IMG/VR virus record: IMGVR_UViG_3300002835_000066
Coordinates: 1 to 64,000 of that record
Source: a virus
Lineage: Duplodnaviria > Heunggongvirae > Uroviricota > Caudoviricetes
Reading direction: 5' to 3' (one strand)
DNA: 64,000 nt
The notes under the pieces were generated by a model. That model ran no database searches and was not told where the DNA came from. It saw only the letters and a program-made list of their open reading frames with translations. Positions within the stretch are counted from its first letter, which is position 1. Every line of letters starts with the position of its first letter. Below are positions 1 to 64,000 of this stretch, one piece after another. A program made the translations under genes and the position numbers.

Positions 1-221
1 TGATGGAGCCAACCATCAGCGAATGTTTTTACCTCATCATCTGCGGCAAAGTATGCATCCACGTTGTTGATTGCGTCAATAGTGTCAAGAATGTCTTCAT
101 CATCAACACCCTGTTCACGCAAACTGTCTAGATAAGCAGTAAGGCTAGAGGCTGTATCAGTGCCCGGCACTTCCTGTGCATCGTTCTTCTTACCAAATTC
201 AACCTGAATCACATTGCTCAT
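1..221 (-). CDS. hypothetical protein. N-terminal 73 aa only; the C-terminus runs off the window start
   Basis: ATG at 219-221 on the minus strand. The open frame (MSNVIQVEFGKKNDAQEVPGTDTASSL...) continues to position 1. Absent from the ORF track because it has no stop in the window. Confidence 0.35.
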   Translation of the reverse strand, partial: MSNVIQVEFGKKNDAQEVPGTDTASSLTAYLDSLREQGVDDEDILDTIDAINNVDAYFAADDEVKTFADGWLH

Positions 222-240
222 GATTGGCTCCTTAGATATA

Positions 241-450
241 TTACTTAGAGTCTACTGCCGGTGCTACTGGTGCAACAGCTTCAACACGATCACCAGCGGA
301 TTCGCCGACTTCGGTTGCAGTTACGTCAGCATTAGCAGCTTCGGTAGCAGCAGCTTCGGTAGCAGTTACTTCTGCTGGTGCTTCTGCGGTGCCGCAAGCA
401 GCAAGAGTAGTCAAAGCTGCAATTGCAGCAAGAGTAGTAATAGTCTTCAT
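241..450 (-). CDS. small Ala/Thr/Glu-rich lipoprotein
   Basis: 69 aa. N-terminal signal peptide with a lipobox (LTTLAAC). Low-complexity A/T/E-rich mature region. Confidence 0.45.
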   Translation of the reverse strand: MKTITTLAAIAALTTLAACGTAEAPAEVTATEAAATEAANADVTATEVGESAGDRVEAVAPVAPAVDSK

Positions 451-523
451 TTAGTATTTCCTTTTGTTTTTGGATCCGTAAGTGGATCAAACTATTTATG
501 TAGTACGCAAATGCTACTATTAA

Positions 524-689
524 ACTTGTTACGCTAACACTGCAATATAGATTTGGGACTTCGAAACCCGAACCTGGTCCCTATTGTCGGCCGTTTAGCT
601 TAAGCCTATCGTCGTTCTCTGTGCTAGCCTTACACCACATCCACTGTCAACGGTTGCAACCGTAGAATGCAGTGTTAGCGTAACAAGTC
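524..689. repeat. 21-bp perfect inverted repeat (acttgttacgctaacactgca at 524-544, reverse complement at 669-689) flanking a 124-bp spacer
   Basis: Read directly from the sequence. The second arm ends 8 nt from the 3' end of tRNA-Leu(TAA). Confidence 0.8.
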
Positions 690-696
690 TAAAGTT

Positions 697-783
697 TGGT
701 GCGAGTAGCCGGACTCGAACCGGCACGCCACAAGGACACAAGATTTTAAGTCTCGGGCGTCTACCAATTCCGCCATACTCGCA
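697..783 (-). tRNA. tRNA-Leu (anticodon TAA). Type II, long variable arm. CCA encoded.
   Basis: Minus-strand sequence GCGAGTATGGCGGAATTGGTAGACGCCCGAGACTTAAAATC...GGTTCGAGTCCGGCTACTCGCACCA. Cloverleaf and anticodon loop cuUAAaa. Confidence 0.85.
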
Positions 784-884
784 TATCAAACTAGAAAATC
801 AACAATTAGAAAGAACTAGAAAGTTTTTCACTCTCTCTATGTTCTCACTATACGACATGTTGAGGGTAATGTCAAGAACTATTT

Positions 885-2000
885 TCAGACTCTGGGTAGG
901 AATGCACGATAGTTTAGGTTCTTGAAATTATGGTCTACAATCTTTTTAGCCTCAATCAAAAAAGTTTCTAATTCTACTTGATTAAGACTGCACAATCGTT
1001 CTACCTCATTGACTATCATCAACATGCGTTTGTTATCGTCGGTTTCGTTATCATATGATTCGTCTATCAATCCGTCAAACGTTTTATAGCCCATACTATG
1101 CAAGAGAGGTAAATTTTTTGCAGTACTCATTAATATAAAAGGATGTCTTTTTTGTATAGCTTTAAACGTTTTTTCGCACAACGCTGCTACATTTGGTAAC
1201 TCGTTTTCGTAGAAAATTGCGCCGCCGACAACACTAAAATAGCTATTAAGATAGTAATGATCTAGCGTGTTAGTAACTGGATTCATGTCGTCCGGATTCA
1301 TATCATCTAATATAAGATTAGGTAAATTTATGATCTCATCCTTGTGCCGTTCAAATAACTCTTTGGTAGCAGAGTCCTGAAACTGCATCATACGTTCCCA
1401 AAAGTTATCCCAAGTATTTCCCTCAAATGTTTGTAAGCTAACAAAACCATGGTCTAGTAGATTTCGTGTTTTTAAATGAGATATTAGAGATAATTTACAT
1501 CCTCTCCAACGTCTATTTAAACTTAAGAATTTTTTAGGATATTCTTTGAGTTGTAATGTGTTTAATACATTAGTAGGAGAAACGGAAACCCACCTCTCAT
1601 ACACACATATCCATTGTGATTTTATTTTTGGTAAATTTCTTACTAATGCAATATTGTCAACCACCTCATCAATTTTAGCATTCACACTCAGCAGCAATAT
1701 TGATTCTGCTGGAATAGCAAGTTCTTTGATCAAATAATCGTAGATAGCTTCGGGAACATCTATGAATGGTTCCCGCTCTGCTCCTATGCACAAAGTAATG
1801 TTATTGTTTCGTATTTCTTGCAGGATATGATTTGGAACTACGTCATTTAAATGACGCAATGATTTTCCATCAAAACAAGAAACAAGCCAATATGACTTGT
1901 CTGAAAAATTATAAAAAATGTCAAGAAAGGTATTATCAACTTTGACAGGAGCTTTTTCAGAATCTAGATAGTATGAATCATACTTATTGAGTATCGGCAT
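885..2000 (-). CDS. hypothetical protein (371 aa)
   Basis: Long ORF with no motif I can recognise. Confidence 0.5.
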   Translation of the reverse strand: MPILNKYDSYYLDSEKAPVKVDNTFLDIFYNFSDKSYWLVSCFDGKSLRHLNDVVPNHILQEIRNNNITLCIGAEREPFIDVPEAIYDYLIKELAIPAESILLLSVNAKIDEVVDNIALVRNLPKIKSQWICVYERWVSVSPTNVLNTLQLKEYPKKFLSLNRRWRGCKLSLISHLKTRNLLDHGFVSLQTFEGNTWDNFWERMMQFQDSATKELFERHKDEIINLPNLILDDMNPDDMNPVTNTLDHYYLNSYFSVVGGAIFYENELPNVAALCEKTFKAIQKRHPFILMSTAKNLPLLHSMGYKTFDGLIDESYDNETDDNKRMLMIVNEVERLCSLNQVELETFLIEAKKIVDHNFKNLNYRAFLPRV

Positions 2001-2014
2001 GTTTTATTTATACT

Positions 2015-2090
2015 TGGCACGGGAGGAGGGACTCGAACCCCCGGCACTCGGTTTTGGAGACCGATGCTCTACCAACTGAGCTACACCCGT
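2015..2090 (-). tRNA. tRNA-Trp (anticodon CCA). CCA encoded.
   Basis: ...GCTCAGTTGGTAGAGCATCGGTCTCCAAAACCGA...GGGGGTTCGAGTCCC...GCCA. Anticodon loop cuCCAaa, G73 discriminator. One U-U mismatch in the acceptor stem. Confidence 0.75.
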
Positions 2091-2096
2091 ACTTAA

Positions 2097-2489
2097 TTAA
2101 AAAGTGATTACGCCAGAGTCAATAACCGGATGTTCATCGTCTGTACGATCAACAATAGTGTAAGTGAACTTATAGGTTCCAAGTTCCTTTAGCATTTCTG
2201 CTACAGACTCAAGTTCAAAATCTTTGCACGAGTACAAATCAAACTTGTAATAACTTGGTTCACCTGACCAAAAATGTATTGATGAATGGCTGGTTGTAAT
2301 ACCTACCATCCCAGTTACGCCTTCATTACCCTCATCGTTACACCATACACAGATGGGATCAATTAAGACCTTCATGTCAACTGCTTCAACTAATCGATTG
2401 AACCAATCTTCAAGGAACGTAACGTACTCCGCTTGTGGAGCTTCATTTAGATATCCTGTAACTAGGATGTGCTTATTAACCTGTGCCAA
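2097..2489 (-). CDS. speD: S-adenosylmethionine decarboxylase proenzyme, small SpeH/SpeD-type
   Basis: 130 aa. Motif TTSHSSIHFWSGE matches the pyruvoyl-forming ESHxSIHTWPE cleavage motif of class 1 AdoMetDC. The size fits the small prokaryotic form. Confidence 0.6.
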   Translation of the reverse strand: MAQVNKHILVTGYLNEAPQAEYVTFLEDWFNRLVEAVDMKVLIDPICVWCNDEGNEGVTGMVGITTSHSSIHFWSGEPSYYKFDLYSCKDFELESVAEMLKELGTYKFTYTIVDRTDDEHPVIDSGVITF

Positions 2490-2569
2490 CTCATAAAATC
2501 CTTTCCAATATTAATTTTACTGTCAGATAGCGAATGATTATTTATCATTATGTGCGTAGTTTTAAAAAA

Positions 2570-2644
2570 TGGTACCTCGTGACGGGATTGAACCGCCGAC
2601 CTTATCCGTGTAAAGGATCTGCTCTACCGCTGAGCTAACGAGGC
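2570..2644 (-). tRNA. tRNA-Val (anticodon TAC)
   Basis: GCCTCGTTAGCTCAGCGGTAGAGCAGATCCTTTACACGGATAAGG...GGTTCAATCCCGTCACGAGGTACCA. Anticodon loop uuUACac. Confidence 0.8.
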
Positions 2645-2654
2645 ACGGTAAAAA

Positions 2655-2731
<77 letters not shown>

Positions 2732-2738
2732 TATATTC

Positions 2739-2814
2739 TGGTGGAGACACGGGGGTTCGAACCCCGGACCTACGGCTTGCAAAGCCGTCGCTCTACCAAC
2801 TGAGCTATATCCCC
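2739..2814 (-). tRNA. tRNA-Ala (anticodon TGC)
   Basis: GGGGATATAGCTCAGTTGGTAGAGCGACGGCTTTGCAAGCCGT...GGTTCGAACCCCCGTGTCTCCACCA. G3-U70 identity pair and A73. Confidence 0.85.
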
Positions 2815-2856
2815 ATGAAACTATTTATATCTTACTTACTCAACAAATAAAAAGAA

Positions 2857-2933
2857 TGGTGACCCTGGCAGGGCTCGAACCTGCAACCCCAAGTTTAGAA
2901 GACTCGTACTCTATCCAGTTGAGCTACAGGGCC
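2857..2933 (-). tRNA. tRNA-Arg (anticodon TCT)
   Basis: GGCCCTGTAGCTCAACTGGATAGAGTACGAGTCTTCTAAACTTGG...GGTTCGAGCCCTGCCAGGGTCACCA. Confidence 0.8.
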
Positions 2934-2991
2934 AATCTCTTAATTACTTTTGTAATATAGCAAGTATTGACCGATTTGTCAATAAGAAAGT

Positions 2992-3729
2992 TTAATTTTG
3001 GGCAGATAGAAATCTAGAAAGATTTTCTGCAATTTGCTTATGTCCCAACTCACTTGGATGAGGAGACTTTTCACATGGTTCTACCTTCATCTTGTCAATT
3101 GAACATTGCATAATATCGTTGTTATACCAGTTAAAATTAGTGTTAGAGTACCTTAGTTGTGACTCACTTAATGGATTTGTAAACCCTTCATGTATCATCG
3201 TAAACACATACTTGATACCATGTGCTTTAAAAAAGTTACCTAATGCAGATATTTGAGTGAAGAACTGCTGACCTACGGCTGCATCAGTGCTATACGCATA
3301 ATGTGTTCGGATAATATCTTCTTGTTCGGTGTCGCTAAGTTCCCTGTCTGCGCTGCGAAATATCACAACATCGTGCTTTGCAACAGCCCAATCATTAGTA
3401 TTATTGTCAAAGAATTCAAATCTACTAGGTTCCGACCATTGAATGGCTACAGTCCAATCAGACATGTCTTCGCCGGTTAATACTTTAGGAACAAAGAAGT
3501 CAAGAGTTTTTCTAACGATACGTGCATTAGAGCCGCAGCCTATGCTATGATTGTGAAATTCAGTGCAACCAAGCTTATCTGATAGATGCTTAGGCCATGT
3601 TATGTTTAGACGATGTTTGTTTATATCAGACTGATTATGTTCGTCAAGTAAAGAACCGTGTTCATCATGGAGAGTTTTAATTAACTCTCCGCCCCACGTA
3701 AACGAACATCCACTAGCAAACAACTTCAT
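2992..3729 (-). CDS. SGNH/GDSL-like hydrolase family protein, paralog 1
   Basis: 245 aa. N-terminal FASGCSFTWGG resembles GDSx block I. A later GCGSNARI block resembles the GxND block. Similar size and N-terminal motif to ORFs 4615-5364 and 14296-15051. Confidence 0.4.
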   Translation of the reverse strand: MKLFASGCSFTWGGELIKTLHDEHGSLLDEHNQSDINKHRLNITWPKHLSDKLGCTEFHNHSIGCGSNARIVRKTLDFFVPKVLTGEDMSDWTVAIQWSEPSRFEFFDNNTNDWAVAKHDVVIFRSADRELSDTEQEDIIRTHYAYSTDAAVGQQFFTQISALGNFFKAHGIKYVFTMIHEGFTNPLSESQLRYSNTNFNWYNNDIMQCSIDKMKVEPCEKSPHPSELGHKQIAENLSRFLSAQN

Positions 3730-3745
3730 GTCACGACCTTAAGAA

Positions 3746-3821
<76 letters not shown>

Positions 3822-3827
3822 GAATTT

Positions 3828-3902
3828 TGGCTCCCTAAGATGGATTCGAACCACCGACCAATTGATTAACAGTCAACTGCGCTACCGCTGCGCCATTAGG
3901 GA
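3828..3902 (-). tRNA. tRNA-Asn (anticodon GTT)
   Basis: TCCCTAATGGCGCAGCGGTAGCGCAGTTGACTGTTAATCAAT...GGTTCGAATCCATCTTAGGGAGCCA. Confidence 0.85.
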
Positions 3903-3953
3903 ATAAACTCTATAAACTATTTAATCTTGTTATAGCAGCTTGACAAATAAATG

Positions 3954-4520
3954 TCAAGCCGCTAATTGAACAATTCTACTGTGTTTGGGCACACCGCTCA
4001 ACAGATACTCCATTTGGTCAGCAAGAATGCTGCGGTTTTGGAGAATCATGTTTTCGTAGTGGTTGGGTGCGTACGGAATGTACAACAGTTCCATACGAGA
4101 TTCCTTCAAACTCTTACAACCCTTCTTTTGATTGCAAGGGATGCAAGCAGTAACAACGTTAGTCCATTCGTCAATACCACCGTGGTACCTAGGTACAATG
4201 TGGTCTCGACTTAACTTACTATGATTGCCTATTTGAACACCGCAGTATCCGCACATGTTACGGTCACGGGCAAACAGCGTCTTGTTAGTCAAGATAACTT
4301 TGTTGTGCTTTTTGAAGTTAAAACCTTCACCCTTAACAGCAATGATGCTGGGAGTTTCGATATAACTCTGCGTACCATCATCTTGATAGCCGCCTCTATA
4401 TCTAGCAATAACGTCGCCTAGAGTCCAGGCAACCAAGTTCTTTGCATGATACGAAATTGCTTCGTCGTGGGAGACCCACGTTCTTGGGATACCCGATACG
4501 TCTAAGGCTAGTACTGCCAT
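3954..4520 (-). mobile_element. free-standing HNH homing endonuclease gene inside the tRNA array
   Basis: 188 aa. CGYCG...RDHIVPRYHGG...NVVTACIPCNQKKG reads as CxxC...DHxxP...N...CxxC, the zinc-finger HNH motif. Confidence 0.75.
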
Positions 4521-4614
4521 GTTATGCTCCTTTTTTAAAAATATTTAGACTGTCTTTAATATATACACTATAATCGTACTTAACGCAACCGAAATCTATA
4601 AATATGTTGTTGTT

Positions 4615-5364
4615 CTATTTTACGGAAAACAAATTTTTATGGAAAGAAGATGTACTGAAATCTAAAAAATTATCATCAGTTAGATATGCATATACTGCAT
4701 CCGTTAAGACATGATGATTTTTTTCGTGTAGATGATTCAGTCTAAAATCATCGGGACCATATTTTGTTATAAAATCCCACAATGTGCCGTCAGAAAATTC
4801 GTTGCCACTAACTTCAATCAACGAAAAATTAGCATGTTTGGGGAAATGTTTTGCGATAGATGCTTCATCCACGTCTACACTAATTGATACCGTGTTATTA
4901 GGCAGGCTATGTAATGTATGTAATAGCATGTACCGTTGCGCCGAAATTAAATCTTGATTTTTTAGTAAAAACCAATCTTTGTAAAAATTCTTAAATCTAT
5001 TATAATGTTCATTCGATTCAGATAGGTTAGCTATCATTTGTCGCGGGGCAGCTTCAAAATACTCAGGAAACACTTTAGAAAATGTGAATGCTGCCCACAT
5101 CGGAACAAATTCTTCTGCAACAACCGGACTTCGATAGCTGTCTGTTAAAACAAATATGATCTGATCGTTTGGATCATAATCGTCCCCGGTTAAATATTCA
5201 AAAAATTTTAAGGTTGAATACTCAAACGAAGTACCACGCTCACCGTATGTTTTATATTCTATTCCTAACCTATCGGCTAGCATTTTAAACCAAGTCGAAT
5301 GAGTGGCATTTTTGGGGTCGCTGGGCCACTCAGCAGTAAAACTATCACCGAATAATACTAACAT
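4615..5364 (-). CDS. SGNH/GDSL-like hydrolase family protein, paralog 2
   Basis: 249 aa. N-terminus MLVLFGDSFTAEW is the GDSx block I motif, with the Ser in the expected place. Confidence 0.45.
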   Translation of the reverse strand: MLVLFGDSFTAEWPSDPKNATHSTWFKMLADRLGIEYKTYGERGTSFEYSTLKFFEYLTGDDYDPNDQIIFVLTDSYRSPVVAEEFVPMWAAFTFSKVFPEYFEAAPRQMIANLSESNEHYNRFKNFYKDWFLLKNQDLISAQRYMLLHTLHSLPNNTVSISVDVDEASIAKHFPKHANFSLIEVSGNEFSDGTLWDFITKYGPDDFRLNHLHEKNHHVLTDAVYAYLTDDNFLDFSTSSFHKNLFSVK

Positions 5365-5374
5365 CTGTAATCCT

Positions 5375-6004
5375 TCACTCGTACCAGTCCAAGTTTTTCA
5401 ATTGCTCCAGTATAGATATTTTATCAGACGGCCTAAACAGGTGATAGATTATCCACTGCTTAGTATCTTTTAATCTTATTGGTCCATATGATTCATGGAG
5501 ATGTATTTTTCTGCCAGGTCTAGACCACCATTGCCCGTCATCATCTATATATGACGTTAGGTAATTACTAGGATCATTGACTTTTACATATCTAGCAACG
5601 TTTTCGTAATTGTATTCATTGAATGATAAAAAGCATCCAGCCGCACCTAATGCGCTTACTTCATGATAGATCATATCCTTGATGTCACCGTGAGTATTTC
5701 CGCAATTTTTTCCAGGAATTGTGTAACTACGAACACCGCAGCAAATCATATTATCTATCTCGGATAGATAATATCCTTGACCGCATATAATTTGCTCATT
5801 TTCTTTGCAAATTACATAACCATTCAATGCACCGTCAAATCTTTTTTCTTTGTATAGCAGGTATAGAAAAGTATGAGGTTTGTTTTCCCAATCATTGTAC
5901 TCCATGTTTCTTGCTCCATCCCTAGAATCCAAATCAGCGTTTTTACAAAACTCTGCCAATTCCTCTAGAGGATAACTACTATCAATTTTAAAGAGTTTGC
6001 GCAT
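5375..6004 (-). CDS. hypothetical protein (209 aa)
   Basis: ORF only. Cys-rich (ICGQG...CCG...CGNTHG). Confidence 0.45.
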   Translation of the reverse strand: MRKLFKIDSSYPLEELAEFCKNADLDSRDGARNMEYNDWENKPHTFLYLLYKEKRFDGALNGYVICKENEQIICGQGYYLSEIDNMICCGVRSYTIPGKNCGNTHGDIKDMIYHEVSALGAAGCFLSFNEYNYENVARYVKVNDPSNYLTSYIDDDGQWWSRPGRKIHLHESYGPIRLKDTKQWIIYHLFRPSDKISILEQLKNLDWYE

Positions 6005-6641
6005 TTATGTTCAATCTTGCTCGTGCGGCTTCTAAATTTTCGCTGAATAATTCATCATAGTTTTCAGCGAGAAGAAATTTAGCTTGTTTACCGTTTTGAT
6101 ATGCAGTCAACATCAACATCACATTGCGTTTGGTAACACCATACTTCAACAAGATAGCAAAACTTACTAAAAACCAACCAATAGATTTTGTTTGTGCAAA
6201 CGAAAACATCGCAAGCCTCATTTCTCCGATATCATTAGCAGGATAACCGGTAAGTGTATGCCATGTGTCGTGCGTGTCTCTGTATCTTCTTGCCATCCAG
6301 TTGTATGGATGTTTAGCCTCAATCCAATCATTATTTTTATTTTTTCTTCTACTTATTTTAAGCAGAATCTCTTGGTTGGGAAATAAATTATGACATTCTT
6401 TACCAACAGAACTGTTTGGCCTTTCAGCTAATGTGCCAAAGTAACTAGAAATTTCTTCTGAATCATATGCCGTTCTACCACCATAAGAAGTTTGAAGTAA
6501 TTTAGAGTATGTCCACTTAAGAGAAGGCGAATTTGTTGAGTGCAGTATTTCAAAAACAAAAATTGTATTTGTAGGATTTTTGCGCAACTTTTTAAATACT
6601 TTGTATGTCCTAAGTAAGTCAATTTTATATTTTAGATGCAT
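5988..6641 (-). CDS. Coq4-family protein (ubiquinone biosynthesis COQ4-like). HDxxH(x)11E metal motif present.
   Basis: 217 aa. DTHDTWHTLTGYPANDIGE matches the Coq4 signature HDxxHx11E exactly. Confidence 0.5.
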   Translation of the reverse strand: MHLKYKIDLLRTYKVFKKLRKNPTNTIFVFEILHSTNSPSLKWTYSKLLQTSYGGRTAYDSEEISSYFGTLAERPNSSVGKECHNLFPNQEILLKISRRKNKNNDWIEAKHPYNWMARRYRDTHDTWHTLTGYPANDIGEMRLAMFSFAQTKSIGWFLVSFAILLKYGVTKRNVMLMLTAYQNGKQAKFLLAENYDELFSENLEAARARLNINAQTL

Positions 6642-7383
6642 TTACCACAGTCCTAAGTTTCATATGAATCTTCTTTACTTCGGTAGAATTTGCTAGAAAC
6701 GTATTGAAATTGCCGTTTGGTTCTAAATCGTACATGTAAAGATGTTCATGTGTAAAAAGATATTTTAAAGTTGAGTTATAATATAATTCATAGGATGCTA
6801 CTATATCTTCCGCTCCTAAGAATGTTTCATCAAATCGAAACGATTCGGCACATTGTCTAGAATACAATAAAATTCTATTCCACGGAAGATGGTTTACCAT
6901 AAACTTTCCCAATGCAATCAAATTAAGTGCTTCTCTACCGTCTATTCCTGCGAATGAGTAGATATCAGAACTTTCAAAAAACTCTTGTACCATATACTGT
7001 TTACCTTGATATGTCATAGGATTGTTAGTAAGACCAAGAATATCTATATTAGGATTGTTTTGTATTATACTATGAATCTTATCGATGGCATTTGGAGTAA
7101 GATAATCATCACCATCTATTTGCGTGAGGTAATCATATTCTGTATTGAGAAAGAAATCGAGAACAGAGTTTTTACCCATTGCGGGAGTACCGTTAGATAT
7201 GGTAACCTCATATCTAATACCATATTTTTTACAAGTGTGTTGAGCAGACGTTGCGTATTGTGTATCCGCAGTGTTTATGATCACAACAATATCACTTAGT
7301 GGTGTTTGTTGTAATACGGATTTGATGCAGCGTTCAAGCTTGTCAATTTTATCTGATGTTAATATGGCGACTAGCGTATTCAT
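6625..7383 (-). CDS. glycosyltransferase family 2
   Basis: The true start is probably the internal Met (MNTLVAILTSDK..., cat at 7381-7383), because the longer ORF would overlap tRNA-Leu(GAG). IVVIINTAD and QIDGDDY (DxD) motifs are typical of GT-A/GT2. Confidence 0.65.
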   Translation of the reverse strand: MNTLVAILTSDKIDKLERCIKSVLQQTPLSDIVVIINTADTQYATSAQHTCKKYGIRYEVTISNGTPAMGKNSVLDFFLNTEYDYLTQIDGDDYLTPNAIDKIHSIIQNNPNIDILGLTNNPMTYQGKQYMVQEFFESSDIYSFAGIDGREALNLIALGKFMVNHLPWNRILLYSRQCAESFRFDETFLGAEDIVASYELYYNSTLKYLFTHEHLYMYDLEPNGNFNTFLANSTEVKKIHMKLRTVVNASKI

Positions 7384-7406
7384 ATCTATATTTACTATAT
7401 AATTTT

Positions 7407-7492
7407 TGGTGCCCAAGAAAAGACTCGAACTTTCACGGGCTTTCGCCCACAACGACCTCAACGTTGCGTGTCTACCATTCCACCACCTGGGC
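7407..7492 (-). tRNA. tRNA-Leu (anticodon GAG). Type II.
   Basis: GCCCAGGTGGTGGAATGGTAGACACGCAACGTTGAGGTCGTTG, long variable arm, GAAAGTTCGAGTCTTTTCTTGGGCACCA. Confidence 0.8.
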
Positions 7493-7496
7493 ATAT

Positions 7497-7590
7497 TGGT
7501 ACTCCCTACAGGATTCGAACCTGTGACGCTCTCTAATCTGGAGACGATGCTGGATATAAGCCAGGTGTTTTACCGCTAAACTAAGGGAGT
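7497..7590 (-). tRNA. atypical type II tRNA-like gene (94 nt, 24-nt variable region). Anticodon by standard numbering is TAT. Identity unclear.
   Basis: ACTCCCTTAGTTTAGCGGTAAAACACCTGGCTTATATCCAGCATCGTCTCCAGATTAGAGAGCGTCACAGGTTCGAATCCTGTAGGGAGTACCA. Perfect acceptor, D and T arms. Anticodon stem has 4 bp plus one mismatch. Confidence 0.45.
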
Positions 7591-7591
7591 A

Positions 7592-8260
7592 TTAGATTTT
7601 AAATGTGAATGCAAAAGATACGGTGTTGTCTTCACGCCAATCTTTTGTGTACAAGTCTTGAATTGAGAAACTAGTTTTCTCACTTAACTTGTATTTGATT
7701 TCAGCTTTGTTCTGAATGAAGGTTCTAGAACCTTCTTCAATCATAAACTTATTTGAAACTGAAACTGTTTTACTAAGGTTGTGACTAATCCATACACTTT
7801 CACGAACTACTACATCGCTGTATCCACCTGTACCGTGCTTGAAGCCAACGCTAAGTTCATTTGATATTTTAGTTTTATCAGTCTTTACGAGTCTGAAACC
7901 GTGACCGATGCTATATACTGCTTGATCTTCTGAAAATGTTCTTGGATCGTGTCTATATCTTGCACCAACTTGTAGATAGTGCTTAGGATGAATGTCCTGA
8001 TTGACTTTAGCAAATGCGTTAATCTGCTCTCTAGAAGTTACGCCGTTAGCACTCTTATAAAGAATATCACTTTCAAATGAGTATTCTCTAGGGCCGGTGT
8101 CAGTAACATGCTTGAAGGCTCCAGTAAGAACAATGTTATCATCATTGATAACTGTTCCACCTAATGAACCTGTTGTTTCTTTCTGAACCTGTGCATATGC
8201 AGGGAAAGAAAATAATAATGCTGCTGATAGTATAAGTGTTCTAAACATAGTAATCTCCAA
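7592..8260 (-). CDS. secreted outer-membrane beta-barrel-like protein (DUF481/YdiY-like)
   Basis: Signal peptide (MFRTLILSAALLFSFPAYAQ). Alternating amphipathic beta-strand pattern throughout. Ends in an aromatic residue (FAFTFKI), as OMP barrels do. Confidence 0.45.
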   Translation of the reverse strand: MEITMFRTLILSAALLFSFPAYAQVQKETTGSLGGTVINDDNIVLTGAFKHVTDTGPREYSFESDILYKSANGVTSREQINAFAKVNQDIHPKHYLQVGARYRHDPRTFSEDQAVYSIGHGFRLVKTDKTKISNELSVGFKHGTGGYSDVVVRESVWISHNLSKTVSVSNKFMIEEGSRTFIQNKAEIKYKLSEKTSFSIQDLYTKDWREDNTVSFAFTFKI

Positions 8261-8280
8261 ACTACTATTTAGTAATTTGG

Positions 8281-8351
8281 TGCTGATAAGAAGAATTGAA
8301 CTCCTGTCAACGGGTTACGAATCCGTAGTAATACCACTATACTATATCAGC
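8281..8351 (-). tRNA. putative tRNA-Thr (anticodon CGT). No encoded CCA and weak D and anticodon stems, so it may be degenerate.
   Basis: GCTGATATAGTATAGTGGTATTACTACGGATTCGTAACCCGTTGACAGGAGTTCAATTCTTCTTATCAGCA. Perfect 7-bp acceptor stem and good T arm. Confidence 0.4.
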
Positions 8352-8356
8352 AAGAA

Positions 8357-8926
8357 GTGACGCTGGGCTACCCTGTAAAATTAAAAAAAATATCTTTATT
8401 GATAAATAATATCATGAACAACATTATTACACCCTTAACCAACGTAGACTTTACTGCATGTATTGAAGAACTCAAGTCACACTTGGAACTTCGTATAATA
8501 GCCGTGCCGTCAGCAGAAGCTTGGACTGATATTTATTACTTCATGGTAACAGGGGCAGAGTTACCCATAACAGCTAATGTTCTTGCGGGACTAAATTTAT
8601 CAATAATAAATGTATTATACCTCGAAACGCAAGGAGGAAATGAATACTATCAGGGAACAACGCCTAATAGTTGTATTGTACTTCCTTTAGAAGAAATAGG
8701 GTCAACTGTCAGTGCTTATTCTGCGCCGTTAAATTCACCTAGACTACCTGACTATCCAAACGGTTATCATCCAGAAGATTGTACCTTAATTGAAAGTCAT
8801 TCAGCAGATGAACCGGTATTTCTTGGTTGTGCAATTGAAAATGCTGAACTTGTATATTCTTTCCAAGTTCCGAAAGACAAAATTTACAAGTCAATTGTTA
8901 TTTTCTTCAGTGAAGACACATTATAA
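8357..8926 (+). CDS. hypothetical protein (plus strand, 189 aa)
   Basis: ORF only. The start may be the internal Met at 8414. Confidence 0.35.
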   Translation: MTLGYPVKLKKISLLINNIMNNIITPLTNVDFTACIEELKSHLELRIIAVPSAEAWTDIYYFMVTGAELPITANVLAGLNLSIINVLYLETQGGNEYYQGTTPNSCIVLPLEEIGSTVSAYSAPLNSPRLPDYPNGYHPEDCTLIESHSADEPVFLGCAIENAELVYSFQVPKDKIYKSIVIFFSEDTL

Positions 8927-8949
8927 GTAATTCGTCTTAGTCAACTCAC

Positions 8950-9035
8950 TGGTGCCCCGAGAGGGACTTGAACCCCCACGCCCTAAGGGCAAAAGATTTT
9001 GAATCTTCCGCGTCTACCGATTCCACCATCGGGGC
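8950..9035 (-). tRNA. tRNA-Leu (anticodon CAA). Type II.
   Basis: GCCCCGATGGTGGAATCGGTAGACGCGGAAGATTCAAAATCTTTT, variable arm, GGGGGTTCAAGTCCCTCTCGGGGCACCA. Confidence 0.85.
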
Positions 9036-9223
9036 AGTAAATTGATCCGGTTTGTTTACATGTACGATAGCTGGCGGATATCATGATCCCCTATGTAACA
9101 TGGTTCAGCAGCCGGAACTGCTTAGTAGTGTCGGTTCAGCAGTTCAGGTACTTGTTTATAGACCCTCATAGTGTGCCTTGAAGCATCGTTCTAGACCGAT
9201 GACTTCTTCCGATTTCTGAAATT

Positions 9224-9309
9224 TGGTGCGGATGAAGGGACTCGAACCCCCACACCATTACGATACCAGTACCTAAAACTGGGGCGTCTACCAATTCCGC
9301 CACATCCGC
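9224..9309 (-). tRNA. tRNA-Leu (anticodon TAG). Type II.
   Basis: GCGGATGTGGCGGAATTGGTAGACGCCCCAGTTTTAGGTACTGG, variable arm, GGGGGTTCGAGTCCCTTCATCCGCACCA. Confidence 0.85.
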
Positions 9310-9314
9310 AATCT

Positions 9315-9842
9315 TTATAACCACCAAAGCAAACTGTTAGGTAAGTCTTGTGGTCTAATCGTATACCATATAGGCAACGTATATCTTAATCCATTACTAA
9401 CTTGTGTAACACCATGCTCAAGTTTATGACCATTGTATGCTACAACTCTTCCGGGCTTAGGTTGAACTTCAACTTTTTCTCCGTTAGACCTAGTAATAAA
9501 AGTTTGTCCCCCATCAAAATTATCATTTAGATAGAGAACACTTGTGCATAATCCCCATTCACCTGCTTGCATATCACGATGAGCCATATGCTCATTTTGT
9601 CTGCATTCAATGTGGGCACGTTGCACCATTAAATTCTCAGGTACATGTTTCATTATGAGTGAAACTTTCTCTCTAATGAAATCATCTACCGGTTTGCGTG
9701 TATAATGAGGGACAATCGCTTTGAACGGATAGTTATATCCGTGATCGGTTTCTAGCAGAGAACTTGTGTAGTAGGCAATTAAGCTATCACAGTCCTCAAT
9801 GCTCAACACATCATCAAGTATTGTTACTTCATCATCAAACAT
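9315..9842 (-). CDS. 2OG-Fe(II) oxygenase superfamily protein (prolyl 4-hydroxylase-like)
   Basis: 175 aa. An HxD...H arrangement (HMAHRDMQ ... YNGHKLEHGV) and overall resemblance to the small P4Hc-type oxygenases of marine phages. Confidence 0.55.
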   Translation of the reverse strand: MFDDEVTILDDVLSIEDCDSLIAYYTSSLLETDHGYNYPFKAIVPHYTRKPVDDFIREKVSLIMKHVPENLMVQRAHIECRQNEHMAHRDMQAGEWGLCTSVLYLNDNFDGGQTFITRSNGEKVEVQPKPGRVVAYNGHKLEHGVTQVSNGLRYTLPIWYTIRPQDLPNSLLWWL

Positions 9843-9988
9843 AATGTATTTACTCGCCGTAACTAGTGTCTCAAATTTAGTTACCGATACTAACTCAATA
9901 GTACTGCTACGGACATCAGGTACACTCCTGTTTGGTTTGAGAATGAAACAGGGTCACATATGGTCACCGTACACACACGAGTAAAATT

Positions 9989-10064
9989 TGGTGCTCCCAG
10001 ACGGGTTCGAACCGCCGACACCCTGATCTTCAATCAGGTGCTCTACCAACTGAGCTACAGGAGC
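9989..10064 (-). tRNA. tRNA-Phe (anticodon GAA)
   Basis: GCTCCTGTAGCTCAGTTGGTAGAGCACCTGATTGAAGATCAGG...GGTTCGAACCCGTCTGGGAGCACCA. Confidence 0.85.
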
Positions 10065-10071
10065 ATTTAAA

Positions 10072-10148
10072 TGGCGATCTGTACGGGACTTGAACCCGTG
10101 ACCTTTGGCGTGACAGGCCAACGCTCTAACCAACTGAGCTAACAGACC
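10072..10148 (-). tRNA. tRNA-Asp (anticodon GTC)
   Basis: GGTCTGTTAGCTCAGTTGGTTAGAGCGTTGGCCTGTCACGCCAA...GGTTCAAGTCCCGTACAGATCGCCA. Confidence 0.85.
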
Positions 10149-10155
10149 AATGAAT

Positions 10156-10503
10156 TTATGTTGTTTTATTGTTCTTATGCCACTGTCCATAAAAACAGTG
10201 TAGCATTTCGTGACCTACAAATTCAGGCTGATACTCAACTTTGGGATCAACCATATGTATCGTACATGTATCAAACGGTGGCTTAAGTTCACTAAACGCT
10301 ATGACATCTTTAGATGCAACATCTGCTCTATTACCTAGTACTTTCTGTAAATCAGCTTGTGATTTATAAGTGACAATTTTAATTTGCACTGTAGATTTTT
10401 CATATTGCTTTTCACCAAACCTATATCCATCGGCACCTTTCTGAGGCGCGGGATTACAACTGGTTAACAATAACAGTGCTACTAAAGATACTTTTTTAAA
10501 CAT
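10156..10503 (-). CDS. small lipoprotein with an HExxH zinc-metallopeptidase-like motif
   Basis: 115 aa. Lipobox LLLTSC. VGHEMLHCFYGQWH contains HExxH. Confidence 0.45.
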   Translation of the reverse strand: MFKKVSLVALLLLTSCNPAPQKGADGYRFGEKQYEKSTVQIKIVTYKSQADLQKVLGNRADVASKDVIAFSELKPPFDTCTIHMVDPKVEYQPEFVGHEMLHCFYGQWHKNNKTT

Positions 10504-10529
10504 AGAATAATTCCTCCTATGCTATTTAT

Positions 10530-10604
10530 TGGTAGCCCGAACGGGTTCCGACCCCGCTTCTCTGCCTTGAAAGGGCAGTGTCCTAGCCACTAGACGACCG
10601 GGCC
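10530..10604 (-). tRNA. tRNA-Glu (anticodon TTC)
   Basis: GGCCCGGTCGTCTAGTGGCTAGGACACTGCCCTTTCAAGGCAG...GTCGGAACCCGTTCGGGCTACCA. The T-loop has G54 (GTCGGAA). Confidence 0.75.
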
Positions 10605-10610
10605 ATATTT

Positions 10611-10686
10611 TGGTGGAGCCTACGGGGATTGAACCCGTGACCTTCTGTCTGCCAGACAGATGCTCTCCCAGCTGAGCTAAAGCCCC
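10611..10686 (-). tRNA. tRNA-Ala (anticodon GGC)
   Basis: GGGGCTTTAGCTCAGCTGGGAGAGCATCTGTCTGGCAGACAGA...GGTTCAATCCCCGTAGGCTCCACCA. G3-U70 and A73 Ala identity elements. Confidence 0.8.
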
Positions 10687-10695
10687 AAAATTTTA

Positions 10696-12054
10696 TTATT
10701 TGTATAGCCAACCAAGCTCAGGAAACGTCTTCATGAAATCGGTTCCTCTGACTCTATCCATATTAGAATATTCTCGCATATGCTTCAAATGGTCTTCTGT
10801 AGGTTGAACAAAAAATTCCATATCCTGCTGATTCATTTTTCGCAGTTCTTTTATTTTGTTGATTCCTTCGTTGAGCATTTCAGTTTTTACTACATAATAC
10901 TCTGTGTTAGCAATAATAGTATCGCAATACCAAACTTGAAACTCGTCCAATGATAGTTCAACCATTTCCCAATGTTCTTGTGGCATGTTAATAATACTAA
11001 GATGATTTGGATTTCTTAACAAATTACAAAATAGGAAATATTCAAAAATTGCGTTTTTGTCCTGTGCCATAGAAAACTGATACGCTTGCTTATCTATAAT
11101 TTCTTGCATCATTTCTTTCAAGCGATGAACATTGAGAGAACTTATCACCGGCGAATATACTAGCAGGTGAGTCATTTCATCCTCGTTGCGTAGTTGCTCA
11201 AATGACTCTTGAATCTTCTTAAGATTTTCTGATATAGTTTCCCAATCACCGGGCCAGCGTATGTAATTGAATCTGTCGTGTACTTCGTCTACGCTTGCTA
11301 TTACAACAACAGACTTAAACTGTTTCCAGTAGTCTAGTATATGTTTATCTTTATAGCGAAGTGTGCTGCAATTAGAGGAGTATCTTAATTCTACCTCTTT
11401 ACATCTGTTATTTTCTATTAGTCTATCAAGCGTGTACCAGTGATATTCTGATAACAGTGGCTCGCCGCCTGCAAAGTATATAGTTTCAACACTTTCTATA
11501 TTATCATCTATCAACTTATATGCTAGAGTTTTATCCTGTGGCTCAATAAATTTTGTTCCTACAATCGGATAACCTAACTTGTTCATCAAATCAAACCAAC
11601 TAGAACTTAAATCATGATTGCAAGTAATACATGCTTGATTGCATTTATTAGTGAACCTAAAATCAAGATATTTTAGTTTATTAGTTTTCAACTCTCCTGA
11701 CGGGAGAAGTTTATCCATGTACTCATCATAGTTTTTAGAATAGTTTGCATTGGCTATTGTTCTAGCACTAGACTTACTGAACTTTTCTGTGTCATAACAA
11801 AAAGAACAAGCGGGATTTTTCTCCCCTTGAACCATATTCTTTCTAAATTCTTTATACCGTTCTCCGTTCCACACTGAGTTCCAGTCAGAAACTTCATTGA
11901 TGTTTCCTAAAGATTCTTTTGACATATCGCCTACACAACAGGGCATAACATTGCCGTTCGGGGAGACATAAGTGTGTAGAAGACCTAACATACAGAATGT
12001 TGGATTAGAATTTAAATTATGCTCTTTAGTCATACACGAGTATTTATTCAGCAT
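10696..12054 (-). CDS. radical SAM enzyme with an N-terminal SPASM/twitch-like Cys-rich domain (domain order reversed)
   Basis: Start placed at the internal Met (MLNKYSC..., cat at 12052-12054), because the longer ORF overlaps two tRNA-Pro genes. Residues 20-90 read CMLG...NGNVMPCC...GN...W...NPACSFC, a SPASM/twitch-like pattern. The radical-SAM CxxxCxxC box FTNKCNQACITCN follows. A GGEP-like FAGGEPLL SAM-binding motif is also present. Confidence 0.6.
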   Translation of the reverse strand: MLNKYSCMTKEHNLNSNPTFCMLGLLHTYVSPNGNVMPCCVGDMSKESLGNINEVSDWNSVWNGERYKEFRKNMVQGEKNPACSFCYDTEKFSKSSARTIANANYSKNYDEYMDKLLPSGELKTNKLKYLDFRFTNKCNQACITCNHDLSSSWFDLMNKLGYPIVGTKFIEPQDKTLAYKLIDDNIESVETIYFAGGEPLLSEYHWYTLDRLIENNRCKEVELRYSSNCSTLRYKDKHILDYWKQFKSVVVIASVDEVHDRFNYIRWPGDWETISENLKKIQESFEQLRNEDEMTHLLVYSPVISSLNVHRLKEMMQEIIDKQAYQFSMAQDKNAIFEYFLFCNLLRNPNHLSIINMPQEHWEMVELSLDEFQVWYCDTIIANTEYYVVKTEMLNEGINKIKELRKMNQQDMEFFVQPTEDHLKHMREYSNMDRVRGTDFMKTFPELGWLYK

Positions 12055-12073
12055 ATGAGGGTACTCTATAAAC

Positions 12074-12152
12074 TGGTCGGGAATGTAGGATTCGAACCTA
12101 CGATCTCCTGGCCCCAAACCAGGCGGATTAAACCAGACTTTCCTAATTCCCG
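12074..12152 (-). tRNA. tRNA-Pro (anticodon TGG), second copy with a divergent D-arm
   Basis: CGGGAATTAGGAAAGTCTGGTTTAATCCGCCTGGTTTGGGGCCAGGAGATCGTAGGTTCGAATCCTACATTCCCGACCA. Acceptor and T arm are identical to the copy at 2655-2731. Confidence 0.6.
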
Positions 12153-12158
12153 TTGAAT

Positions 12159-12235
12159 TGGTCGGGGTAGCCGGATTTGAACCGACGACCACTTGTCCCC
12201 CAGACAAGTGCGCTACCAGGCTGCGCTATACCCCG
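12159..12235 (-). tRNA. tRNA-Pro (anticodon GGG)
   Basis: CGGGGTATAGCGCAGCCTGGTAGCGCACTTGTCTGGGGGACAAG...GGTTCAAATCCGGCTACCCCGACCA. Confidence 0.85.
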
Positions 12236-12242
12236 TTGGGTT

Positions 12243-12330
12243 TGGTGGAGTCGGTGAGATTCGAACTCACGGTACCTTTCGGTACGCTACCTTTCCAAGA
12301 TAGTCTAATCGGCCACTCTAGCACGACTCC
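12243..12330 (-). tRNA. tRNA-Ser (anticodon GGA). Type II.
   Basis: GGAGTCGTGCTAGAGTGGCCGATTAGACTATCTTGGAAAGGTAG, long variable arm, GTGAGTTCGAATCTCACCGACTCCACCA. Confidence 0.8.
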
Positions 12331-12468
12331 TTGAAATGGCGCGCCCGCTTTTTTTCTATACTGGGGCTACTTTCGGAAGGTAGTCCATGTATGCGGACGC
12401 ATAAGATTGGAGGGCAGCGGTAACGGTTGTTCGTCACTATTGCAGTGGGTATCACTCGCCGCCATAAG

Positions 12469-12660
12469 TTAAAGTCCGAGAAAATGCATTACTAGCTTGA
12501 AGGGCCAGACATGTTCCCAGAGAAAGTGTTCTAATGGATAGCTGATAGTTACGCCAATCCAAAATCTATAATCAGTAATCAAATTTGAACACGAATTCAT
12601 ACACCGAACTAACAGTCCGGTCTTCTTATCTTCGTGATAATGTGGTTCATGTTCTTTCAT
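12469..12660 (-). CDS. possible small ORF (63 aa, His-rich N-terminus MKEHEPHYHEDKK) in the 400-bp gap inside the tRNA array
   Basis: The ORF-track entry 12469..12855 overlaps tRNA genes. Only the part below 12729 can be coding. No motif support. Confidence 0.2.
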   Translation of the reverse strand: MKEHEPHYHEDKKTGLLVRCMNSCSNLITDYRFWIGVTISYPLEHFLWEHVWPFKLVMHFLGL

Positions 12661-12728
12661 ACAATGTCTATCTCTTTGTGCATATACTAGTATACTATAT
12701 ATCAAGCAGCTTGTCAACCTAGTAATAA

Positions 12729-12803
12729 TGGTACACCCTACTGGGTTTGAACCAGTGACCTTTTCCATGTCAAGGAAATGCTCTACCGCTGAGCTAAGGG
12801 TGC
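12729..12803 (-). tRNA. tRNA-Val (anticodon GAC)
   Basis: GCACCCTTAGCTCAGCGGTAGAGCATTTCCTTGACATGGAAA...GGTTCAAACCCAGTAGGGTGTACCA. Confidence 0.85.
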
Positions 12804-12810
12804 ATGAAAC

Positions 12811-12888
12811 TGGGGTGAAAGACGGGACTCGAACCCGCGACATTCGGTACCACAAACCGACGCTCTAACCAACTGAGCTACAATCACC
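12811..12888 (-). tRNA. tRNA-His (anticodon GTG) with an encoded G-1 opposite C73
   Basis: G-GTGATTGTAGCTCAGTTGGTTAGAGCGTCGGTTTGTGGTACCGA...GGTTCGAGTCCCGTCTTTCACCCCA. The extra 5' G and C73 are the His hallmark. Two U-U mismatches in the acceptor stem. Confidence 0.75.
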
Positions 12889-12894
12889 ATAAAC

Positions 12895-12968
12895 TGGCAT
12901 ACGCTGTAGGAGTCGAACCCACGCTAACTGGGTTGGAACCAGTCGTGCTACCGTAACACTTAGCGTAC
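12895..12968 (-). tRNA. tRNA-Trp (anticodon CCA), second and divergent copy
   Basis: GTACGCTAAGTGTTACGGTAGCACGACTGGTTCCAACCCAGT...GGTTCGACTCCTACAGCGTATGCCA. G73. Confidence 0.6.
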
Positions 12969-12975
12969 ATGAAAT

Positions 12976-13052
12976 TGGTGCCCGCGGAAGGATTCGAACC
13001 TCCGACCCTCAGATTCGTAATCTGATGCTCTATCCAGCTGAGCTACGCGGGC
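12976..13052 (-). tRNA. tRNA-Arg (anticodon ACG)
   Basis: GCCCGCGTAGCTCAGCTGGATAGAGCATCAGATTACGAATCTGA...GGTTCGAATCCTCCGCGGGCACCA. Confidence 0.85.
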
Positions 13053-13059
13053 ATTAACT

Positions 13060-13136
13060 TGGTGGACCCTGAGGGATTCGAACCCCCGACATTCTGTTTC
13101 GAAGACAGACGCTCTATCCAGCTGAACTAAGGGTCC
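13060..13136 (-). tRNA. tRNA-Arg (anticodon TCG)
   Basis: GGACCCTTAGTTCAGCTGGATAGAGCGTCTGTCTTCGAAACAGA...GGTTCGAATCCCTCAGGGTCCACCA. Confidence 0.8.
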
Positions 13137-13149
13137 GATAAATAATAGC

Positions 13150-14235
13150 ATGAATATTTACTACGTAGACTTAATCCCGTATTTTAACCTCTATCATGAA
13201 TTTACAATTCCTAAAGGCATTGAAAGGGTGAAAGCATTAATCAGTGACAAAGATAACAAAATAATACTATCTGCGGTATGGGAAATATGGCCGCATGAAA
13301 AAATCCTAACTGCACTAGAAATACTAGGAGTTACTCCTAATCAAGACAATGTTGTGCTACTGTTAGATGTTTATAGTTACAGCGAACCCAATCATTGGAC
13401 CACTGTAAATACCGTATTATATGATTCTTTGCTGTGTAGAGTACATAAATCAGAGAATCCTGAGTTTGGTCCTAATCTAGACAATGACAAAATATTGTTT
13501 AAAATAGGAACTCCTTATAAAAAACAACGAATATTTACATTATACGATTTGTACCAGCGAAATGAACTCGCTAAGTGCGAATGGTCATTGCATTACGGGT
13601 CTCATCTAGAAGATGCAGTGCGTTGTTATTTGCCTAATATGTCTGATGATGCGTATCAAAGATTTATAACCGATACTGTTAGAAAAATTGATGATGTCTC
13701 ACCAAACTTTGGAACGGGCACTACTAATTTTTATCCAATTGCGTTTAGCCCTACAGCCGAAATGTATGCTAAAACGGCTGTTAGTTTAGTTACTGAAACT
13801 ACATTTCATCCTGAGTATTACTGGTTTATCACAGAAAAAACTTGGAAAACAATTAATAATTTTCATCCCTTCGTGCTAATAGGCTACAAAAAAACGTATG
13901 AATATTTGCATTCCTTAGGATTTGATACCTTTCAGTATGCAGTAAAACATCCATATGAAACATTAGTAGGACCAGAAGAAGATGTAATTAGAATGTGCGT
14001 TGACAATGTGTTGCATTTATTAAGCAACAAAGATCTGCATAGAGACAAACTCACTAAATCCGTGATTAACAATAAAAAAGTATTTACTGATTTAGCAGAC
14101 ACGTATAACAACAAAGTAAACCCATACATAGAAGATTTGATTTGGAATCACTCACTTCAAAAAGTGAGTGATGACCATTCTGTAGAAGTTTATGAAAAAC
14201 TTTGGGGCAAGTATGGTGCTGTTGGAGAGGATTGA
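13150..14235 (+). CDS. hypothetical protein (plus strand, 361 aa)
   Basis: Long ORF convergent with the tRNA array. No motif I recognise. Confidence 0.45.
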   Translation: MNIYYVDLIPYFNLYHEFTIPKGIERVKALISDKDNKIILSAVWEIWPHEKILTALEILGVTPNQDNVVLLLDVYSYSEPNHWTTVNTVLYDSLLCRVHKSENPEFGPNLDNDKILFKIGTPYKKQRIFTLYDLYQRNELAKCEWSLHYGSHLEDAVRCYLPNMSDDAYQRFITDTVRKIDDVSPNFGTGTTNFYPIAFSPTAEMYAKTAVSLVTETTFHPEYYWFITEKTWKTINNFHPFVLIGYKKTYEYLHSLGFDTFQYAVKHPYETLVGPEEDVIRMCVDNVLHLLSNKDLHRDKLTKSVINNKKVFTDLADTYNNKVNPYIEDLIWNHSLQKVSDDHSVEVYEKLWGKYGAVGED

Positions 14236-14289
14236 ACTCTCGACCTCTTCATTACCAATGAAGTGCTACTACCACTGAGCTACAACAGC
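14217..14289 (-). tRNA. tRNA-Thr (anticodon GGT). CCA not encoded.
   Basis: GCTGTTGTAGCTCAGTGGTAGTAGCACTTCATTGGTAATGAAG...GAGAGTTCAATCCTCTCCAACAGCA. Confidence 0.7.
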
Positions 14290-14295
14290 GTCATG

Positions 14296-15051
14296 CTATT
14301 TATTAGAAATATTTGACCAAATATATTTGGCTAAAAATTCATTAAAGTCTTTACCGCTATGCACTAGATCTCTTGCTAGTTCACTGCATGAAGTGTTGGC
14401 ACGTAGTACAGATATTTGATCAGGAATAGCATATAAGTTTACTCCGTGCTTAGTAGTCAATTGTCGTAACATAATTTCTAACAGTAGAAACTTTGTATTA
14501 TTGTATCCGAATGTGTCGGATAAAATCATAAAATCACGTAAATCATTATTGTCTTTTGCAGACCACGGCCCTTCAAATGATATCGTTTTATTTTGGGATA
14601 TCAATGGAAATCTAGACATTCCTGTTTGTTGAAATACAATTGTTTTTGGAGGATTGAAATTAGTAAGTAACCAAACTAGGTTTAAAAAGCTAACTTCGTT
14701 AGAGGAACCTCCTAATCCCATATTGTAGACGGGAATTCCTGCTAAATTTTCAAGATGACAAGAATACGTATCTTCATGATGAATCCCAGTACCCATAGTA
14801 TGTGAACAGCCTATTGTCACGATATAGGGGGCGTGTTGAATAACATCTAAAGAATGATGATTTCTGAAACCATAATTGTCAGACTTATATGTAAGCTGAA
14901 CTAGCGAATCGTAGTATTTCCAAGATTCACCTAATCTTGCTCGATTGGTGAAAAACTTTTCTTTGGAATCACTGCCATAAAAGTGAAAAGTAGTGTTCTC
15001 TACTAGAGCAATTCTATTGCCATAAAAAATAGGAAAAGTATGTTGTAACAT
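14296..15051 (-). CDS. SGNH/GDSL-like hydrolase family protein, paralog 3
   Basis: 251 aa. TIGCSHTMGTG in the block I position and GLGGSSNEVS in the block III position. Confidence 0.35.
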   Translation of the reverse strand: MLQHTFPIFYGNRIALVENTTFHFYGSDSKEKFFTNRARLGESWKYYDSLVQLTYKSDNYGFRNHHSLDVIQHAPYIVTIGCSHTMGTGIHHEDTYSCHLENLAGIPVYNMGLGGSSNEVSFLNLVWLLTNFNPPKTIVFQQTGMSRFPLISQNKTISFEGPWSAKDNNDLRDFMILSDTFGYNNTKFLLLEIMLRQLTTKHGVNLYAIPDQISVLRANTSCSELARDLVHSGKDFNEFLAKYIWSNISNK

Positions 15052-15071
15052 GCAAGCAGCCTTACTCTCTT

Positions 15072-15145
15072 TGGATGCCCCACGAGGACTCGAACCTCGA
15101 TTGACGGAGTCAAAGTCCGCTCTCTTACCATTAGAGGATGGGGCA
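15072..15145 (-). tRNA. tRNA-Gln (anticodon TTG)
   Basis: TGCCCCATCCTCTAATGGTAAGAGAGCGGACTTTGACTCCGT...GGTTCGAGTCCTCGTGGGGCATCCA. U1-A72 is typical of Gln. Confidence 0.8.
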
Positions 15146-15196
15146 GCATCAATATACGTGTATTATATATGCTCTATAGAGCAATGTCAAATATTT

Positions 15197-15272
15197 TGGA
15201 TGCCCGACTAGGGCTCGAACCTAGAACCTACTGAGTCAGAGTCAGTCGATCTACCAATTGATCTATCGGGCA
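15197..15272 (-). tRNA. tRNA-Gln (anticodon CTG)
   Basis: TGCCCGATAGATCAATTGGTAGATCGACTGACTCTGACTCAGT...GGTTCGAGCCCTAGTCGGGCATCCA. Confidence 0.8.
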
Positions 15273-15544
15273 ATATATCATTCATTATTAGAGGACACTC
15301 AAAGGTGCCAGTCGGTTTACAAAGCCGGTGCATTTTTTAACAGTGAATGTTCTCAAATAATGAATGGTTAGCCTTTTGTTGATAAGCGATCTATGTTTCC
15401 TGGCATTTCAGGATTGACCGCTTGAGAGGATCGTAATGTCCTCATCTGATAGTTTTTTCATCACCGCAAAGTGAATCCATCATTACCACCGCCCGTTCAT
15501 TTTTTATAGTGCTTTGCAGCCTCGTTCCGACTTGCACTTCTAAA

Positions 15545-15578
15545 TGGAAAACCCCAAGAACTTGAGTTCCCGGGGTCT
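15545..15578 (-). terminator. putative intrinsic terminator (imperfect GC-rich hairpin, then a U-run on the minus-strand transcript)
   Basis: Minus-strand sense ccccgggaactcaagttcttgggg followed by ttttccattt. Lies just 3' of the small ORF 15608-15748. Confidence 0.4.
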
Positions 15579-15607
15579 AAATAAACTAGTTTAACTATGT
15601 CTACTTA

Positions 15608-15748
15608 TCCGCCGGGCTCTTGTTCCACTGATGGTGTAAAGTCGCCGCGATTGCTTGTAATATATACTGCCGCAACTGCACCCATCGGAGCCAATAATTG
15701 TCCCCAGAGTATATGCTGTTTCAGCGATATGTTACAAGTAGTATTCAT
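15608..15748 (-). CDS. possible 47-aa membrane peptide (MNTTCNISLKQHILWGQLLAPMGAVAAVYITSNRGDFTPSVEQEPGG)
   Basis: Hand-translated. Below the ORF-track size cut-off. Has a hydrophobic core. Sits between an orphan copy of the promoter-leader motif and a terminator-like hairpin. Confidence 0.25.
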
Positions 15749-15902
15749 AGTAAGTTTATTTAGTCCTGGTTAATAATAGTGCATTTTAACGGGTAGTTTT
15801 TCAACTTTTCGTCAAATCTGCATTACATATACTCTTATATATCATTTCAAAACTGTTGTCAAGAAAAAAATGACCTTAGTCAGAAATTAATTTCTGAACG
15901 AG

Positions 15903-15933
15903 CTCCGTTTTCTCAGCTTATAATTAACTATAG
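15903..15933 (-). promoter_or_regulatory. conserved promoter/5'-leader motif, copy 1 of 3. An orphan copy with no adjacent start codon.
   Basis: Plus strand ctccgttttctcagcttataattaactatag. Near-identical blocks lie at 27613-27640 and 28549-28581, each directly abutting a minus-strand ATG. Confidence 0.45.
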
Positions 15934-15980
15934 CACCGTTAGCTTTCTATGTCAACCCCTAATTCACCTCTAAATAGAAG

Positions 15981-16541
15981 ATGAATTACGATTCCTTCTC
16001 TCACGGTCAAATCCAAAGCAAAGTCTGGCTTTGCAAAGAACTTGAACGCTTTGTCCATGCTAACATCAAGATTGCTATCTTAGGTAGCTGGTACAACGTG
16101 CTTTCATTTATGCTTCTAACACGAAACGCGGATAGATATCAATACATTTTGGGCGTAGACATTGACCCGGAGACAAAAGAGATTGCTGACAAGCTTACCG
16201 AAGCATGGCGAATCGGTAAGGATTATAAGGTTGAGAACATTATAGCGGACGCAAATGGTGTAAATTTAGCAGGCTACGACCTTGTAATCAACTGCTCACC
16301 GGAGCATATGAAGGGCAATGATTGGTTTGAGAATCTTGAGTACGGCACTATGGTGTGTATTCAATCAAGTGACGTACAGACAGCGGACGATGATGTTTGG
16401 AAGTGTGTCAACTCTAATGAGTCGTTGGAAGACCTGACACTAAAATACCCGTTATCAAAGTATCTTTACTCCGGGGAGAAGGAGATTAGATATAGCGATG
16501 ATAACGGGTATACGAGATTTATGCTAATCGGTATTAAATAA
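15981..16541 (+). CDS. possible class I SAM-dependent methyltransferase-like protein
   Basis: 186 aa. A Rossmann-like motif I region (IAILGSWYNVLSFMLL ... GVDIDPE), an acidic residue after beta-2, and DLVINCSP. Weak call. Confidence 0.3.
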   Translation: MNYDSFSHGQIQSKVWLCKELERFVHANIKIAILGSWYNVLSFMLLTRNADRYQYILGVDIDPETKEIADKLTEAWRIGKDYKVENIIADANGVNLAGYDLVINCSPEHMKGNDWFENLEYGTMVCIQSSDVQTADDDVWKCVNSNESLEDLTLKYPLSKYLYSGEKEIRYSDDNGYTRFMLIGIK

Positions 16542-16995
16542 GGCACTTACCAATAGCAGGGATTAAACCTGCTATCTTAGCAATATCCACAAGTTGTTCA
16601 TTGGTGTAACCAAACTCTATCAACCCACTCCTAATAACCTCAATACTAAGTTCATCTTTGAGAATCATAGAAACAGCTAAGGCATAGGGAGTAATCTTGA
16701 GGTCAGTGATTAAGAGGTCTCCGCTGATATTGCTAAAAGTCATATCTATTACAGCCGCAGCCACTTCTTCGCGGATATCATTTCCTCTAAGCTCATCGCT
16801 CATTGAAATTTCAAGAGCCAATTCACCGTATCCTACTGCTAAAGAAGCAGCAAGGGCACAAGAATGTGCTTCTACAGTAGAAAGACTAGTATCTTTCATA
16901 ACAGATTCAAGTCTGTTTACCAACTGCGATGCATAGTCAGGCAAGCTGATGGTTACAGTAGTAACCCAATTGCTAGGTTGTACTAGTGAATTCAT
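16534..16995 (-). CDS. hypothetical protein (153 aa, Ala/Leu-rich helical)
   Basis: ORF with a 4-nt start/stop overlap with the downstream gene. Confidence 0.45.
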   Translation of the reverse strand: MNSLVQPSNWVTTVTISLPDYASQLVNRLESVMKDTSLSTVEAHSCALAASLAVGYGELALEISMSDELRGNDIREEVAAAVIDMTFSNISGDLLITDLKITPYALAVSMILKDELSIEVIRSGLIEFGYTNEQLVDIAKIAGLIPAIGKCLI

Positions 16996-17408
16996 AATTT
17001 TGCTTTCTTTACAATTTCTTTATAGCCCTTCCAGCTAGGGTGAACCCCATCTGGCTGAACGTGTTTGGTACCAATGACTTGATCACCGTATTCATTAGCC
17101 AACTTAGTGACGATTACATTGATATTTGATTTGCAGAACTTTGGATTGCAAGGGGGCATAACCCATATTACTCGGTTTGAGCGAACTCGTTCCCGCATCT
17201 TGCGAAGTTCCTTTTCAGTCTTAACACCTTTATGGTCATTGGTACCAAGACTAATTACAACTATTTCAGAATTCAATGGAGTGTTACCCCACTTCTTATT
17301 CCACTGCCATGTGTTATAACCACCCTTGGAATACGATACGCATTCCTTAGGTGCAAACATCTTAGTACCTACTGCGATACTATCGCCTAAAATTAAACAT
17401 TCTAACAT
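16992..17408 (-). CDS. small SGNH hydrolase (GDSL esterase/lipase-like)
   Basis: 138 aa. LILGDSIAVG (block I GDS), ISLGTNDH (block III GxND), DGVHPS (block V DxxH). Confidence 0.6.
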   Translation of the reverse strand: MLECLILGDSIAVGTKMFAPKECVSYSKGGYNTWQWNKKWGNTPLNSEIVVISLGTNDHKGVKTEKELRKMRERVRSNRVIWVMPPCNPKFCKSNINVIVTKLANEYGDQVIGTKHVQPDGVHPSWKGYKEIVKKAKL

Positions 17409-18109
17409 TATCTATACTCCTTTTTTAAAATTTCAAATGTCTCTTCCCAAGTTGAAACATTATAATACTTAGTTGCATGTTGGGCAATGGTATAATCATT
17501 TCCACCGGGGTATATCTTATCTCCAAAGAATACAAAGGGAGATATATGTTCTGCTATCTGACTCTTATCTTTTCCTACAGGATGAATATCTATTCCTGTT
17601 TCGCCCGCGACTGTAGCCTCTAGCATTGGGAAATTTTCGCGGATAAGGAATGCGTAAAAATTTCGTTCATCTACACGAGTATCGTATTCCAAATATTCAG
17701 AACGTTCATTCATGTCTGCGTTGCGTCCAATAATACTGAAATTACAAGAACCGGGGCGCATTTCAATATGGTTACCCGTCCGCTTTGGGAAGGAACTCAA
17801 CTGCAATAGGCTTTCAAGATATTCATGTTGTTCGATAGTCAATGCAAAGTCGTTGACATACTGTAGTTCTCCGCTCACATAGAGAGCGTTTCCGCAGCAG
17901 CTATAGACACCTTTGACAGTATTACATATCTCTTCGCCAAGCTGCTCTAGCGTCTTCTCGTAGTCGCTTCCGGACACAAGATAGACATTATTAGTTTGGC
18001 AGAATGAAAGGAACCATTCCTCAAACGATGGAGCGATACGCTGTCTACTAGGAGTCAGCGTACCGTCTACATCAAATGCGAAATTAAAGAGCGAGGTGGC
18101 TGTAGTCAA
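17408..18109 (-). CDS. phosphomannomutase, eukaryotic PMM type (HAD superfamily)
   Basis: 233 aa. FAFDVDGTLTPSRQ matches the PMM N-terminus LFDVDGTLTPAR. VSGSDYEK..EQLG, KRTGNHIEMRPGSCNFSIIGR and the C-terminal FFGDKIYPGGNDY all align with human PMM2 as I remember it. Confidence 0.7.
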   Translation of the reverse strand: MTTATSLFNFAFDVDGTLTPSRQRIAPSFEEWFLSFCQTNNVYLVSGSDYEKTLEQLGEEICNTVKGVYSCCGNALYVSGELQYVNDFALTIEQHEYLESLLQLSSFPKRTGNHIEMRPGSCNFSIIGRNADMNERSEYLEYDTRVDERNFYAFLIRENFPMLEATVAGETGIDIHPVGKDKSQIAEHISPFVFFGDKIYPGGNDYTIAQHATKYYNVSTWEETFEILKKEYR

Positions 18110-19145
18110 ACAGTGCCTTCTCTTTCGCTCGTGTAAGGATCAGTCGGGCACCCTTGCTTTCAAAGATGAACTTACCTTCCTGACTGTTCAGATTGATAAG
18201 ATGCTCAGGGGCAAAACGAAGGTCAACCCAATCAGAGTCATCATCATTTGGATCAGGATCATATTCAATGTTGACACCCTTCATAGCTAGCGGGTTGCCG
18301 CGCCAAATTTCAGGACTAACAGACTTGATTTCCTTACCACCATCAACCAACTTAATCTCGTACTTAGCACCCTCATCGTATTCAGGCTTAGCGTTGAGCA
18401 TTTCAAGTGCTTCGGTCGGAGTCTCGTCGTAGCGATTCATTTCTTCAACAAGTGCCTTAAGCATATCAAAGTTGAACTCACCGAACAAACTAGTCAATGA
18501 ACAAATTTGGTCAATGTATTGCTTGTTAACGAGGTTGTCTTCACAGTATTCACGAATGAACACCTGATCCAAACCCTTGAAGTCTAGCAGATAGAAGATA
18601 CGACCAGGACGATTACGCATGTGCGAGTCAACACGCCACTTGTCATTCACTGTCAAGATGTAAAGCTTCTTTGAACCGAACACACCATCAAGCAGTGTGA
18701 GGATTTCTTCCTGCTTCTCGTGGTCATAGACCTTTTCAAATTCATCAAAGAGAACGACACACGGCTGGTCAATGTCCTGTAACAGCTTGAAGAAACCATC
18801 GCCAGTCCAATCACGATTGATTACGATAGTAGGAACGCCCTCCTTCGCAAGTTCAACGCTGATGTTCTTAGCAAGCAAAGTCTTACCCGAACCCTTTTCA
18901 CCGTTCAACAGAACACCAGTCTGTTGCGGGCGCTTCCAAAACGAGTTGATAATGCGGTCAGTATGACGCAGGGTATTACCATACATCTTAGATGGGATTT
19001 CAAAATCATCGATAGATTCAAGATAGAGGTTACCCATCGGGTCTACAGCAACGGTGTAGTTGCCTGCAGGAAGCTTCTCGTGTAGGTCCATTGCTTCCTT
19101 GCTGGAAACACGAAAGCTAGTACCGTTCTTCAAAAAATATGCCAT
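18084..19145 (-). CDS. AAA+/P-loop ATPase
   Basis: 353 aa. Walker A LNGEKGSGKT. Walker B VVLFDEFEK. Confidence 0.6.
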   Translation of the reverse strand: MAYFLKNGTSFRVSSKEAMDLHEKLPAGNYTVAVDPMGNLYLESIDDFEIPSKMYGNTLRHTDRIINSFWKRPQQTGVLLNGEKGSGKTLLAKNISVELAKEGVPTIVINRDWTGDGFFKLLQDIDQPCVVLFDEFEKVYDHEKQEEILTLLDGVFGSKKLYILTVNDKWRVDSHMRNRPGRIFYLLDFKGLDQVFIREYCEDNLVNKQYIDQICSLTSLFGEFNFDMLKALVEEMNRYDETPTEALEMLNAKPEYDEGAKYEIKLVDGGKEIKSVSPEIWRGNPLAMKGVNIEYDPDPNDDDSDWVDLRFAPEHLINLNSQEGKFIFESKGARLILTRAKEKALFDYSHLAL

Positions 19146-19156
19146 TACTATATTCC

Positions 19157-19357
19157 TTAATTAGAAAAAACTGCGGCAGCAACTACTACCAATATTACGG
19201 CAATTGCTTGCCACTTAACTCTTGAAAACATCATTTGAGTTTGCTGTGTGCGAGATTCAGTTGTTTGTTCTTGTGAAAACGCGGTAAGTCCGCGCAGTAA
19301 TGCAAACAGAGTAAATCCAACCGCAATAGCAATCAGAAAAATAAGTAGAAACATCAT
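19157..19357 (-). CDS. small membrane protein (two predicted TM helices)
   Basis: 66 aa. MMFLLIFLIAIAVGFTLFALL...AIAVILVVVAAAVF. Confidence 0.4.
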   Translation of the reverse strand: MMFLLIFLIAIAVGFTLFALLRGLTAFSQEQTTESRTQQTQMMFSRVKWQAIAVILVVVAAAVFSN

Positions 19358-19433
19358 TTACGGAACAATCCTACTATTACTAATAGGCATACGATAAGTC
19401 CTGCATATCCCAGTAAACCAATCATCGTATCAT

Positions 19434-19631
19434 TCATTCATCATTTCCTTTACACCATCGTTCCGCTTTTTTATATGCGGTACTTAGTCTTTTATATCGT
19501 TTACTTTCACCGACAGTTTTCATGGTGTAAGCATAACGAACAAAGTATCCTTGGTCATCTTCACACACCGTAGCACCTTTTCTGATGCCATATTGTGCCC
19601 AAACAGACCTTAATACGTTCATCTTACTCAT
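19434..19631 (-). CDS. hypothetical small basic protein
   Basis: Start trimmed to the internal Met (MSKMNVLRS...) to avoid a 50-nt overlap with the upstream gene. Confidence 0.35.
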   Translation of the reverse strand: MSKMNVLRSVWAQYGIRKGATVCEDDQGYFVRYAYTMKTVGESKRYKRLSTAYKKAERWCKGNDE

Positions 19632-19926
19632 GCTCTCCGGTCGCACTACGACCCCATCCTGACTTACGCACAAACAATTCTGGTTTTACTGTTGCAGTAG
19701 TGTATGTCGCAACCGTTAAGGCTGCTGCACCGATAAGGACAGCATGAGCGATTAGATTCACTCCCATAAGCGCATATGTACCGGTCGCAATAGAGAAGGC
19801 GATAGCCCACATCCAACCCAAAACTTGATATACCATATGCCTAATATTGCCTTCGGGTATATGTCGCAATGGACTTTTGTTGTAGTCAAAGATAAAATTC
19901 CAACTATGATATATTGCATTTTTCAT
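19624..19926 (-). CDS. membrane protein (2 TM)
   Basis: 100 aa with two hydrophobic helices (WMWAIAFSIATGTYALMGVNLIAHAVLIGAAALTVATY). Confidence 0.4.
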   Translation of the reverse strand: MKNAIYHSWNFIFDYNKSPLRHIPEGNIRHMVYQVLGWMWAIAFSIATGTYALMGVNLIAHAVLIGAAALTVATYTTATVKPELFVRKSGWGRSATGEHE

Positions 19927-19936
19927 TAGTGTATCC

Positions 19937-20260
19937 TCAAAATTTCAAAAGGTTAAATGCGAGAAGAATATCCCGCTTATCTTCATCAATGGGGTGAACT
20001 GCGATTGCAGTCATTTCACCACCATTCAAATCGGGTTCGCTGAAATGTTCATACTTAATCCCGAACTCAAACAGAATCTTTTCAACCGCAACAAGTGCCT
20101 CAAGATTCCTAACTCCGACGCAGGTAAAATATGTATTATCTGCATCAGCATCTTTACCCAACGCGGACCCTAACTTGTACGCAACGTGTGCAGTCTGCAC
20201 AAGCTGATACTCCTTAAAGATATCTTGACGGGTGAAAAAATATGCGTATCGTTTTGTCAT
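19937..20260 (-). CDS. peptidyl-tRNA hydrolase PTH2-like protein
   Basis: 107 aa. QLVQTAHVAYKLG resembles the PTH2 active-site region (Q..HA). The C-terminal block NGGEMTAIAVHP resembles the PTH2 motif TVTVLAIGP. Moderate. Confidence 0.4.
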   Translation of the reverse strand: MTKRYAYFFTRQDIFKEYQLVQTAHVAYKLGSALGKDADADNTYFTCVGVRNLEALVAVEKILFEFGIKYEHFSEPDLNGGEMTAIAVHPIDEDKRDILLAFNLLKF

Positions 20261-20291
20261 AGTCTTCTTATAGCAAACTATGAATCAGATG

Positions 20292-20525
20292 TCAACCTCT
20301 TTTTACGTTATGAATCGCCGTTGTAAGATTATTGATGTCAGTAGTAGTGCGACGAAACTGCCTGCTATTAAGTTGCAGGGCGGAAGCCATTTTGTGAAGT
20401 TGTTCCTTCAATTGACGAACCTCGTCCTCAAGGTTTTTGATTCTCTTTTTATCGTCTTTTTCAGGTATAGTGGTTGGATTGTCTTCTGTGATTATAATCG
20501 GTTTATTAGTATACATCTTTTTCAT
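20292..20525 (-). CDS. small coiled-coil protein
   Basis: 77 aa, heptad-rich (KNLEDEVRQLKEQLHKMASALQ). Preferred over the overlapping plus-strand ORF 20280..20543 because of operon orientation. Confidence 0.35.
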   Translation of the reverse strand: MKKMYTNKPIIITEDNPTTIPEKDDKKRIKNLEDEVRQLKEQLHKMASALQLNSRQFRRTTTDINNLTTAIHNVKRG

Positions 20526-22422
20526 TTGTTCTCTCTATCGTAATTTGTGTATTGCTTCGTCCTAATTTTTTACCGATGATTAATCGCATGAATAATATTT
20601 CTGGATCGGTGTCTATTATAGGCTCATGAAGATATTCTATATTTAGTAAGGAAGAGCCAGTCACTTCATTGTTCATCGCACTCTCATATATGCCATATGG
20701 GTCAGGTATACTGTATGGATATGTTTTTTTAGGTGAGTACATAAGTGCAGATTGTATGTCAAAAAGTGAGTCATGAATATCTTTGGGAAGCCCGGTATAT
20801 TCAATATCAAATATATTTCGGAGTTCTTCTATAATTGTCTCATGATTTAAGTAAAAATTTGATAGGCTCGCTAGAGGAATAGCGTAAGACTTGTTAATTA
20901 AATCTTGGTGTTCCTGTTTGTATTCCGCGTTGCTTAAGAATGCTGCAAAAAATGACTTCACTCTATGATATTCAGTTGAAAGATAACCGTCACCATTAAT
21001 TAAACAATTTTCCAATTTACTAATAATTTGGCTGAGTGGCATGATATTATTATTTGTTAAATAAAATATTATGATTTTGGCCCAGCCAGTGCTGTGGAAC
21101 ATACTTATAATATAGGTGAACATGTAGCTTTCGACTAGATCATCGAACGGCATAGTATTAGTTGCGCATACTATCTCTTCCTTTTCTATAATTTCATTAT
21201 CAACTGCAAGTCCGTTTGGCGAAGGTCTATTTACGGTTACAGTCTTTATTCCATGTATCTTCTTTTGCATAGAATTGTTAATCTCTGAGTTTTCTAAAAC
21301 TGTTAGTAAATGCGCTTGGTTTCCACTAAATTCAGCATCCAAACTTAATATCTTATAATAAGTATCTTTCCAAGACTCTTTAGTTTCTCCGGGGAGACCC
21401 AGTATAAGTTCAACTATAGGAATAAGTCCTATTTTGTTACATTCTTTTGCTACGTTTTCTATATCATTGAGTTGAAAATTAGAACGTCTAATATCTACTA
21501 GCGTTTGTTCATTCATGGATTGTAACGAAATTATTAAACCGTTAACCTCAGTGCCCTTATAGAATTCTTTAATTATATCAAGAGTTTCTTTCTTCTTAAA
21601 TGACTTAGCCCAAGTAACATATACGGTGCCTGGTTGACCAGTAAGATTTTGAGTTTTGCGTAAGTATTTTGTTATCCGCATGTCTCGTTCTACTAGTATG
21701 CCAAAGTTTGCATCCGATAAAAATACGTAGGGTATATTATGTTTGCTAAGCCAATCAATATCACTAAACACCCGTTCTTCACTAAAGCACTTAACTTTAC
21801 TTTGTGTTAGTGAACCCCAATCACAGAACGTGCATCCATACGGACAGCCCCTATTAGTTTCTAACGTGGCGCTCCATTCAACATTGGGATTTTCTCTTAT
21901 TAGTCTTTCAAAGATACCAGACGCATACGGGCTTGGGCTTACTAGCTCTTTCATTCTAGGAAATTTTATAACTTTATCAGGTGCACCATTGTCGTGAACA
22001 GTTAGTAGCATTTGAAGGAAAGCCTCTTCTCCTTCCCCAATTATGACTGAATCCACATACGGGTGGGTTTCAAAAAATGACTTTCTTTCTGGGTCCTCTG
22101 GTATCTGCGGTCCTCCGAAAAGAATCAAACATTCTGGATACTGTTCTTTTATCGCTTTGGCTACAACTTTCGTATATTCCCAATTCCATGTATAGCAACT
22201 AAATGCTGCTATTTTAGGATTGTCCATTCTTTCAATAACTTGGGCAACAGGTATTCTACTAAAAAAGATGTCAGCTAAATTGTAATTATTTTTGACTACA
22301 TCATTTTGTTCAGCATGACTCCAAAGTACTGCGACAGCATATGGTAGCCAACAAGTTATTTTACCATTTGGCAACGCCGAAGAATAATTTGGCTGAAATA
22401 GGTAGACATTTTTCACTAACAT
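20506..22422 (-). CDS. B12-binding-domain radical SAM enzyme (class B radical SAM family)
   Basis: 638 aa. N-terminal Rossmann-like cobalamin-binding region. ETNRGCPYGCTFCDW is CxxxCxxC. Confidence 0.7.
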   Translation of the reverse strand: MLVKNVYLFQPNYSSALPNGKITCWLPYAVAVLWSHAEQNDVVKNNYNLADIFFSRIPVAQVIERMDNPKIAAFSCYTWNWEYTKVVAKAIKEQYPECLILFGGPQIPEDPERKSFFETHPYVDSVIIGEGEEAFLQMLLTVHDNGAPDKVIKFPRMKELVSPSPYASGIFERLIRENPNVEWSATLETNRGCPYGCTFCDWGSLTQSKVKCFSEERVFSDIDWLSKHNIPYVFLSDANFGILVERDMRITKYLRKTQNLTGQPGTVYVTWAKSFKKKETLDIIKEFYKGTEVNGLIISLQSMNEQTLVDIRRSNFQLNDIENVAKECNKIGLIPIVELILGLPGETKESWKDTYYKILSLDAEFSGNQAHLLTVLENSEINNSMQKKIHGIKTVTVNRPSPNGLAVDNEIIEKEEIVCATNTMPFDDLVESYMFTYIISMFHSTGWAKIIIFYLTNNNIMPLSQIISKLENCLINGDGYLSTEYHRVKSFFAAFLSNAEYKQEHQDLINKSYAIPLASLSNFYLNHETIIEELRNIFDIEYTGLPKDIHDSLFDIQSALMYSPKKTYPYSIPDPYGIYESAMNNEVTGSSLLNIEYLHEPIIDTDPEILFMRLIIGKKLGRSNTQITIERTNEKDVY

Positions 22423-22464
22423 ATTTATGCGGTCGGATGTCTGCTGTAAAAATTGGTTTAGTTA

Positions 22465-23358
22465 TCACCGCTTCAAAGATGTCTTATACTTTATATATTC
22501 GGCAATATGCTCTGCTACATTTATTCCGCAGTATTTTTCAAATCCTTCAAAGCCGGGGGCAGAGTTAGCCTCGCATATCTTGTATCCATCTTTGTCAAAC
22601 AATAAGTCAATACCCGCAATTTCTAATCCACAGATTCTCGCTGTTTCTCTTGCGAGATATTCAATTTCACCATTAACTTCAAACGGCTCGCCATATCCAC
22701 CGTTAGATATGTTTGCTCTGAAATCTCCGGGCGGAGCTATTCTTTTCATTGCACCGATAACTTTACCACCGATGACTAATACACGCAAATCTTCGCCTGG
22801 CTTTTCACCGATATATTCTTGAACTAACAATGTCTTTGGCGTATTGAGATTACCGATGAACTCCATCATCTTTTTAAATGCAGTTTTATTCTCACACAGA
22901 TAGATGCCTTCACCATAGCTACCACTGATAATTTTAACAACACAGGGCCAGCCAATAAGATTGTCTGCAATATCTACATCTACGGGAAATCTAACAAGCA
23001 TTGTATTAGGTACTGGCATTCCTTTACTAGCTAGTAGCTGATGGCTACGCATTTTATCTTTTGCAATTTCTACGCCCACAGAAGAATTAATACATTTGAT
23101 ATGTTCTTCTTCAAACTGTCTAACGATAGCAGTGATGAACTCTGTGGTGCCTGAGCCTGTGCGGGCTAATACGATATCAGGCATGTCAAACTCTTGTCCA
23201 TTGTATTTGACACCATGACCAGTACCTTTTCCCACAACAACATCAAAGTTATCTGGGTGGTAAATGGTTGCAGGGATGCCTAAGTCACGAAGACTTTCTA
23301 CGAGCCGACGATTTTCGTATTCGTCCTCGTCTTTTTTAGACAATATTAGTATTGACAT
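22465..23358 (-). CDS. ATP-grasp ligase, RimK family (alpha-L-glutamate ligase-like)
   Basis: 297 aa. Overall RimK architecture (GWPCVVK...GSYGEGIYL ... LLVQEYI ... DLRVLVIGGKV ... GIDLLFDKDGYKICEANSAPGF). Confidence 0.75.
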   Translation of the reverse strand: MSILILSKKDEDEYENRRLVESLRDLGIPATIYHPDNFDVVVGKGTGHGVKYNGQEFDMPDIVLARTGSGTTEFITAIVRQFEEEHIKCINSSVGVEIAKDKMRSHQLLASKGMPVPNTMLVRFPVDVDIADNLIGWPCVVKIISGSYGEGIYLCENKTAFKKMMEFIGNLNTPKTLLVQEYIGEKPGEDLRVLVIGGKVIGAMKRIAPPGDFRANISNGGYGEPFEVNGEIEYLARETARICGLEIAGIDLLFDKDGYKICEANSAPGFEGFEKYCGINVAEHIAEYIKYKTSLKR

Positions 23359-23360
23359 TC

Positions 23361-23392
23361 GTTAATCCGTTTATAGTATTTATCGGATTAAC
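23361..23392 (-). promoter_or_regulatory. 9-bp stem / 14-nt loop hairpin ending 3 nt upstream of the ATP-grasp start codon, where it would occlude the ribosome-binding region
   Basis: gttaatccg ... cggattaac inverted repeat. The ATG (cat) is at 23356-23358. Confidence 0.4.
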
Positions 23393-23426
23393 ATACATAT
23401 AAAGAAACGGGGACTTGCCCCGTTTC
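23390..23426 (-). terminator. intrinsic terminator after the peroxiredoxin gene
   Basis: Plus-strand gaaacgggg-acttg-ccccgtttc hairpin. The minus-strand transcript continues UUUAUAUGUAUGUU. Confidence 0.55.
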
Positions 23427-23428
23427 CC

Positions 23429-23968
23429 TTAATTAGAACCCTGCAAGTATGCAAGGATTGTTTCAGGCGAAGTTTCGCCATACGGATCAGTTTCGCAGTT
23501 ATGCTCAATGCCATCTTCAATGAACCACTGTTCAATCTTGCCATTATCAACAATAACAGCATAGCGCCATGAACGAACTCCGAAGCCAACATTGTCCTTC
23601 TGAACAAGCATGTTCATCTGTGAAGTGAACACACCAGAACCGTCTGGAATAACCTTAACGTTCTGAATGTTCTGATCCTTAGCCCAGCAATTCATGACAA
23701 ATGCATCATTCACTGACATGCAGTAGATTTCATCGATGCCCAAAGCCTTAAACTGGTCAAAGTTCTGCTCAAAGCCCGGAAGCTGATAAGTTGAGCAAGT
23801 TGGGGTAAAAGCGCCCGGAAGCGAAAATAGGATTACTCGCTTACCAGCGAAATAATCATATGAAGTTACGTCCTGCCAACGATATGGATTCGGGCCTTCG
23901 ATGGAGTCATCACGGACACGAGTCTTAAAAGTTACAGCAGGAACAACTGTGGGTAATTGTTCAATCAT
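23429..23968 (-). CDS. peroxiredoxin (Prx5/glutaredoxin-dependent type)
   Basis: 179 aa. PGAFTPTCS peroxidatic-Cys motif and overall AhpC/TSA fold pattern. Confidence 0.8.
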   Translation of the reverse strand: MIEQLPTVVPAVTFKTRVRDDSIEGPNPYRWQDVTSYDYFAGKRVILFSLPGAFTPTCSTYQLPGFEQNFDQFKALGIDEIYCMSVNDAFVMNCWAKDQNIQNVKVIPDGSGVFTSQMNMLVQKDNVGFGVRSWRYAVIVDNGKIEQWFIEDGIEHNCETDPYGETSPETILAYLQGSN

Positions 23969-24023
23969 TAGTTTCTCCTAAAAAAATATTGGGTAGGAGC
24001 ACTATACCCCTACCCAATTATAC

Positions 24024-24821
24024 TTACTTTACGTTAACGATACCCTTGAAGTCGTAAGGGACGATGATCGTATTGACCTTGCCTTCCTTAACAGCTTCGG
24101 CAATCGTCACAAGAGCAGTTGCTTCCATGTACTTAGTAGCGCCTGCGTTAGCATTAAGAGCAGCAATACGCTCGGCTTCAAGCTTTGCAGTACGAACTTC
24201 TACCTGCTTCTGCTTTTCAGCATTTTGTGCCTCGACCAAAAGGTTAGCTGATGCTACGATATTCGCAGCAGGCTTAACCTGACGAACAAGAACCTGTGAG
24301 ATTGAAATTGCACCATCTAGCTTTTCAGCAGCGAGGCTAGCAACGATTTCAGCACGAATAAGCTGTTCAATTTCAGCACGGTTGTCAGCCATCTTCAACG
24401 ACTCGTAACGACGAGCAACCTTGTATGCAGCGTTACGACCAAGCTGACGAATGTAGTTATACATCAACAGAGTGTCGCCGTCTTCAGTTTCGGCGTGAAA
24501 TCCGCGATTCTTTTCAATATAGATTTCAGCAGCACTTGTTGGATTGATTGAATAGATAACTGCCATATCAAAGTCGGCAACAGTTGAGTTATCGCTAGCG
24601 AGAGGGGTCAAGTCAGCGATATCAACCTGAACATCCTTAGTCGGGAAAGTAAGAACTTCACCGATCAGAGTCTGGTTGATTGAACCAGGTTGAAGTTCAG
24701 TAGTTTGAATTTGCTTATCAAAGCCGCGACGAACGCCGACTTCACCCGTTTCAATACGAGTACAAGCAGCAGTCGTGGCCATCAAACCAGCGAGAACGGC
24801 AATCTTAGCAATACGATTCAT
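24024..24821 (-). CDS. SPFH/band-7 domain lipoprotein (HflC/prohibitin-like)
   Basis: 265 aa. Lipobox LMATTAAC. An SPFH-like core followed by an Ala/Glu-rich coiled-coil (AEKQKQVEVRTAKLEAERIAALNANAG). Confidence 0.5.
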   Translation of the reverse strand: MNRIAKIAVLAGLMATTAACTRIETGEVGVRRGFDKQIQTTELQPGSINQTLIGEVLTFPTKDVQVDIADLTPLASDNSTVADFDMAVIYSINPTSAAEIYIEKNRGFHAETEDGDTLLMYNYIRQLGRNAAYKVARRYESLKMADNRAEIEQLIRAEIVASLAAEKLDGAISISQVLVRQVKPAANIVASANLLVEAQNAEKQKQVEVRTAKLEAERIAALNANAGATKYMEATALVTIAEAVKEGKVNTIIVPYDFKGIVNVK

Positions 24822-24835
24822 TTTAATTTACTTCC

Positions 24836-25012
24836 TTAAAAGAGTAGAACGATTAATGTTGCAGCAACAATCGCTAGCAACGAACACAATGTACTATAGC
24901 CTAACCACTTTGTCAAGCTAATTTTTTCTTTTCCGGTCATTTTCCGAAAAATATCAATCCCAAAAAAGAAAATGAGAAAGAGTGAGATAAAGGCAACGAT
25001 AATTTTAACCAT
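24836..25012 (-). CDS. small 2-TM membrane protein immediately upstream of the SPFH gene (NfeD/YqiJ-like partner)
   Basis: 58 aa, hand-translated (MVKIIVAFISLFLIFFFGIDIFRKMTGKEKISLTKWLGYSTLCSLLAIVAATLIVLLF). Below the ORF-track cut-off. The position matches the usual SPFH operon layout. Confidence 0.4.
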   Translation of the reverse strand: MVKIIVAFISLFLIFFFGIDIFRKMTGKEKISLTKWLGYSTLCSLLAIVAATLIVLLF

Positions 25013-25070
25013 ACTTAGGTCTCCTTAGTGTTTTACGAAGATTAAGTTATAGCAGATAGTTAGGGGGTTG

Positions 25071-25325
25071 TCAAGAGTCTAGGTTGTCCGTTTTGCAACT
25101 TTGGTCAAAACGTTTCTCTTGTAGGGTAGGCTTGTTAAAAATCTTTTCTGAATGACACACTTGACATTTAGGATTGCCGCAATCTAGTGCATGATGCTTC
25201 GCAAGCCTGTGCGGCTGCTTTAACAGATGAGTCAATCCAAATGCTTTAGCAATACGCATTTGCTTTTTAATTACGTTTGCAGTATGCTGAAGGCGCTTTG
25301 CCCTCTTGTTGCGGTCGTCGCTCAC
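25071..25325 (-). CDS. small basic Cys-containing protein (GTG start in the track)
   Basis: 84 aa, highly basic, with CGNPKCQVCH. A 45-aa basic ORF (25322-25459) lies upstream and overlaps it by 4 nt. Confidence 0.35.
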   Translation of the reverse strand: MSDDRNKRAKRLQHTANVIKKQMRIAKAFGLTHLLKQPHRLAKHHALDCGNPKCQVCHSEKIFNKPTLQEKRFDQSCKTDNLDS

Positions 25326-25501
25326 TTGTTTCTCGTGTTTGGTGTTTGTGAATTTTTTTGTTTGTTGGCAGCTTCTTGCTGTTGCTGCCTTGTCCAGCCC
25401 ATTCTTTTTATATTACCGGACTCAATAACCCGTTGAATCAGTTTTTTGCCGGAACCCATATTATTCAAATCCATCAGTATCTCTCACTATCTATATACTT
25501 A

Positions 25502-27106
25502 TCACGTTGAAACATAATTAAGTTTCTTCTTTTTATAATCTTCAATGAAGTCTATCTTTGATTGAAGAGGTGGTCTGACTCCTCCCAAATCTCTGTATGA
25601 CCCTAGCATATCTTTATCATCTTTGCCGTATACATACCATTCATCCATACGCCAATGGTCTACGCCAAAGTCCATGTAGTCTTCTTTGCCCCATACATTA
25701 TTTGCAATCCAAAGAATTGCATCACGTTCGGTCATGCCTGTATTACTTTTCCAATGATATAATAACATAGTAGGCGCGCAGTTACGCATAAATGACTTAA
25801 TGTAATATTTTAATTCAGGAACAACATTATTACTTTGGAATATCCTCTTTAGATCAGGATGAGATTCATCTAGCATAATCTCATCTGTCTCTACTAAACT
25901 ATATCCTTGCTTTTCATAGGATGAGGATAAGGTACTTTGTTTAACATTATTATGTGTGCTAGTGATAAACAACGGAGCAAAGCTTAGGTGATTTGTTTTC
26001 CAATGTTCATCACACCACTTTTTAGTTTCGTTTAATGTTTCTTCTGTTTCGTATGGCAATCCTGCAATAAGGCTAATAGTGCCACTGTAATAACCATTAT
26101 GTTTCATGATATAATCTTTAGTGTCAAGAATAGCTTGTTGAATTTTTGCTGGGTCCATTCCTTTACCGGCAGCAGATGCACTAGGACGATGAAATGATTC
26201 TACTCCGTAAAACTGCCCATTGAACTGCATTCTAGCTAAATGTTCTATATCTTGCGGTCTTGTGTGCAACAGGTCTGCCCTAATATATCCACCAAAATTT
26301 GGTTTAAAAGGAAGTTTCTCTACAACGTCTGCATACTTGATGATCTTTTCGCTGTGGTCGTTAAACGTTTCATCTGCGATTGAATATCGGTGAATCCCAT
26401 AGCTATCATAGTTTCTCATCAAATTATCATGGAAATCTTCGGTGCATCTAGTGTGGTCATCTTTCACTCCTAAAATCGGATAGGTGCAAAACGAACACTT
26501 AAATCTGCATCCGCGGCTAGTTTCCATAGTTACGGCTTCGAATGGTTGTAGGAAATCTCTCTTTTCATAATCGATAGAAAGATTTCGCATTGGATAAGCA
26601 GGATAGTCGTGAAGTGCGTGAACTGTTCTTCTTTTATTTCCTTCTTTATCGATTACTTCTTCTTTATACTTTGCAGTACCTTTTAAGATTTCAAGTATAG
26701 CAAGTTCACCGTAACCCACTACCATGTAATCAGCAGGAATCAAGTGTACATTATGAAACTCTGTAGAACCAGTAACAATCAATATATCAGGATATGTTTG
26801 CTTCAACCACGTAAAAGAATAATAAAGGGTTTCAGTATTCATGTTGAATATTGCACCCAAACCAACAAACTTAGTGTTAGCATTCACTCGTGATTTTATA
26901 AGTTCTTTGAATTCTTCAAACGTCCAACTTGGGGCGAAGTCAATAACTTCAACATCAATTCCGTTCTGTCTAAGAAATGAAGCGATTCGGTGTGAACCGG
27001 CATGGCGGCGCACGGAACTAAAATTAATTCCGTGCATATCACTCGGACGAGAAGGCTCATCCGAGTTTATCATCCCTCCAAAAATTAAACCGTTGATTCT
27101 CATCAA
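25502..27106 (-). CDS. B12-binding-domain radical SAM enzyme, second copy
   Basis: 534 aa. ETSRGCRFKCSFCTYP is CxxxCxxC. N-terminal B12-binding-like Rossmann region. Paralog of 20506-22422. Confidence 0.7.
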   Translation of the reverse strand: MMRINGLIFGGMINSDEPSRPSDMHGINFSSVRRHAGSHRIASFLRQNGIDVEVIDFAPSWTFEEFKELIKSRVNANTKFVGLGAIFNMNTETLYYSFTWLKQTYPDILIVTGSTEFHNVHLIPADYMVVGYGELAILEILKGTAKYKEEVIDKEGNKRRTVHALHDYPAYPMRNLSIDYEKRDFLQPFEAVTMETSRGCRFKCSFCTYPILGVKDDHTRCTEDFHDNLMRNYDSYGIHRYSIADETFNDHSEKIIKYADVVEKLPFKPNFGGYIRADLLHTRPQDIEHLARMQFNGQFYGVESFHRPSASAAGKGMDPAKIQQAILDTKDYIMKHNGYYSGTISLIAGLPYETEETLNETKKWCDEHWKTNHLSFAPLFITSTHNNVKQSTLSSSYEKQGYSLVETDEIMLDESHPDLKRIFQSNNVVPELKYYIKSFMRNCAPTMLLYHWKSNTGMTERDAILWIANNVWGKEDYMDFGVDHWRMDEWYVYGKDDKDMLGSYRDLGGVRPPLQSKIDFIEDYKKKKLNYVST

Positions 27107-27257
27107 GTGTATTTAATGTCGGGATTACTTAGGATTTTCATTATCATATTGTTACGGACGATAACCTAAAACTAAAAGTCCCACACCGATTGCAGCATAG
27201 AACGAGAGTTGAAGGAAACCAAAATTCTTATGAATCCAATACATTTTACATTTATCC

Positions 27258-27614
27258 TTAAACGAGTTCTTTTTCATAAAGTTTGAATCCAAATGTGTCA
27301 CATACATAGATGTTACCGTTGATAACAAAGAGGTCACCAATCATTGAACTACGATGACCATACTTGCGACCACCGACAGTCATGAGCGGCATGATAACTT
27401 CAACGTTTTCGCTGAAATCTTCGTTATGCTCACCGTCTTCAAAAGTCGGTCCCATACTCCATGAACCAAAAATGTTCTGTGTGCGAGTAAAAGCATATTC
27501 ACATGCATCTATATCCGCTTCTTTGAAGCCCACCTGGTGCTTGGGGACATTCACGAGAGCAACAGTGTCCATTGCAGATGTTGCAGGGTCAAAATAGATA
27601 ACTTTAACTTGCAT
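27258..27614 (-). CDS. hypothetical protein (118 aa)
   Basis: Preceded by the conserved leader motif with GGAG 9 nt before the ATG. Confidence 0.5.
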   Translation of the reverse strand: MQVKVIYFDPATSAMDTVALVNVPKHQVGFKEADIDACEYAFTRTQNIFGSWSMGPTFEDGEHNEDFSENVEVIMPLMTVGGRKYGHRSSMIGDLFVINGNIYVCDTFGFKLYEKELV

Positions 27615-27640
27615 TTCGTATCTCCGTTTTCACAGCTTAT
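27613..27640 (-). promoter_or_regulatory. conserved promoter/5'-leader motif, copy 2
   Basis: Plus strand ctccgttttcacagcttataattaacac. In minus-strand sense this reads TTAATTATAAGCTGTGAAAACGGAGATACGAAATG. Confidence 0.45.
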
Positions 27641-27690
27641 AATTAACACTACACTAGTTTTGGGTAAGAGTCAACCGAAAAATGACCTAA

Positions 27691-27897
27691 TCAGTCAAAC
27701 GGTACGTTTTTATCTTGCTTTTTACCTGTATAGTGGTCATCGGATACGCAGATAGTCTTTACGGGCCCTTCACGAACTTGAGCGGGATATTGTTCAGCTA
27801 CCAATTCACACATAGTCTTATTGCTAAGTTGCATTTCTTGCTTAGACAGATACTCTCCCTCAGGAGTGAGGAAGAAGACAATGAGCCAAAACTTCAC
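27691..27897 (-). CDS. small protein, tandem paralog A (MKFWLIVFFLTPEGEYL...)
   Basis: 68 aa. Shares an N-terminal motif and Cys spacing with the next ORF. The two overlap in an ATGA start/stop. Confidence 0.5.
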   Translation of the reverse strand: MKFWLIVFFLTPEGEYLSKQEMQLSNKTMCELVAEQYPAQVREGPVKTICVSDDHYTGKKQDKNVPFD

Positions 27898-28094
27898 TGG
27901 TCAAGTCCACGCTGAATGCGATAGTCTTCATCGCTAGTGCAATAAAACTGCGCCTGCAAATCGCTGTTGACGATGGTCTTAGCCACTTGTCCGGCAAACT
28001 CTACGCACTGCTCTTTGTTAGCAGACTCATATATATCTTTAGCAACAAACTCGCCTTCCTGCGTGAACAGGTATACAATCAACCAAAAACTCAT
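27894..28094 (-). CDS. small protein, tandem paralog B (MSFWLIVYLFTQEGEFV...)
   Basis: 66 aa, paralog of 27691-27897. Confidence 0.5.
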   Translation of the reverse strand: MSFWLIVYLFTQEGEFVAKDIYESANKEQCVEFAGQVAKTIVNSDLQAQFYCTSDEDYRIQRGLDQ

Positions 28095-28345
28095 TACTTA
28101 TACTCCTTAAACCACTTGAGAACATTCTGTTTATTCTTATCAAAGAACGAAACATCCATACCAAAATGCTTCTTACTCTTGAAAATCTTACCCTGCCATG
28201 CGTAGCCGCCTGCATTTTTGGGGCGATACGTCCACTTAAGCTGACCGATAACTTCACCGTCACACTTGATAGCAAAGGTATGAAACTTTTCATTTCCGAG
28301 GTCGGCAAAACCATCACGAACTTTTGCAAGAGTCCACATAGACAA
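28094..28345 (-). CDS. hypothetical small protein (83 aa)
   Basis: Preferred over the overlapping frame 28039..28329 because of its composition and tight packing with its neighbours. Confidence 0.4.
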   Translation of the reverse strand: MSMWTLAKVRDGFADLGNEKFHTFAIKCDGEVIGQLKWTYRPKNAGGYAWQGKIFKSKKHFGMDVSFFDKNKQNVLKWFKEYK

Positions 28346-28350
28346 TCTCC

Positions 28351-28542
28351 TTAGCGAGGACGATAGGGGCGGGCACCTTGTTCATCAAGATAAACAGTGC
28401 GACCATCAGCAGTGCGAACGATGATGTCCTGAATCATTTCCTCAGGATCATTAGTAGTGTCCATATAGGCGCCAACAATCAGAACTTCGTTGCCATGTGC
28501 ATCATAGCTATAACCTTGAACCATATCACCGACTTGAAACAT
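28351..28542 (-). CDS. hypothetical small protein (64 aa, start at MFQVGDMVQGY)
   Basis: Start moved to the Met that sits at the conserved spacing from the leader motif (cat at 28540-28542). Confidence 0.45.
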   Translation of the reverse strand: MFQVGDMVQGYSYDAHGNEVLIVGAYMDTTNDPEEMIQDIIVRTADGRTVYLDEQGARPYRPR

Positions 28543-28548
28543 TTGATA

Positions 28549-28581
28549 TCTCCGTTTTCTCAGCTTATAATTTACTATAGC
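28549..28581 (-). promoter_or_regulatory. conserved promoter/5'-leader motif, copy 3
   Basis: Plus strand tctccgttttctcagcttataatttactatagc. In minus-strand sense this reads TAAATTATAAGCTGAGAAAACGGAGATATCAAATG. Confidence 0.45.
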
Positions 28582-28626
28582 AAAATGGGTAACCAATGTC
28601 AACCGTTTTCTTCCAAAAAATGAATA

Positions 28627-28887
28627 TTAGGCGGCAGCGGATTCTTCATGAGTGTAGTCGCGGAAAGTGACTACAAACTTCATCGTTTCAAGATAAGTAT
28701 CAGCAAGCCGGGCAATAGAGTAGTTGCAAGGAGACTTTTCGTTAGGATATTCAACGTAAATCCAATCAATTAGTTTGCCCGCTGCGTTGGGAGCCCGCAT
28801 AATCTTAACTACTTCACCACTGATAGTACCAGCAGCAGACTCATAACGAACACGATCACCAATAAGAACAGTTTTAGGGGTAGCCAT
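28627..28887 (-). CDS. hypothetical small protein (86 aa)
   Basis: ORF. Confidence 0.4.
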   Translation of the reverse strand: MATPKTVLIGDRVRYESAAGTISGEVVKIMRAPNAAGKLIDWIYVEYPNEKSPCNYSIARLADTYLETMKFVVTFRDYTHEESAAA

Positions 28888-28947
28888 AAGTAGAACCTTT
28901 CGTTGCTCTTTATTTATGACTGATAATATCAGTTTTTGATAATCATG

Positions 28948-30045
28948 TCAACTAAAAAGATCAACTTTTTCCCAAGGGAGATACGATTTTCCAAAGTGAC
29001 CATAGTTAGTAGTAGAACTATAGATTGGTCTAAACAGGTCAAATCTTTCAATAATACCCTTAGGAGTTAAATCTACATTCTCTAGAATATACTTTTCTAA
29101 GTCTTTGCTTTCACCATCACTGTCAACGTAGAAGCTAGTTGGTTCTTCAACCCCGATTGCATAGCTAAGCTGAATCTGTGCCCAAGTTGCTTTGCCGCTT
29201 GCTACAATATTATTAGCAATGTAACGAGCCATGTAAGCAGCACTGCGGTCAACCTTTGTCGGATCCTTGCCGCTGAATGCGCCGCCGCCGTGTGGTGCTG
29301 CGCCGCCATATGTATCAACGATAATCTTACGCCCAGTAAGTCCAGTGTCACCGTCTGGTCCTCCGATCACGAACCTACCTGTAGGGTTAATCAAGAACTT
29401 AGTTTCTTTGTCAATCAAATCTGTTGGTACAACAGCACGAATAATCTGTTCAATACCATTACGAACTTCGCTGATATCAACGTCAGGGTGATGCTGTGAT
29501 GAGCAAACAATCTTATCAATTCTGTTGATTGTACCATCGTCATTATATTCAACGGTTACTTGACTCTTGCTATCAGGTCCCATCCAAATTTGACCGTCAT
29601 TCTTTCTCAAATGAGTTAGGGTCTCTACAATCTTATGACTATAATAGATTGCTGCTGGCATGTTGTTTTCTGTTTCGTTGACTGCATAACCAAACATCAA
29701 TCCTTGATCACCTGCACCGAAATTATCAGTACCTAATGCAATGTCTGGACTTTGTCCGTGCATCAAATTGATTATGTCAGCGGTTTGCCAATGAAATCCT
29801 TCCTGTTCGTACCCAACATTTTTGATCACTTTACGAATTATGTAGTCTAAATCTAGCGGATCAATTTCGCCTTTAAACTCGCCAGCAACAATTACTTTAT
29901 TAGTTGTTACTAACGTTTCACACGCACATCGTAATGCTGGATCCAAATTACTCATAACCATATCTAATACACCATCACTGATGGCGTCGGCTATTTTATC
30001 TGGGTGACCTTCGGATACTGATTCACTGGTAAACAGGTATGACAT
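28948..30045 (-). CDS. metK: S-adenosylmethionine synthetase
   Basis: Start at the internal Met (MSYLFTSESVSEGHPDK, cat at 30043-30045). The GHPDK N-terminal motif, GGGAFSGKDPTKVDRSAAYMARYIA (the MAT signature GGGAFSGKDxTKVDRS) and the right length (366 aa). Confidence 0.9.
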   Translation of the reverse strand: MSYLFTSESVSEGHPDKIADAISDGVLDMVMSNLDPALRCACETLVTTNKVIVAGEFKGEIDPLDLDYIIRKVIKNVGYEQEGFHWQTADIINLMHGQSPDIALGTDNFGAGDQGLMFGYAVNETENNMPAAIYYSHKIVETLTHLRKNDGQIWMGPDSKSQVTVEYNDDGTINRIDKIVCSSQHHPDVDISEVRNGIEQIIRAVVPTDLIDKETKFLINPTGRFVIGGPDGDTGLTGRKIIVDTYGGAAPHGGGAFSGKDPTKVDRSAAYMARYIANNIVASGKATWAQIQLSYAIGVEEPTSFYVDSDGESKDLEKYILENVDLTPKGIIERFDLFRPIYSSTTNYGHFGKSYLPWEKVDLFS

Positions 30046-30104
30046 ATTATTTCCTTTATTAAGAATTATAGAATATTTTGCAGGGATTTGCAATGTGTTT
30101 TGGG

Positions 30105-33086
30105 TTAATTAATCCAACAATCGCAGTTACATTCAATTACACGCTCAATAGCTTCGTTTACTGAATATACTGCCGGGTATAGAGTACTCCCGGTATAGTC
30201 TGAATCTACTTCAAAAGGAATATCTGTAGCTAATTGCTCCGGAGTAGAAATGATAATTCTGTCCGGTCTAACAATTGGATTTAGTGAAGAAGGGACTGTG
30301 GGTCCTACCACCGCAACCGAAACTCCATTTAAAATAGGAGTTATGTCTCCCGGTGACGTTGTTCTTGTGGTTAAAAATTCCCCAATCAAGGTTGAGTCAG
30401 AGGGGAAATACGTGCCATTGGGTCTAGGAGTAATAACACGATTGCCAAGCTTATTTGTAGGCCAACTTGCGGTAGTAAAGCCGGTTACACCTACAAGAAC
30501 ATTTCCGTATGTTCCCGGATCCTCTTTGACTATATCAATAATAGGACTTGTAATTGGGTTATTGATAGCCGCTGGAATAGTTCCATTAGTAGTAAGTGTT
30601 TTCTCATCCATGAGAGACATAGTATCTGCAATATGATTATCTAACGGAATTCCAGCAGAAATCAATCTAATTTGATTTCGTTCTTGTCTCATTTGAACTA
30701 CCGCGCTTTGTCCGCCCAAAGTGTCTAAATTACAAATTGCTTCTAGTGTTTGTGCAGACATATGCGGTTTAGTATCTTGTGCGATAGTAGGAATAGAGTC
30801 AACAAACGAATTGATAGTCGATGGATATGGATAGGCAAATAAATCTTTAGGTACTGCTACCGGTGGCAATGCAGTGTACCTAGCTCGTTGTTCAATAACC
30901 AATTGACCACCTAATATATTCCAATACGTGTTCAATAACTGAGTTACTTCTAAATTATTCTGAGAAATTAATGAAATTTCTGCATTAGCTAAGTCAATAT
31001 AATTCTGTACTACTGCATTCATTGGACTTGGCCAGCCGGTTGTACCGGCTGCGGTGTTTGTTCCGCCACCGTTTGATGTAGGCGGGGCCTCTATTGTTAC
31101 GGTCGGCAGAGTAGTCGTGTCAGTTCCTGAGCTGGTTAGCTCTACTGAGGTCACTCTACCAAACAAGCCGCCGCCATTTGATCCAACAAGAAAATCATCA
31201 GTTTCTATAGTAGCAGTAGCAGTTGCTCCACTGCCACCGTTAATAGAAATAGTAGGTGCTGCTGCGCCGCCTCTACCATATCCTCCACCAAGATCAGTAA
31301 GCGTAACACCTGTAACATTATAATATGTAGTGAATACAGTTGGAGGAGATTCAACTACATAAGAGGTATACTGCACACTAACAGTAGCCGGTTTCCATGA
31401 CACTGCTAAAAATAGGTCACGATATATCGATTTTAATGTATCAGTTTCTGCCTCTAGCATTCTATTATATAGATTTTCCCATGGATAAGGAAGACCGGAC
31501 ATAGAACCAAAGAAATCTGACATAGTATAAGTGCCATATGGTCCCGAACCTAATGCTTCTTTTAGTTGTAAGCTGTCGATTGCCTCTTGACTAGTCGGCT
31601 TACTTGTTCCACTGACAAGGGGAAAATCAATAGTGCTTTCTAAGGACTTGACTGCTCTAGCGAACTGTTGAATGTCTGCTCTATCAATGTTTCTGATTTG
31701 GCGCATAGCAAATGAGAACGCGCCGGCAGCAACTGCTTGTTCTAATGGTATTACGCCACGTAGATACGAACCAAATCCTTTGATTAACGCTACTGTATTA
31801 TCTACTGATTGAATACTAGAAACTGCTGAGGGAACATTATTAGGTGTCTGCGCTCCTACATAAGTATCCATATCAGGACTAGTTAATGCTGGATTTAATC
31901 CTCCGAAGATATACAAAGGATAATATGTTTTACTATTAGTGGGGAGTCCTAATTCACCGTTGTACTTAGGAACAGTTAATGATTGATAGCTGTTAGGGAA
32001 TAGTTTTTTTACATCAAGTAAATCTGCTAAGCTTTCTAAGCCCTCTATTTGACATTGTAGAGGTGCTATTATATCGCTAAGGTTTTCACCAACCATAATT
32101 AAGAAGGCGCTGTAAATTTGTCGTTCTTGTGTTTTTGTGGGGGACTGTAGTTTTCCAGATACTAGTTGCTGCAATTCAGTATTTTCTAACCCTGCTGACA
32201 ACAATGCTAATACTAAATCTGGTATTACTGCGTTGTTTTCTCCTAATATTTTTAATAGAGACGAGGGTAATCCAAAAGAAGAAATATCACTTAGGTTAAG
32301 AATTTTTCCTAAATTTTCTAAATCCTGACCAAATTCTTTATTTGCTAAATTTACACCAAATACATCAGCACTGATCAAATCGTCCATGTTACTGAATGTG
32401 CCGTCCAAAAACGTTTTTGCATTTTGGTTAGACATAACAGTTTGGCTAACACTTTCTACAAACGACAATGCAGACAGAAAGGATGCCAAAAACTCCGGAT
32501 ATTCCGGATTAGCTGCTGATACTTCTCCTCCATTCCAATTGAATTCATTCCATGCTTGTAATGCATGTAGTCTAATATATCCCCATTGAGTGACGGCTGC
32601 ATTCGGGTTGGAACTATCATATGGCAACCAGGTTGCTTCCTGACCCTGATTAGTAGCACTCGTAATGCTATATCCAGAAGTTGCAGGTCCGGGCAATGCA
32701 CCGGAGACACCCTGCTGAATTCCGTACTTCTCTGAAATAGATGGGGTCACTGAATCTGCAGGTCGTGCCCATATACCAGCTGGATCAATCGCAACATATG
32801 AGGCTGGTTTTGAGTTACCTAACGCAGGAATTGATGCTGACCCTATTGCAATAAGATTATTATAAACACCAGATGTCACTAGAGTTCTTAGATATGCATC
32901 ATTGATTGCCCAAGTGAGCATTCTTAAACATGTTCCGCTAACTAATGTGCCAAAAGTGTAATCGGTATTTGTTTTACTAGCACCCATATAAGATGCTGCT
33001 ATAGGATTGATTGTTAAACCCTGATTTTGTAGATAAGAACCAACTACGTTAATTCCAAGCGGACTTTGTGTTCCAGTATCAGCCAT
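30105..33086 (-). CDS. large virion structural protein (993 aa), probably baseplate or tail-fibre associated
   Basis: Follows directly after a PAAR gene. Ser/Thr/Gly/Asn-rich composition typical of fibre or baseplate proteins. No enzymatic motif. Confidence 0.4.
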   Translation of the reverse strand: MADTGTQSPLGINVVGSYLQNQGLTINPIAASYMGASKTNTDYTFGTLVSGTCLRMLTWAINDAYLRTLVTSGVYNNLIAIGSASIPALGNSKPASYVAIDPAGIWARPADSVTPSISEKYGIQQGVSGALPGPATSGYSITSATNQGQEATWLPYDSSNPNAAVTQWGYIRLHALQAWNEFNWNGGEVSAANPEYPEFLASFLSALSFVESVSQTVMSNQNAKTFLDGTFSNMDDLISADVFGVNLANKEFGQDLENLGKILNLSDISSFGLPSSLLKILGENNAVIPDLVLALLSAGLENTELQQLVSGKLQSPTKTQERQIYSAFLIMVGENLSDIIAPLQCQIEGLESLADLLDVKKLFPNSYQSLTVPKYNGELGLPTNSKTYYPLYIFGGLNPALTSPDMDTYVGAQTPNNVPSAVSSIQSVDNTVALIKGFGSYLRGVIPLEQAVAAGAFSFAMRQIRNIDRADIQQFARAVKSLESTIDFPLVSGTSKPTSQEAIDSLQLKEALGSGPYGTYTMSDFFGSMSGLPYPWENLYNRMLEAETDTLKSIYRDLFLAVSWKPATVSVQYTSYVVESPPTVFTTYYNVTGVTLTDLGGGYGRGGAAAPTISINGGSGATATATIETDDFLVGSNGGGLFGRVTSVELTSSGTDTTTLPTVTIEAPPTSNGGGTNTAAGTTGWPSPMNAVVQNYIDLANAEISLISQNNLEVTQLLNTYWNILGGQLVIEQRARYTALPPVAVPKDLFAYPYPSTINSFVDSIPTIAQDTKPHMSAQTLEAICNLDTLGGQSAVVQMRQERNQIRLISAGIPLDNHIADTMSLMDEKTLTTNGTIPAAINNPITSPIIDIVKEDPGTYGNVLVGVTGFTTASWPTNKLGNRVITPRPNGTYFPSDSTLIGEFLTTRTTSPGDITPILNGVSVAVVGPTVPSSLNPIVRPDRIIISTPEQLATDIPFEVDSDYTGSTLYPAVYSVNEAIERVIECNCDCWIN

Positions 33087-33093
33087 ATTATTT

Positions 33094-33366
33094 TTAACTC
33101 ACAAATACAGTAGGGCTACCCTGTATTATCGGGTGACCGCATGTGGTGCTTGACCCAACTCTTAATACCGGAACACCTTCAGCAAATACAGTTGGGCTTC
33201 CAGTAAGGGTTACCGATGCTTTATGTGGACCACCGGCAGGGTGAGGAGTTATTTTACTTACGTGCAGTCCAACCGGACGATTGTTAGCGAAGACAGTCTT
33301 TGCTCCTCTAATAATCTTTCCGCCGCCCGTGTTAATATCGCCTATTCTACTTAGTGGTTTTCCCAT
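33094..33366 (-). CDS. PAAR-repeat spike-tip protein
   Basis: 90 aa. Repeated ...G.PV.RVGD...C.GHP.I.GSPTVF... pattern (GSPTVFAEGVPVLRVGSSTTCGHPIIQGSPTVFVS), characteristic of the PAAR domain. Confidence 0.65.
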   Translation of the reverse strand: MGKPLSRIGDINTGGGKIIRGAKTVFANNRPVGLHVSKITPHPAGGPHKASVTLTGSPTVFAEGVPVLRVGSSTTCGHPIIQGSPTVFVS

Positions 33367-33369
33367 ATA

Positions 33370-33669
33370 TCATCCTAAAATTAACTTCTTGTCCGGGACC
33401 ACTAAACCAGTAGTAGCCTCAATATACTTTACCTTAACACTGTCATCTGTCAATGCAAAGATAGTTACGTTATTAATATTTAGTCTTGCAGGATCCTTTG
33501 GATCTGCGGTAAACATGCTCTGTATCAATCCCAATCCTTGGGGACCGGGGGCAACTGATACTGGATCCTTTAAGGATAGATAATTATCTTGAATATCAGT
33601 AACTTTTCCTACAACTTCTTCACCGCTCGTGAGCTTGAATGTATAGGTTTCTCCAACTTTAATTGTCAT
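33370..33669 (-). CDS. hypothetical protein (99 aa)
   Basis: ORF between the glutaredoxin and PAAR genes. Confidence 0.4.
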   Translation of the reverse strand: MTIKVGETYTFKLTSGEEVVGKVTDIQDNYLSLKDPVSVAPGPQGLGLIQSMFTADPKDPARLNINNVTIFALTDDSVKVKYIEATTGLVVPDKKLILG

Positions 33670-33682
33670 ATTTTTTTCTTTC

Positions 33683-33916
33683 TTATGCTGCTTCTGCTAA
33701 AAACTTAGCACGAAGTTCTGTAAATCCACCGACGAGTTCTCCGTCGAGGAAAATCTGAGGTACGGTACGTGCATTAGGAACTGCTTCAAGCAAGTCTTCC
33801 TTAGTGTACCCTTCACCAATCTTCTTTTCTTCGTATTCAATACCCTTCTGTTCTAGAAGTGTCTTTGCCTGCACACAATAGGGGCAGTGATCCTTTGACC
33901 ATACAATTGCTCTCAT
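33683..33916 (-). CDS. nrdC: glutaredoxin
   Basis: 77 aa. CPYC active site. GG motif near the C-terminus. Confidence 0.85.
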   Translation of the reverse strand: MRAIVWSKDHCPYCVQAKTLLEQKGIEYEEKKIGEGYTKEDLLEAVPNARTVPQIFLDGELVGGFTELRAKFLAEAA

Positions 33917-33927
33917 TATTTTTCTCC

Positions 33928-35028
33928 TTATAAATTCGGTAGTTCATCGTAATCTAGTGAATCACTCATCACTCCGATTACATATGAGGTTGATTCTGAT
34001 TCTTGAAGTGCAGTTTGCTTCTTACTGGTATCCATATGCTTGTTGAACCAAGGAATAGGAGTAGTCTTTGGCGCTGGATTCCAATACTTAATACCAATCT
34101 GCTTAAGAGCGTCTACGGAGTTGTAGTCAACGAAATCCATCATAATCTTTTCGTTGAGACCGATTACTGGACCCTTCTTAAAGAGATATGCAGCCCACTC
34201 TTTTTCTTCACGAATTACATCTTCGTAAATCTTACGAACTTCATGTTCACAGTCAATCTTTGCCTTAGCAAAACGAGGGTCTTCTTTGATAACCTGATTA
34301 ATCATCCAAGCAGTCCACTCTTTGTGCAAGAGTTCGTCTTGTAGAATCAAACTGATGATATTGCCATTACCCATGAACATCTTATTTTCGACCATTGCGA
34401 GACTTGTAGCGAACGATACCATAAAGCGGAAAGCTTCAAGAGCGTAAGAAGCATGTAGAGCTAGCCAAATTGCATTGATATGTTCTTGTTCGGCTACAGC
34501 TATTCCAAGTTCTTTCTTACAATTAAGAGCATGTAGCTTATCATAATAATCACCTACACTAGAAGCCATATCGATGATTTCCTGAGTGTCATGAATTGTG
34601 TTGAACACTTCTTTAGGAACATTATAGATGTTGCGAATGATATGGCTGTATGAACGAGAGTGAATATTTGTTTCAAAGAAGCTCCAGTTGCTCATAATAG
34701 CTTCAAGTTCAGGTATAGAGCAGACAGGAGTAAAGACTTGCGCTGGTGCTCTGCCTTGTAAGCTATCAAGTGCAGTCTGTCTAAGAACATTGCTAGTAAA
34801 GATGTGAGCAACGGCTTCGCTTGCATCCTTCATATCATTAGCATCTTTAGAGAGATTAACTTCTTCCGGAACCCAAAAGAATCCACGGGCTGATTGTTCA
34901 ATCTTTTGTAGCTTCTGATACTTTACTTCTTCAAATCGTTGAATAGTTACAGGGCCTGCTGGGTCAAGAAACATCTTGCGGTTAAGATAGTCTGTTTTTG
35001 TAGTTAGATTATATTGACTCTTGCTCAT
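33928..35028 (-). CDS. nrdB: ribonucleotide reductase class Ia beta subunit
   Basis: 366 aa. Di-iron ligand motifs (ExxH: ETNIHSRSYSHII, ELLHKEW). R2 length. Adjacent to nrdA. Confidence 0.85.
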   Translation of the reverse strand: MSKSQYNLTTKTDYLNRKMFLDPAGPVTIQRFEEVKYQKLQKIEQSARGFFWVPEEVNLSKDANDMKDASEAVAHIFTSNVLRQTALDSLQGRAPAQVFTPVCSIPELEAIMSNWSFFETNIHSRSYSHIIRNIYNVPKEVFNTIHDTQEIIDMASSVGDYYDKLHALNCKKELGIAVAEQEHINAIWLALHASYALEAFRFMVSFATSLAMVENKMFMGNGNIISLILQDELLHKEWTAWMINQVIKEDPRFAKAKIDCEHEVRKIYEDVIREEKEWAAYLFKKGPVIGLNEKIMMDFVDYNSVDALKQIGIKYWNPAPKTTPIPWFNKHMDTSKKQTALQESESTSYVIGVMSDSLDYDELPNL

Positions 35029-35649
35029 TTAATAATTCCCCGATGCTAATACGATTTTACAAATATGTTCTAGACGCTCAATATGTTCATATGCTCGCCA
35101 GGGAGTAGTGTCAATTGCAACTACACCATGCCCCTTAATGCCTACAATGTCATAAGCAATATTGCCTTCACTGTCAAGTCCTAAGTTAGTATGACATTGT
35201 GTAGCAAGTTCTTCACTGATAGGAGGAACATCGCCTACATTTGGAGCGACTCTAGTGTACCTGCCCAACTCAGGGAAGTGTATCACAAGCTCATTCAAGT
35301 TAATACCGGCGTGCATTGCAGCAACACAGTATGTAGGGTGAACATGGACTACAACACGAATGTCATCACTGTGCTGACCTAAAGCTTTTAGTAAGCCATA
35401 GTGCAGGGGAATCTCTCCGCTTGGCTGTAGCTCACTAGAGATAGCGGTGTAGGGTAAAACTTGCCAGCCGTTCTCATTTAACCCAATCTTTTTGAATTGA
35501 TCGGGCTGTAGTGTCTGCTTTCTTACACCACTAGGTGTGATATAGAAGTGGTCACGGTCATGATGGCGAATACTGATGTTGCCGTCGCGGCTAGTAATCC
35601 AGTTACGAGCATAGGCATCCTTTAAAATATCGCAAATTGTTTCTAACAT
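35029..35649 (-). CDS. class II aldolase/adducin-family protein (FucA/MtnB-like)
   Basis: 206 aa. GNISIR...FYITPSGV near the N-terminus and VHVHPTY (the HxH metal site) are typical of the family. Confidence 0.5.
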   Translation of the reverse strand: MLETICDILKDAYARNWITSRDGNISIRHHDRDHFYITPSGVRKQTLQPDQFKKIGLNENGWQVLPYTAISSELQPSGEIPLHYGLLKALGQHSDDIRVVVHVHPTYCVAAMHAGINLNELVIHFPELGRYTRVAPNVGDVPPISEELATQCHTNLGLDSEGNIAYDIVGIKGHGVVAIDTTPWRAYEHIERLEHICKIVLASGNY

Positions 35650-37958
35650 TATAATTTACAGCTTTCGCAATCACCATCATCTTCAAAGAAGTCAATAACT
35701 TCTAGTGGTGCTTCATCTTCCTCTTCTTTAGAACCCTTCTTGTTAATCAAGCTGTAATAGAGAGTCTTAATTCCCCACTTATGAGCAAGCATCAAGTTCT
35801 TTGCGATAAGAGTAGTTGGGACTTTTCTATCAGGGAAGTGAGCAGGGTTATAGAATGTGTCAGTACTGATTGACTGATCCATATAAGCAGCAAGAACAGC
35901 AGAGGTCTTGAGATAACCTACGCAATCTGTTTGGTCCCACATAAGCTGATACTTGTTCTTCAACTTTTGATATTCAGGGACAACCTGAATGAATGACCCA
36001 GCCTTACTTTCCTTAACACTAATCAAGCTCATTGGCATTGCGATTCCGTTAGTAGAATTGATAACTACTGAACTTGATTCTACTGGAGCAATTGCACCTA
36101 CTGTAGCATTACGCACCCCGTATTCTACCATGTCCGCACGAAGCGTTTCCCATTCAAGTTCAGGAGTAAAGTCAGCTAGTTCGTTAGCTCCATTTGAGCG
36201 AAGCTCCCAAGAGAAGATTCCGTTACCATAACGAGTCTTGTCACTGTCTAAGCACTTACCACGTTCTTTAGCAAGTTCAACATTGGCTTCCATCAAATAA
36301 TATGTTTGATGTTCTGCCCAACTCTTTACGTCTTGTAGTGCTTCTGATTCGCCGTACTTGTATCCACGTTTGGCATGCCAGTATGCAAGATTAGTTACAC
36401 CAATACCAATTGGTCTAATCTCATCGTTTGACAGCTTAGACTGAATTGACAAGAAGTCCTGATAATCAAGAATGTTGTTTAGACTGCGCAATAGAATCCG
36501 ACATGCTCTACGCATATCTTCTGGATTTCTAAACGCACCCCAATTCATACTCCCGAGGGTACAAAGTGCGATTCGTCCTGCAGGATCATCTAGACGCTTG
36601 AATGACTTTGTGGGAAGAAGGATCTCGACACAGAGGTTTGATTGATAGATTGTATGATACTCAGGGTCGAACGGACCTTGATTCATAACGTTGTCAATGA
36701 ACACAAGATAGATTCTACCTGTGTCAGTGCGTTCCTTAAGAATGCCTCCCTTAAAGACTTCCTCAGCACTCATTACCTTCTTACGTAAATCCTTACGCTT
36801 TTCATACTTCACATAAAGTTCTTCAAACTTTGCTGTATTTTGATAGAATGCTTCATACAAATCAGGCACTTCGTTTGGATCAAAGAATGTGATATTCTCT
36901 TTGTTCTTGAACCGCTTCCAAAAGAATGCACTAAGAACAACACCATAGTCCATGTGACGAACACGGGTTTCTTCGGTGCCCTGATTGTTCTTGAGAACGA
37001 TCAAGTCATCAAACTGATAGTGCCAGATAGGATAGAACACAGTAGCCGATGCATTACGAATTCCGCCCTGTGAGCAAGAACGTAAGTCACCGAACCACTT
37101 CTTTAGAAACGGAATCATACCAGTATGCATGATTTCGCCCCCTCGAATAGGCGAACCGAGGGAGCGAAGTCTGCCGATTTCTAATCCAATGCCAGCTCGT
37201 TTGCTAGCATACTTAGCCATCATTTCTCCGGAAGCGAAAATCGAATCCAAATCATCGTCGCTGCGAATAAGGACGCAAGAACTAAACTGTTTAGTTGGAG
37301 TGCCGAGACCAGCAAGCACAGGAGTAGCCAGGGTAAACAGACCATCACTCGCTGCATTGTAGTATTCCTTAATAAACTTGAGGCGCTTGCTAGCTTCTTC
37401 ACGGTGAAATATTGTTGCAGCCGCAATCAAATAGCGAACTTGTGGAGTTTCGTAGATTTCTTTTGTTGCTCTATTGCGAACAAGATATTTTTCAATCATC
37501 TGTTCGATTGCTGCGTATGAGTACTCCTCATCCTTTTCATGTTCGATGAAGTCATTCATCTTATTCCAATCGTCTTCGGAATACCATTCTAAAAGTTCAT
37601 TAGTATATAGGCCTGTTGCTACATTAGTCTTAACAATTTCATACAAGTGTGGTACTTGGTAGTCTCCGTAAACATCTTTACGAAGCATAGAAAGTCGTTG
37701 TCTACCAGCAACGTATTGATAATTAACGTGTCCAACATCAGGATTACTTTCAACATCAATCAAGTCCACGATAGCTCTAAGAGTGATTTCATCAATCTCT
37801 CGTGTAGTGATGCCATCATAAAACTGTGGATGTGCTTTGATTTCTATCATGGATTGACTTACATCAGCCGTGCCATTGCACACCTTTGTAATCTGTTGTT
37901 GCCACTTTTCCAGGGCAAGCGGCTCTGTGTTACCCGATCGTTTCTTTACATTAATCAT
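35649..37958 (-). CDS. nrdA: ribonucleotide reductase class Ia alpha subunit
   Basis: 769 aa. N-terminal ATP-cone. Catalytic region NLCVEI. C-terminal redox Cys pair (CESCKL). Confidence 0.9.
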   Translation of the reverse strand: MINVKKRSGNTEPLALEKWQQQITKVCNGTADVSQSMIEIKAHPQFYDGITTREIDEITLRAIVDLIDVESNPDVGHVNYQYVAGRQRLSMLRKDVYGDYQVPHLYEIVKTNVATGLYTNELLEWYSEDDWNKMNDFIEHEKDEEYSYAAIEQMIEKYLVRNRATKEIYETPQVRYLIAAATIFHREEASKRLKFIKEYYNAASDGLFTLATPVLAGLGTPTKQFSSCVLIRSDDDLDSIFASGEMMAKYASKRAGIGLEIGRLRSLGSPIRGGEIMHTGMIPFLKKWFGDLRSCSQGGIRNASATVFYPIWHYQFDDLIVLKNNQGTEETRVRHMDYGVVLSAFFWKRFKNKENITFFDPNEVPDLYEAFYQNTAKFEELYVKYEKRKDLRKKVMSAEEVFKGGILKERTDTGRIYLVFIDNVMNQGPFDPEYHTIYQSNLCVEILLPTKSFKRLDDPAGRIALCTLGSMNWGAFRNPEDMRRACRILLRSLNNILDYQDFLSIQSKLSNDEIRPIGIGVTNLAYWHAKRGYKYGESEALQDVKSWAEHQTYYLMEANVELAKERGKCLDSDKTRYGNGIFSWELRSNGANELADFTPELEWETLRADMVEYGVRNATVGAIAPVESSSVVINSTNGIAMPMSLISVKESKAGSFIQVVPEYQKLKNKYQLMWDQTDCVGYLKTSAVLAAYMDQSISTDTFYNPAHFPDRKVPTTLIAKNLMLAHKWGIKTLYYSLINKKGSKEEEDEAPLEVIDFFEDDGDCESCKL

Positions 37959-38518
37959 TCGTTGCCTATTTTCTTTTTTAATGAACTGATATTGATTTGC
38001 TTTGTTATTGTGAAGTCTGCGAGAGATGTATTTAATACCGACTCGGGCCAGTAATTCATCACATATTTTGCGTCATCAACTAAAACTAATACTACATTTT
38101 CTCTATTATAATCTATTGCGTCAACAAAGTCAATGTCGTTGATACCCAATAGCATTAGCGTGTATACCATTCCCAAAGCTCGGGAATACTTGCAATAATC
38201 ATTATCACTAATAAGTTCCCAAGGTCCGGGCCAATCTACTACATCTGCTGGATGCAGGTAGTGAGAACTGATTGGTGCTCGTTGCCAAAATCTATCGACC
38301 TCAACACATATGGTTTGTGTATCACCATTTTTTAAAGATTCTCTAAGATCATGCCAGGCCCGAAGGCGAGTATAATAGTCTAATAAGAATACGTTGATCA
38401 CACTATACTTATCACCATTTACTGAGCGGACATGTTTCTTGTTCTTCTGAGGTTTGCACTGAAAGTGGAATATCATTAAGTCTACATTTTGGATAGGGTA
38501 GTTCAATGTTTTCTTCAC
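37955..38518 (-). CDS. hypothetical protein (187 aa)
   Basis: ORF overlapping the nrdA start by 4 nt. Confidence 0.45.
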   Translation of the reverse strand: MKKTLNYPIQNVDLMIFHFQCKPQKNKKHVRSVNGDKYSVINVFLLDYYTRLRAWHDLRESLKNGDTQTICVEVDRFWQRAPISSHYLHPADVVDWPGPWELISDNDYCKYSRALGMVYTLMLLGINDIDFVDAIDYNRENVVLVLVDDAKYVMNYWPESVLNTSLADFTITKQINISSLKKKIGNE

Positions 38519-38581
38519 AAGTGGTACAGAATGAAATTCTTATTGCTTGAGTTGCAGGGTCAATGTTGTTTCCTAATTGTG

Positions 38582-39784
38582 TCATACTCCGTATTTCCCT
38601 CTAAATGCAGCAAAGTTTAATGCAACCTGTTCTGCTGTCAGTGCGACATTATACACTTGTATAGCGGGTATGCTACCTGCAAATTTTGCGTTCCAAGAGT
38701 TGCCTATTGTATCAACCGGGTTATTATTTCCTGATGTAGAGTTTGCCACATTACTGTCTAATACCCCGTCTACATACATAGCCATCGTACTATTAGAATT
38801 GTTTACCCAAGTTAGCAAATGCCAGTTATTATCGTTGACAGTTGTACCAACGCCTAACTTCTGTGCCCATGCAGAGTTTTGATAAGTCCAATATGCAATC
38901 TTTCCGCTGTTTACACATAAAGCTGAGTATACTGGTCCGCCACTTAAGTTGGACAGTATTGAACCTTGACCAAGACCGGTTGCATCAGTAGTAGTTTTAA
39001 CCCAAGCACTAACAGTCCATGGCAGATTTCCATTACCTAAACTAATTGTAGGGATAGTTAAGAAGTCGGTTGATCCGTTAAAGCTAAATGTATTATTAGA
39101 TGCGTAGGTTAAACTATTGATAGTTATTGTTCTACTTCCAGTAACATCTAGCAGTGCATTAGTTGAGCTTCTGGAGCCAAACGGACCTACAAACGGAGCA
39201 GTAAAGTTACTAGATGAACTAATTAATACCTGAGGGTTTCTATAAAGAATGAATCCACTAGTAGCTAAACTAGTTCCGTTACATGCACCTGGATATAATA
39301 ACATTCTACATGTGCCAGTAGATCCGGCCTGAGCAGTAAATGTAGCCGTTTTCCAAACGCCGGTTACTGTCGGCGTAGGATCGGCTGCTGAGTTACTTAC
39401 TGCCGATTCAAAATTAGCGAGATAGTTGGTAACAGGATATCCGCCAGCACCCGGGGAAATATAATAATCAAATGTAAACGTTGCCCACTGACCAGCAGTA
39501 ATACTAACATCGTTGCCATGGTAATAGCATCCGCCTGCTGCAACTAAATCATATCGGTATACTACATCATTATTCGTAATAGAGTAGTTATCAAATGTTC
39601 CTGAATATGTTCGCTGAAACGTTCCGGTGCCTTGAACTTGAAAGGCAACATTATTGCTACCATCGGGAGTAGGGACCGCAAATTGGTTTGATACGGCTGC
39701 TCCTCTATACGACTGCGGATCATACATATCATAACCAAACAGTAATCCATCAGTAACTATTTTAGGACCGGATGCTACACTCAT
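38582..39784 (-). CDS. tail-fibre family protein, paralog 1 (C-terminal Laminin_G_3/ConA-like domain)
   Basis: N-terminus MSVASGPKIVTDGLL and C-terminus ...NNWHLLTWV...YVDGV...ALTAEQVALNFAAFRGKYGV are shared with seven downstream genes. Confidence 0.55.
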   Translation of the reverse strand: MSVASGPKIVTDGLLFGYDMYDPQSYRGAAVSNQFAVPTPDGSNNVAFQVQGTGTFQRTYSGTFDNYSITNNDVVYRYDLVAAGGCYYHGNDVSITAGQWATFTFDYYISPGAGGYPVTNYLANFESAVSNSAADPTPTVTGVWKTATFTAQAGSTGTCRMLLYPGACNGTSLATSGFILYRNPQVLISSSSNFTAPFVGPFGSRSSTNALLDVTGSRTITINSLTYASNNTFSFNGSTDFLTIPTISLGNGNLPWTVSAWVKTTTDATGLGQGSILSNLSGGPVYSALCVNSGKIAYWTYQNSAWAQKLGVGTTVNDNNWHLLTWVNNSNSTMAMYVDGVLDSNVANSTSGNNNPVDTIGNSWNAKFAGSIPAIQVYNVALTAEQVALNFAAFRGKYGV

Positions 39785-42006
39785 AAGTTGAATCTCCCGC
39801 GTATAGCATTAAAGTTTTGTGCTACTTCAGCATCAGATAGTGCCCTAGTGTAAGCAGTAACCATAGCCATATCACCTTGCCAAAATCCTGCATAGCCATT
39901 ACCTATGGTGATGTTGGCTGGTGTGTTAGCTAAAACCCCATATGGATTAGCTGTGGTTACACTCAACGCTCCATTTAGATACCATTTATATTGACTAGTG
40001 CTTCTAACAGTAGATATTACATTCCAAACACTTCTAGGGGTTGTCGGGCTTCCTACCCCCACATATGGTTCAGCGTTTGATCCTGCATTTCCGTAGAAGC
40101 CGCTGATGTTTTCGCCTTGTTCGTGTGTCCAAGTACCATACCCGCCATACGCTTGGTCCCATGGATTTCTTCTACCTGAGGTATATGTGTGTCTCATTAC
40201 TATCTGTAACGATTGAGCAGAAGCAAAATTCAAAGTAGCGTTATTGATAATTGTACCGTAATTACTAGTACCGTTAAAAGTATAAAACCCATTGTTAGTA
40301 GAAGGCAAATCTAGAAATGTACAGTTGTTGTTACTGCCGCTTATATCATACCACGTATTGCCTGCGTTTTGCAGTAGTTCTTGGATATTAGGTTCTGTGC
40401 CATCACACAAATCTACTCTTGGTTGATAGAATTGTAATCTTGTAGTGTTATCTGCACAATAATACAAATACGTTCTATGTAGACTTGTAGTTGAATTGGA
40501 ATTCCACTTTAAATCACCGGTGCCAATGTTGCACCCGTTTATATCACCGGCTCTACCGTTAATAGTATAATATCCAGTAGTAGGATTTCTACCAGTGAAT
40601 GTAGTGTTGGCTGGATATATATGACCTACAAACAAGTACCAAGTATTCTGTGCTAACCCACTAGTACCGCTGCACTCCCAATACGGATTGTCTGCTGCTG
40701 TATCATCACTCATTTTGCGCAGGCCGCCGTTACTTCCAGTACCTAAATAAAATGTGCCGCCACCGGTACTTGATGTTCTACGAACCCATACTGAGAAACG
40801 ATATAGTTGAGTATTGTCTATAGCAAAATCTGCTGTGTTCCAGCCACCGTCATCATTAGTTTCTGCTAGTGGTCTTGCTTCCCAAACAACTGCATTATTA
40901 CCCCATGGATTACTTGCAACTACTCTTTCGTTTTCAGCCGTTGCCCCGTTTTGACTATAACCAGTAATACTGCCTGAACCAGTGACCCAGTTGTTCCAGT
41001 TGATGACAGAGCGATTGCCTACGTTTGAATTAGGATTAGCAGCATCTAAGCATAGAGCCATATTTCCTACTGAGATAGGTGCTCCTCCAGTACTCTCTCC
41101 CAAAGAAGAATTGTATCTGACAATTACAATTCCAGATCCACCGTCACCGCCTTTATTCGTGAAGTTATAGTGGGAGCCGCCTCCTCCGCCGCCGCCCGTG
41201 TTGAGGCCACCATCGCCGCCCGGAGTGTTTGTTTGTGAGTTAGGAGAACCGCCACCTCCAGGAGAACCATTATTATACCCAGTTCCCCCAGTAGTCACTC
41301 CGACTGCGCCGCCACCACCTCCACCAACGCCGCCGTTACCTCCTGCACTTAAACTATATGCTGCGCCACCTCCACCACCGCCCCAAAAAAGATTACGATT
41401 GAGTATGCCATTCGCTATGCCTGGGCCACCATTGGGTGTGTTATTCGCATCAGTGCCGGCGCCACCAGCGCCACCACCACCACCACTATAGTAAGAACTG
41501 TTACCCCAGCCCCCGCGATTTCCTTGTCCGGCAGTACCGGTACCAGACGCACCGTAGCCTGTTCCAGTAGACAATGCAGGGGTTACACCGTTGTTATAAC
41601 CAGACCCGCCGCCGCCAGAGCCACCACTATTACCAAAACTGTTACCAAACGTATAGTATGATGTTCCGCCTGCTCCACCACCAACAGCAGTATTGCTACC
41701 AAATATACTATTTCCGCCATTTGTTCCCTTAGTAGTTGCGTGTCCACCAGTACCTGCAGGGGCTCCTGCACCTCCAGCACCAACTGTAACAGTTACTGGT
41801 GTACCTGAGGTTACTGATACACTCGTATTGCTAATGACGCCTCCGCCGCCGCCGCCGCCTCCCATATCTGATCCGGCCCCACCACCGCCGGCAACTACAA
41901 GAACTTCAATTGTACCTGTAAAGGACGGGGTAAAGACTCCAGAAGTTGCAAAAACTCTGACAGTATCAGTAGGAGCAGCGATATTTGGACCGGAAGCGAT
42001 TGCCAT
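39781..42006 (-). CDS. glycine-rich tail-fibre family protein, paralog 2 (741 aa)
   Basis: N-terminus MAIASGPNIAAPTDTVRVFATSG, a 300-aa poly-Gly/Ser/Asn region, and the C-terminal LamG-like block ending QNFNAIRGRFNL. Confidence 0.55.
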   Translation of the reverse strand: MAIASGPNIAAPTDTVRVFATSGVFTPSFTGTIEVLVVAGGGGAGSDMGGGGGGGGVISNTSVSVTSGTPVTVTVGAGGAGAPAGTGGHATTKGTNGGNSIFGSNTAVGGGAGGTSYYTFGNSFGNSGGSGGGGSGYNNGVTPALSTGTGYGASGTGTAGQGNRGGWGNSSYYSGGGGGAGGAGTDANNTPNGGPGIANGILNRNLFWGGGGGGAAYSLSAGGNGGVGGGGGGAVGVTTGGTGYNNGSPGGGGSPNSQTNTPGGDGGLNTGGGGGGGSHYNFTNKGGDGGSGIVIVRYNSSLGESTGGAPISVGNMALCLDAANPNSNVGNRSVINWNNWVTGSGSITGYSQNGATAENERVVASNPWGNNAVVWEARPLAETNDDGGWNTADFAIDNTQLYRFSVWVRRTSSTGGGTFYLGTGSNGGLRKMSDDTAADNPYWECSGTSGLAQNTWYLFVGHIYPANTTFTGRNPTTGYYTINGRAGDINGCNIGTGDLKWNSNSTTSLHRTYLYYCADNTTRLQFYQPRVDLCDGTEPNIQELLQNAGNTWYDISGSNNNCTFLDLPSTNNGFYTFNGTSNYGTIINNATLNFASAQSLQIVMRHTYTSGRRNPWDQAYGGYGTWTHEQGENISGFYGNAGSNAEPYVGVGSPTTPRSVWNVISTVRSTSQYKWYLNGALSVTTANPYGVLANTPANITIGNGYAGFWQGDMAMVTAYTRALSDAEVAQNFNAIRGRFNL

Positions 42007-42008
42007 TA

Positions 42009-42377
42009 TTATTCTCCCATTAATGGTTCAATGGTAGACAGTTCCCATTGTTGAACTGCTTCATTCCAAACATATGCATTACCATCATCGGGGTAGTCTA
42101 TAGGGGCTTTCCATTGACCAATAGTTTCATCAAGTACCCAGCTATCAAATGGCTTCGGAGGGATAAATGCATCCAAAGCTTCATCATATGAATAACCAAC
42201 ACCAGCATAATTCTTTCTTAATGGTGTGCCACCTTGCGTATGAACACCGGCGTGGGTATTGTAACTAGTTTGAATCCATTCTTGGGGAGGGCCCCACAAA
42301 CCAGTATCAATCATATCTTGTTCGATGACTATAACCTCCGTTACAGTTCCATCTTGTACTCTAGCAAAATGTGTCAT
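42009..42377 (-). CDS. hypothetical small protein between fibre genes (122 aa). Possible fibre assembly or chaperone protein.
   Basis: ORF with 4-nt overlaps on both sides. Confidence 0.35.
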   Translation of the reverse strand: MTHFARVQDGTVTEVIVIEQDMIDTGLWGPPQEWIQTSYNTHAGVHTQGGTPLRKNYAGVGYSYDEALDAFIPPKPFDSWVLDETIGQWKAPIDYPDDGNAYVWNEAVQQWELSTIEPLMGE

Positions 42378-43966
42378 AAATTAAATCTCCCTCTTAGTGC
42401 ATTGAAATTTTGTAGTATTTCTACTGCGGTAAGCACTCTGCTGTAAGCTACAAAGCTTGCTATTTTTCCATTCCAGTTTCTATCGCCTAAATTCCATCTG
42501 CCAATATCTAATGATTGACCATCATATAAAATGTTTCTATTGTTTGCAAGATCGCCTTGATTTAAAAATACACCATTAACATACACAATTGCTCTGTCAG
42601 AAGGAGTAAACGTCATTGTTATATTAGTCCAAATGTTGGCTGTCAGAGAAATTCCTCCAACAGCACTTATACCGCCGGTAGCGTCATGTGTGCCGAATCC
42701 ATAAACATTTGTATTCGTGCTGTCTTGTTGTAGCACAAAGCTTCGTGTTCCGGTGTGCGAGTTATCAAAAATGTCTGCATATTGAACTTGCGTAGTACCT
42801 GGGTTTACCCACACACTTATAGTAAAGTTTTGATAAGTGAAAAACGATCCCAAACTAACATAATCATTTACTCCATCTAAAACTAGAGATCCTAAATTAG
42901 CTGAGTTATATCCAACGCCATTAACAAGCGTCCCGTTATTGCCGCTACCACTAACGTCTCTCCAAAATGTACCTGATCCAGGATATGATAGCGGATTTCC
43001 AGCATCTACGCACACTACCATATCTCCTACTGAAGCAACTGCGCCTCCGGTACTTGATCCCAGTGAAGAATTGTATCTTATGATTACGATTCCTGAGCCG
43101 CCAGCACCGCCGGAGGTAACTTGCCAAGCGCCTCCGCCGCCTCCGCCGCCGGTGTTCATAGCGCCTGCTGCGCCATTGGTGTCAATTGCTGCTCCGATGC
43201 CCGAATTCAGCCCGTTACCACCACCATTAGTTGGACCAATGCCTCCTGAACAACTTCCGCCACCTCCGCCGCCGATGCCGCCGTCACCGGCATAGCCATT
43301 ATAATAGCCGCCGCCTCCGCCACCGCCAGCCCAGTAATATACTGTACCTAATATACTATTAACAACGCCGGCTCCACCGCGACCGTTTGCATTACCGGGA
43401 CTACTTTGAACAGTGTTACTATTAGTGTCTGCTGCTGCTGCACCAGCGCCGCCGCCGCCTGCTGCTGCTGTGGGTCCGCTAGTTCTGGCGGCTGTCATAT
43501 TTCCGCCACGATTGCCGTAAATTATTCCGGTATTTGAACCTAATGAATTTCCACTGCTAGTGCCGCCTTGATTTAATACGCTGTTATTTGATGCTGCGCC
43601 TCCGCCAGAACCACCAGTTACGCCGGCACCTGAATCGTGTACTCCGGAACCTCCGCCTCCCTTAGCAGTTGCTCCAAATGCAGTAGAGTCTCCTCCGCTG
43701 CCGCTGATACTGGAATATACTATTGCGGTGCCGCCAGCACCCACAGTAATAGTATATGGAGTTCCTGAAGTAACTGACACGGCAGGCATATACACTACGC
43801 CGCCGCCACCGCCGCCGCCTCCGATGCCGCCACCGCCGGCTCCGCCGCCAGCGACTACTAACACTTCAACTGTTCCCGTAAACGCAGGTGTAAAGGTTCC
43901 AGAGGTTGCAAAGACTCTGACAGTATCAATAGGAACAACAATATTTGGACCAGATGCTACACTCAT
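42374..43966 (-). CDS. glycine-rich tail-fibre family protein, paralog 3 (530 aa)
   Basis: N-terminus MSVASGPNIVVPIDTVRVFATSGTFTPAFTGTVEVLVVAGGG. C-terminus ...DGVNDYVSLGS...FTISVWV...VLTAVEILQNFNALRGRFNL. Confidence 0.55.
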   Translation of the reverse strand: MSVASGPNIVVPIDTVRVFATSGTFTPAFTGTVEVLVVAGGGAGGGGIGGGGGGGGVVYMPAVSVTSGTPYTITVGAGGTAIVYSSISGSGGDSTAFGATAKGGGGSGVHDSGAGVTGGSGGGAASNNSVLNQGGTSSGNSLGSNTGIIYGNRGGNMTAARTSGPTAAAGGGGAGAAAADTNSNTVQSSPGNANGRGGAGVVNSILGTVYYWAGGGGGGGYYNGYAGDGGIGGGGGGSCSGGIGPTNGGGNGLNSGIGAAIDTNGAAGAMNTGGGGGGGAWQVTSGGAGGSGIVIIRYNSSLGSSTGGAVASVGDMVVCVDAGNPLSYPGSGTFWRDVSGSGNNGTLVNGVGYNSANLGSLVLDGVNDYVSLGSFFTYQNFTISVWVNPGTTQVQYADIFDNSHTGTRSFVLQQDSTNTNVYGFGTHDATGGISAVGGISLTANIWTNITMTFTPSDRAIVYVNGVFLNQGDLANNRNILYDGQSLDIGRWNLGDRNWNGKIASFVAYSRVLTAVEILQNFNALRGRFNL

Positions 43967-45165
43967 ACCCCATACCTTCCGCGTAATGCGTTAAAGTTCT
44001 GCATTACTTCTGTTGCTGTTAGGGCTCTGTTATAGATCCTGCTTAAAGGTAATAAACCATTAAAGTTATGCACGCCGTCAGTGAGGCCTAAGCCGTAAGT
44101 TCCTAACACATATGTTGCATCGGGTATTGTTCCGGTTTGTGCTTCAGAATATATTTGCACCCCGTTTAAATAGGCCCTCATGATAGACCCGTCATACGTT
44201 CCCACAATGTGAGACCATGCATTATTAGGAACACTGCCGTTATACGATGCTACTCTACTCACGGATGTTTGATTTGCCCAGTGCAGTGAAAAAGTTACTC
44301 CTCCGTCAGTCGAGTCAATAATGCCCAAATACATACTGTTAGTTGAAGAAATTGATCCTCCTCTAATAGTTCCTGTTACCGTCGGTTTAGTAGGTCTAAT
44401 CCAAGACTCGCAGGTTATCGCAGTTGTTGGTTTGGTTGCAAAAGTAGACACTGTTAGGTAATTATTTGATCCATTGAAGCTAAACGACCCATCTGATGGA
44501 TATGTCAAACTTGTCGCAGTAATAATGTCCTGACCAGTAGGGTCTAATAATGCTTGTGTGTTTGATCTTGTACCTGGGACAAACGGTGTTGCATACGTGC
44601 CAAGCTCAAGTTGAAATCCACAATACTGAATTGTATATCCACCCGTTAGTCCGCCGGAATGTATCGGGAAATAATCTAGCACTGTGCCCGCAGTACACGG
44701 CCCAGTAGTTGAATATCTTACCCACTCAGTAGTATATGTTGGATTCCAATCGCCAGTAACTGCTTGGTCAACTCCATTTGATCTCCACAATTGACTATTA
44801 CTAAGATTAGAGGTAGCTGTCGGGCCGCTGATGATTCTAGCATAATACGAAAAGGTATGAGTGCCTGTTGTCGCTACAGTACCTTGAACTGCCCAATATT
44901 TATAGCCAGTTGTGCCGGTAGTATATTGCATTACTGCGGGAGAACCGATTGGATTTGAAACATTTGTGACGTAAGTATAGGTTTGTGTACCGGTAGCATC
45001 ATAATTATAACCACCGAATACAAAACTAGATCCGTTCCAATTAGCGTACGGGTTTGGTACTAGGTTTGTAGTGGGGGCGCCTTTCCAGGAACGGCCCGTA
45101 TTGCTCATATCATAAACAAGTACTAATCCATTAGTAACTATAGAAGGAGAATGTGCGAGAGCCAT
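43963..45165 (-). CDS. tail-fibre family protein, paralog 4
   Basis: MALAHSPSIVTNGLVLVYD ... ALTATEVMQNFNALRGRYGV. Confidence 0.55.
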   Translation of the reverse strand: MALAHSPSIVTNGLVLVYDMSNTGRSWKGAPTTNLVPNPYANWNGSSFVFGGYNYDATGTQTYTYVTNVSNPIGSPAVMQYTTGTTGYKYWAVQGTVATTGTHTFSYYARIISGPTATSNLSNSQLWRSNGVDQAVTGDWNPTYTTEWVRYSTTGPCTAGTVLDYFPIHSGGLTGGYTIQYCGFQLELGTYATPFVPGTRSNTQALLDPTGQDIITATSLTYPSDGSFSFNGSNNYLTVSTFATKPTTAITCESWIRPTKPTVTGTIRGGSISSTNSMYLGIIDSTDGGVTFSLHWANQTSVSRVASYNGSVPNNAWSHIVGTYDGSIMRAYLNGVQIYSEAQTGTIPDATYVLGTYGLGLTDGVHNFNGLLPLSRIYNRALTATEVMQNFNALRGRYGV

Positions 45166-46403
45166 TATATACCATACCTTCCACGGAGTGCATTAAAGTT
45201 TTGTAGTACTTCTGTATCAGTTAATACTCTACTGTAGATATAATGATTAGATATATTAACCGGAGAACAGTAGCCAGTGTCTACACTAATAGAACCTAGT
45301 GTTATTCCACCAATTGAATTTATAGCAAGATTAGTTCCAGCTTCCGCTCTTAAGATTGTTAGTGCGCCTGCTGTGTAATTAGTCATAGTTCCGTTAAAAA
45401 TTGAAATAGTACAATTTGCTCTTGTCATTGGACCAGCAACCTTTCTCCACGCCACACCAATCCATGTATTCAGTGGATAAGTTTGTCCGGTCGTGAAAGT
45501 ACTTTGACCCCAACTATCTACTGTGATTTCATTAGTGTTATTATAGTTCCAATTGCAAATTCCTTGTGCAGTGCCACCTGCATTTGAGCCGCCAATACCC
45601 CAAAAACCTTTGCTTGAGAAACTACCAGTTCGGTAGTAAAAGCCCATAACTGTTAGATCAGGATTACCTTGCAATACTGTCGGTGTCGGGGTAACGGTAG
45701 AAAAATCATTAACTCCATCAAATACGATACTACCTAAATTAGATGTATTATAAGTTGGTCCGTTAGTTAATGTGCTATTGAAGGCGTTACCGCTTCTATC
45801 AAGTAAATTAGAACGGTTAGTATTTTTCATAGGATTAAAACTAGAAGGAGTTGATGCTTGTTCTACTTGAATACCGTCCCACCAAATGTTTGTGCCGGTG
45901 CCGCCTGTAGGAGTTCCGTCTAATCTAAATTGTATGAAAGCAACGTTTGCATTTGAGAAGGTGAACGAATAACTTACTCTTGTCCAATCAGTAGTTATAG
46001 CGATGCTGCCAGCGCCGTAATCAGGAAATGTAAAGTCGCCGCCGCCTGAGTCCGCCCCAAAAATAAATAGTTCGCCGGTAGTAACAACTGATCCTTTAAC
46101 ATACACACTTACCGTCCAAGTTTGGCCGCTTGCAGCAGTTGATACATTATAAGGTGACGAATTATATGAGGCAATGTGTGGATCGTCTCCAGAGATAGCC
46201 ATCTTCAAGGGAATTCCACCTGCTGGACTAGGTGAGGTAGTAGAGTCTCTTGATAATGTTGCTGCGTAAGCAGAGGTGCCACTCCAACCGAATATATCTA
46301 GCGGAATAGGAAATGTATTAGGGCTATAGCTGCGAGGATTTCCAGCGTCGGCGCAATACACTAACCCATTAGTAACTACAGAAGGAGAGTGACCGAGTGC
46401 CAT
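45165..46403 (-). CDS. tail-fibre family protein, paralog 5
   Basis: MALGHSPSVVTNGLVYCADAGNPRSY ... VLTDTEVLQNFNALRGRYGI. Confidence 0.55.
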   Translation of the reverse strand: MALGHSPSVVTNGLVYCADAGNPRSYSPNTFPIPLDIFGWSGTSAYAATLSRDSTTSPSPAGGIPLKMAISGDDPHIASYNSSPYNVSTAASGQTWTVSVYVKGSVVTTGELFIFGADSGGGDFTFPDYGAGSIAITTDWTRVSYSFTFSNANVAFIQFRLDGTPTGGTGTNIWWDGIQVEQASTPSSFNPMKNTNRSNLLDRSGNAFNSTLTNGPTYNTSNLGSIVFDGVNDFSTVTPTPTVLQGNPDLTVMGFYYRTGSFSSKGFWGIGGSNAGGTAQGICNWNYNNTNEITVDSWGQSTFTTGQTYPLNTWIGVAWRKVAGPMTRANCTISIFNGTMTNYTAGALTILRAEAGTNLAINSIGGITLGSISVDTGYCSPVNISNHYIYSRVLTDTEVLQNFNALRGRYGI

Positions 46404-47074
46404 TAGATGCCGTACCTCCCTCGTGCTGCGTTGAAGTTTTGTAGCACTTCTGCGGCTGACAATACTCTATTGTACACTCTGCAAATAGATAATGCTCCAT
46501 TATAGTAATATCCGCCTGAGTTATAAGACCCTATGTACATCCCACTTGCATTAGTTGATATTGTTCCGGTTTGTGCATCTGAATTTACTTGGACACCGTT
46601 AATATAAAGTATTCTACTACCAGATGTATAAGTCCCTACAACCTGAAACCAATTAGATGTATTCATAAATGATGCAGTAGTTGTAGAAAGATTTGTGACA
46701 CCCCCAATATTCATTCTCCATTGTATCAAACCGCCTTCTTGAAACAATGCATATTGAGAATTTACAGTTCCTTTTTCGAACCAGAATCCATTTTGTGTAG
46801 TTGCGTTTGTCTTAACCCATACTTCAACTGTAGGAGTTTGTGTGTTAAGTGCAGTGTTGTCACTTGCGCTTGCAAAGTCATTTACGCCATCAAACGTAAA
46901 TGATCCCAAATTGCTACTTGAATATACGGGACCATTAGTTAGAGCAAAATTAAAACCACTACTTGTAGCATCATTCCATTGTGTACCCGACCCCGAATAT
47001 GATCTAGGATTGCCCGCATCTACACATAATACTAGCCCGGTAGTTACTATAGAAGGGGAATGCGCTAGGGCCAT
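46403..47074 (-). CDS. tail-fibre family protein, paralog 6 (short, LamG domain only)
   Basis: MALAHSPSIVTTGLVLCVDAGNPRSY ... FDGVNDF ... VLSAAEVLQNFNAARGRYGI. Confidence 0.55.
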   Translation of the reverse strand: MALAHSPSIVTTGLVLCVDAGNPRSYSGSGTQWNDATSSGFNFALTNGPVYSSSNLGSFTFDGVNDFASASDNTALNTQTPTVEVWVKTNATTQNGFWFEKGTVNSQYALFQEGGLIQWRMNIGGVTNLSTTTASFMNTSNWFQVVGTYTSGSRILYINGVQVNSDAQTGTISTNASGMYIGSYNSGGYYYNGALSICRVYNRVLSAAEVLQNFNAARGRYGI

Positions 47075-47077
47075 ATA

Positions 47078-47347
47078 TTATACCAAAGGAATATCAATAG
47101 TCCAGGCTTCAGTGGACATTAGTTCTAGTGCTTCATCATGCGTCATGTATGGGCCTTTTGATGTCAATGCTGCTACTGAGCTAGGAACACCATTGGCAGA
47201 TATCCACTTGACAATTGTTTTAGTTCCATCTACACTGATACGAAGCGTATCAATTGATGTTTGTTCTATCTGTTCAAAGTCTAACGATGATGCTTCGCTC
47301 AAATCAAGCGTAACATATGTTAGACCGTTTTCTTCTGTTAAACTCAT
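47078..47347 (-). CDS. hypothetical small acidic protein between fibre genes (89 aa)
   Basis: ORF. Confidence 0.35.
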   Translation of the reverse strand: MSLTEENGLTYVTLDLSEASSLDFEQIEQTSIDTLRISVDGTKTIVKWISANGVPSSVAALTSKGPYMTHDEALELMSTEAWTIDIPLV

Positions 47348-47997
47348 ATTCCATATCTCCCTCTGGTAGCATTGAAATTCTGTGTTACTTGGTCAGCCGT
47401 TAGTGCAGTGTTGTACATCATGACATTAGAAATGAGACCTTGCCACGCATAAGCACCTCCCGGTTGCCACCAACCTACACGCAAGCCAACTGACCAATCT
47501 GCTGTTCCGGTAGTTGATTGCTGACCCTGATAAACACCTTGCCGATATATTGATACATTTGAACCGTTATAAGATACGCAATAACATCCCCAAGTTCCGA
47601 GTGGGATACTTGTAGGCTTGCTATAATAGTATTCTCCGGTTGCTCCCCCGTGAGTGTAGAACCAACTATTGTCACCGTACCAATAAAATGAAGCATTGGT
47701 TCTTGCTGCTACTGGCATTCTGTTTTCAGCGTCTCGCTTTGCCCAAAACATAATAGTATAAGTTGCCATAGTTCCTAAATTAGCTGAGAAATCTACATAA
47801 TCGTCTACACCATCAAAAGATAGCGACCCTAAGTTAGCAGAATTGTACGTGGGACCGTTTACGATAGAACCGGTATTATTACTGCCACTCAATTGAAACC
47901 AATTAGTTCCCGAACCAGGATAACTTCTTGGATTAGCTGCATCTACGCAGAATAGTAAACCATTAGTTACAATTGAGGAGTTATACGAAATACTCAT
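47344..47997 (-). CDS. tail-fibre family protein, paralog 7 (short)
   Basis: MSISYNSSIVTNGLLFCVDAANPRSYPGSG ... FDGVDDYV ... ALTADQVTQNFNATRGRYGI. Confidence 0.55.
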   Translation of the reverse strand: MSISYNSSIVTNGLLFCVDAANPRSYPGSGTNWFQLSGSNNTGSIVNGPTYNSANLGSLSFDGVDDYVDFSANLGTMATYTIMFWAKRDAENRMPVAARTNASFYWYGDNSWFYTHGGATGEYYYSKPTSIPLGTWGCYCVSYNGSNVSIYRQGVYQGQQSTTGTADWSVGLRVGWWQPGGAYAWQGLISNVMMYNTALTADQVTQNFNATRGRYGI

Positions 47998-48641
47998 ATT
48001 CCGTATCTCCCTCGGTAAGCGTTAAAGTTTTGTATAATCTGAGCCTCAGTTAATACTGTGTTGTATATTAGCAAGATTCCTATCTGAGAATTAGAAAATT
48101 CACTGAGTCCCGGAAAATAGCAGCCGATTCCTAAACCGTTAGGGCCTTGGCTCCCTCCGGTGCTTGGGCCGGCAGTAAGCACACCATTTGTATACATGCT
48201 ATATGAATCAGATGCAATATTGCCAGTTGCTGCATAGATTCTCCAATTAGTATCACTGGCCCCGGAGGCAACTCCAGATACCCATCCTTCAGCATAATAG
48301 TTTTCAGTAGTAGTACCCCATTGCCCCATTAGCCAATTGTTGTTTCTGCCGGAAAAGGTTCTTCCGCCTGCTACTGCGTATCTCGCTGCACCAATTATAG
48401 TATAATTAGTTGATGCCATATTAGGTCCAGGAATATCTATGTAGTCGTTTACCCCATCTAGAACAAATACTCCACCGTTAACTGAGCTATAAGTAGGACC
48501 GTTCACTAGTGTGCCGGTGTATCCGTTGCCACTTGCGTCACTAATAGTGGTTCCTGAGCCTGGATAAGTTCTAAGATTACCCGGGTCAAAACAAGCAATT
48601 AAGTTAGAAGTAACTATTCCTGGATTATACGAAATAGCCAT
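47994..48641 (-). CDS. tail-fibre family protein, paralog 8 (short)
   Basis: Start set at MAISYNPGIVTS (cat at 48639-48641), which matches the family N-terminus. Ends VLTEAQIIQNFNAYRGRYGI. Confidence 0.5.
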   Translation of the reverse strand: MAISYNPGIVTSNLIACFDPGNLRTYPGSGTTISDASGNGYTGTLVNGPTYSSVNGGVFVLDGVNDYIDIPGPNMASTNYTIIGAARYAVAGGRTFSGRNNNWLMGQWGTTTENYYAEGWVSGVASGASDTNWRIYAATGNIASDSYSMYTNGVLTAGPSTGGSQGPNGLGIGCYFPGLSEFSNSQIGILLIYNTVLTEAQIIQNFNAYRGRYGI

Positions 48642-48646
48642 AACTA

Positions 48647-51600
48647 TTATCCGTATGTAGCGTTTAGCGTATACCATTGTGTTGCTGAAACTGAGACAAA
48701 CTCTAGTCTTGCGCCTGCTGGTTGTGCATAAGCAGCGTTAGTTGCAGCAGAGTTGATAGCAGCACCAGAAGGAGGATATACATTCAATGCAGTAGCACTT
48801 GTGTTCATAACAAGGATTCTGGCGCCAGCCGGAACAGTTGGAAGAATAACACCAGTACTTGCACTTACCGTACTTACTACGTTGATCGGTCTAGTTAGTG
48901 TAGTAGCAGTACCCTGTGTCGAGCCTGCTGCTGTAATGCCTGTAGTGACACCATATGATACAAAGCCACCTGATGCTGCAAACTGAATGTTGCCGCCAGC
49001 ATCAACACTAATCATTGGGATACCAGAAACATCGTTAACTGTAAAGATGTTGCCGGTCATGCTATCTGTAATACTGAACAACTGTCCTGCGTTACCTGAC
49101 CAAGCTAATGTACCGCCATTGAGCATTGTGCTGTTGATAGTATTTGCAGCATTAGGTGATACGTAAGCAATATTACTTGCAATGTTTAAGTTTGTGAAGA
49201 AGCTGTTTGCGTTTGCACCAATACCGCCTGTGACAATTAGCGCACCAGTAGTTCTGCTTGTCGCCGCAGTGCTGTTTGTGATACTTACTGCGCCACTTGA
49301 AGTCAAACCAGTGAGTGTACCGACAGACGTAATGTTTGGTTGAGCAGCAGTTGTTACAGTACCGGCTGTGGTTGCACTAGTAGCAGCGCCGCTTAATGCA
49401 CCAACAAACGTTGTAGCAGTAATAGAATTGTTTGATAAGTTAGCAGTGAGACCTGTGCTGGTGAGTTCATTAACATTGCCGGTTGCTGCGCTTGCAAAGA
49501 CAATAAAGTTATTACCTGTACCGGCCGCTACACTTATCGTATCAGTAACACCTGATTGAGCAACGTTTAAGTTTGCTACTTGCGTAGTTGAAGTTACTGT
49601 TAATGGAGCAGTACCAGTAGCAATGTTTGAAATTAGTCTAGTACCAGTAATAGTTCCATTTACACCCAATGATGTTAATGTACCAACGCTTGTGATATTT
49701 GGTTGTGCTGCTGTTGTTACAGTACCAGCAGTACCTGCTGAAGTTGCGAATGTCGCATTTGCTACAGTACCAGTGACATTAGCACCGGCAATAGCACTTA
49801 ATCCACTACCATTACCAGTGAATACACCTGTATTAGCAGTAAACGCTGATGCAGTAACAGTACCACTTACACCTAAACTTGTTAGCGTACCAGTTGAAGT
49901 GATGTTTGGTTGTGCTGCTGTTGTTACAGTACCAGCAGTAGTTGCGCTAGTTGCTGCTCCTGATAGGGCGCCGACAAAAGTTGTAGCAGTAATAGAATTG
50001 TTTGATAAGTTAGCAATAAGACCAGTACTTGTTAGTTCTGTTATGTTTCCGGTTGCTGCGTTTGCAAAGATAAGGAAGTTATTTCCTGTTCCAGCAGCTA
50101 CGCTAATGAAGTCAGCAACGTTTGCATAGTTAACATTCAAGTTAGCTACACGAGTTGTTGAAGTTACTGTCAACGGAGCAGTACCTGTTGCAACATTTGA
50201 TGTTAATGTACTTGCAACAACCGCAGTAGTTGCATTTAAATTACCAACGTTAGCATTACCGGTAACTGCTAATGATGTAAGCGTACCCACACTAGTGATG
50301 TTTGGTTGAGCGGCTGTTGTTACTGTACCTGCTGTTGTGGCACTTGTTGCAGCTCCTGATAGAGCGCCGACGAATGTTGTAGCAGTAATAGAATTGTTTG
50401 ATAAGTTAGCAGTAAGGCCTGTGCTTGTTAGTTCTGTTATATTACCTGTTGCCGCATTTGCAAAGATAAGGAAGTTATTACCTGTTCCAGCCGCTACGCT
50501 AATGAAGTCCGCGACATTTGCATAATTAACATTCAAGTTAGCAACGCGGGTAGTACTTGTTACTGTTAATGGAGCAGTACCAGTTGCAACATTTGAAGTC
50601 AGCGTACTTGCTACTACTGCTCCGGCAGTATTTAGGTTACCTGCACTTGCGTTACCTGTTACAGCTAGTGATGTTAATGTACCCACACTCGTAATATTAG
50701 GCTGTGCTGCTGTTGTTACTGTACCAGCTGTACCTGCACTAGTTGCAAAAGTTGCGTTAGCAACTGTACCAGTTACGTTAGCACCAGTAAGAGCGGTTAG
50801 TCCACTACCATTGCCTGTAAATACGCCGGAGTTAGCAGTGAATGCCGGGGCTGTTATAGTGCCGCTTGAGTTTAGTCCGGTTAGTGTACCGACAGCGGTA
50901 ACCTGTGTCTGACTTGCATTTACACTAAACGTTGAACCAGTTAGTGTTAAACCAGTTCCTGCTTGATAGGTTCCCGCACCTGAGAACTGCTCCCAAACTA
51001 TTGGATCCGTGCCGACAGTAGTAACTTCGTCAATTTGCACCCAACCAGTTGAATTATATACTGTACCGGCGGTGATGAAAGTGAAGTCACCACCTGCGAT
51101 TTCAACAGCAGTATCAAAATCAGTAGCACGAGTCAACACTGTTGCACTTGTTCTTACATAGATACCATTATTTGCTTGAGTTGCTTCGTTCTTAACAAGA
51201 ATACGCATTCCGTCTGATAGTGTGACACCATCAATAGTTGTATATGAACCTGTTGTAGTTAGTGTTGCACCTACACCAGCTGTACCGTTATTATATGTAA
51301 CTGTACCACCTGAAATAGTTGCAAGTGTAGTAGTTGTGGCCGCGTTACAAGAAGGGTGAATATTCAAACCTTGAGCAACATCGTCTACATATTGTTTGGT
51401 TGCTGCATCGGTTGATGCAGTTGGAGTAGCAAGATTGATAATTGTATTGCTAGTCATATCCAAATTACCAGCAATGCTGCTTACGCCTGTGCCTGTTACA
51501 CTAAGTATACCAGTTGTAGTTAAGTTACCTGCTGCAACGTTACCTGTCACTGTCGCTGATGTTAGTGTACCAACTGATGTAATGTTTGGTTGTGCTGCTG

Positions 51601-54600
51601 TTGTTAGTGTGCCGGTGAACAAGTTAGCAGTAATAACATTAGCACCAGAGATGTTACCACCTGTGCCTGATCCTGTTATGATATTACCAGCAGAAAGATT
51701 TCCGGATACGTTAGCAGTACCGGTGATGTTTGCTCCAGTACCGGTAACAACAAGCACATTAGCATTACCAACTGCTGAGATATTGACATTGCCGTTTGCA
51801 GCAGGAATATTTACGTTTGAGTTGCCGTTTGCGTGTGGTCCAAGCAAGTTACCGACTGTTGCATTTCCAGTTACAGCAAGAGAAGTTAATGTACCAACTG
51901 AGGTGATATTTGGCTGCGCCGCAGTTGTTACAGTACCAGCTGTGGTTGCGCTCGTAGCAGCACCACTCAATGCACCAACGAATGTAGTTGCTGTGATAGA
52001 GTTATTAGATAAGTTAGCAGTAAGACCGGTGCTTGTTAGTTCTGATATGTTGCCCGTTGCTGCGTTTGCGAATATGAGGAAGTTATTTCCTGTTCCAGCA
52101 GCTACACTGATAAAATCAGCAATGTTTGCACGAGCAACATACAAGTTAGGAACAACTGTGGTAGATGTTACTACAAACGGAGCAGTACCAGCAGCAACAT
52201 TTGAGATTAGTTGCGGAGCAGTCACGTTCGCAGTTGCAAGAACTTGAGCAGTACCTAAGTTACCTACGTTAGCATTACCATTAGCGTTTAACGTTCCAGC
52301 AACGTTGATTCCAGTACTTGTGATAGTAATCTCGGCGGGCGTGCCTGTTGCAGAAAGAGTAATATTACCGTTCGCAGTAATAGAGATATTACTATTGCCG
52401 TTTTGCACTAGCGGTACGTTAGCTGCGGTAGTAAAGATACCTGTTGCTAACCCTAAGTTACCGACGTTAGCATTGCCGGTCACATTCAATGTTCCAGCAA
52501 CGTTTGCGCCAGTTCCCGTTACTACTACAATATTTGCATTACCTACGGCTGAGATATTAACATTACCATTTGCAGCAGGAATGTTGACATTTGAGTTTCC
52601 ATTTGCGTGTGGTCCAAGCAAGTTACCGACTGTTGCATTTCCGGTTACAGCAAGAGAAGTTAATGTACCAACGCTTGTAATATTTGGCTGCGCCGCAGTT
52701 GTAACTGTCCCAGCAGTAGTTGCACTTGTTGCAGCTCCACTTAGAGCACCGACGAACGTAGTGGCCGTGATGCTTGAGTTACCTAAGTTAGCACTAATGC
52801 CAGTATTAATAACAGCACTTGAGTTGCCATTTGCACTACTTGTACTGAATGTTGGGTATACTGTAGTTGCAGTTGAGGTGTTCTGTAATAATGCTGATGC
52901 ATTTGTCGCAGCAGTAGCACTTGCTACTGTACCGGTTACATTAGCACCTGCAATTGCACTTAGGCCACTACCGTTACCAGTGAATACACCTGTATTAGCA
53001 GTGAATGCAGAAGCAGTTACCGTACCACTGACACCTAATGATGTTAATGTACCAACTGATGTAATGTTAGGTTGCGCTGCCGTTGTTACTGTACCGGCTG
53101 TGGTTGCGCTCGTAGCAGCACCACTTAATGCACCAACGAATGTAGTGGCTGTGATAGAGTTATTTGATAAGTTAGCAATGAGTCCAGTACTTGTTAGCTC
53201 TGTTATGTTACCTGTTGCCGCATTTGCGAATATGAGGAAGTTATTGCCTGTGCCAGCAGCTACGCTAATAAAATCAGCAACGTTTGCATAATTAACGTTC
53301 AAGTTAGCAACACGAGTAGTGCTTGTTACTGTTAGTGGAGCAGTACCGGTTGCGACATTGGACGTTAGAGTACTTGCAACTACAGCACCAGCAGTATTCA
53401 AGTTGCCTGCACTTGCGTTACCCGTAACTGCTAATGATGTTAATGTACCAACTGATGTGATATTTGGTTGTGCTGCTGTTGTTAGTGTGCCACCTAAGGT
53501 AGTTGCTACTACACCAGTCGCGCCTAAGTTACCAACATTAGCGTTTCCAGTTGCGTTTAATGTACCTGCTACGTTAACACCAGTTGCAGTTACAACAACA
53601 ACGTTAGCAGTACCTACAGCACTGATATTAACATTTCCATTTGCTGCTGGAATGTTTACGTTTGAGTTGCCGTTAAGAATTGATGAGCCTGCTGCTACCG
53701 TAATACCAGTTAACTGACTACCATTCCCAATGAAGAACGGAGCAGAAACGTTACCGGCAAATGCTACGTTAGTGTTAGCGGAATAAGCAGTCATTGATAT
53801 GCCACTTACTACACCGGTTGCATTTTGAGTGAATAGACGGAAGTTGTTACTTGCATCGACATCCATGTTCCAAGTAGAGTTTGCTTGACCGGTTATGTTA
53901 TTGACGCCTGCATACCCTAATATTATTTGACCACCTTCAGCGCCAGTTGAACCAACTATAAGGTTGTCATTACCGTATATTCGGGTAGTTGCGTTTAAGT
54001 TACCAACGTTAGCATTTGCTGTTACAGCCAATGATGACAGCGTACCCACTGATGTAATGTTAGGTTGAGCCGCAGTTGTTACTGTACCCGCAGTAGTTGC
54101 AGAACCAGCAGAAGTTGCGAATGTCGCATTTGCAACAGTACCGGTGACATTAGCACCTGCAAGTTGTGATAGGCCTGCACCATTGCCTGTAATCAATCCG
54201 CTGTTTAGTGTGATTGTTCCATTACCAAATACTGCATTAGCTGTAGCATTACCGACAGTTAGACCGGTCAACGTACCGACTGATGTGATATTGGGTTGAG
54301 CAGCAGTTGTAACTGTGCCAGCAGTAGTTGCAGCGCCGGTCAACGCCCCAACAAATGTTGTTGATGTTACACTAGTTAGACCAGTTACAGTTGTTGTAGT
54401 AGTGCCAAGTTCAAGAGTTGTATTACCTAGAATTACGTTTGAGTTTGCTAGTCTTACTTGAGCAAGAGTACCACTTGAGACGTTGCTTGCATTTAGTGTA
54501 GTTAAGTTAGCACCACTACCTGCAAACAATGTAGCACTGACAAGAGCAACACCATTAATGTTTGAGCCAGTACCTGACATTGTGATATCGGCGTTTGCTG

Positions 54601-57600
54601 CTAATGTCAAACCAGTTAATGTACCAACCGATGTAATATTGGGTTGAGCCGCTGTTGTTACAGTGCCGGCTGTTGTAGCAGAACCAGCAGAAGTTGCGAA
54701 TGTCGCATTTGCTACTGTGCCTGACACGTTAGCTCCGGCTACTGCGTTAGCTGTAGTTGCAAAAGCGACTGCACCAGTAACGTTAGCGCCTGCGATTGCA
54801 CTCAGCCCACTGCCATTACCTGTAAAGACGCCAGTGTTTGCAGTGATGTTAACACCAGTGATTGTCCCGTTAACGCCGAGTCCAGTTAATGTACCGACTG
54901 AAGTAATATTACCTTGTGCAGCAGTTGTTACTGTACCCGCAGTACCTGCTGAAGTTGCGAATGTCGCATTTGCTACTGTACCAGTAACATTAGCTCCTGC
55001 AATTGCACTTAGACCTGAGCCATTACCAGTAAAGACTCCTGTGTTAGCAGTGATATTTGCAGCAGTAATGTTGCCACTTACACCAAGTGACGTAAGCGTA
55101 CCAACACTTGTGATATTGGGTTGTGCAGCAGTAGTTACAGTGCCTGCCGTAGTAGCAGCGCCAGTCAATGCACCAACGAATGTAGTAGACGTAACGCTTG
55201 ATAAGCCAGTTACAGTTGTTGTAGTAGTGCCAAGTGCAAGAGTTGTGTTACCTAATATTACATTTGAGTTTGCTAGTCTTGCTTGTGCTAATGTACCACT
55301 TGAAACGTTACTTGCATTTAGTGCAGTAAGTGCCGAACCATTACCTGTAAATACACCGGTATTTGCTGTGAATGCTGGGGCAGTGACAGTGCCGCTTGAG
55401 TCTAAACCAGTTAGTGTACCTACACTAGTGATTGTGGGCTGTGCTACGTTTACGCTAAACTGTGAGCCAGTTAATGTTAAACCAGTACCAGCAGTATATG
55501 TACCCGCACCAGAGAACTGTACCCAAACAACTGCGGATGTACCGACAGTTGTTACTGGATCTGGCATCACCCAACCCGTATTATCGTATAGCGTTCCGGC
55601 AGTGACGAATGTGAAGTCACCTCCTGCCATTTCAGTAGGAGTATCAAAATCAGTTGAACGAGTTAATACAGTTGTGCTTGTGCGATCATATATACCATTA
55701 TGCGCTGTGTTTGCTTCATTCTTAACAAGGATGCGCATTCCATTTGATAGGGTAACACCGTCAATAGTGGTATATGTTCCAGTTGTAGTTAAGGTTGCGC
55801 CGACACCGGCAGTACCATTATTATATGTTACAGTACCACCTGAAATAGTTGCCAATGTAGTTTGTGTGGCTGCGTTACAACTATCGTGTGTATGTAGACC
55901 TTGAGCAACATCGTCAACATATTGTTTAGTAGCAGCATCAGTTGAATTAACCGGAGCTGCAAGATTGATAATATTGTTGCTGGTCATGTCTAGGTTGCCA
56001 GCAATGCTGCTTACGCCAGTACCAGTTACACTCAATACACCAGTTGTTGTCAAGTTACCAGCAGCGACATTGCCTGTTACTGTAGCACTTGTTAGTGTGC
56101 CTACTGAGGTGATATTAGGTTGTGCAGCGGTGTATACTGTACCCGCTACTAATGCGTTAGCTACTTGACCACTAACATTAGCTCCAGCCACTGCGTTAGC
56201 TGTTGTAGCGAATGCAACTGCTCCACTAACATTAGCTCCGGCTACTGCATTGGCTGTTGTAGCGAATGCTACTGCACCAGTAACGTTAGCCCCAACAATT
56301 GAACTTAATCCATTACCATTGCCAGTGAATACACCAGAGTTAGCAGTGATGTTAACACCAGTAATTGTTCCGTTAACACCAAGTCCGGTTAATGTACCGA
56401 CACTAGTTATGTTACCTTGGGCAGCAGTTGTTACAGTACCCGCTGTTCCTGCACTTGTTGCAAATGTCGCATTTGCTACAGTACCGGTTACATTAGCACC
56501 TGCAATTGCACTTAACCCACTACCGTTACCAGTGAATACGCCTGTATTTGCTGTGATGTTTGCAGCAGTAACGTTGCCGCTGACACCTAAACTTGTTAGT
56601 GTACCGACTGATGTAATGTTGGGCTGGGCTGCTGTAGTGACAGTACCAGCAGTTGTAGCACTCGTAGCGGCGCCACTTAGCGCGCCAACGAATGTAGTTG
56701 CGGTAATAGAGTTGTTTGATAGGTTAGCAGTGAGGCCTGTACTTGTTAGTTCGGTGATATTCCCAGTTGCTGCGTTGGCAAAGATGAGGAAATTATTCCC
56801 AGTTCCAGCGGCCACACTGATAAAATCAGCAACGTTTGCGTGATTGACATTTAAATTAGCTACACGAGTAGTTGAAGTTACCGTTAGTGGCGCAGTACCT
56901 GTTGTGACATTTGAAGTCAGTGTACTTGCTACTACTGCACCAACAGTATTTAAATTACCTGCACTTGCATTGCCTGTGACCGCAAGTGAGCTTAATGTAC
57001 CAACCGAAGTGATATTTGGCTGAGCCGCAGTTGTTACTGTACCAGCAGAGGTTGCAAATGTCGCATTTGCTACAGTACCGGTGACATTAGCACCCGCGAG
57101 TTGTGATAGGCCTGCGCCGTTGCCAGTAATCAATCCAGAGTTGAGAGTGATTGTTCCGTTGCCGAATACCGCATTAGCAGTTGCATTACCAATAGTTAGT
57201 CCAGTTAGCGTACCGACTGAAGTGATATTAGGTTGTGCTGCCGTTGTGACAGTACCTGCTGTAGTTGCTGCGCCAGTCAATGCCCCGACAAATGTAGTTG
57301 ATGTAACACTTGATAAGCCAGTTATTGTTGTTGTAGTAGTGCCAAGTGCAAGAGTTGTATTACCTAGAATTACGTTTGAGTTTGCTAGTCTTGCTTGAGC
57401 AAGAGTACCACTTGATACATTGCTTGCATTTAGTGCGGTCAATGCTGAACCATTACCGGTGAATACACCTGTATTTGCAGTGATGTTTGCAGCAGTAATG
57501 TTACCACTTACACCTAAACTAGTTAGATTGCCTACGCTAGTGATATTCGGCTGTGCTGCGGTTGTTACCGTTCCGGAAGTTGTTGCACTTGATACAGTAC

Positions 57601-58222
57601 CGGTTACGTTAGCCCCAGTAATTGAACTTAGTGAACTACCATTGCCGCTTACATTAGTGAAGACCCCTTGAGTCGCGCCGATATTACCGACATTAGCGTT
57701 GCCGGTAGCATTTAATGTACCGGCAACATTAACACCAGTACCAGTTACAACAAGAACGTTTGCATTACCAGCAACACTGAGATTGATGTTACCGCCCGCT
57801 GCTGGAATATTTAAATTTGAGTTACCGTTTGAAACGTTTGATACTGAAGTAATAATTCCAGTTAGCTGACTACCATTACCAATAAAGAAGTTAGCAGCTA
57901 AGTTGCCATCACTATTGCGAACAGCAACAGTATTTGCTGTATTTGCAGTTGCAGTGTTGTATCCATCCAATAAATCAGCATTAAGATTTGCGACTACTGT
58001 AGTAGAAGATACGGTTAATGGAGCAGTGCCAGTTGCTACGTTTGAAATTAGTCTTACGCCACTGATATTGCCTGTTGCGGTAATATTACCGGTGACATCT
58101 AAGTTCCCCGGTGGTACTGTACTAGTTCTTATCCAAGCAGTCTGTGCGCTATTGTAGGTATAGGTTATCCCGTTTACAACAGTTGTTTCACCATTAGTTG
58201 GGTTTGTTGGGAATAATGCCAT
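48647..58222 (-). CDS. giant repetitive tail-fibre protein (3191 aa)
   Basis: Uninterrupted 9.6-kb ORF made of dozens of near-identical repeats (ATTFVGALSGAATSATTAGTVTTAAQPNITSVGTLTSLAVTGN...). It contains two copies of the conserved module of about 190 aa, which carries the motif ...NLA.P..STDAATKQYVDD... and a knob-like LVKNEA..NGIY...TR..DFD region. Confidence 0.7.
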   Translation of the reverse strand: MALFPTNPTNGETTVVNGITYTYNSAQTAWIRTSTVPPGNLDVTGNITATGNISGVRLISNVATGTAPLTVSSTTVVANLNADLLDGYNTATANTANTVAVRNSDGNLAANFFIGNGSQLTGIITSVSNVSNGNSNLNIPAAGGNINLSVAGNANVLVVTGTGVNVAGTLNATGNANVGNIGATQGVFTNVSGNGSSLSSITGANVTGTVSSATTSGTVTTAAQPNITSVGNLTSLGVSGNITAANITANTGVFTGNGSALTALNASNVSSGTLAQARLANSNVILGNTTLALGTTTTTITGLSSVTSTTFVGALTGAATTAGTVTTAAQPNITSVGTLTGLTIGNATANAVFGNGTITLNSGLITGNGAGLSQLAGANVTGTVANATFATSAGTVTTAAQPNITSVGTLSSLAVTGNASAGNLNTVGAVVASTLTSNVTTGTAPLTVTSTTRVANLNVNHANVADFISVAAGTGNNFLIFANAATGNITELTSTGLTANLSNNSITATTFVGALSGAATSATTAGTVTTAAQPNITSVGTLTSLGVSGNVTAANITANTGVFTGNGSGLSAIAGANVTGTVANATFATSAGTAGTVTTAAQGNITSVGTLTGLGVNGTITGVNITANSGVFTGNGNGLSSIVGANVTGAVAFATTANAVAGANVSGAVAFATTANAVAGANVSGQVANALVAGTVYTAAQPNITSVGTLTSATVTGNVAAGNLTTTGVLSVTGTGVSSIAGNLDMTSNNIINLAAPVNSTDAATKQYVDDVAQGLHTHDSCNAATQTTLATISGGTVTYNNGTAGVGATLTTTGTYTTIDGVTLSNGMRILVKNEANTAHNGIYDRTSTTVLTRSTDFDTPTEMAGGDFTFVTAGTLYDNTGWVMPDPVTTVGTSAVVWVQFSGAGTYTAGTGLTLTGSQFSVNVAQPTITSVGTLTGLDSSGTVTAPAFTANTGVFTGNGSALTALNASNVSSGTLAQARLANSNVILGNTTLALGTTTTTVTGLSSVTSTTFVGALTGAATTAGTVTTAAQPNITSVGTLTSLGVSGNITAANITANTGVFTGNGSGLSAIAGANVTGTVANATFATSAGTAGTVTTAAQGNITSVGTLTGLGVNGTITGVNITANTGVFTGNGSGLSAIAGANVTGAVAFATTANAVAGANVSGTVANATFATSAGSATTAGTVTTAAQPNITSVGTLTGLTLAANADITMSGTGSNINGVALVSATLFAGSGANLTTLNASNVSSGTLAQVRLANSNVILGNTTLELGTTTTTVTGLTSVTSTTFVGALTGAATTAGTVTTAAQPNITSVGTLTGLTVGNATANAVFGNGTITLNSGLITGNGAGLSQLAGANVTGTVANATFATSAGSATTAGTVTTAAQPNITSVGTLSSLAVTANANVGNLNATTRIYGNDNLIVGSTGAEGGQIILGYAGVNNITGQANSTWNMDVDASNNFRLFTQNATGVVSGISMTAYSANTNVAFAGNVSAPFFIGNGSQLTGITVAAGSSILNGNSNVNIPAANGNVNISAVGTANVVVVTATGVNVAGTLNATGNANVGNLGATGVVATTLGGTLTTAAQPNITSVGTLTSLAVTGNASAGNLNTAGAVVASTLTSNVATGTAPLTVTSTTRVANLNVNYANVADFISVAAGTGNNFLIFANAATGNITELTSTGLIANLSNNSITATTFVGALSGAATSATTAGTVTTAAQPNITSVGTLTSLGVSGTVTASAFTANTGVFTGNGSGLSAIAGANVTGTVASATAATNASALLQNTSTATTVYPTFSTSSANGNSSAVINTGISANLGNSSITATTFVGALSGAATSATTAGTVTTAAQPNITSVGTLTSLAVTGNATVGNLLGPHANGNSNVNIPAANGNVNISAVGNANIVVVTGTGANVAGTLNVTGNANVGNLGLATGIFTTAANVPLVQNGNSNISITANGNITLSATGTPAEITITSTGINVAGTLNANGNANVGNLGTAQVLATANVTAPQLISNVAAGTAPFVVTSTTVVPNLYVARANIADFISVAAGTGNNFLIFANAATGNISELTSTGLTANLSNNSITATTFVGALSGAATSATTAGTVTTAAQPNITSVGTLTSLAVTGNATVGNLLGPHANGNSNVNIPAANGNVNISAVGNANVLVVTGTGANITGTANVSGNLSAGNIITGSGTGGNISGANVITANLFTGTLTTAAQPNITSVGTLTSATVTGNVAAGNLTTTGILSVTGTGVSSIAGNLDMTSNTIINLATPTASTDAATKQYVDDVAQGLNIHPSCNAATTTTLATISGGTVTYNNGTAGVGATLTTTGSYTTIDGVTLSDGMRILVKNEATQANNGIYVRTSATVLTRATDFDTAVEIAGGDFTFITAGTVYNSTGWVQIDEVTTVGTDPIVWEQFSGAGTYQAGTGLTLTGSTFSVNASQTQVTAVGTLTGLNSSGTITAPAFTANSGVFTGNGSGLTALTGANVTGTVANATFATSAGTAGTVTTAAQPNITSVGTLTSLAVTGNASAGNLNTAGAVVASTLTSNVATGTAPLTVTSTTRVANLNVNYANVADFISVAAGTGNNFLIFANAATGNITELTSTGLTANLSNNSITATTFVGALSGAATSATTAGTVTTAAQPNITSVGTLTSLAVTGNANVGNLNATTAVVASTLTSNVATGTAPLTVTSTTRVANLNVNYANVADFISVAAGTGNNFLIFANAATGNITELTSTGLIANLSNNSITATTFVGALSGAATSATTAGTVTTAAQPNITSTGTLTSLGVSGTVTASAFTANTGVFTGNGSGLSAIAGANVTGTVANATFATSAGTAGTVTTAAQPNITSVGTLTSLGVNGTITGTRLISNIATGTAPLTVTSTTQVANLNVAQSGVTDTISVAAGTGNNFIVFASAATGNVNELTSTGLTANLSNNSITATTFVGALSGAATSATTAGTVTTAAQPNITSVGTLTGLTSSGAVSITNSTAATSRTTGALIVTGGIGANANSFFTNLNIASNIAYVSPNAANTINSTMLNGGTLAWSGNAGQLFSITDSMTGNIFTVNDVSGIPMISVDAGGNIQFAASGGFVSYGVTTGITAAGSTQGTATTLTRPINVVSTVSASTGVILPTVPAGARILVMNTSATALNVYPPSGAAINSAATNAAYAQPAGARLEFVSVSATQWYTLNATYG

Positions 58223-58273
58223 TATCTATTTCCTATACTCATCTTACTATTTATAATCATATGAATCATGCTT

Positions 58274-61200
58274 TTAGAACCTTCCAACTGCTACTTCAAT
58301 TACGCCAAAGTCTCCGTTGAAGTTTTCTAGTGCTTTACCTATAATAGTTCCTGCTCGTGCTTCATTATTTGCAGTAGCGTGTCCGTTACTAGCTGATACC
58401 ATTAAGTCACCCTTTTCAATTGGGCCAATAACTTTACACGGCACACGACCCTGTAGTGCGATTTCTGCAACATATTCTGCTTCTAGCATTGCATTCATTG
58501 AGTATGCTGGGTTAGTTGTGACAACGCCTGCAACTTTAGTTGAATCAAATGCATTAGCTAGTGTGACTTCTTGTTCGCCACCAAATAATAGAACTGTGCC
58601 TGGCTCATAGGTATCATCTGCTGTATACTTTTCTGCAAGGTCAGCGTAAGTAGCTTGCCATCTTGAACCAGCAGTGAGGGTCCAGTTACCAGTGACAGTA
58701 CCTGCGGTTACGTTTGATCCTGCTGTAATAGCAGTAGTCTGTAGTGTTGTGGGATTGAAAGTTCCATTGTATGTTAATGCGCCAGCACCGGCGCGACCTA
58801 ACTTAGTTGTACTATCCGCATTACCAAAGACAATATAACCGTTTGCGGCATTTTGTTGTCCTCTAATACTTATAGTATCAGCAGCGTTAACATCACCAAT
58901 CCATGCATCATCGCCAATTCTAAAGTTTGTTCCGTTGCCGTTATTTCCTGATAGGAAAATATCGGCAGTTACGTTACCTGTTACTGCTAGTGATGTTAGT
59001 GTACCAACTGAAGTTATATTAGGTTGTGCTGCTGTTGTTACCGTGCCGGCGGTAGTTGCACTCGTAGCCGCCCCGGTTAATGCCCCAACAAAAGTAGTTG
59101 ATGTGACGCTTGACAAGCCAGCTACAGTCGTAGTTGTACCACCTAATGTTAAAGTAGTGTTGCCGAATGTTATTGTACTGTTTGCAAGTCTTGCTTGAGC
59201 TAACGTACCACTTGCAATACTAGTTGCGTTTATTCCAGTTATTGATGACCCATTACCTGAGAAGGAGTTGGCACTTACTAAGTTAACCCCAGAAATCTGC
59301 GATCCAGCGCCTGACATTGTAATTTGTGCGTTTGCTACAAAAGTCAATCCACTAAACGAAGTACTTACTGATGTGATATTTGGCTGTGCTGCTGTTGTTA
59401 CAGTACCGGCTGTTGTAGCAGAACCAGCAGAAGTTGCGAATGTCGCATTTGCTACTGTGCCCGACACATTAGCACCTGCTACTGCATTTGCTGTTGTAGC
59501 GAATGATACTGCGCCAGTAACATTTGCGCCCGCAATCGCACTCAACCCACTACCGTTACCAGTGAATATACCGGTGTTAGCAGTAAATGCCGGTGCAGTT
59601 ATCGTACCACTTGAGTTTAGTCCGGTTAATGTACCGACAGCCGTAACCTGAGTCTGAGACGCATTAACACTAAACTGAGAACCAGTTAATGTTAGACCAG
59701 TACCAGCAGTATACGTGCCGGCGCCACTGAACTGTACCCAGACTACATTAGTTGTACCGACGGTAGTAACTGGGTCAGTCATTACCCAGCCTGTATTATC
59801 ATACAAGGTACCAGCAGTAACGAATGTAAAGTCACCACCAGCCATTTCTGCGGGTGTGTCAAAATCAGTTGAGCGAGTTAAAACAGTAGTGCTGGTGCGA
59901 TCATAGATACCATTATGTGCAGCATTTGCTTCGTTCTTAACAAGAATACGCATACCATTTGACAACGTAACACCATCAATTGTAGTGAATGTTCCGGTGG
60001 TAGTTAAGTTTGCTCCGACTCCACTTGCGCCGTTGTTGTAGGTTACTGTGCCACCTGAGATAGATGCCAAAGTAGTTTGAGTAGCTGCATTACAGCTATC
60101 GTGAGTGTGAAGTCCTTGAGCAACATCATCTACGTACTGTTTGGTAGCAGCATCAGTTGAATTAGTAGGCGTAGCAAGATTGATAATTGTGTTGCTGGTC
60201 ATATCTAGATTACCTGCAATACTGCTTACACCAGTACCAGTTACGCTGAGTACACCAGTTGTTGTTAGATTGCCTGCCGCAACATTACCGGTAACAGTAG
60301 CACTTGTTAATGTACCAACACTCGTGATATTTGGCTGCGCCGCAGTTGTTACGGTACCTGCTGTAGTTGCCGCGCCACTTAGTGCACCTGTAAATGTTGT
60401 TGCACTTACGTTACCTGCACTGATGTTTCCAGTTACAGCCAATGAAGTTAGTGTACCAACTGATGTAATGTTAGGTTGAGCCGCAGTTGTTACTGTGGCT
60501 GCTGAACCAGTTGCGTTACCTGTTAATGCACCAGTAAATGTTGTTGCACTTACGTTACCTGCACTGACGTTACCTGTTACAGCAAGTGAGGTTAGTGTAC
60601 CTGTACTTGTAATATTGGGTTGTGCCGCAGTTGTCAATGAACCTGCTACCGTAGTGAACACACCCGCGGCTGCTCCGATGTTGCCAACGTTAGCGTTGCC
60701 AGTTACACTTAACGCACCACCGGTTGTTAAGTTACCACCAGATACGTTGCCGGTCGCAGCAACGGTGCCGCTTGTAGTTAAGTTACCATTAGCATCCAAT
60801 GCCATACGAGTTGTAAGAGTTACATTTGCGCCTGCTGTGCCAGTTGGTGCGTTAGTCCATTGATGGGCTCCACCTTGCATTGAATAGTCAGCGGCTGCGC
60901 CGTTTTGAATATATTTGTTGTTAGTACCATCAAAGAAGTAGTTTTGGGAAAGGTACGTGTTAATGTCACCGCTAAAGTTCCAAAACGATGCACTTCCTAT
61001 TTGCACTACGTTTGCTGATGCCCACGCATTAGCGGTAGTGTTGACTCCTACAACAGGACCCGTTTTGACATTTCCAGTAACACTCAATGCGCCGCCGGTA
61101 GTTAGATTTCCACCTGTAACATTGCCTGTAGCAGTTAAACTACTTAATGTACCAACTGATGTAATATTAGGCTGTGCTGCTGTTGTTACAGTACCGGCTG

Positions 61201-61933
61201 TCGTGGCACTTGTAGCTGCGCCAGATAGTGCGCCGACAAATGTAGTTGCAATCAATGCACCGTTTGCTAGATTAGCACTGAATGCAGTATTTGAATTGAG
61301 TTGATAGTTGCCGTTAGCAGTAGATGAGATAAACGCTGGAAAATAAGTACCGGTTGATTGCACGTTATTCAAAACTGCGGCTGCATTTGAACCAGCTATA
61401 TTAGGTAGGGGAAGACTACTAATATCAACCCACTGAGAAGAAGTTCCATCATCTAGATACTCAAAGAGAATACCATTAAATGTGTTATACCATTGATCAC
61501 CGTTCTGCGGGCTAGCAGGAGCAGTATTTGATTGAGAAATTATTCCGGTTAAGCCATATGAGCCGCGAAAAACAGCATTACTTGTAAAGGTCGCTATGTT
61601 TGCAACGCCGTTGACACTTACTACAACATTGCCATTTGCAGCAGGAATGCTGACATTAGATGTGCCATTTGCGATTGCAGTGGCGCTAGAAATCGATTGC
61701 CAGCTTAGGTTTCCTGCGCCATCTGTTTGTAGATATTGTCCGGAACTACCACCTGTGAGCTTTACATTACTGTTTGAACCTAAGGCAACATTAGCTGCGG
61801 CAGTGAGATTTGCATTTCCTGTGACTGCAAGATTAGTTACGGTTGCGTTACCGGTCGTGGCATCCAATGTAATGTTGCCAACCGTAATACCGTTGATTAC
61901 GTTAAAATATTTTAGTGCCACAGTTCCATACAT
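58274..61933 (-). CDS. repetitive tail-fibre protein (1219 aa) with a distinct C-terminal domain
   Basis: Same repeat units, plus one copy of the TDAATKQYVDD module. The unique C-terminus (...YADLAEKYTADDTYEPGTVLLFGG...GRVPCKVIGPIEKGDLMVSASNGHA...GKALENFNGDFGVIEVAVGRF) may be a trimerisation or chaperone-like domain. Confidence 0.65.
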   Translation of the reverse strand: MYGTVALKYFNVINGITVGNITLDATTGNATVTNLAVTGNANLTAAANVALGSNSNVKLTGGSSGQYLQTDGAGNLSWQSISSATAIANGTSNVSIPAANGNVVVSVNGVANIATFTSNAVFRGSYGLTGIISQSNTAPASPQNGDQWYNTFNGILFEYLDDGTSSQWVDISSLPLPNIAGSNAAAVLNNVQSTGTYFPAFISSTANGNYQLNSNTAFSANLANGALIATTFVGALSGAATSATTAGTVTTAAQPNITSVGTLSSLTATGNVTGGNLTTGGALSVTGNVKTGPVVGVNTTANAWASANVVQIGSASFWNFSGDINTYLSQNYFFDGTNNKYIQNGAAADYSMQGGAHQWTNAPTGTAGANVTLTTRMALDANGNLTTSGTVAATGNVSGGNLTTGGALSVTGNANVGNIGAAAGVFTTVAGSLTTAAQPNITSTGTLTSLAVTGNVSAGNVSATTFTGALTGNATGSAATVTTAAQPNITSVGTLTSLAVTGNISAGNVSATTFTGALSGAATTAGTVTTAAQPNITSVGTLTSATVTGNVAAGNLTTTGVLSVTGTGVSSIAGNLDMTSNTIINLATPTNSTDAATKQYVDDVAQGLHTHDSCNAATQTTLASISGGTVTYNNGASGVGANLTTTGTFTTIDGVTLSNGMRILVKNEANAAHNGIYDRTSTTVLTRSTDFDTPAEMAGGDFTFVTAGTLYDNTGWVMTDPVTTVGTTNVVWVQFSGAGTYTAGTGLTLTGSQFSVNASQTQVTAVGTLTGLNSSGTITAPAFTANTGIFTGNGSGLSAIAGANVTGAVSFATTANAVAGANVSGTVANATFATSAGSATTAGTVTTAAQPNITSVSTSFSGLTFVANAQITMSGAGSQISGVNLVSANSFSGNGSSITGINATSIASGTLAQARLANSTITFGNTTLTLGGTTTTVAGLSSVTSTTFVGALTGAATSATTAGTVTTAAQPNITSVGTLTSLAVTGNVTADIFLSGNNGNGTNFRIGDDAWIGDVNAADTISIRGQQNAANGYIVFGNADSTTKLGRAGAGALTYNGTFNPTTLQTTAITAGSNVTAGTVTGNWTLTAGSRWQATYADLAEKYTADDTYEPGTVLLFGGEQEVTLANAFDSTKVAGVVTTNPAYSMNAMLEAEYVAEIALQGRVPCKVIGPIEKGDLMVSASNGHATANNEARAGTIIGKALENFNGDFGVIEVAVGRF

Positions 61934-62029
61934 CCCTGTTGTGCCTTATAAGAATTTATTATTAAACTCTCACAAGTATACATTATTTATCTTTTGTACT
62001 GCCAAAGCTTGTTATAAACTTTTATCAAT

Positions 62030-62061
62030 TAACAAAAAAGTCCCACCGTTTCCGATGGGAC
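62030..62061 (-). terminator. intrinsic terminator downstream of the partial fibre gene
   Basis: Plus-strand gtccca-ccgtttccga-tgggac hairpin. The minus-strand transcript continues CUUUUUUGUUAAUU. Confidence 0.6.
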
Positions 62062-62093
62062 CTTGTTGTGTTTTAGTATGTTAACTTACAATA

Positions 62094-64000
62094 TTACACT
62101 AAGTTATATTGTGTAGTCCACACAGTTGAGTTGCTGCTTGCTGGCGTTACTTGTAGTTTGAGGTTGCCAGAATCTACAACTACTTGTAGACTGCTTCCAG
62201 TTACTGTGCCGATATTTACTGTTGCGAAAATAGTATAATCAACATTAGCACCGTCAGTAACAGCCACTACCTTAGCAACACTATGCTTGCCGCCGGCAGA
62301 ATCAATACCCTTAACTAGATATTCAATGCCGGTTGTACCTGTTACTGCAAATGAAGCAATAGTCTGATTTGCGGTAGTTGCAGTTGTAGTTACCGTACCG
62401 GATGTTACTGTTGTACTACCAATGATAACATTGCCAGTAACATTAGCAGTTGTTAAGTTTGCTGATGTTGCAGAGACATTGCCGCTGCTGATATTACCAG
62501 TTACAGCAAGTGAAGTTAGTGTACCAACTGAAGTAATGTTTGGTTGAGCATTAGTGTAAACTGTACCGGCAACAAGTGCGTTACCTACTTGACCTGAAAC
62601 ATTAGCACCAGTGATTGCAGTTAATGCAGAACCATTACCACTTACGTTAGTGAATGCACCAGTAGTTCCGCTTACATTACCGGCAGCTACGTTACCAGTT
62701 ACATCAAGTGAAGTTAGTGTACCAACACTTGTGATATTTGGCTGAGCAGCAGTTGTTAATGTACCTGCAAAGAAGTTAGCTGTAGCAAGATTGCCTAAGT
62801 TAGCATTGCCGCCACTGATATTGCCTGTTACTGACAAGTTAGCAAGAGTACCAACACTTGTCAAGCTTGAGTTGACAATAGTTGCTGCAAGTGTGGTGCC
62901 TGTCAAATTAGCAGCATTTGCAGTAATTGCTACGTTTGCAGCGGCAGTTAACTGACCTTGTGCATTTACAGTGAATGACGCAACTGCATCACCGCTTCCA
63001 TAGCTACTAGCAGTGACAGCAGTATTTGTAATACTGAAGGTGTCACCGGTTAGCGTTAAGCCAGTGCCAGCCTTATATGTACCAGCACCTGAGAACTGTA
63101 CCCATGCAATTGGATCAGTACCAACAGTATTAACTTCGTCAATTTGCACCCAACCAGTTGAGTTATATTCTGTACCAGCAGTAACAAATGTAAAGTCACC
63201 GCCTTGAATCTCAGCAGCAGTATCAAAGTCAGCAGCACGAGTCAATACAGTAGCACTTGTTCTTACATAGATACCGTTGTTTGCTTGAGCCGCTTCGTTC
63301 TTGACGAGGATTCTCATACCATTTGATAGTGTAACACCATCAAGAGTTGTCAGCCCAACTCCTAAGGTTAGTGTTGCACCAACACCAGCAGTACCGTTGT
63401 CATAAGTTACACTGCCGCCTGTGATAGATGCAAGAGTAGCAGGAGTTGCAGCATCGCAACTTGCATGAATATGCAAACCTTGAGCAACGTCATCAACATA
63501 TTGCTTGGTTGCTGCGTCGGTTGATGCTGTTGGAGTAGCAACGTTTGAGACTCTTGCGCCCCAAACATCAACTGTTCCTGTACCAGTTGGCTTCAAGAAG
63601 ACATTGCTATTTGCGCCAGTAGCTGAAATGCTAACACTTGTAGTTCTGCCGACGATTAAATCAGTTACAAGATTTGCACTTGTTTGAATATTACCGGTAA
63701 CAGTAAGGTCAGTTAATGTTCCAACACTTGTTACGTTTGGTTGAGCAGCAGTCGTGAGTGTACCAGTTAGTGTAGCGCCTGAAACGTCTCCGGTAGCACT
63801 TAGGTTACCAGTAGTTGTATTGCCGGTTACAGCAAGTGAAGTTAGTGTACCAACTGAAGTAATGTTTGGCTGAGCATTAGTGTAAACTGTACCAGCTACA
63901 AGTGCGTTGCCTACTTGACCGGTTACATTAGCACCAGCGATTGCAGTTAGAGCAGCACCGTTACCAATGAAGTTAGTAGCAGATACGTTACCAACTACAG
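62094..64000 (-). CDS. repetitive tail-fibre protein, 5'-partial. The N-terminus lies beyond the window end.
   Basis: The track ORF 62094..63596 begins at the first Met of a frame that stays open to position 64000. Hand-translating upstream gives the same repeat units (...NFIGNGAALTAIAGANVTGQVGNALVAGTVYTNAQPNITSVGTLTSLAVTGN...). It contains one copy of the TDAATKQYVDD module and a unique C-terminal 130 aa. Confidence 0.65.
   Translation of the reverse strand, partial: VVGNVSATNFIGNGAALTAIAGANVTGQVGNALVAGTVYTNAQPNITSVGTLTSLAVTGNTTTGNLSATGDVSGATLTGTLTTAAQPNVTSVGTLTDLTVTGNIQTSANLVTDLIVGRTTSVSISATGANSNVFLKPTGTGTVDVWGARVSNVATPTASTDAATKQYVDDVAQGLHIHASCDAATPATLASITGGSVTYDNGTAGVGATLTLGVGLTTLDGVTLSNGMRILVKNEAAQANNGIYVRTSATVLTRAADFDTAAEIQGGDFTFVTAGTEYNSTGWVQIDEVNTVGTDPIAWVQFSGAGTYKAGTGLTLTGDTFSITNTAVTASSYGSGDAVASFTVNAQGQLTAAANVAITANAANLTGTTLAATIVNSSLTSVGTLANLSVTGNISGGNANLGNLATANFFAGTLTTAAQPNITSVGTLTSLDVTGNVAAGNVSGTTGAFTNVSGNGSALTAITGANVSGQVGNALVAGTVYTNAQPNITSVGTLTSLAVTGNISSGNVSATSANLTTANVTGNVIIGSTTVTSGTVTTTATTANQTIASFAVTGTTGIEYLVKGIDSAGGKHSVAKVVAVTDGANVDYTIFATVNIGTVTGSSLQVVVDSGNLKLQVTPASSNSTVWTTQYNLV

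Follow-up and report, generated by a model that had tools for sequence, protein, structure and literature searches.

A promoter-proximal leader as the probable common part of early-gene cassettes in an uncultivated freshwater phage lineage

Introduction

Why does a phage genome carry the same short block of DNA three times, twice at the head of a small gene and once with no gene to head? The block lies on the minus strand of the window examined here (the whole 64,000-nucleotide stretch of viral DNA analysed), and had been proposed, in an original prediction made from the sequence, to be a repeated promoter-plus-leader motif of a possibly phage-specific type. The phage belongs to an uncultivated, tRNA-rich freshwater lineage without a close isolate, with contigs of up to 360 kb. 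Megablast of positions 15000-29000 against 50,697 phage records gave no match, as did tblastn of a 993-aa ORF against the same records. The best isolate matches were distant, including 60% for NrdA to Xanthomonas phage BUDD and ~30-35% to virion proteins of Vibrio phages, and a tail-fibre-like protein likewise had distant matches only.

Results and discussion

The block follows sigma-70-type promoters

The block TTATAAGCTG(A/T)GAAAACGGAG occurs in exactly three minus-strand copies in the window, at 15903-15923, 27622-27642 and 28550-28570. The chance expectation for this 21-mer (TTATAAGCTGWGAAAACGGAG) is 0.01 copies, and three copies were reached in none of 100 shuffles. A motif search of the window, a check of the kind named in the original prediction for the genome, returned these three copies only, with up to three mismatches allowed, and a window scan with a profile HMM of the whole cassette recovered the same three. 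Identity among the copies runs 3 nt further upstream ((T/A)AA), giving 24 nt. Upstream of every copy stand GGTTGAC(A/T), a spacer of 17 nt and TATAGT, TAGTGT or TATAGT, and the 21-mer begins 3 nt past this sigma-70-type promoter; because of this position, the block would take in the discriminator, the transcription start, the initially transcribed region and the Shine-Dalgarno sequence. The repeat described originally is thus real, while its unit is larger than had been stated and takes in the upstream -35, spacer and -10.

The cassette of copy 1 (28540-28602, minus strand) consists of a -35 TTGACA (28602-28597), a 17-nt spacer, an extended -10 TGcTATAGT (hexamer 28579-28574), the block (28573-28550) with GGAG at 28553-28550, and an ATG at 28542-28540, with transcription predicted to start near 28568-28566. 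Behind it are four small minus-strand ORFs (28542-27691), the first encoding 63 aa with its stop at 28351. The cassette of copy 2 (27612-27690, minus strand) opens with the border TTAGGTCATTTTTCGG (27690-27675), followed by a -35 TTGACT (27674-27669), a 17-nt spacer, a -10 TAGTGT (27651-27646), the T variant of the block (27645-27622) with GGAG at 27625-27622, and an ATG at 27614-27612 that begins a 118-aa ORF (27614-27258, minus strand). Both start codons lie 7 nt after GGAG, in agreement with the original description. None of the genes behind these two copies matched Pfam at the default threshold, and searches of the small ORFs behind cassettes against Pfam and PHROG returned nothing informative except RIIA and phrog_10415.

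The promoters score 11/12 against the sigma-70 consensus, with TGn, and TAGTGT is a weak -10 by consensus (3/6). An AT-rich stretch precedes the -35 in copy 2 (AGGTCATTTTTCGG), copy 1 (CATTTTTTGGAAGAAAACGG) and the downstream promoter P2 described below (AGGTCATTTTTTTC), and is missing at the third copy, which adjoins a divergent gene. The leader segment from +1 to +20 (ATAAGCTGAGAAAACGGAG) has purines at 15 of 19 positions, and the two coding leaders are no more folded than shuffles (z -0.29 and +0.38). A stem-loop was also sought in the upstream and spacer RNA of copies 1 and 2, where folding was no better than in shuffles (z +1.54 and 0.00).

Distribution and conservation of the leader

The exact block was present in 21 viral and 54 metagenome contigs, representing 63 unique contexts, and the exact 21-mer had no match in 185,579 bacterial and archaeal genomes. 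TTGAC[ATC] stood at a fixed distance upstream in 59 of 61 unique instances elsewhere, the -10 hexamers across unique instances were all TAGTGT, TATAGT, TAGAGT or TATATT, and no independent copy of the block without this upstream promoter was present among the instances found. The suggestion that the core TTATAAGCTG is itself the promoter was not borne out, and since a sigma-70-type -35/-10 adjoins the block at a fixed distance, a host-type promoter takes the place of the phage-specific early or middle type that had been envisaged.

The commonest distance from GGAG to ATG was 7 nt (46 instances), and a start codon was missing in just one of the 63 unique contexts, the third copy of the window. 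Downstream of the block are 10 protein families, mutually unrelated at E 1e-4, which argues against gene duplication as the source of the repeat and agrees with the original view of a promoter-associated leader, with true Shine-Dalgarno/ATG geometry, that heads unrelated genes. The families include RIIA (phrog_612, 1.9e-118), a classic early gene in T4.

Among orthologues of the 118-aa gene, mean pairwise identity was 0.92-0.97 from the -35 to the Shine-Dalgarno, about 0.8 in the coding sequence and 0.2-0.4 upstream of AGGTCATTTT. Few near-variants of the 21-mer occur, in comparison with discrete other leader classes. Most loci entered the comparison through an exact match to the block, so that its apparent invariance is partly an ascertainment effect; in the unbiased but small sample of orthologues at ≥76% identity (n=10), this leader, here termed leader A, was kept in 8.

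Cassette borders as sites of gene turnover

Leader A pairs with at least five families of -35/-10 spacer, two spacer families (S1 and S3) also carry a second leader (leader B, GAATATATAGCAAGGAG), and orthologous genes bear different leaders in three relatives (L001, L129 and L130). Relatives also differ by whole-gene indels and replacements at cassette borders. A 334-bp promoter-plus-gene unit (28620-28953, minus strand), made up of promoter P28951 (TTGACA, 17 nt, TATTAT) and an 86-aa ORF (28627-28887), is present in the window and L015 and missing from L020, L005, L011 and L001, with both junctions falling in the T-run/-35 part of cassettes. Similarly, the ORFs at 27691-28094 are missing or replaced in L001, L011 and L019. 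These comparisons indicate that promoter-leader cassettes are sites where small genes are gained, swapped and lost. Hairpins of -26 to -30 kcal/mol overlap the -35/spacer or sit just upstream in L002, L004, L018 and L021, and given that the window copies have none, a stem-loop is optional in this lineage.

The third copy appears to be an emptied slot

The third, orphan copy (15903-15955, minus strand) has a complete promoter, with -35 TTGACA (15955-15950), the 17-nt spacer ATAGAAAGCTAACGGTGC and -10 TATAGT (15932-15927), followed by the block (15926-15903) including GGAG. As the original prediction had noted, no start codon follows (neither ATG, GTG nor TTG where the other copies begin genes), and no long ORF lies nearby; the stretch is bounded by tRNA-Gln (15197-15272) and a divergent plus-strand gene (15981-16541). 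The next segment (15864-15902, minus strand) consists of 18 nt that include the palindrome TCAGAAATTAATTTCTGA (15897-15880), then TCTGACTAA, then the cassette border AGGTCATTTTTTT. The 9 nt of TCTGACTAA are the last two codons and stop of a gene found at this place in L023 and L024. Directly beyond is promoter P2 (15834-15862, minus strand; TTGACA 15862-15857, 17 nt, TATAAG 15839-15834), which heads a mini-ORF unit and is conserved in relatives, including those without the orphan leader.

The interval from the orphan's promoter to P2 holds one of four different genes in relatives (in L022, L023/L024, L108/L089 and L099/L115, respectively) and no gene in the window, L098 or L101. L098 has the same scar as the window with GGAG decayed to GAAG, and in L101 a clean hairpin and T-run come after a truncated leader B at this place. 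Judged by position, the mini-ORF unit of L029 and L025 is served directly by a promoter homologous to that of the orphan. The orphan copy thus reads as the scar of one gene loss. At this one locus, four cargo genes, empty scars of two kinds and a Shine-Dalgarno in decay make up a clean natural series that documents gene gain and loss at such cassettes.

Leader A as a probable part of an early-gene expression cassette

The explanation that we consider probable (roughly three chances in four) is a family of compact cassettes for early-gene expression, in which the block is one allele (leader A) of the transcribed stretch next to the promoter. The proposed order is the stop of the upstream gene, (A)GGTCATTTTT(C/T)GG, TTGAC(A/T), a 17-nt spacer, TA(T/G)(A/T)GT, (T/G/A)AA, TTATAAGCTGAGAAAACGGAG, 7 nt and ATG. 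Host sigma-70 RNA polymerase would start ~6-8 nt past the -10, within TTATAAG, yielding a purine-rich, unstructured leader of ~25-27 nt with a GGAG Shine-Dalgarno 7 nt before the ATG. Start sites predicted in this way also fall near 27640-27638 in copy 2 and 15921-15919 in the orphan, and early timing is likewise a prediction, from the sequence of an uncultivated phage. Two causes are likely to contribute to the near-invariance of the leader: function, in that RNA polymerase would escape efficiently from a near-consensus promoter and translation would initiate efficiently, and copying between cassettes by homologous recombination. The same recombination may insert, swap and delete small genes between cassettes, and the orphan would then combine an old promoter with what is left of leader A, 18 nt, the final 9 nt of the lost gene and the P2 cassette border. 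A point against this explanation is that 21 invariant bases exceed the obvious needs of escape and a 4-nt Shine-Dalgarno.

Alternative explanations

Alternatively, the leader could be recognised by a trans-acting factor through which the early genes are controlled together. On DNA, this would be a repressor that shuts early promoters from an operator spanning +1 to +20; on RNA, it would be an endonuclease that cuts at GGAG as RegB does, or a translational repressor resembling RegA. In T4, RegB cuts GGAG in Shine-Dalgarno regions of early mRNAs and RegA represses translation by binding at start sites; there too, a group of early mRNAs has in common a short 5' element containing GGAG, although the RegB and RegA targets are short degenerate motifs, unlike the 21-nt invariant block. 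Identity of 21-24 nt over 10 unrelated genes, in lineages whose coding sequences are ~20% apart, a -35/-10 spacer that varies freely while the leader does not, and discrete leader classes without a continuum all speak for such a factor. Against it, the block is without dyad symmetry, the same promoters pair with other leaders and orthologous genes carry different ones, no candidate regulator emerged from the part of the window ORFs that was screened, and recombinational copying already accounts for the identity. We regard this explanation, which is compatible with the cassette reading, as unlikely. About as unlikely is a broader version in which the leader serves as the address tag of a regulon, read on DNA or RNA by a phage factor that turns a set of interchangeable early genes on or off in concert, or in which crossovers at the leader belong to an integron-like system of large phages dedicated to cassette exchange; were it true, a gene placed behind the leader would gain the right timing and control at once.

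A different possibility is that a phage-modified or phage-encoded polymerase uses TTATAAG(CTG) as a promoter element in its own right, for example as a -10-like box of middle or late type or as a sigma-dependent pause site. P2 has TATAAG as its -10, and YATAG or TATAAG lies 4-5 nt past the -10 in most leader classes of the lineage, but the block always accompanies the upstream -35/-10, the position of the element suits the +1 region of a sigma-70 promoter, and a conserved -35-like partner 17 nt upstream of TATAAG is absent. For want of that partner, TTATAAG was also rejected as the -10 of a second, overlapping promoter, and a role of this kind seems highly improbable. The least probable reading, which we consider practically negligible, is that of a chance repeat or a repeated coding remnant. 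In copy 1 an open frame does extend from the -35 TTG past the ATG (ORF 28351-28602), but the block has stops in two frames, the T variant at 27622 places a TGA in the third, and the downstream proteins are unrelated, on which grounds the coding remnant was rejected; the low expected copy number counts against chance.

For the orphan copy specifically, it had been suggested that its promoter might drive a non-coding RNA. Candidates would be a ~55-nt RNA ending at a T7 run or the structured RNA further downstream. The 59 nt from the predicted orphan start to the T-run fold at -13.4 kcal/mol (z -2.4; equalled by 3 of 200 shuffles), and the hairpin and T-run behind truncated leader B in L101, the homologous promoters directly heading the mini-ORF unit in L029 and L025, and a covarying RNA downstream would all suit such a role. 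However, the 60 nt in question form a junction of leader A, the 3' end of the L023/L024 gene and a cassette border, L098 shows this scar in decay, a conserved promoter (P2) already serves the downstream unit, and the structured RNA sits past an ORF and a terminator. A dedicated promoter is accordingly improbable as an account of a segment that is better described as a deletion scar followed by P2; what may survive of the suggestion is, at most, read-through transcription from the orphan promoter into the downstream unit.

Relation to known cassette systems

Promoter-early stem-loops (PeSLs) have been described in the T4-type phages RB49/phi1, PST/T4 and nt-1/KVP40 (Arbiol et al. 2010, PMC2839356; Comeau et al. 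2014, PMC4122927), with crossovers mapped between the -10 and the SD/ATG or in the AT-rich part, and with degraded or 'half' cassettes also reported (PMC2839356, PMC4122927). The cassettes of the window appear to match the promoter cassettes of these phages, minus the stem-loop. Shared features are a compact intergenic AT/T-rich stretch, a near-consensus sigma-70 promoter with -35 and -10 ~17 nt apart, a Shine-Dalgarno and start codon, a small and often ORFan gene behind the cassette, many copies per genome, and insertions, deletions and replacements between close relatives that sit at cassettes. Degraded cassettes remain as well, the orphan without a start being one, and the strong hairpins of relatives overlap the -35/spacer or sit just upstream, as in RB49. 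PeSLs reside in hyperplastic regions of T4-type genomes. The setting here is a plastic region of small ORFs without family matches; relatives encode RIIA, and no T4 core gene was seen in the window. In contrast to PeSLs, the three window copies are without a significant stem-loop, the defining part of a PeSL, and have an invariant 21-24 nt between the -10 and the Shine-Dalgarno, whereas it is chiefly the promoter and Shine-Dalgarno that support PeSL alignments. Further marks of PeSLs are demonstrated promoter and terminator activity and mini-circle formation.

A second parallel is the T5 N25 promoter, where a purine-rich initial transcribed sequence controls escape about 10-fold (PMC12464699). 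For leader A, as for N25, the promoter is of near-consensus sigma-70 type and the +1 to +20 segment behind it is purine-rich, starts with A/T and ends in a GGAG-type Shine-Dalgarno; N25 is escape-limited, with its initial segment setting productive output, and the comparison with leader A is one of sequence. The initial sequence of N25 is ATAAATTTGAGAGAGGAG, and its resemblance to the corresponding segment of leader A is only a lead.

These comparisons extend to the present lineage the idea, developed for PeSLs, of promoter cassettes as plug-in sockets and recombination linkers for accessory genes. In practice, the cassette may mark early transcription units and gene boundaries in genomes without an isolate or annotation, and leader A is a candidate strong promoter/5'-UTR part, ready-made for testing.

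The unit downstream of P2

Beyond P2, and behind this promoter of its own, lies a unit of three elements on the minus strand, the first two of which match the original description: a 47-aa ORF (15605-15748), open in 19 distinct variants of 45-47 aa, and, 3' of it, a terminator-like hairpin and T-run (15546-15577) whose stem covaries among relatives. The third, RNA2 (15366-15539), is a conserved structured RNA between the terminator and tRNA-Gln, which lies outside the cassette itself, 390 nt from the orphan region and beyond the small ORF and terminator, and which covaries among relatives. Only tRNAs reached the Rfam gathering score in the window, and a search of 15250-16000 with E up to 10 gave nothing meaningful for the leader, the region downstream of the orphan or RNA2. 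RNA2 was considered as an RNase P, with AAGUCGG and ACAACAUAGAUCGCUUAUC resembling CR-I and CR-V; this was rejected, as UCGCUU pairs locally with AAGCGG, with compensatory changes, and there was no Rfam RNase P match. Hammerhead-like and C/D-box-like strings in RNA2 were not conserved across relatives. The 47-aa ORF and the covarying RNA2 are separate leads, and may be more novel than the motif.

Promoters ahead of the repeated block

The degenerate 21-mer TTATAAGCTGWGAAAACGGAG occurs exactly three times in the window, on the minus strand only (15903-15923, 27622-27642 and 28550-28570; 0.01 copies expected by chance), as the original prediction had stated, and the motif search it called for, run over the window, found no further copy at ≤3 mismatches. 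Two copies abut start codons with GGAG at Shine-Dalgarno-like spacing, also as described, with 7 nt separating the end of GGAG from ATG 28542 of a 63-aa ORF (copy 1) and from ATG 27614 of a 118-aa ORF at 27258-27614 (copy 2). Direct reading of the sequence confirmed that the third, orphan copy lacks a start codon and lies in a neighbourhood without long ORFs, flanked by tRNA-Gln (15197-15272) and a divergent plus-strand gene (15981-16541). The interpretation of the repeat as a promoter-plus-leader motif stood in part; what it missed is a sigma-70-type promoter, with the block beginning 3 nt after the -10 element at every copy.

The orphan and copy 1 promoters, both on the minus strand, combine -35 TTGACA (15955-15950 and 28602-28597), a 17-nt spacer and an extended -10, TGcTATAGT (hexamers 15932-15927 and 28579-28574), matching consensus at 11/12 positions in a consensus scan. 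Copy 2 has TTGACT (27674-27669), a 17-nt spacer and TAGTGT (27651-27646), also on the minus strand. What the three copies have in common is limited to GGTTGAC, the -10 and the 24-nt block, their spacers being unlike. Since the block starts 3 nt after the promoter, it would comprise the discriminator, start site, initial transcribed sequence and Shine-Dalgarno; standard promoter geometry predicts a transcription start within TTATAAG and a leader of ~25-27 nt. The purine content of the block is 15/19, and the two coding leaders fold no better than shuffles (z -0.29 and +0.38). Several further promoters close to consensus (at 875, 2982, 12717, 15190, 24916 and 28951 of the window) lead into other sequence, in some cases directly into tRNAs, so not every promoter simply carries the block.

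Distribution and modularity of the cassettes

The exact 21-mer was detected in 21 IMG/VR contigs and 54 metagenome contigs, many with sample names indicating freshwater lakes, and in 0 of 185,579 bacterial and archaeal genomes. The IMG/VR and metagenome matches comprise 89 instances in 63 unique contexts. In 59 of 61 the -35 was TTGAC[ATC] and the spacer 17 nt long, the -10 hexamers among unique contexts were TAGTGT (27), TATAGT (25), TAGAGT (7) and TATATT (2), and the GGAG-to-ATG distance was 7 nt in 46. The sole context without a start codon is that of the orphan, together with identical copies in the related contigs L082 and L083. Proteins encoded behind the block fall into 10 families, mutually unrelated at E 1e-4, including RIIA (phrog_612, 1.9e-118). 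The rIIA gene is an early gene in T4, so its position behind the repeated segment (leader A) fits early expression.

Because most loci were fetched by exact match to the block, its invariance is partly built in. An unbiased sample is provided by orthologues found through the 118-aa protein, in which leader A is present in 8 of 10 at ≥76% identity; in the other two (L129 and L130) a promoter of the same type is followed by a different leader. Orthologues at 52-53% identity (L131-L133, ~1390-1500) have a GTTTACA-type -35, a flavour shared with T4 early promoters, and a GC-rich hairpin in the leader (GGGGCCGCGCCCC); the cassette type from which the 118-aa gene is expressed thus differs between lineages. 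Among its orthologues, pairwise identity averages 0.92-0.97 between -35 and Shine-Dalgarno, ~0.8 within the CDS and 0.2-0.4 in the sequence preceding AGGTCATTTT, where homology stops.

A whole-cassette profile retrieved diverged members bearing other leader classes (GAATATATAGCAAGGAG...ATG and TAATTATAGACAGAGAAAGGAG...ATG) and apparently leaderless forms (e.g. TATAGTGAATCTTATG). Leader A is paired with at least five spacer families between -35 and -10, and two of these families, S1 and S3, also bear a different leader class, leader B. Two copies of the left border AGGTCATTTTTYNKTTGAC are present in the window, one at copy 2 and one at P2, a second promoter beside the orphan. Some relatives carry a strong hairpin (-26 to -30 kcal/mol) spanning border, -35 and spacer, followed by a T-run, and others a terminator just upstream of the cassette; neither was found at the window copies. 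At four loci (L004 1891, L018 8848, L012 10921 and L021 6575) the same promoter family has ATG just 7-10 nt past the -10 hexamer (e.g. TATAGTGAATCTTATG, TAGAGTTAATCTATG), pointing to leaderless mRNAs in this group of phages. One leader-A cassette (L007 9419-9471) has -35 TTGCTT, resembling the T4 MotA-box core and the 'PmSL' variant of phage nt-1, instead of the TTGACA of its orthologues in L008, L009 and L013.

Proposed expression and exchange of early-gene cassettes

The reading with most support is that of an early-gene expression cassette transcribed by host RNA polymerase. Near-invariance of the leader probably reflects function in promoter escape and translation: at T5 N25 a purine-rich initial transcribed sequence strongly governs escape from a near-consensus promoter (PMC12464699), and GGAG 7 nt before ATG in an open leader would suit translation. 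It probably also reflects copying between cassettes via homologous recombination, shown or proposed for the promoter-early stem-loop (PeSL) cassettes of T4-type phages, with crossovers mapped between -10 and SD/ATG (PMC2839356, PMC4122927). The cassettes described here are PeSL-like promoter cassettes, now in an undescribed phage lineage, and differ from PeSL in their invariant leader and optional stem-loop. Recognition of the leader by a trans-acting factor would be another explanation, to which we give only a small chance, and a separate promoter function for TATAAG is also unlikely.

Gene gain and loss are evident at the cassettes. Window positions 28620-28953 form one complete unit (T-run, promoter P28951 and an 86-aa ORF) that is absent from L020, L005, L011 and L001, the junctions mapping to the T-run/-35 region, and the pair of small ORFs immediately upstream of copy 2 (27691-28094) is missing or replaced in L001, L011 and L019. 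The orphan locus has a constant left promoter (GGTTGACATAGAAAGCTAACGGTGCTATA) and a constant right element (TTTTTTT-CTTGACAAC...TATAAG, P2, 15862-15834), and the stretch between them varies among relatives: L022 has one gene, L023 and L024 a second, unlike it, L108 and L089 a third, L099 and L115 a fourth, and L101 a truncated leader B with a hairpin terminator. The window and L098 have leader A, 18 nt and TCTGACTAA, the latter matching the end of the L023/L024 gene (its final two codons plus the stop). The L098 scar has drifted from GGAG to GAAG, as expected if no translation occurs there. In L029 and L025 the homologous promoter directly drives the downstream unit; L027 and L028 have P2 alone. 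Varying cargo between constant flanks, a gene-end remnant and a drifting scar thus identify the orphan, by sequence comparison, as an emptied cassette slot and no special element. The earlier suggestion was that it might drive a non-coding RNA; that it is a dedicated promoter for one is unlikely.

A conserved small ORF and structured RNA

P2 heads a unit kept in relatives: a conserved 5' region of ~90-100 nt, a 47-aa ORF (15605-15748, minus strand), a covarying terminator hairpin, and an RNA of ~175 nt (15366-15539, minus strand) between that terminator and tRNA-Gln. ORF and hairpin lie where they had originally been placed. The ORF is open in 19 distinct variants (45-47 aa) with conserved segments ISLKQH, LWG, YPTSIRGDF and C-terminal PGG, indels in multiples of three and a mild third-codon-position excess, always ~230-285 nt ahead of the structured RNA. 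No Shine-Dalgarno was found near its start; an invariant CCAGGACTAAATA lies 10-25 nt upstream. Its product could, speculatively, be a modified-peptide precursor because radical SAM, SPASM and ATP-grasp genes are present in the window.

In the ~175-nt RNA, 97.8% of cells are paired, versus 31-49% for slid controls, with compensatory changes at 11 pairs. On four of five measures 0/500 shuffles reached the observed value; the fifth, the count of further pair types, was not above shuffles (353/500). No Rfam match was found. Its 5' hairpin motif, which is invariant, was found in 32 viral contigs, several of them 333-361 kb long, and L104, L113 and L117 have a variant 3' half. Directly ahead of tRNA-Gln(CTG), a long minus-strand hairpin (15290-15365; CATTCATTATTTGAGAACA ... 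TGTCCTCTAATAATGAATG) has conserved ends and a variable interior in relatives.

Genome setting

The window is phage DNA, and searches of 50,697 phage records gave no close relative. It encodes NrdAB, very large tail-fibre-like structural proteins and 28 tRNA genes (697-15272, minus strand). The tRNA array is interspersed with genes for HNH and other endonucleases, homing endonucleases included, and with near-consensus promoters, one of them a perfect TTGACA-17-TATAAT (15190-15162) between the two tRNA-Gln genes; tRNA-Ile (7497-7590) is unusually long at 94 nt and possibly contains an intron. A minus-strand cluster of SAM-related and peptide-/nucleotide-modifying enzymes (10696-12207, 20506-22422, 22465-23358, 25502-27106 and 28948-30093) includes a SPASM radical SAM enzyme, two B12-binding radical SAM enzymes, a RimK-type ATP-grasp ligase and SAM synthetase (MetK), whose TGA stop in the window falls inside the -35 TTGACA of P28951. 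A 3191-aa ORF (48647-58222, minus strand) contains repeated phrog_30390 and tail-fibre-like segments; several paralogous proteins, related to phrog_8510 and phrog_24074, lie on either side of it.

Follow-up and report, generated by a model that had tools for sequence, protein, structure and literature searches.

The gene at 17408..18109 on the minus strand of the window, by which we mean the whole 64,000-nt stretch of phage DNA analysed here, encodes a protein of the phosphomannomutase (PMM) family. On balance we consider that it is a HAD-IIB mutase of the PMM/alpha-phosphoglucomutase (alpha-PGM) branch which feeds nucleotide-sugar synthesis in infection, and that it belongs to an old phage/prokaryote clade and is not a recent eukaryotic import; this function is predicted. 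The most likely activity would be that of a bisphosphate-activated hexose-6-P/hexose-1-P mutase, and we infer the substrate and pathway, as a search of the 64 kb gave no nucleotidyltransferase. The gene and its surroundings comprise the following features.

15981..16541, plus strand: convergent 186-aa ORF of unknown function, its position conserved in close relatives
16534..16995, minus strand: gene of a CMD/AhpD-like protein, 153 aa, a weak family match
16992..17408, minus strand: gene of a minimal SGNH/GDSL hydrolase, 138 aa, with GDS, GTND and DGVHP blocks
17408..18109, minus strand: PMM-family sugar-phosphate mutase gene (PF03332, HAD-IIB; predicted), 233 aa, TTG start
18084..19145, minus strand: AAA+ ATPase gene (phrog_2376), 353 aa
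18116..18126, minus strand: Shine-Dalgarno-like purine-rich stretch GAAAGAGAAGG, read directly from the sequence

The PMM reading frame is uninterrupted and spans exactly 17408-18109 on the minus strand, and TTG is its sole in-frame start that retains the catalytic Asp13; the GAAAGAGAAGG stretch ends about 6 nt 5' of this codon, within the 3' end of the AAA ATPase gene. Metagenomic homologs at 95% identity are equal in length to the window protein. Against close relatives dN/dS is 0.15-0.19, which indicates purifying selection on the gene. That the gene sits in a phage, as the initial annotation held, is evident from the PHROG virion and fiber-like proteins, the ribonucleotide reductase genes and the 28 tRNA genes of the window, and the nearest relatives of the protein are IMG/VR viral contigs. 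No match was obtained when positions 16000-20500 were compared by Megablast with 50,697 phage records, and the phage is one without a close cultured relative.

The likeness to human PMM2 that had been noticed by eye is far beyond chance. The protein matches the Pfam family PF03332 ("Eukaryotic phosphomannomutase") over profile positions 10-217 of 221 with an E value of 8.4e-26 and a score of 91.6 bits, which is four times the gathering threshold (22.4). In a sequence search of the PDB, 15 eukaryotic PMM sequences were matched (E 1e-27 to 8e-20), and human PMM2 (2amy) aligns with residues 11-227 (E 1.4e-27, 99.9 bits). The motifs quoted by eye are likewise present, but their letters differ slightly and should read AFDVDGTLTP, SGSDYEKTLEQLG, KRTGNHIEMRPGSCNFSIIGR and FFGDKIYPGGND. 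The AF2 model of the window protein has a pLDDT of 95.7, and the model and the Foldseek comparison together predict a Rossmann-like core with an alpha/beta C2B cap. The best 22 Foldseek matches are all eukaryotic PMMs (28-31% identity), with TM values to PMMs of 0.67-0.87 and those of mouse PMM2 and the T. cruzi and T. brucei PMM at 0.86-0.87. Moreover, the protein matches PHROG 29277, whose function is listed as unknown, over profile positions 13-243 of 248 (E 6.3e-64, 216.6 bits). The eukaryotic PMMs (PMM2/PMM1, Sec53, and the kinetoplastid and fungal enzymes) have the same HAD core and C2B cap, fall in the same length class and have all catalytic and activator-binding residues in common with the window protein. 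The classical bacterial ManB/AlgC/CpsG enzymes of the alpha-D-phosphohexomutase superfamily are, as had been pointed out, of an unrelated fold, with four domains and a phosphoserine nucleophile. They show no sequence similarity to the window protein and are a functional analog only, with presumably the same reaction via a bisphosphate and the same role upstream of ManC.

The active site can be aligned with that of PMM2 residue by residue. In HAD motif I, D13-V-D15-G-T17 aligns with D12 and D14 of PMM2 (the nucleophile Asp and the acid/base Asp), and the motif I Asp is found in 157 of 160 clade members, the remaining 3 being incomplete sequences. S48 of motif II and K182 of motif III are equivalent to S47 and K189, and in motif IV D197, N204 and D205 are equivalent to D209, N216 and D217. 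The phosphate-site residues of the cap, R118, N123, R129 and R136, correspond to R123, N128, R134 and R141 of PMM2, and R22 in the core corresponds to R21; each of these five is kept in 133-159 of the 160 clade members. The PMM2 residues engaged in catalysis and activator binding are D12, D14, R21, R123, R141, G208 and N216 (PMC12042452). All seven are kept in the window protein, and at each of them 133-159 of the 160 clade members have that residue too (lowest at R21, 133/160), and the S47, N128, R134, D181, K189, D209 and D217 positions are kept in 150-160 of 160. The protein is thus a PMM-type HAD-IIB enzyme and not a generic HAD phosphatase, in line with the initial annotation, as it has the PF03332 match and keeps the PMM-specific cap residues, the equivalents of R123, N128, R134 and R141, several of which are missing from the bacterial alpha-phosphoglucomutase branch. 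Thr-Gly stands in the window protein at Ile178-Ser179 of PMM2. Residue F119 of PMM2, which lies in the interface of the homodimer formed through the cap, is replaced by His114, and this His is nearly invariant in the clade (145/160); the quaternary structure may differ from that of PMM2.

In PMM2, hexose-1,6-bisphosphate, the activator or intermediate, is bound by its second phosphate at the arginine/asparagine site of the cap (PMC12042452). The window protein has both this cap Arg/Asn site intact and the full DxDxT / S / K / D..ND machinery of phosphoryl transfer. Asp13 would be phosphorylated by hexose-1,6-bisphosphate, and the phosphate would then be passed from the enzyme to hexose-6-P or hexose-1-P; the bisphosphate intermediate would reorient between core and cap, leading to the interconversion of sugar-6-P and sugar-1-P. 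The likeliest substrate pair would be mannose-6-P/mannose-1-P, possibly with glucose phosphates too. As an auxiliary metabolic gene, it would provide more sugar-1-phosphate to nucleotide-sugar synthesis in the infected cell, and the product would be used for glycans made or modified by glycosyltransferases of the phage or the host. The gene would be co-translated with the AAA ATPase, SGNH esterase and AhpD-like genes as an operon, and it would be maintained both vertically and horizontally within a large phage/prokaryote clade.

These four genes overlap tightly in a region rich in tRNA and metabolic genes. The 3' end of the AAA+ ATPase gene overlaps the PMM start by 26 nt, as it also does in a related 352-kb contig (L001; ENA ERZ28594730 scaffold_6; a further relative, of 173 kb, is ERZ28615044 scaffold_9); the ATG of the SGNH gene overlaps the PMM stop (TAATG), with AAGGAG 8 nt upstream, and the start of the AhpD-like gene overlaps the SGNH stop (ATGA). 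The AhpD-like protein has weak family matches (E 0.009 to Pfam CMD and 7e-4 to NCBIfam ahpD), and the ortholog in the related contig L002 has a precomputed PF02627 match. The operon arrangement is conserved in five related contigs (L001, L002, L003, L024 and L025), and the 186-aa ORF is found at the same position in L001, L002, L003 and L025. In the phages of PHROG 29277 the neighbors differ. The genes downstream of the homolog in S-SSM7 ('hemagglutinin' and 'NAD synthetase') show no similarity to the SGNH and AhpD-like genes, and the PMM-SGNH-AhpD linkage is therefore confined to the five contigs. A scan of positions 15200-20600 for promoters and terminators gave nothing above shuffled expectation. 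In a PADLOC scan for defense systems, no match was obtained for the PMM, SGNH, AhpD-like and 186-aa ORF proteins, and the AAA ATPase gave weak P-loop matches only (E >= 1e-4).

The relatives of the gene are often found next to genes for nucleotide sugars. Among 80 IMG/VR loci, nucleotide-sugar genes lie within 4 kb of the homolog in 56; the neighbor is an RfaE-domain-II-like nucleotidyltransferase in 39 loci (L037 and L090, for example), an SDR epimerase in 23, an NDP-sugar dehydrogenase in 15 and a cupin in 10, and a TET-associated glycosyltransferase (TAGT) adjoins the homolog in 6. Similarly, the homolog adjoins ManC in 8 of the 18 GTDB loci listed, one of which (L015) has a bifunctional PMI/GMP. 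In most uncultured viral relatives the gene adjoins one for an RfaE-II-like nucleotidyltransferase, for an epimerase or for a dehydrogenase, whereas the window has none of them: phmmer searches with single representatives detected no RfaE-II-like nucleotidyltransferase, SDR epimerase, NDP-sugar dehydrogenase, cupin, ManC, TAGT or PMI within the 64 kb, and the sole glycosyltransferase of the window is a GT2 about 10 kb from the PMM gene. The AAA ATPase, SGNH esterase and AhpD-like neighbors are not classical nucleotide-sugar genes either, which counts against a nucleotide-sugar role.

This gene neighborhood would also suit a catabolic alpha-PGM, although we regard such a role as rather unlikely. 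The enzyme would then convert mainly glucose-1-P, for example from the breakdown of host glycogen, into glucose-6-P, which would enter glycolysis or the pentose-phosphate pathway and support energy supply, NADPH formation and nucleotide synthesis in infection rather than be used for nucleotide sugars. The PMM gene has no nucleotide-sugar gene nearby in this phage lineage and stands among auxiliary genes of redox and nucleotide metabolism (peroxiredoxin, ribonucleotide reductase and MetK), and mammalian PMMs also turn over glucose phosphates. Moreover, the family holds a true bacterial alpha-PGM, the APGM of L. lactis (4BND), which has the same PF03332-type fold and is evidence that the family extends beyond eukaryotes; it is matched by the window protein in the PDB sequence search (E 7e-13, 51.8 bits vs 99.9 for PMM2) and by Foldseek (E 1e-18). 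The two proteins are 25-26% identical. However, at the equivalents of R21, S47, N128, R134 and D181 the window protein is PMM-type at 5/5 positions and not APGM-type, as is its clade. A profile of the clade matches eukaryotic PMMs at E 1e-44 to 1e-55 and L. lactis APGM at 1e-27, about a 1e-20-fold better fit to the PMMs, and the genes linked to its homologs are anabolic ones for nucleotide sugars, as well as ManC.

A mutase that supplies nucleotide sugars need not serve mannose, and a more doubtful proposal is that the phage PMM branch catalyzes the first step of a short nucleotide-sugar pathway specific to phages and not of the mannose/GDP-mannose one. The partner nucleotidyltransferase in the viral relatives has a cytidylyltransferase fold and is not ManC, so the activated sugar could be one other than GDP-mannose. 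The pathway could consist of the HAD-type mutase, the RfaE-domain-II-like nucleotidyltransferase, the SDR epimerase and the NDP-sugar dehydrogenase, and its activated sugar could be, for example, a heptose or a uronic-acid derivative. Because TET-associated glycosyltransferases are among the neighbors of the homologs, the sugar might be destined for glycosylation of phage DNA or virions. If so, the mutase in the lineage of the window may have been recombined with the SGNH esterase and the AhpD-like protein into a different module.

It is very unlikely that the protein acts as a phosphatase of the HAD-IIB type on sugar phosphates or sugar bisphosphates and not as a mutase. HAD-IIB members are mostly phosphatases, PMM1 has an IMP-stimulated glucose-1,6-bisphosphatase activity, and trehalose-6-P phosphatases and IMP nucleotidases follow the PMMs among the structural neighbors, with other HAD-IIB families appearing in Foldseek only at E >= 3e-11. 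The weaker matches to the Cof and HAD-SF-IIB models are nevertheless below the curated cut-offs (34 vs 41.8 bits and 25 vs 137, respectively), in contrast to PF03332, which is far over its own. Furthermore, the second-phosphate site of the cap (R118, N123, R129 and R136), which a mutase needs, is conserved across the clade, and there is a recurrent genomic linkage to sugar-1-P nucleotidyltransferases.

Relatives of the putative mutase were found in at least 555 IMG/VR viral contigs, and 1674 clusters at 50% identity match the window protein at E<=1e-3. More than 150 non-eukaryotic clusters of this kind, with 137-340 bits vs about 100 bits for PMM2, outscore every eukaryotic PMM. Three cultured cyanomyoviruses carry the family at 43-45% identity, S-SSM7 (SSSM7_237), S-SSM6a and P-TIM68 (gp126), where the genes are annotated as hypothetical. 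These are phages of PHROG 29277, the window protein is a direct member of the same family, and these carriers resemble the phage of the window in having a large myovirus-like genome of marine or aquatic origin with many auxiliary genes. Homologs also occur in true cellular contexts, in MAGs of Alphaproteobacteria, Fidelibacterota and Promethearchaeota, often adjoining ManC; at least 18 bacterial and archaeal loci were found in GTDB, a count that says nothing on rarity in bacteria. In the literature on phosphomannomutase in cyanophages, phages or auxiliary metabolic genes, we found no description of a phage HAD-type PMM. Phage SP-15 lists a 'phosphomannomutase', in a different context.

The initial annotation took the gene as evidence of horizontal transfer from a eukaryote or from a lineage that had already acquired such a gene. 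A eukaryotic source is not supported: the protein lies in a very large and diverse phage/prokaryote clade that is separate from the eukaryotic PMMs, and because this large old branch is present in hundreds of phages and in some bacteria and archaea, the gene is no sign of a transfer from a eukaryote. In neighbor-joining (NJ) trees with 7 eukaryotic sequences (animals, fungi and kinetoplastids), the eukaryotes are monophyletic in 100/100 bootstraps with the window protein and all other phage and prokaryote sequences outside, and the window protein and the cyanophage proteins group without eukaryotes in 75-77 of 100 bootstraps. The window protein shares 30-34% identity with all sampled eukaryotic PMMs and favors no lineage, and eukaryotic PMMs are at most 42% identical with any non-eukaryotic member. 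Identity goes down to 25% within the phage/prokaryote group and is at least 48% among eukaryotes, the former thus being more diverse. Three eukaryote-specific insertions, at about 80-85 ('QSHLGE'), 167-168 ('GK') and about 198-201 in PMM2 numbering, are absent from the window and cyanophage proteins, as they are from APGM; in eukaryotic PMMs they amount to about 6 aa after strand 81-85, 2 aa before GG(Q/E) and 4-8 aa before FFGD. The C-terminal V..W.ET..IL motif of the window protein is also like that of bacterial APGM, which shares W.ET with the phage clade, and unlike the eukaryotic PMMs. Although the solved structures close to the protein are all eukaryotic and the clade is nearer to eukaryotic PMM than to bacterial APGM, it is extremely unlikely, given these distances, trees and missing insertions, the many higher-scoring non-eukaryotic clusters and the homologs in bacterial and archaeal contexts, that the gene is a recent xenolog captured from a eukaryote, directly or via a eukaryote-derived donor. 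An old prokaryote/phage family that includes eukaryotic PMM as one of its branches fits the data as well as, or better than, a donor lineage that already had acquired a PMM. A grouping of the eukaryotes with Promethearchaeota MAG sequences was seen in one NJ tree and was rejected, as its bootstrap was only 12-25%.

The word 'Eukaryotic' in the Pfam family name is thus no sign of eukaryotic origin here, tempting as that inference is. HAD-type phosphomannomutases occur widely as auxiliary genes of phages, for the most part linked to nucleotide-sugar genes, and the family is also highly diverse in prokaryotes and viruses, including contigs of Asgard-archaeal MAGs in which the gene is paired with ManC. 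This diversity may bear on the source of the eukaryotic N-glycosylation precursor pathway. PHROG 29277 gains a well-supported biochemical family together with an active site that appears intact, and the same assignment covers the 'hypothetical' genes of S-SSM7, S-SSM6a and P-TIM68 and those of hundreds of uncultured aquatic phages.

The gene at 17408-18109 on the minus strand is a single intact ORF encoding 233 aa. It begins with TTG, the sole in-frame start that retains the catalytic aspartates, and the purine-rich GAAAGAGAAGG ends ~6 nt 5' of this start; the protein has the same length as its metagenomic homologs at 95% and 88% identity. Its likeness to phosphomannomutase (PMM) is far above chance. 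The protein matches the Pfam model PF03332 'Eukaryotic phosphomannomutase' over nearly its full length (E = 8.4e-26, 91.6 bits, cut-off 22.4), its scores with the generic HAD-IIB and Cof models fall under their cut-offs, and in a phmmer search of PDB sequences human PMM2 (E = 1.4e-27) is followed by 14 more eukaryotic PMM sequences and then by APGM, the alpha-phosphoglucomutase of L. lactis (4bnd, 7e-13). A Foldseek search of PDB with an AlphaFold2 model (34-sequence alignment, mean pLDDT 95.7) placed eukaryotic PMMs at ranks 1-22 (TM up to 0.87, 28-31% identity) and APGM at ranks 23-24, and the families that come after these (IMP nucleotidase and trehalose-6-P phosphatase) appeared only at E ~1e-11. 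By all testable criteria the protein belongs to the PMM (PF03332) family, with predicted enzymatic activity, as the initial annotation had proposed, and the PMM2-like motifs quoted there are present in slightly altered form (AFDVDGTLTP, SGSDYEKTLEQLG, KRTGNHIEMRPGSCNFSIIGR and FFGDKIYPGGND). The dN/dS of 0.15-0.19 against its relatives indicates that the gene is maintained by selection.

The roles assigned to PMM2 residues (PMC12042452) are coordination of the catalytic Mg2+ for Asp12 and Asp14, catalysis for Arg21, Gly208 and Asn216, and activator binding for Arg123 and Arg141. We mapped the PMM2 residue roles on a 168-sequence alignment, which gives the following equivalents.

Residues of the window protein and their PMM2 equivalents
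D13/D15, R22 and S48: PMM2 D12/D14, R21 and S47
R118, N123, R129 and R136: PMM2 R123, N128, R134 and R141
D174 and K182: PMM2 D181 and K189
D197, N204 and D205: PMM2 D209, N216 and D217

Position by position, the mapped active-site and cap residues are the same in 133-160 of the 160 members of the phage/prokaryote clade to which the window protein belongs. The bacterial APGM branch, in contrast, differs at the equivalents of PMM2 R21, S47, N128, R134 and D181, and the clade signature is thus PMM-type rather than APGM-type, the opposite of a generic HAD protein without PMM-specific cap residues. The clade profile likewise hits eukaryotic PMMs at E-values of 1e-55 to 3e-44 but APGM at 1e-27, which puts the clade closer to PMM than to APGM. 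A catabolic alpha-phosphoglucomutase role, favored by the place of APGM directly after the PMMs in both PDB searches but opposed by its different residues at these five positions, is unlikely; a phosphatase role, favored by phosphatase folds further down the Foldseek ranking but opposed by generic HAD models below cut-off, is distinctly improbable. Some features set these proteins apart from eukaryotic PMMs: the dimer-interface Phe119 of the latter is His in 145 of 160 clade members, Ile178-Ser179 of PMM2 is Thr-Gly in the window protein, and three insertions common to eukaryotic PMMs are missing from it.

We constructed neighbor-joining (NJ) trees (Kimura distances, 100 bootstraps) with seven eukaryotic PMMs transcribed from PDB alignments (human PMM1 and PMM2, mouse PMM2, Candida, Aspergillus, T. 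brucei and T. cruzi), APGM, GTDB loci, cyanophages and 50%-identity representatives. The eukaryotic PMMs are monophyletic in 100/100 bootstraps, and the window protein groups with cyanophage proteins, without eukaryotes and APGM, in 75-77/100. Identity is at least 48% among eukaryotic PMMs and at most 42% for every pair of a eukaryotic and a non-eukaryotic sequence; the window protein shares 30-34% with eukaryotes, and within the phage/prokaryote group the values fall as low as 25%. The profile E-values for animals, fungi, kinetoplastids and Plasmodium form a narrow band, and no eukaryotic lineage is favored. The trees and identities give no support to acquisition of the gene from a eukaryote; they agree with a prokaryote/phage family of great age and diversity, of which eukaryotic PMM forms one tight branch. 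The initial annotation had read a eukaryotic-type PMM in a phage as implying transfer from a eukaryote or from a lineage that had acquired one earlier; its family assignment stands, and its eukaryotic transfer is not supported. With eukaryotic PMMs falling outside the group of the window protein in the trees, a recent eukaryotic origin is extremely improbable, even though eukaryotic PMMs head both PDB searches. NJ with the present sampling sets no direction for any ancient transfer. A grouping of eukaryotes with Promethearchaeota, seen in one NJ tree, was rejected (bootstrap just 12-25%).

The window protein lies outside the eukaryotic PMM clade and the APGM branch and inside PHROG 29277 (E = 6e-64), which is annotated 'unknown function'. 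In a tblastn search of 50,697 GenBank phage records, homologs of 43-45% identity were found in Synechococcus phages S-SSM7 and S-SSM6a and Prochlorococcus phage P-TIM68, all annotated 'hypothetical protein'. Over 4220 proteins match at E ≤ 1e-5 in a 5.8-billion-protein collection, some under the JGI name 'phosphomannomutase'. The library of 50%-identity representatives yields 1674 clusters at E ≤ 1e-3, of which 212 reach E ≤ 1e-30; scores run from 137 to 340 bits for the best 150 of the 1674, and human PMM2 has ~100 bits. Pattern scans found relatives in at least 555 confirmed viral contigs of IMG/VR and at at least 18 loci of GTDB (one genome per species). Some GTDB loci resemble mis-binned phage (e.g. 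L006 and L008), and others are clearly cellular: the homolog is flanked by a Na/Ala symporter and polyprenyl synthase on a Fidelibacterota chromosome, by M24 peptidase and PrmA on a 544-kb Rhizobiaceae contig, and on a 156-kb Hyphomicrobiales contig it directly follows a bifunctional ManC/PMI and adjoins a sigma-54 response regulator. ManC adjoins the homolog in Rickettsiaceae and Promethearchaeota contigs, and in 8 of the 18 GTDB loci among the matches listed. One of the 18, L022 (Actinotignum urinale), proved to be an APGM ortholog; L021 and L023 share 26-28% identity with the window protein, and the NJ trees do not place them with APGM. On two short contigs (9 kb and 5 kb) tentatively assigned to Promethearchaeota (Asgard archaea) by binning, the PMM-family gene is divergent from an adjacent ManC-type guanylyltransferase (L007:3884-5675 and L009:3089-4945), and in L007 it also adjoins a CysQ/APS-kinase fusion. 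The gene family is already in public phage genomes and automated JGI annotations; a literature search turned up no description of a HAD-type PMM from a phage, and the PMM result provides a solid functional annotation for a widespread, undescribed phage auxiliary gene.

To characterize the neighbors, genes within 4 kb of the homolog were clustered across 80 IMG/VR loci.

Neighbors of the homolog in 80 IMG/VR loci
136-aa cytidylyltransferase-fold enzyme, immediately upstream (best match rfaE domain II, E = 7e-25, below cut-off): 39
SDR epimerase/dehydratase: 23
NDP-sugar dehydrogenase: 15
Cupin: 10
TET-associated glycosyltransferase (TAGT): 6
At least one of these five: 56

These counts, together with the cellular ManC adjacency, make sugar-1-phosphate supply for nucleotide-sugar synthesis the best-supported role of the family, and we infer the same supply in the window phage itself. 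A phmmer search with single representatives detected no RfaE-II-like, SDR, dehydrogenase, cupin, ManC or TAGT partner within the 64-kb window, and its sole glycosyltransferase is the GT2 at 6625-7494. A phage-specific pathway that the phage branch would feed via the RfaE-II-like nucleotidyltransferase, with a product other than GDP-mannose and possibly for DNA or virion glycosylation, is quite doubtful. In uncultured T4-like contigs (L037:5412-5822, L090:6683-7459, L096:5303-6100 and 77 other IMG/VR loci) the homolog lies just 3' of a family-B DNA polymerase, and an RfaE-domain-II-like nucleotidyltransferase, SDR epimerase and NDP-sugar dehydrogenase flank it, an arrangement that resembles a compact, ManC-free phage cassette for nucleotide sugars. 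A TAGT (PF20691) lies ~1.5 kb downstream of the homolog in L030, L031 (8028-8957), L032, L033, L035 and L085, a possible sign that the sugar is supplied for DNA hypermodification.

In the window, the PMM gene belongs to a tightly packed minus-strand operon of AAA+ ATPase, PMM, SGNH and AhpD-like genes.

Genes around the PMM gene
18084-19145, minus strand: AAA+ ATPase (phrog_2376), overlapping the PMM start by 26 nt
Minus strand: SGNH/GDSL hydrolase, 138 aa, all four SGNH blocks found, ATG overlapping the PMM stop (TAATG)
Minus strand: CMD/AhpD-like gene, 153 aa, weak family likeness, start overlapping the SGNH stop (ATGA)
Next after the AhpD-like gene, convergent: 186-aa ORF (orf186)
22465-24821: RimK-type ATP-grasp ligase, peroxiredoxin (Redoxin/AhpC-TSA) and SPFH/Band 7 protein in a row

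The AAA+ ATPase is 56% identical to the 'AAA-ATPase' of Microbacterium phage Pumpernickel and occurs widely among jumbo and large phages whose hosts are unrelated (413 phage records). Each of the five closest relatives (L001, L002, L003, L024 and L025, among them contigs of 352 and 173 kb) has the PMM-SGNH-AhpD-like core, four of them with convergent orf186; the module was not found in the other 98 loci. The AAA gene is directly upstream of PMM only in L001, lying 0.7-1.3 kb off in the other four. In L002 and L025 a peroxiredoxin is directly upstream of PMM and the AhpD-like gene two genes downstream. The neighbors of the S-SSM7 homolog are unrelated to the operon genes, and the PADLOC defense models gave no match for the module.

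Several other features of the window are listed below.

Other features of the window
697-15272, in the first 15 kb, all minus strand: 28 tRNA genes, with small ORFs and a gene for an HNH endonuclease between them
5988-8260, in the tRNA region: Coq4-like protein (PF05019), GT2 glycosyltransferase and DUF481 protein together
20506-22422 and 25502-27106: radical-SAM enzymes with B12-binding domains (638 aa and 534 aa)
10696-12207: SPASM radical-SAM enzyme, the third within 17 kb
28948-30093: MetK (SAM synthetase), ~50% identical to bacterial and phage MetK
35029-35649: class II aldolase
38582-63596: long run of paralogous virion/fiber-like proteins (phrog_8510, 2295, 24074 and 30390)

The tRNA set is unusually large for a phage and includes 4 Leu, 3 Arg, 3 Thr, 3 Pro, 2 Trp, 2 Gln, 2 Ala and 2 Val. 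The predicted tRNA-Ile(TAT) at 7497-7590 is 94 nt, far beyond a normal class I tRNA, and could hold an intron or be a mis-call. The called start of the GT2 ORF overlaps the same-strand tRNA-Leu at 7407-7492, and that of the SPASM ORF overlaps the same-strand tRNA-Pro genes at 12074-12152 and 12159-12235; both proteins probably start further downstream. The DUF481 family comprises outer-membrane beta-barrels. None of the three radical-SAM enzymes has a PHROG match. The aldolase best matches methylthioribulose-1-P dehydratase MtnB and adjoins ribonucleotide reductase genes; together with MetK, and with SpeD in related contigs, it suggests a SAM/methionine-salvage gene set. In the virion/fiber-like run, which includes a 3191-aa ORF (48647-58222) and a 1219-aa ORF, several proteins bear Laminin_G_3/ConA-like domains, and GC reaches up to 0.47 at 40-44 kb.

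Follow-up and report, generated by a model that had tools for sequence, protein, structure and literature searches.

The minus strand of the viral DNA analysed here, a window of 64 kb, carries at positions 38582-48641 ten tightly packed genes, comprising eight paralogs (P1-P8) and two small ORFs (s1 and s2). We interpret this locus as a turning-over array of modular lectin-type adhesins, most likely accessory receptor-binding or adhesion proteins borne on the virion, with a probability of about 0.6. Each protein ends in a Laminin_G_3 jellyroll, closed by an N-terminal strand (GLVLxxDAxNPxSY) and also by a C-terminal amphipathic helix (LTxxEVxQNFNAxRGRYGI), and extra binding modules, either CBM_4_9-like or Gly-rich of the TNF-like/polyglycine-II type, are placed between the short head and the LamG body. 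Each array protein may recognise a different cell-surface glycan, and the gain, loss and replacement of genes, together with domain insertion, would reshuffle the set between related phages and thereby tune host range. In this scheme we infer that the proteins are incorporated into virions and bind glycans, that the head serves in docking and that s1 and s2 act as chaperones. The source is an uncultured, tRNA-rich phage, which probably has a contractile tail.

The original prediction of eight paralogous LamG/ConA-like genes sharing an N-terminal head and a C-terminal tail was confirmed by the ORFs and by domain searches. All eight proteins start with M(A/S)(I/V/L)(A/S)xxPxI, a pattern with no further occurrence outside the array within the window, and all eight finish with QNFNAxRG(R/K)(Y/F)(G/N)(I/L/V). 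Mean pairwise identity among P1-P8 is 52% in the head, 56% across the final 26 residues and 26% for the LamG core, the last value indicating that the paralogs are old. A family HMM built from P3 orthologs matches all eight. Among family ORFs from other viral contigs, the same tail was found at the protein C-terminus in 256 of 262, and the domain starts at most 12 residues from the protein start in 181 of the 262. Head and tail motifs also occur internally in the two-LamG protein S-PM2p176. Hence the clamped termini are not peculiar to the array but typify a large, uncharacterised subfamily of phage LamG proteins, for which 1442 homologs of P3 were found and which forms arrays of 1 to 12 LamG genes in viral contigs. 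The proposed division into constant ends and a variable middle also fails for P3, whose orthologs show the highest conservation in the core and not at the ends. In the models of P3 and P6, the conserved ends correspond to the first beta-strand and the closing C-terminal helix of the fold.

The label of fibre genes did not survive modelling, since P3 is predicted to be a single globular jellyroll (AF2 pLDDT 92.6); the array proteins are globular modular lectin-type proteins and not fibres. For both P3 and P6, the model is a LamG jellyroll ending in a helix, in which the predicted two-sheet arrangement is like that of solved LamG and lectin domains. Foldseek groups the P3 model with lectin-like jellyrolls, and the nearest solved folds to the two models are BoNT Hc-N, the trans-sialidase lectin domain, CBM40, AbnA domain 4 and the Pan3 tailspike gp15. 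We identified no sugar-binding residues in the array proteins. At the level of Pfam, the assignment to Laminin_G_3 (PF13385) held for six paralogs (P2, P3, P5, P6, P7 and P8), which score 38-84 bits against a gathering cut-off of 27.6, but not for P1 and P4, which have no match to this domain at E<0.01. P1 and P4 do match the family HMM (E 1.8e-69 and 8e-23) and PHROGs 24074 and 8510. The latter, annotated "virion structural protein" and filed under "head and packaging", matches all eight paralogs; PHROG 24074 matches P1-P6 and not P7 or P8.

Three architectures are present, all on the minus strand. P1-P3 consist of the head and Laminin_G_3, the domain being LamG-like in P1. The start of P1 (47994..48641, 215 aa; PHROG 24074, E 1.4e-33) was placed at the conserved MAISY, in an ORF that could extend to 48677, and its orthologs are found in the related phages L007 and L098 at 65-71% identity. 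An ortholog of P2 (47344..47997, 217 aa; Pfam E 4e-19) occurs in L096 only, at 89%, and P3 (46403..47074, 223 aa; Pfam E 2.1e-22) represents the array's most widespread type, present in seven of the nine related phages compared. In P4, P5 and P8, a CBM_4_9-like module lies between head and LamG. This module is a possible one in P4 (45165..46403, 412 aa; PHROGs 22177 and 8510), where CBM_4_9 (PF02018) scores 19 bits (E 0.0019), below its gathering cut-off of 25.9, and the family HMM spans residues 199-412; none of the relatives compared has a P4 ortholog above 40% identity. P5 (43963..45165, 400 aa; Pfam LamG E 1.8e-23) and P8 (38582..39784, 400 aa; Pfam E 1.7e-17) gave no match in the CBM_4_9 search, nor did P7, and the domain was detected in 8 of 37 scanned proteins of the 400-aa class (35 homologs plus P5 and P8), with a best E of 3.9e-12. 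P8 is the final array gene, has the tail RGKYGV and has a 54% ortholog in L096.

The third architecture, found in P6 and P7, places a Gly_rich_2 domain behind the head. P6 (42374..43966, 530 aa) is composed of head, Gly_rich_2 of the TNF-like plus polyglycine-II type, linker and Laminin_G_3, and P7 (39781..42006, 741 aa) of head, Gly_rich_2, a middle module and Laminin_G_3, as matched by Pfam. The stretches had been described as low-complexity poly-Gly inserts behind an identical leader. They are instead a folded adhesin-type domain, with Gly_rich_2 (PF21722) scores of 41.5 bits in P6 and 44.4 bits in P7, above the cut-off of 24.3, and the leaders are merely similar (78% DNA identity over 161 nt). 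The domain aligns with Pam3 gp24 (hhalign E 3e-5), of which a local Gly-domain HMM covers residues 93-275, and structural as well as sequence similarity was found to the TNF-like and polyglycine-II adhesins of the Pam3 gp24/S16 gp38 type. It resembles the receptor-binding domains of the Pam3 tail fibre gp24 and Bxb1 gp33. Gly-rich polyglycine-II domains are located at receptor-binding tips (PMC9608196, PMC9942802, PMC13243192), and a domain of this kind forms such a tip on the Pam3 and S16 fibres. The proposed receptor-binding or adhesion role is plausible. The P6 model leaves residues 1-22 unstructured and shows neither a helical attachment domain nor any helix ahead of the Gly domain. Among the relatives, the P7 type exists in versions with and without the Gly domain; for example, a 441-aa L007 protein without it shares 79% identity with P7 residues 316-741.

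The two interspersed small ORFs, both acidic, had been suggested as possible chaperones, and their conserved adjacency supports a role as dedicated partners. s2 (42009..42377, minus strand, 122 aa; PHROG 7759) is conserved as the partner that follows Gly_rich_2 genes: of the 32 distinct cases that could be read, 24 have a Gly-rich gene as the immediate upstream neighbour, compared with a background of 11%. Its family also occurs in cultured pelagiphages, roseophages and cyanophages, and in the cultured phage Melnitz an s2-like/Gly-rich pair is found in the tail-fibre module, beside neck and tail-fibre genes. s1 (47078..47347, minus strand, 89 aa), which has no match in Pfam or PHROG, follows LamG genes as a conserved partner and occurs, at 48-83% identity, in all related arrays. 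A LamG-family ORF lies directly upstream of s1 in 8 of 12 viral loci, namely in L146-L148, which are close relatives, and in five of the nine distant homologs (33-38% identity); in three of the remaining loci the upstream ORF falls under the HMM threshold, and L156 is at a contig edge. Both s1 and s2 are small conserved genes directly downstream of an adhesin gene, the general arrangement of chaperone genes, and most likely assist folding or assembly of a LamG protein and of the Gly-rich domain, respectively. No significant homology of s2 to the Pam3 chaperone gp25 was detected: phmmer gave a non-significant E of 0.15 over 43 residues, the profile search gave no match and hhalign a probability of 0.8%.

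The synteny of giant fibre gene, array and NrdA is kept among relatives, and copy number differs between them, with 3, 8, about 11 or 12-13 LamG genes. In nine phages, 78 ORFs fall into 39 sequence types, of which 22 were found in one phage only, and the identity of the array to its close relatives is mosaic. These differing counts and combinations suggest a swappable host-adhesion toolkit rather than a new type of machine. The locus is a fast-turning-over ("hyperplastic") array, shaped by gene turnover and not by an active diversification cassette, because no reverse transcriptase or recombinase was found among the scanned proteins and no template repeats were found. The original prediction of such a cassette drew on tandem paralogs with conserved ends and variable middles, which could provide alternative tips from one locus through a retroelement, an invertible segment or phase variation. 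In its active sense we consider it very improbable. No reverse transcriptase, invertase or recombinase was detected among 42 window proteins (10 of the array and 32 others) scanned with Pfam, PHROGs or both, and no near-identical template/variable repeat pair was found, the best inter-paralog DNA repeat being that shared by the P6 and P7 leaders. A diversity-generating retroelement target was rejected on these two grounds, and an invertible or shufflon-type tail-fibre switch was rejected because positions 1-48700 contain no inverted repeat pairs and every gene lies on one strand. In addition, the array is about 100% identical across six independent assemblies. The ENA contig ERZ27272032 k141_34343 contains it at 100% identity, and P3-P8 are recovered at about 100% in three NCBI, one JGI and one Logan assembly. 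An assembly artefact or collapsed repeats, the outcome that would have undone the prediction, is therefore barely conceivable; the paralog cores, at only 26% identity, are also too divergent for mis-assembly.

The array lies 5 nt from a giant gene (48647..58222, minus strand) directly upstream, which encodes a fibre-like protein of 3191 aa with 21 copies of an AAQPNITSVG-type motif. From this gene through P8, the ten junctions comprise five ATGA overlaps, two TAATG junctions and three gaps of 2-5 nt, so start and stop codons do not overlap throughout, as had been stated, but in half of the cases. Array and giant gene probably form one operon. A T4-late-promoter-like octamer, TATAAATA (58248..58255, minus strand), is located 26 nt upstream of the giant gene's ATG; it is a lead only, suggestive by its position alone, because 5 matches occur in the window where 5.9 are expected. 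In the relatives L007, L096, L097 and L098, a repeat-rich gene of at least 1788 aa lies just upstream of the LamG genes, directly adjoining them in L007 and L096 and with small ORFs between in L097 and L098. Further upstream, a second fibre-like protein of 1219 aa (58274..61933, minus strand) is a paralog of the giant with six repeat-motif copies. A PAAR-like gene is near the array, which also adjoins the nucleotide-metabolism genes nrdAB.

Since the upstream genes of 1219 and 500 aa match PHROG 2647, "head decoration", the neighbouring fibres could be head rather than tail fibres. The array proteins might then decorate the capsid or head fibres and mediate non-specific adherence to particles, mucus and exopolymers instead of host receptor choice, for which Hoc and Ig-like decorations are the model. 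The filing of PHROG 8510 under "head and packaging" and the generic glycan binding of LamG lectins agree with this. However, PHROG categories are coarse and assigned per family, the Melnitz s2-like/Gly-rich pairs sit in a tail-fibre module, and the solved relatives of the Gly-rich domain, Pam3 gp24 and Bxb1 gp33, are all tail structures (PMC9942802, PMC12646305), so that we judge head decoration unlikely. The proximity of nrdAB would suit proteins acting in or on the infected cell, in superinfection exclusion, receptor masking on the debris of lysed cells or polysaccharide scavenging. This is quite improbable, as the translations reveal neither a signal peptide nor a hydrophobic N-terminus, translation of the array is coupled to that of the 3191-aa fibre gene and homologous modules form the ends of proteins with virion or tail-fibre annotations. 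Such homologs include immuto gp050/051 and S-PM2p176, which RefSeq names a virion structural protein and which has the same LamG module at its end, although these annotations may themselves be inferred.

A more specific arrangement, which we regard as a long shot, is that the eight lectins are interchangeable or co-assembled ornaments of giant repeat fibres, giving a "bottle-brush" fibre with mixed, phage-specific glycan binders. The shared head xSPxIVTxGL resembles the giant fibre repeat AAQPNITSVGTL, with its 21 copies, and might dock at many giant-fibre sites by strand complementation. The docking role of the head is a guess because it is short (about 9-25 residues) and unstructured in the models. 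If true, the arrangement would amount to particle-level bet-hedging, like the lectin sets of umbrella toxins.

Host recognition in uncultured aquatic phages is largely unknown, and the locus defines a very common, uncharacterised phage LamG module, its accessory modules and two partner-gene families. If the proteins are indeed virion lectins, host range or adhesion specificity would be readable from the composition of the array, and the genes would be natural parts for engineering phage binding. The s2/Gly-rich pairing represents a candidate new chaperone family for polyglycine-II adhesin domains.

Several known systems share parts of this design. Streptomyces umbrella toxin particles carry diversified lectins on a common scaffold for combinatorial targeting (PMC13274773), a conceptual analogy only and not a claim of homology, as they are non-phage particles with other lectin folds and another scaffold. 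Pam3 gp24, with its chaperone gp25 (PDB 7YPX; PMC9608196, PMC9942802), and the adhesin S16 gp38 possess an N-terminal helical attachment domain that is absent from P6 and P7, which in turn add a C-terminal LamG domain, and s2 is not detectably homologous to gp25. The tail wing brush protein gp33 of mycobacteriophage Bxb1 (PDB 9D93) contains a Gly-rich polyproline-II/polyglycine-II bundle like the P6/P7 domain and is found on a dispensable accessory tail structure (PMC12646305, PMC13243192). However, gp33 lacks a LamG domain and is encoded by a single gene, not an array, in a siphovirus of Actinobacteria. Cyanophage S-PM2 p176 and PHROGs 8510/24074 ("virion structural protein"/unknown function) contain the same LamG module, including its head and tail motifs. 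In p176, a 1058-aa protein, two LamG modules form a tandem fusion at the C-terminus, whereas the array has eight separate genes, with added CBM-like or Gly-rich modules and an identity of about 33%. The tailspikes TSP1-4 of CBA120 and those of the Klebsiella jumbo phage phiKp24 and similar phages with multiple receptor-binding proteins are trimeric, enzymatic and attached through sizeable conserved N-terminal anchor domains. In contrast, the array proteins are small, non-enzymatic, lectin-type modules that share just a short common head.

Positions 38582-48641 of the minus strand carry ten closely packed genes, directly downstream of a giant gene encoding a 3191-aa, repeat-rich fibre protein (48647-58222, minus strand). 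In order from the giant gene, these are the LamG paralogs P1 (47994-48641, 215 aa) and P2 (47344-47997, 217 aa), the small ORF s1 (47078-47347, 89 aa), P3 (46403-47074, 223 aa), P4 (45165-46403, 412 aa), P5 (43963-45165, 400 aa), P6 (42374-43966, 530 aa), the second small ORF s2 (42009-42377, 122 aa), P7 (39781-42006, 741 aa) and P8 (38582-39784, 400 aa). The best-supported interpretation is that the locus is a hyperplastic array encoding modular adhesins of the lectin type, which are expressed together with the giant fibres, are probably virion-borne and are accompanied by two dedicated partner proteins. Its established part consists of the domains, the predicted folds, the synteny, the variation and the adjacency of the genes.

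The Laminin_G_3 domain (PF13385) expected from the original prediction was found above the Pfam threshold in six of the eight paralogs, and Gly_rich_2 in P6 and P7. PHROG 8510 is matched by all eight and PHROG 24074 by P1-P6, while an HMM built from P3 orthologs also recovers 8/8. P3 is modelled (pLDDT 92.6) as one jellyroll, in which residues 1-13 are coil, LVLCVD forms the first strand and LSAAEVLQNFNAARGRYGI the C-terminal helix; its closest solved folds, BoNT Hc-N and the trans-sialidase lectin domain, are both lectin-like binding domains. In the P6 model (pLDDT 77.9), the head (1-22) is disordered, the Gly-rich domain spans about 30-300, and a second disordered stretch, the linker (300-332), leads to a LamG domain closed by the same terminal helix. 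Searches of PDB sequences with the P3 profile and the P6 LamG sequence returned generic LamG and CBM domains only, and no phage protein. CBM_4_9 was detected in 8 of 37 scanned proteins of the 400-aa class (35 homologs, P5 and P8; best E 3.9e-12), and P4 has a sub-threshold match. Every module that can be recognised is therefore of a binding type and none is enzymatic; the presumed activity would be glycan binding.

The N-terminal head and C-terminal tail motifs are indeed shared by the eight paralogs (mean pairwise identity of 52% and 56%, vs 26% for the LamG core), but they are not specific to the array. Within the window, the head pattern does not occur outside the paralogs; in its strict form it is present in 105/268 LamG ORFs vs 0/1520 other ORFs. 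Among 262 family ORFs of other viral contigs, the LamG domain ends at most 5 residues from the C-terminus in 256 and starts at most 12 residues from the N-terminus in 181, and the tail motif is matched in 172. In S-PM2p176, two LamG modules are fused and their junction is flanked by the same tail and head motifs. Conservation among P3 orthologs peaks in the beta-core and not at the ends. The ends thus belong to the fold of a large phage LamG subfamily.

The ATGA start/stop overlap, thought to occur throughout, is present at 5 of the 10 gene boundaries from the giant gene through P8, the others being TAATG (2/10) or gaps of 2-5 nt (3/10). Residue 2 of the paralogs is Ser exactly where the overlap makes codon 2 start with A, and Ala elsewhere. 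The codons of the tail RGR (AGAGGGAGA, CGAGGGAGG and similar) provide a Shine-Dalgarno-like GGAG site 8-10 nt 5′ of the next ATG. A dual-coding origin for these codons was set aside because RGR is the most frequent tail across the whole LamG family (117/217); the motif is therefore primarily a protein-level one, and a ribosome-binding role is a possible addition. Promoters and terminators searched for across the array were not enriched relative to shuffles. The T4-type late promoter octamer TATAAATA lies at 58248-58255 (minus strand), 26 nt 5′ of the giant fibre gene start; it is not enriched over the whole window, and only this copy is of interest, by position.

The whole window is 100% identical to a 122,658-bp ENA contig, and five more assemblies (NCBI, JGI and Logan) match P3-P8 at about 100% identity, so that an assembly artefact is practically excluded. 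No near-identical DNA was found among 50,697 phage records, hence the phage is uncultured. In L005, an otherwise identical strain, the DNA identity to 47078-47997 drops to 93% in P2 and 96% in s1, with P3-P8 at 99.8-100%, a step that indicates a recombination boundary within the array.

The number of LamG genes varies among related phages. Three syntenic relatives share the order giant fibre, array, 146-148-aa gene and NrdA: L096 has 3 LamG genes (NrdA identity 98%), L098 about 11 (86%) and the 358-kb contig L007 12-13 (85%), compared with 8 in the window phage. In a further relative, L097, the fibre and array are present, and homologs of d187 and NrdA were looked for and not found. At a cut-off of at least 55% identity, the 78 LamG ORFs of nine related phages form 39 clusters, 22 of which are confined to one phage; the P3 type is the only one present in 7/9. 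Identity to close relatives is mosaic: L146 carries P1, P2, s1 and P8 at 93-96% and P3 at 74%. A broader set of viral loci contains arrays of 1-12 LamG genes, with a mode of 3. The array had been envisaged as a diversification cassette. Neither a reverse transcriptase nor a recombinase was found among the 42 window proteins scanned, and searches for long near-identical repeats and, over 1-48700, for inverted repeats were negative; the variation is thus evolutionary gene turnover rather than an active switch, and active diversification is very improbable. P3 has 1442 homologs in metagenomes. In a genome set of 185,579 species, 31 relatives (at most 39% identity) were recovered, all in metagenome-assembled bins and none in isolates, many labelled Patescibacteria/CPR and lying on contigs as long as 425 kb. 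These could represent phage contigs placed in the wrong bins, or else genuine cellular LamG proteins that share the tail motif, and they are uninformative on the host.

The Gly-rich stretches of P6 and P7 were originally regarded as low-complexity inserts. The Gly-domain HMM matches gp24, the Pam3 tail fibre (22% Gly; hhalign with the P6 family, E 3e-5); its match to gp33, the Bxb1 tail wing brush (30% Gly), is not significant, and the LamG HMM matches neither. gp24 is a domain of combined TNF-like and glycine-rich lattice type, a proposed receptor binder related to the S16 adhesin gp38 (PMC9608196, PMC9942802). gp33 contains a glycine-rich bundle of the same kind (PMC13243192) and is located on the accessory tail wing (PMC12646305). 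The stretches are therefore a folded domain of the adhesin type, whose insertion separates MSVASGPNI from the GLxxCxDAxNP strand. Its presence is polymorphic: the P7 type carries it in the window phage and L099 and lacks it in L007, L146 and L148. A tblastn search of phage records with this domain gave no match, for which the active low-complexity filter may account, and phmmer against the PDB yielded G4S-linker artefacts only.

Both small ORFs, proposed as possible chaperones, are acidic and prove to be conserved partners. Homologs of s2 (PHROG 7759) occur at 46 viral loci, and a Gly_rich_2 gene lies directly upstream in 24 of 32 readable cases (from 34 distinct proteins), against a background of 45/422 ORFs. 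Among four relatives compared gene by gene (L007, L096, L097 and L098), s2 is absent and the arrays are without a Gly-rich gene. The cultured T4-like phage Melnitz carries the same pair twice (genes 171+172 and 181+182) inside its tail-fibre module. s1 is found in all related arrays and follows a LamG-family gene at 8/12 viral loci, including 5/9 distant homologs (33-38% identity). Chaperone action is a putative role for both. Homology of s2 to gp25, the Pam3 fibre chaperone, was rejected: the top phmmer match in the PDB (E 0.15) was not confirmed by profile search or hhalign.

AAQPNITSVG-type motifs occur 21 times in the giant fibre protein and 6 times in a second, 1219-aa fibre-like paralog (58274-61933), the C-terminus of which resembles, by eye, an intramolecular-chaperone tail. 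The P-x-I-x-x-x-G register of this motif is the same as in the LamG head (SPSIVTNG), and the paralogs could dock through the first 9 or so residues of their heads. Decoration of the capsid or head fibres by the array proteins is a less favoured alternative, and a role away from the virion is more doubtful still. A 90-aa PAAR-like protein (33094-33366) was recognised by eye and by a PAAR_motif match in its syntenic L096 counterpart. A 993-aa protein (30105-33086) comes next, and together the two suggest a contractile-tail spike complex near the array.

Elsewhere in the window, 28 tRNA genes (697-15272, all minus strand) lie among small ORFs including an HNH endonuclease (3954-4520) and point to a large, tRNA-rich phage genome. 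Three radical-SAM ORFs, a SAM synthetase and a RimK-type ATP-grasp ligase (10696-12207, 20506-22422, 25502-27106, 28948-30093 and 22465-23358) may form a peptide- or nucleotide-modification cluster. One radical-SAM ORF has a SPASM domain and two have B12-binding domains; the SPASM ORF probably starts further downstream because tRNA calls at 12074-12235 overlap its 5′ end. Between nrdA and nrdB lies a class II aldolase-family gene (35029-35649), which is also present in L007. Auxiliary genes unusual in phage encode a Coq4-like protein (5988-6641), a family 2 glycosyltransferase (6625-7494), a DUF481 protein (7592-8260), a phosphomannomutase (17408-18109), a peroxiredoxin (23429-23968) and an SPFH/Band 7 protein (24024-24821).

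Literature searches turned up no account of phage LamG arrays, nor of the combination seen here, namely a large array of small LamG genes that share a head and tail and are rapidly reshuffled, with CBM or Gly-rich modules optionally inserted and two conserved partner-gene families. Its individual elements have precedents in LamG modules of phage structural proteins, polyglycine-II adhesin domains and multi-gene receptor-binding-protein clusters.
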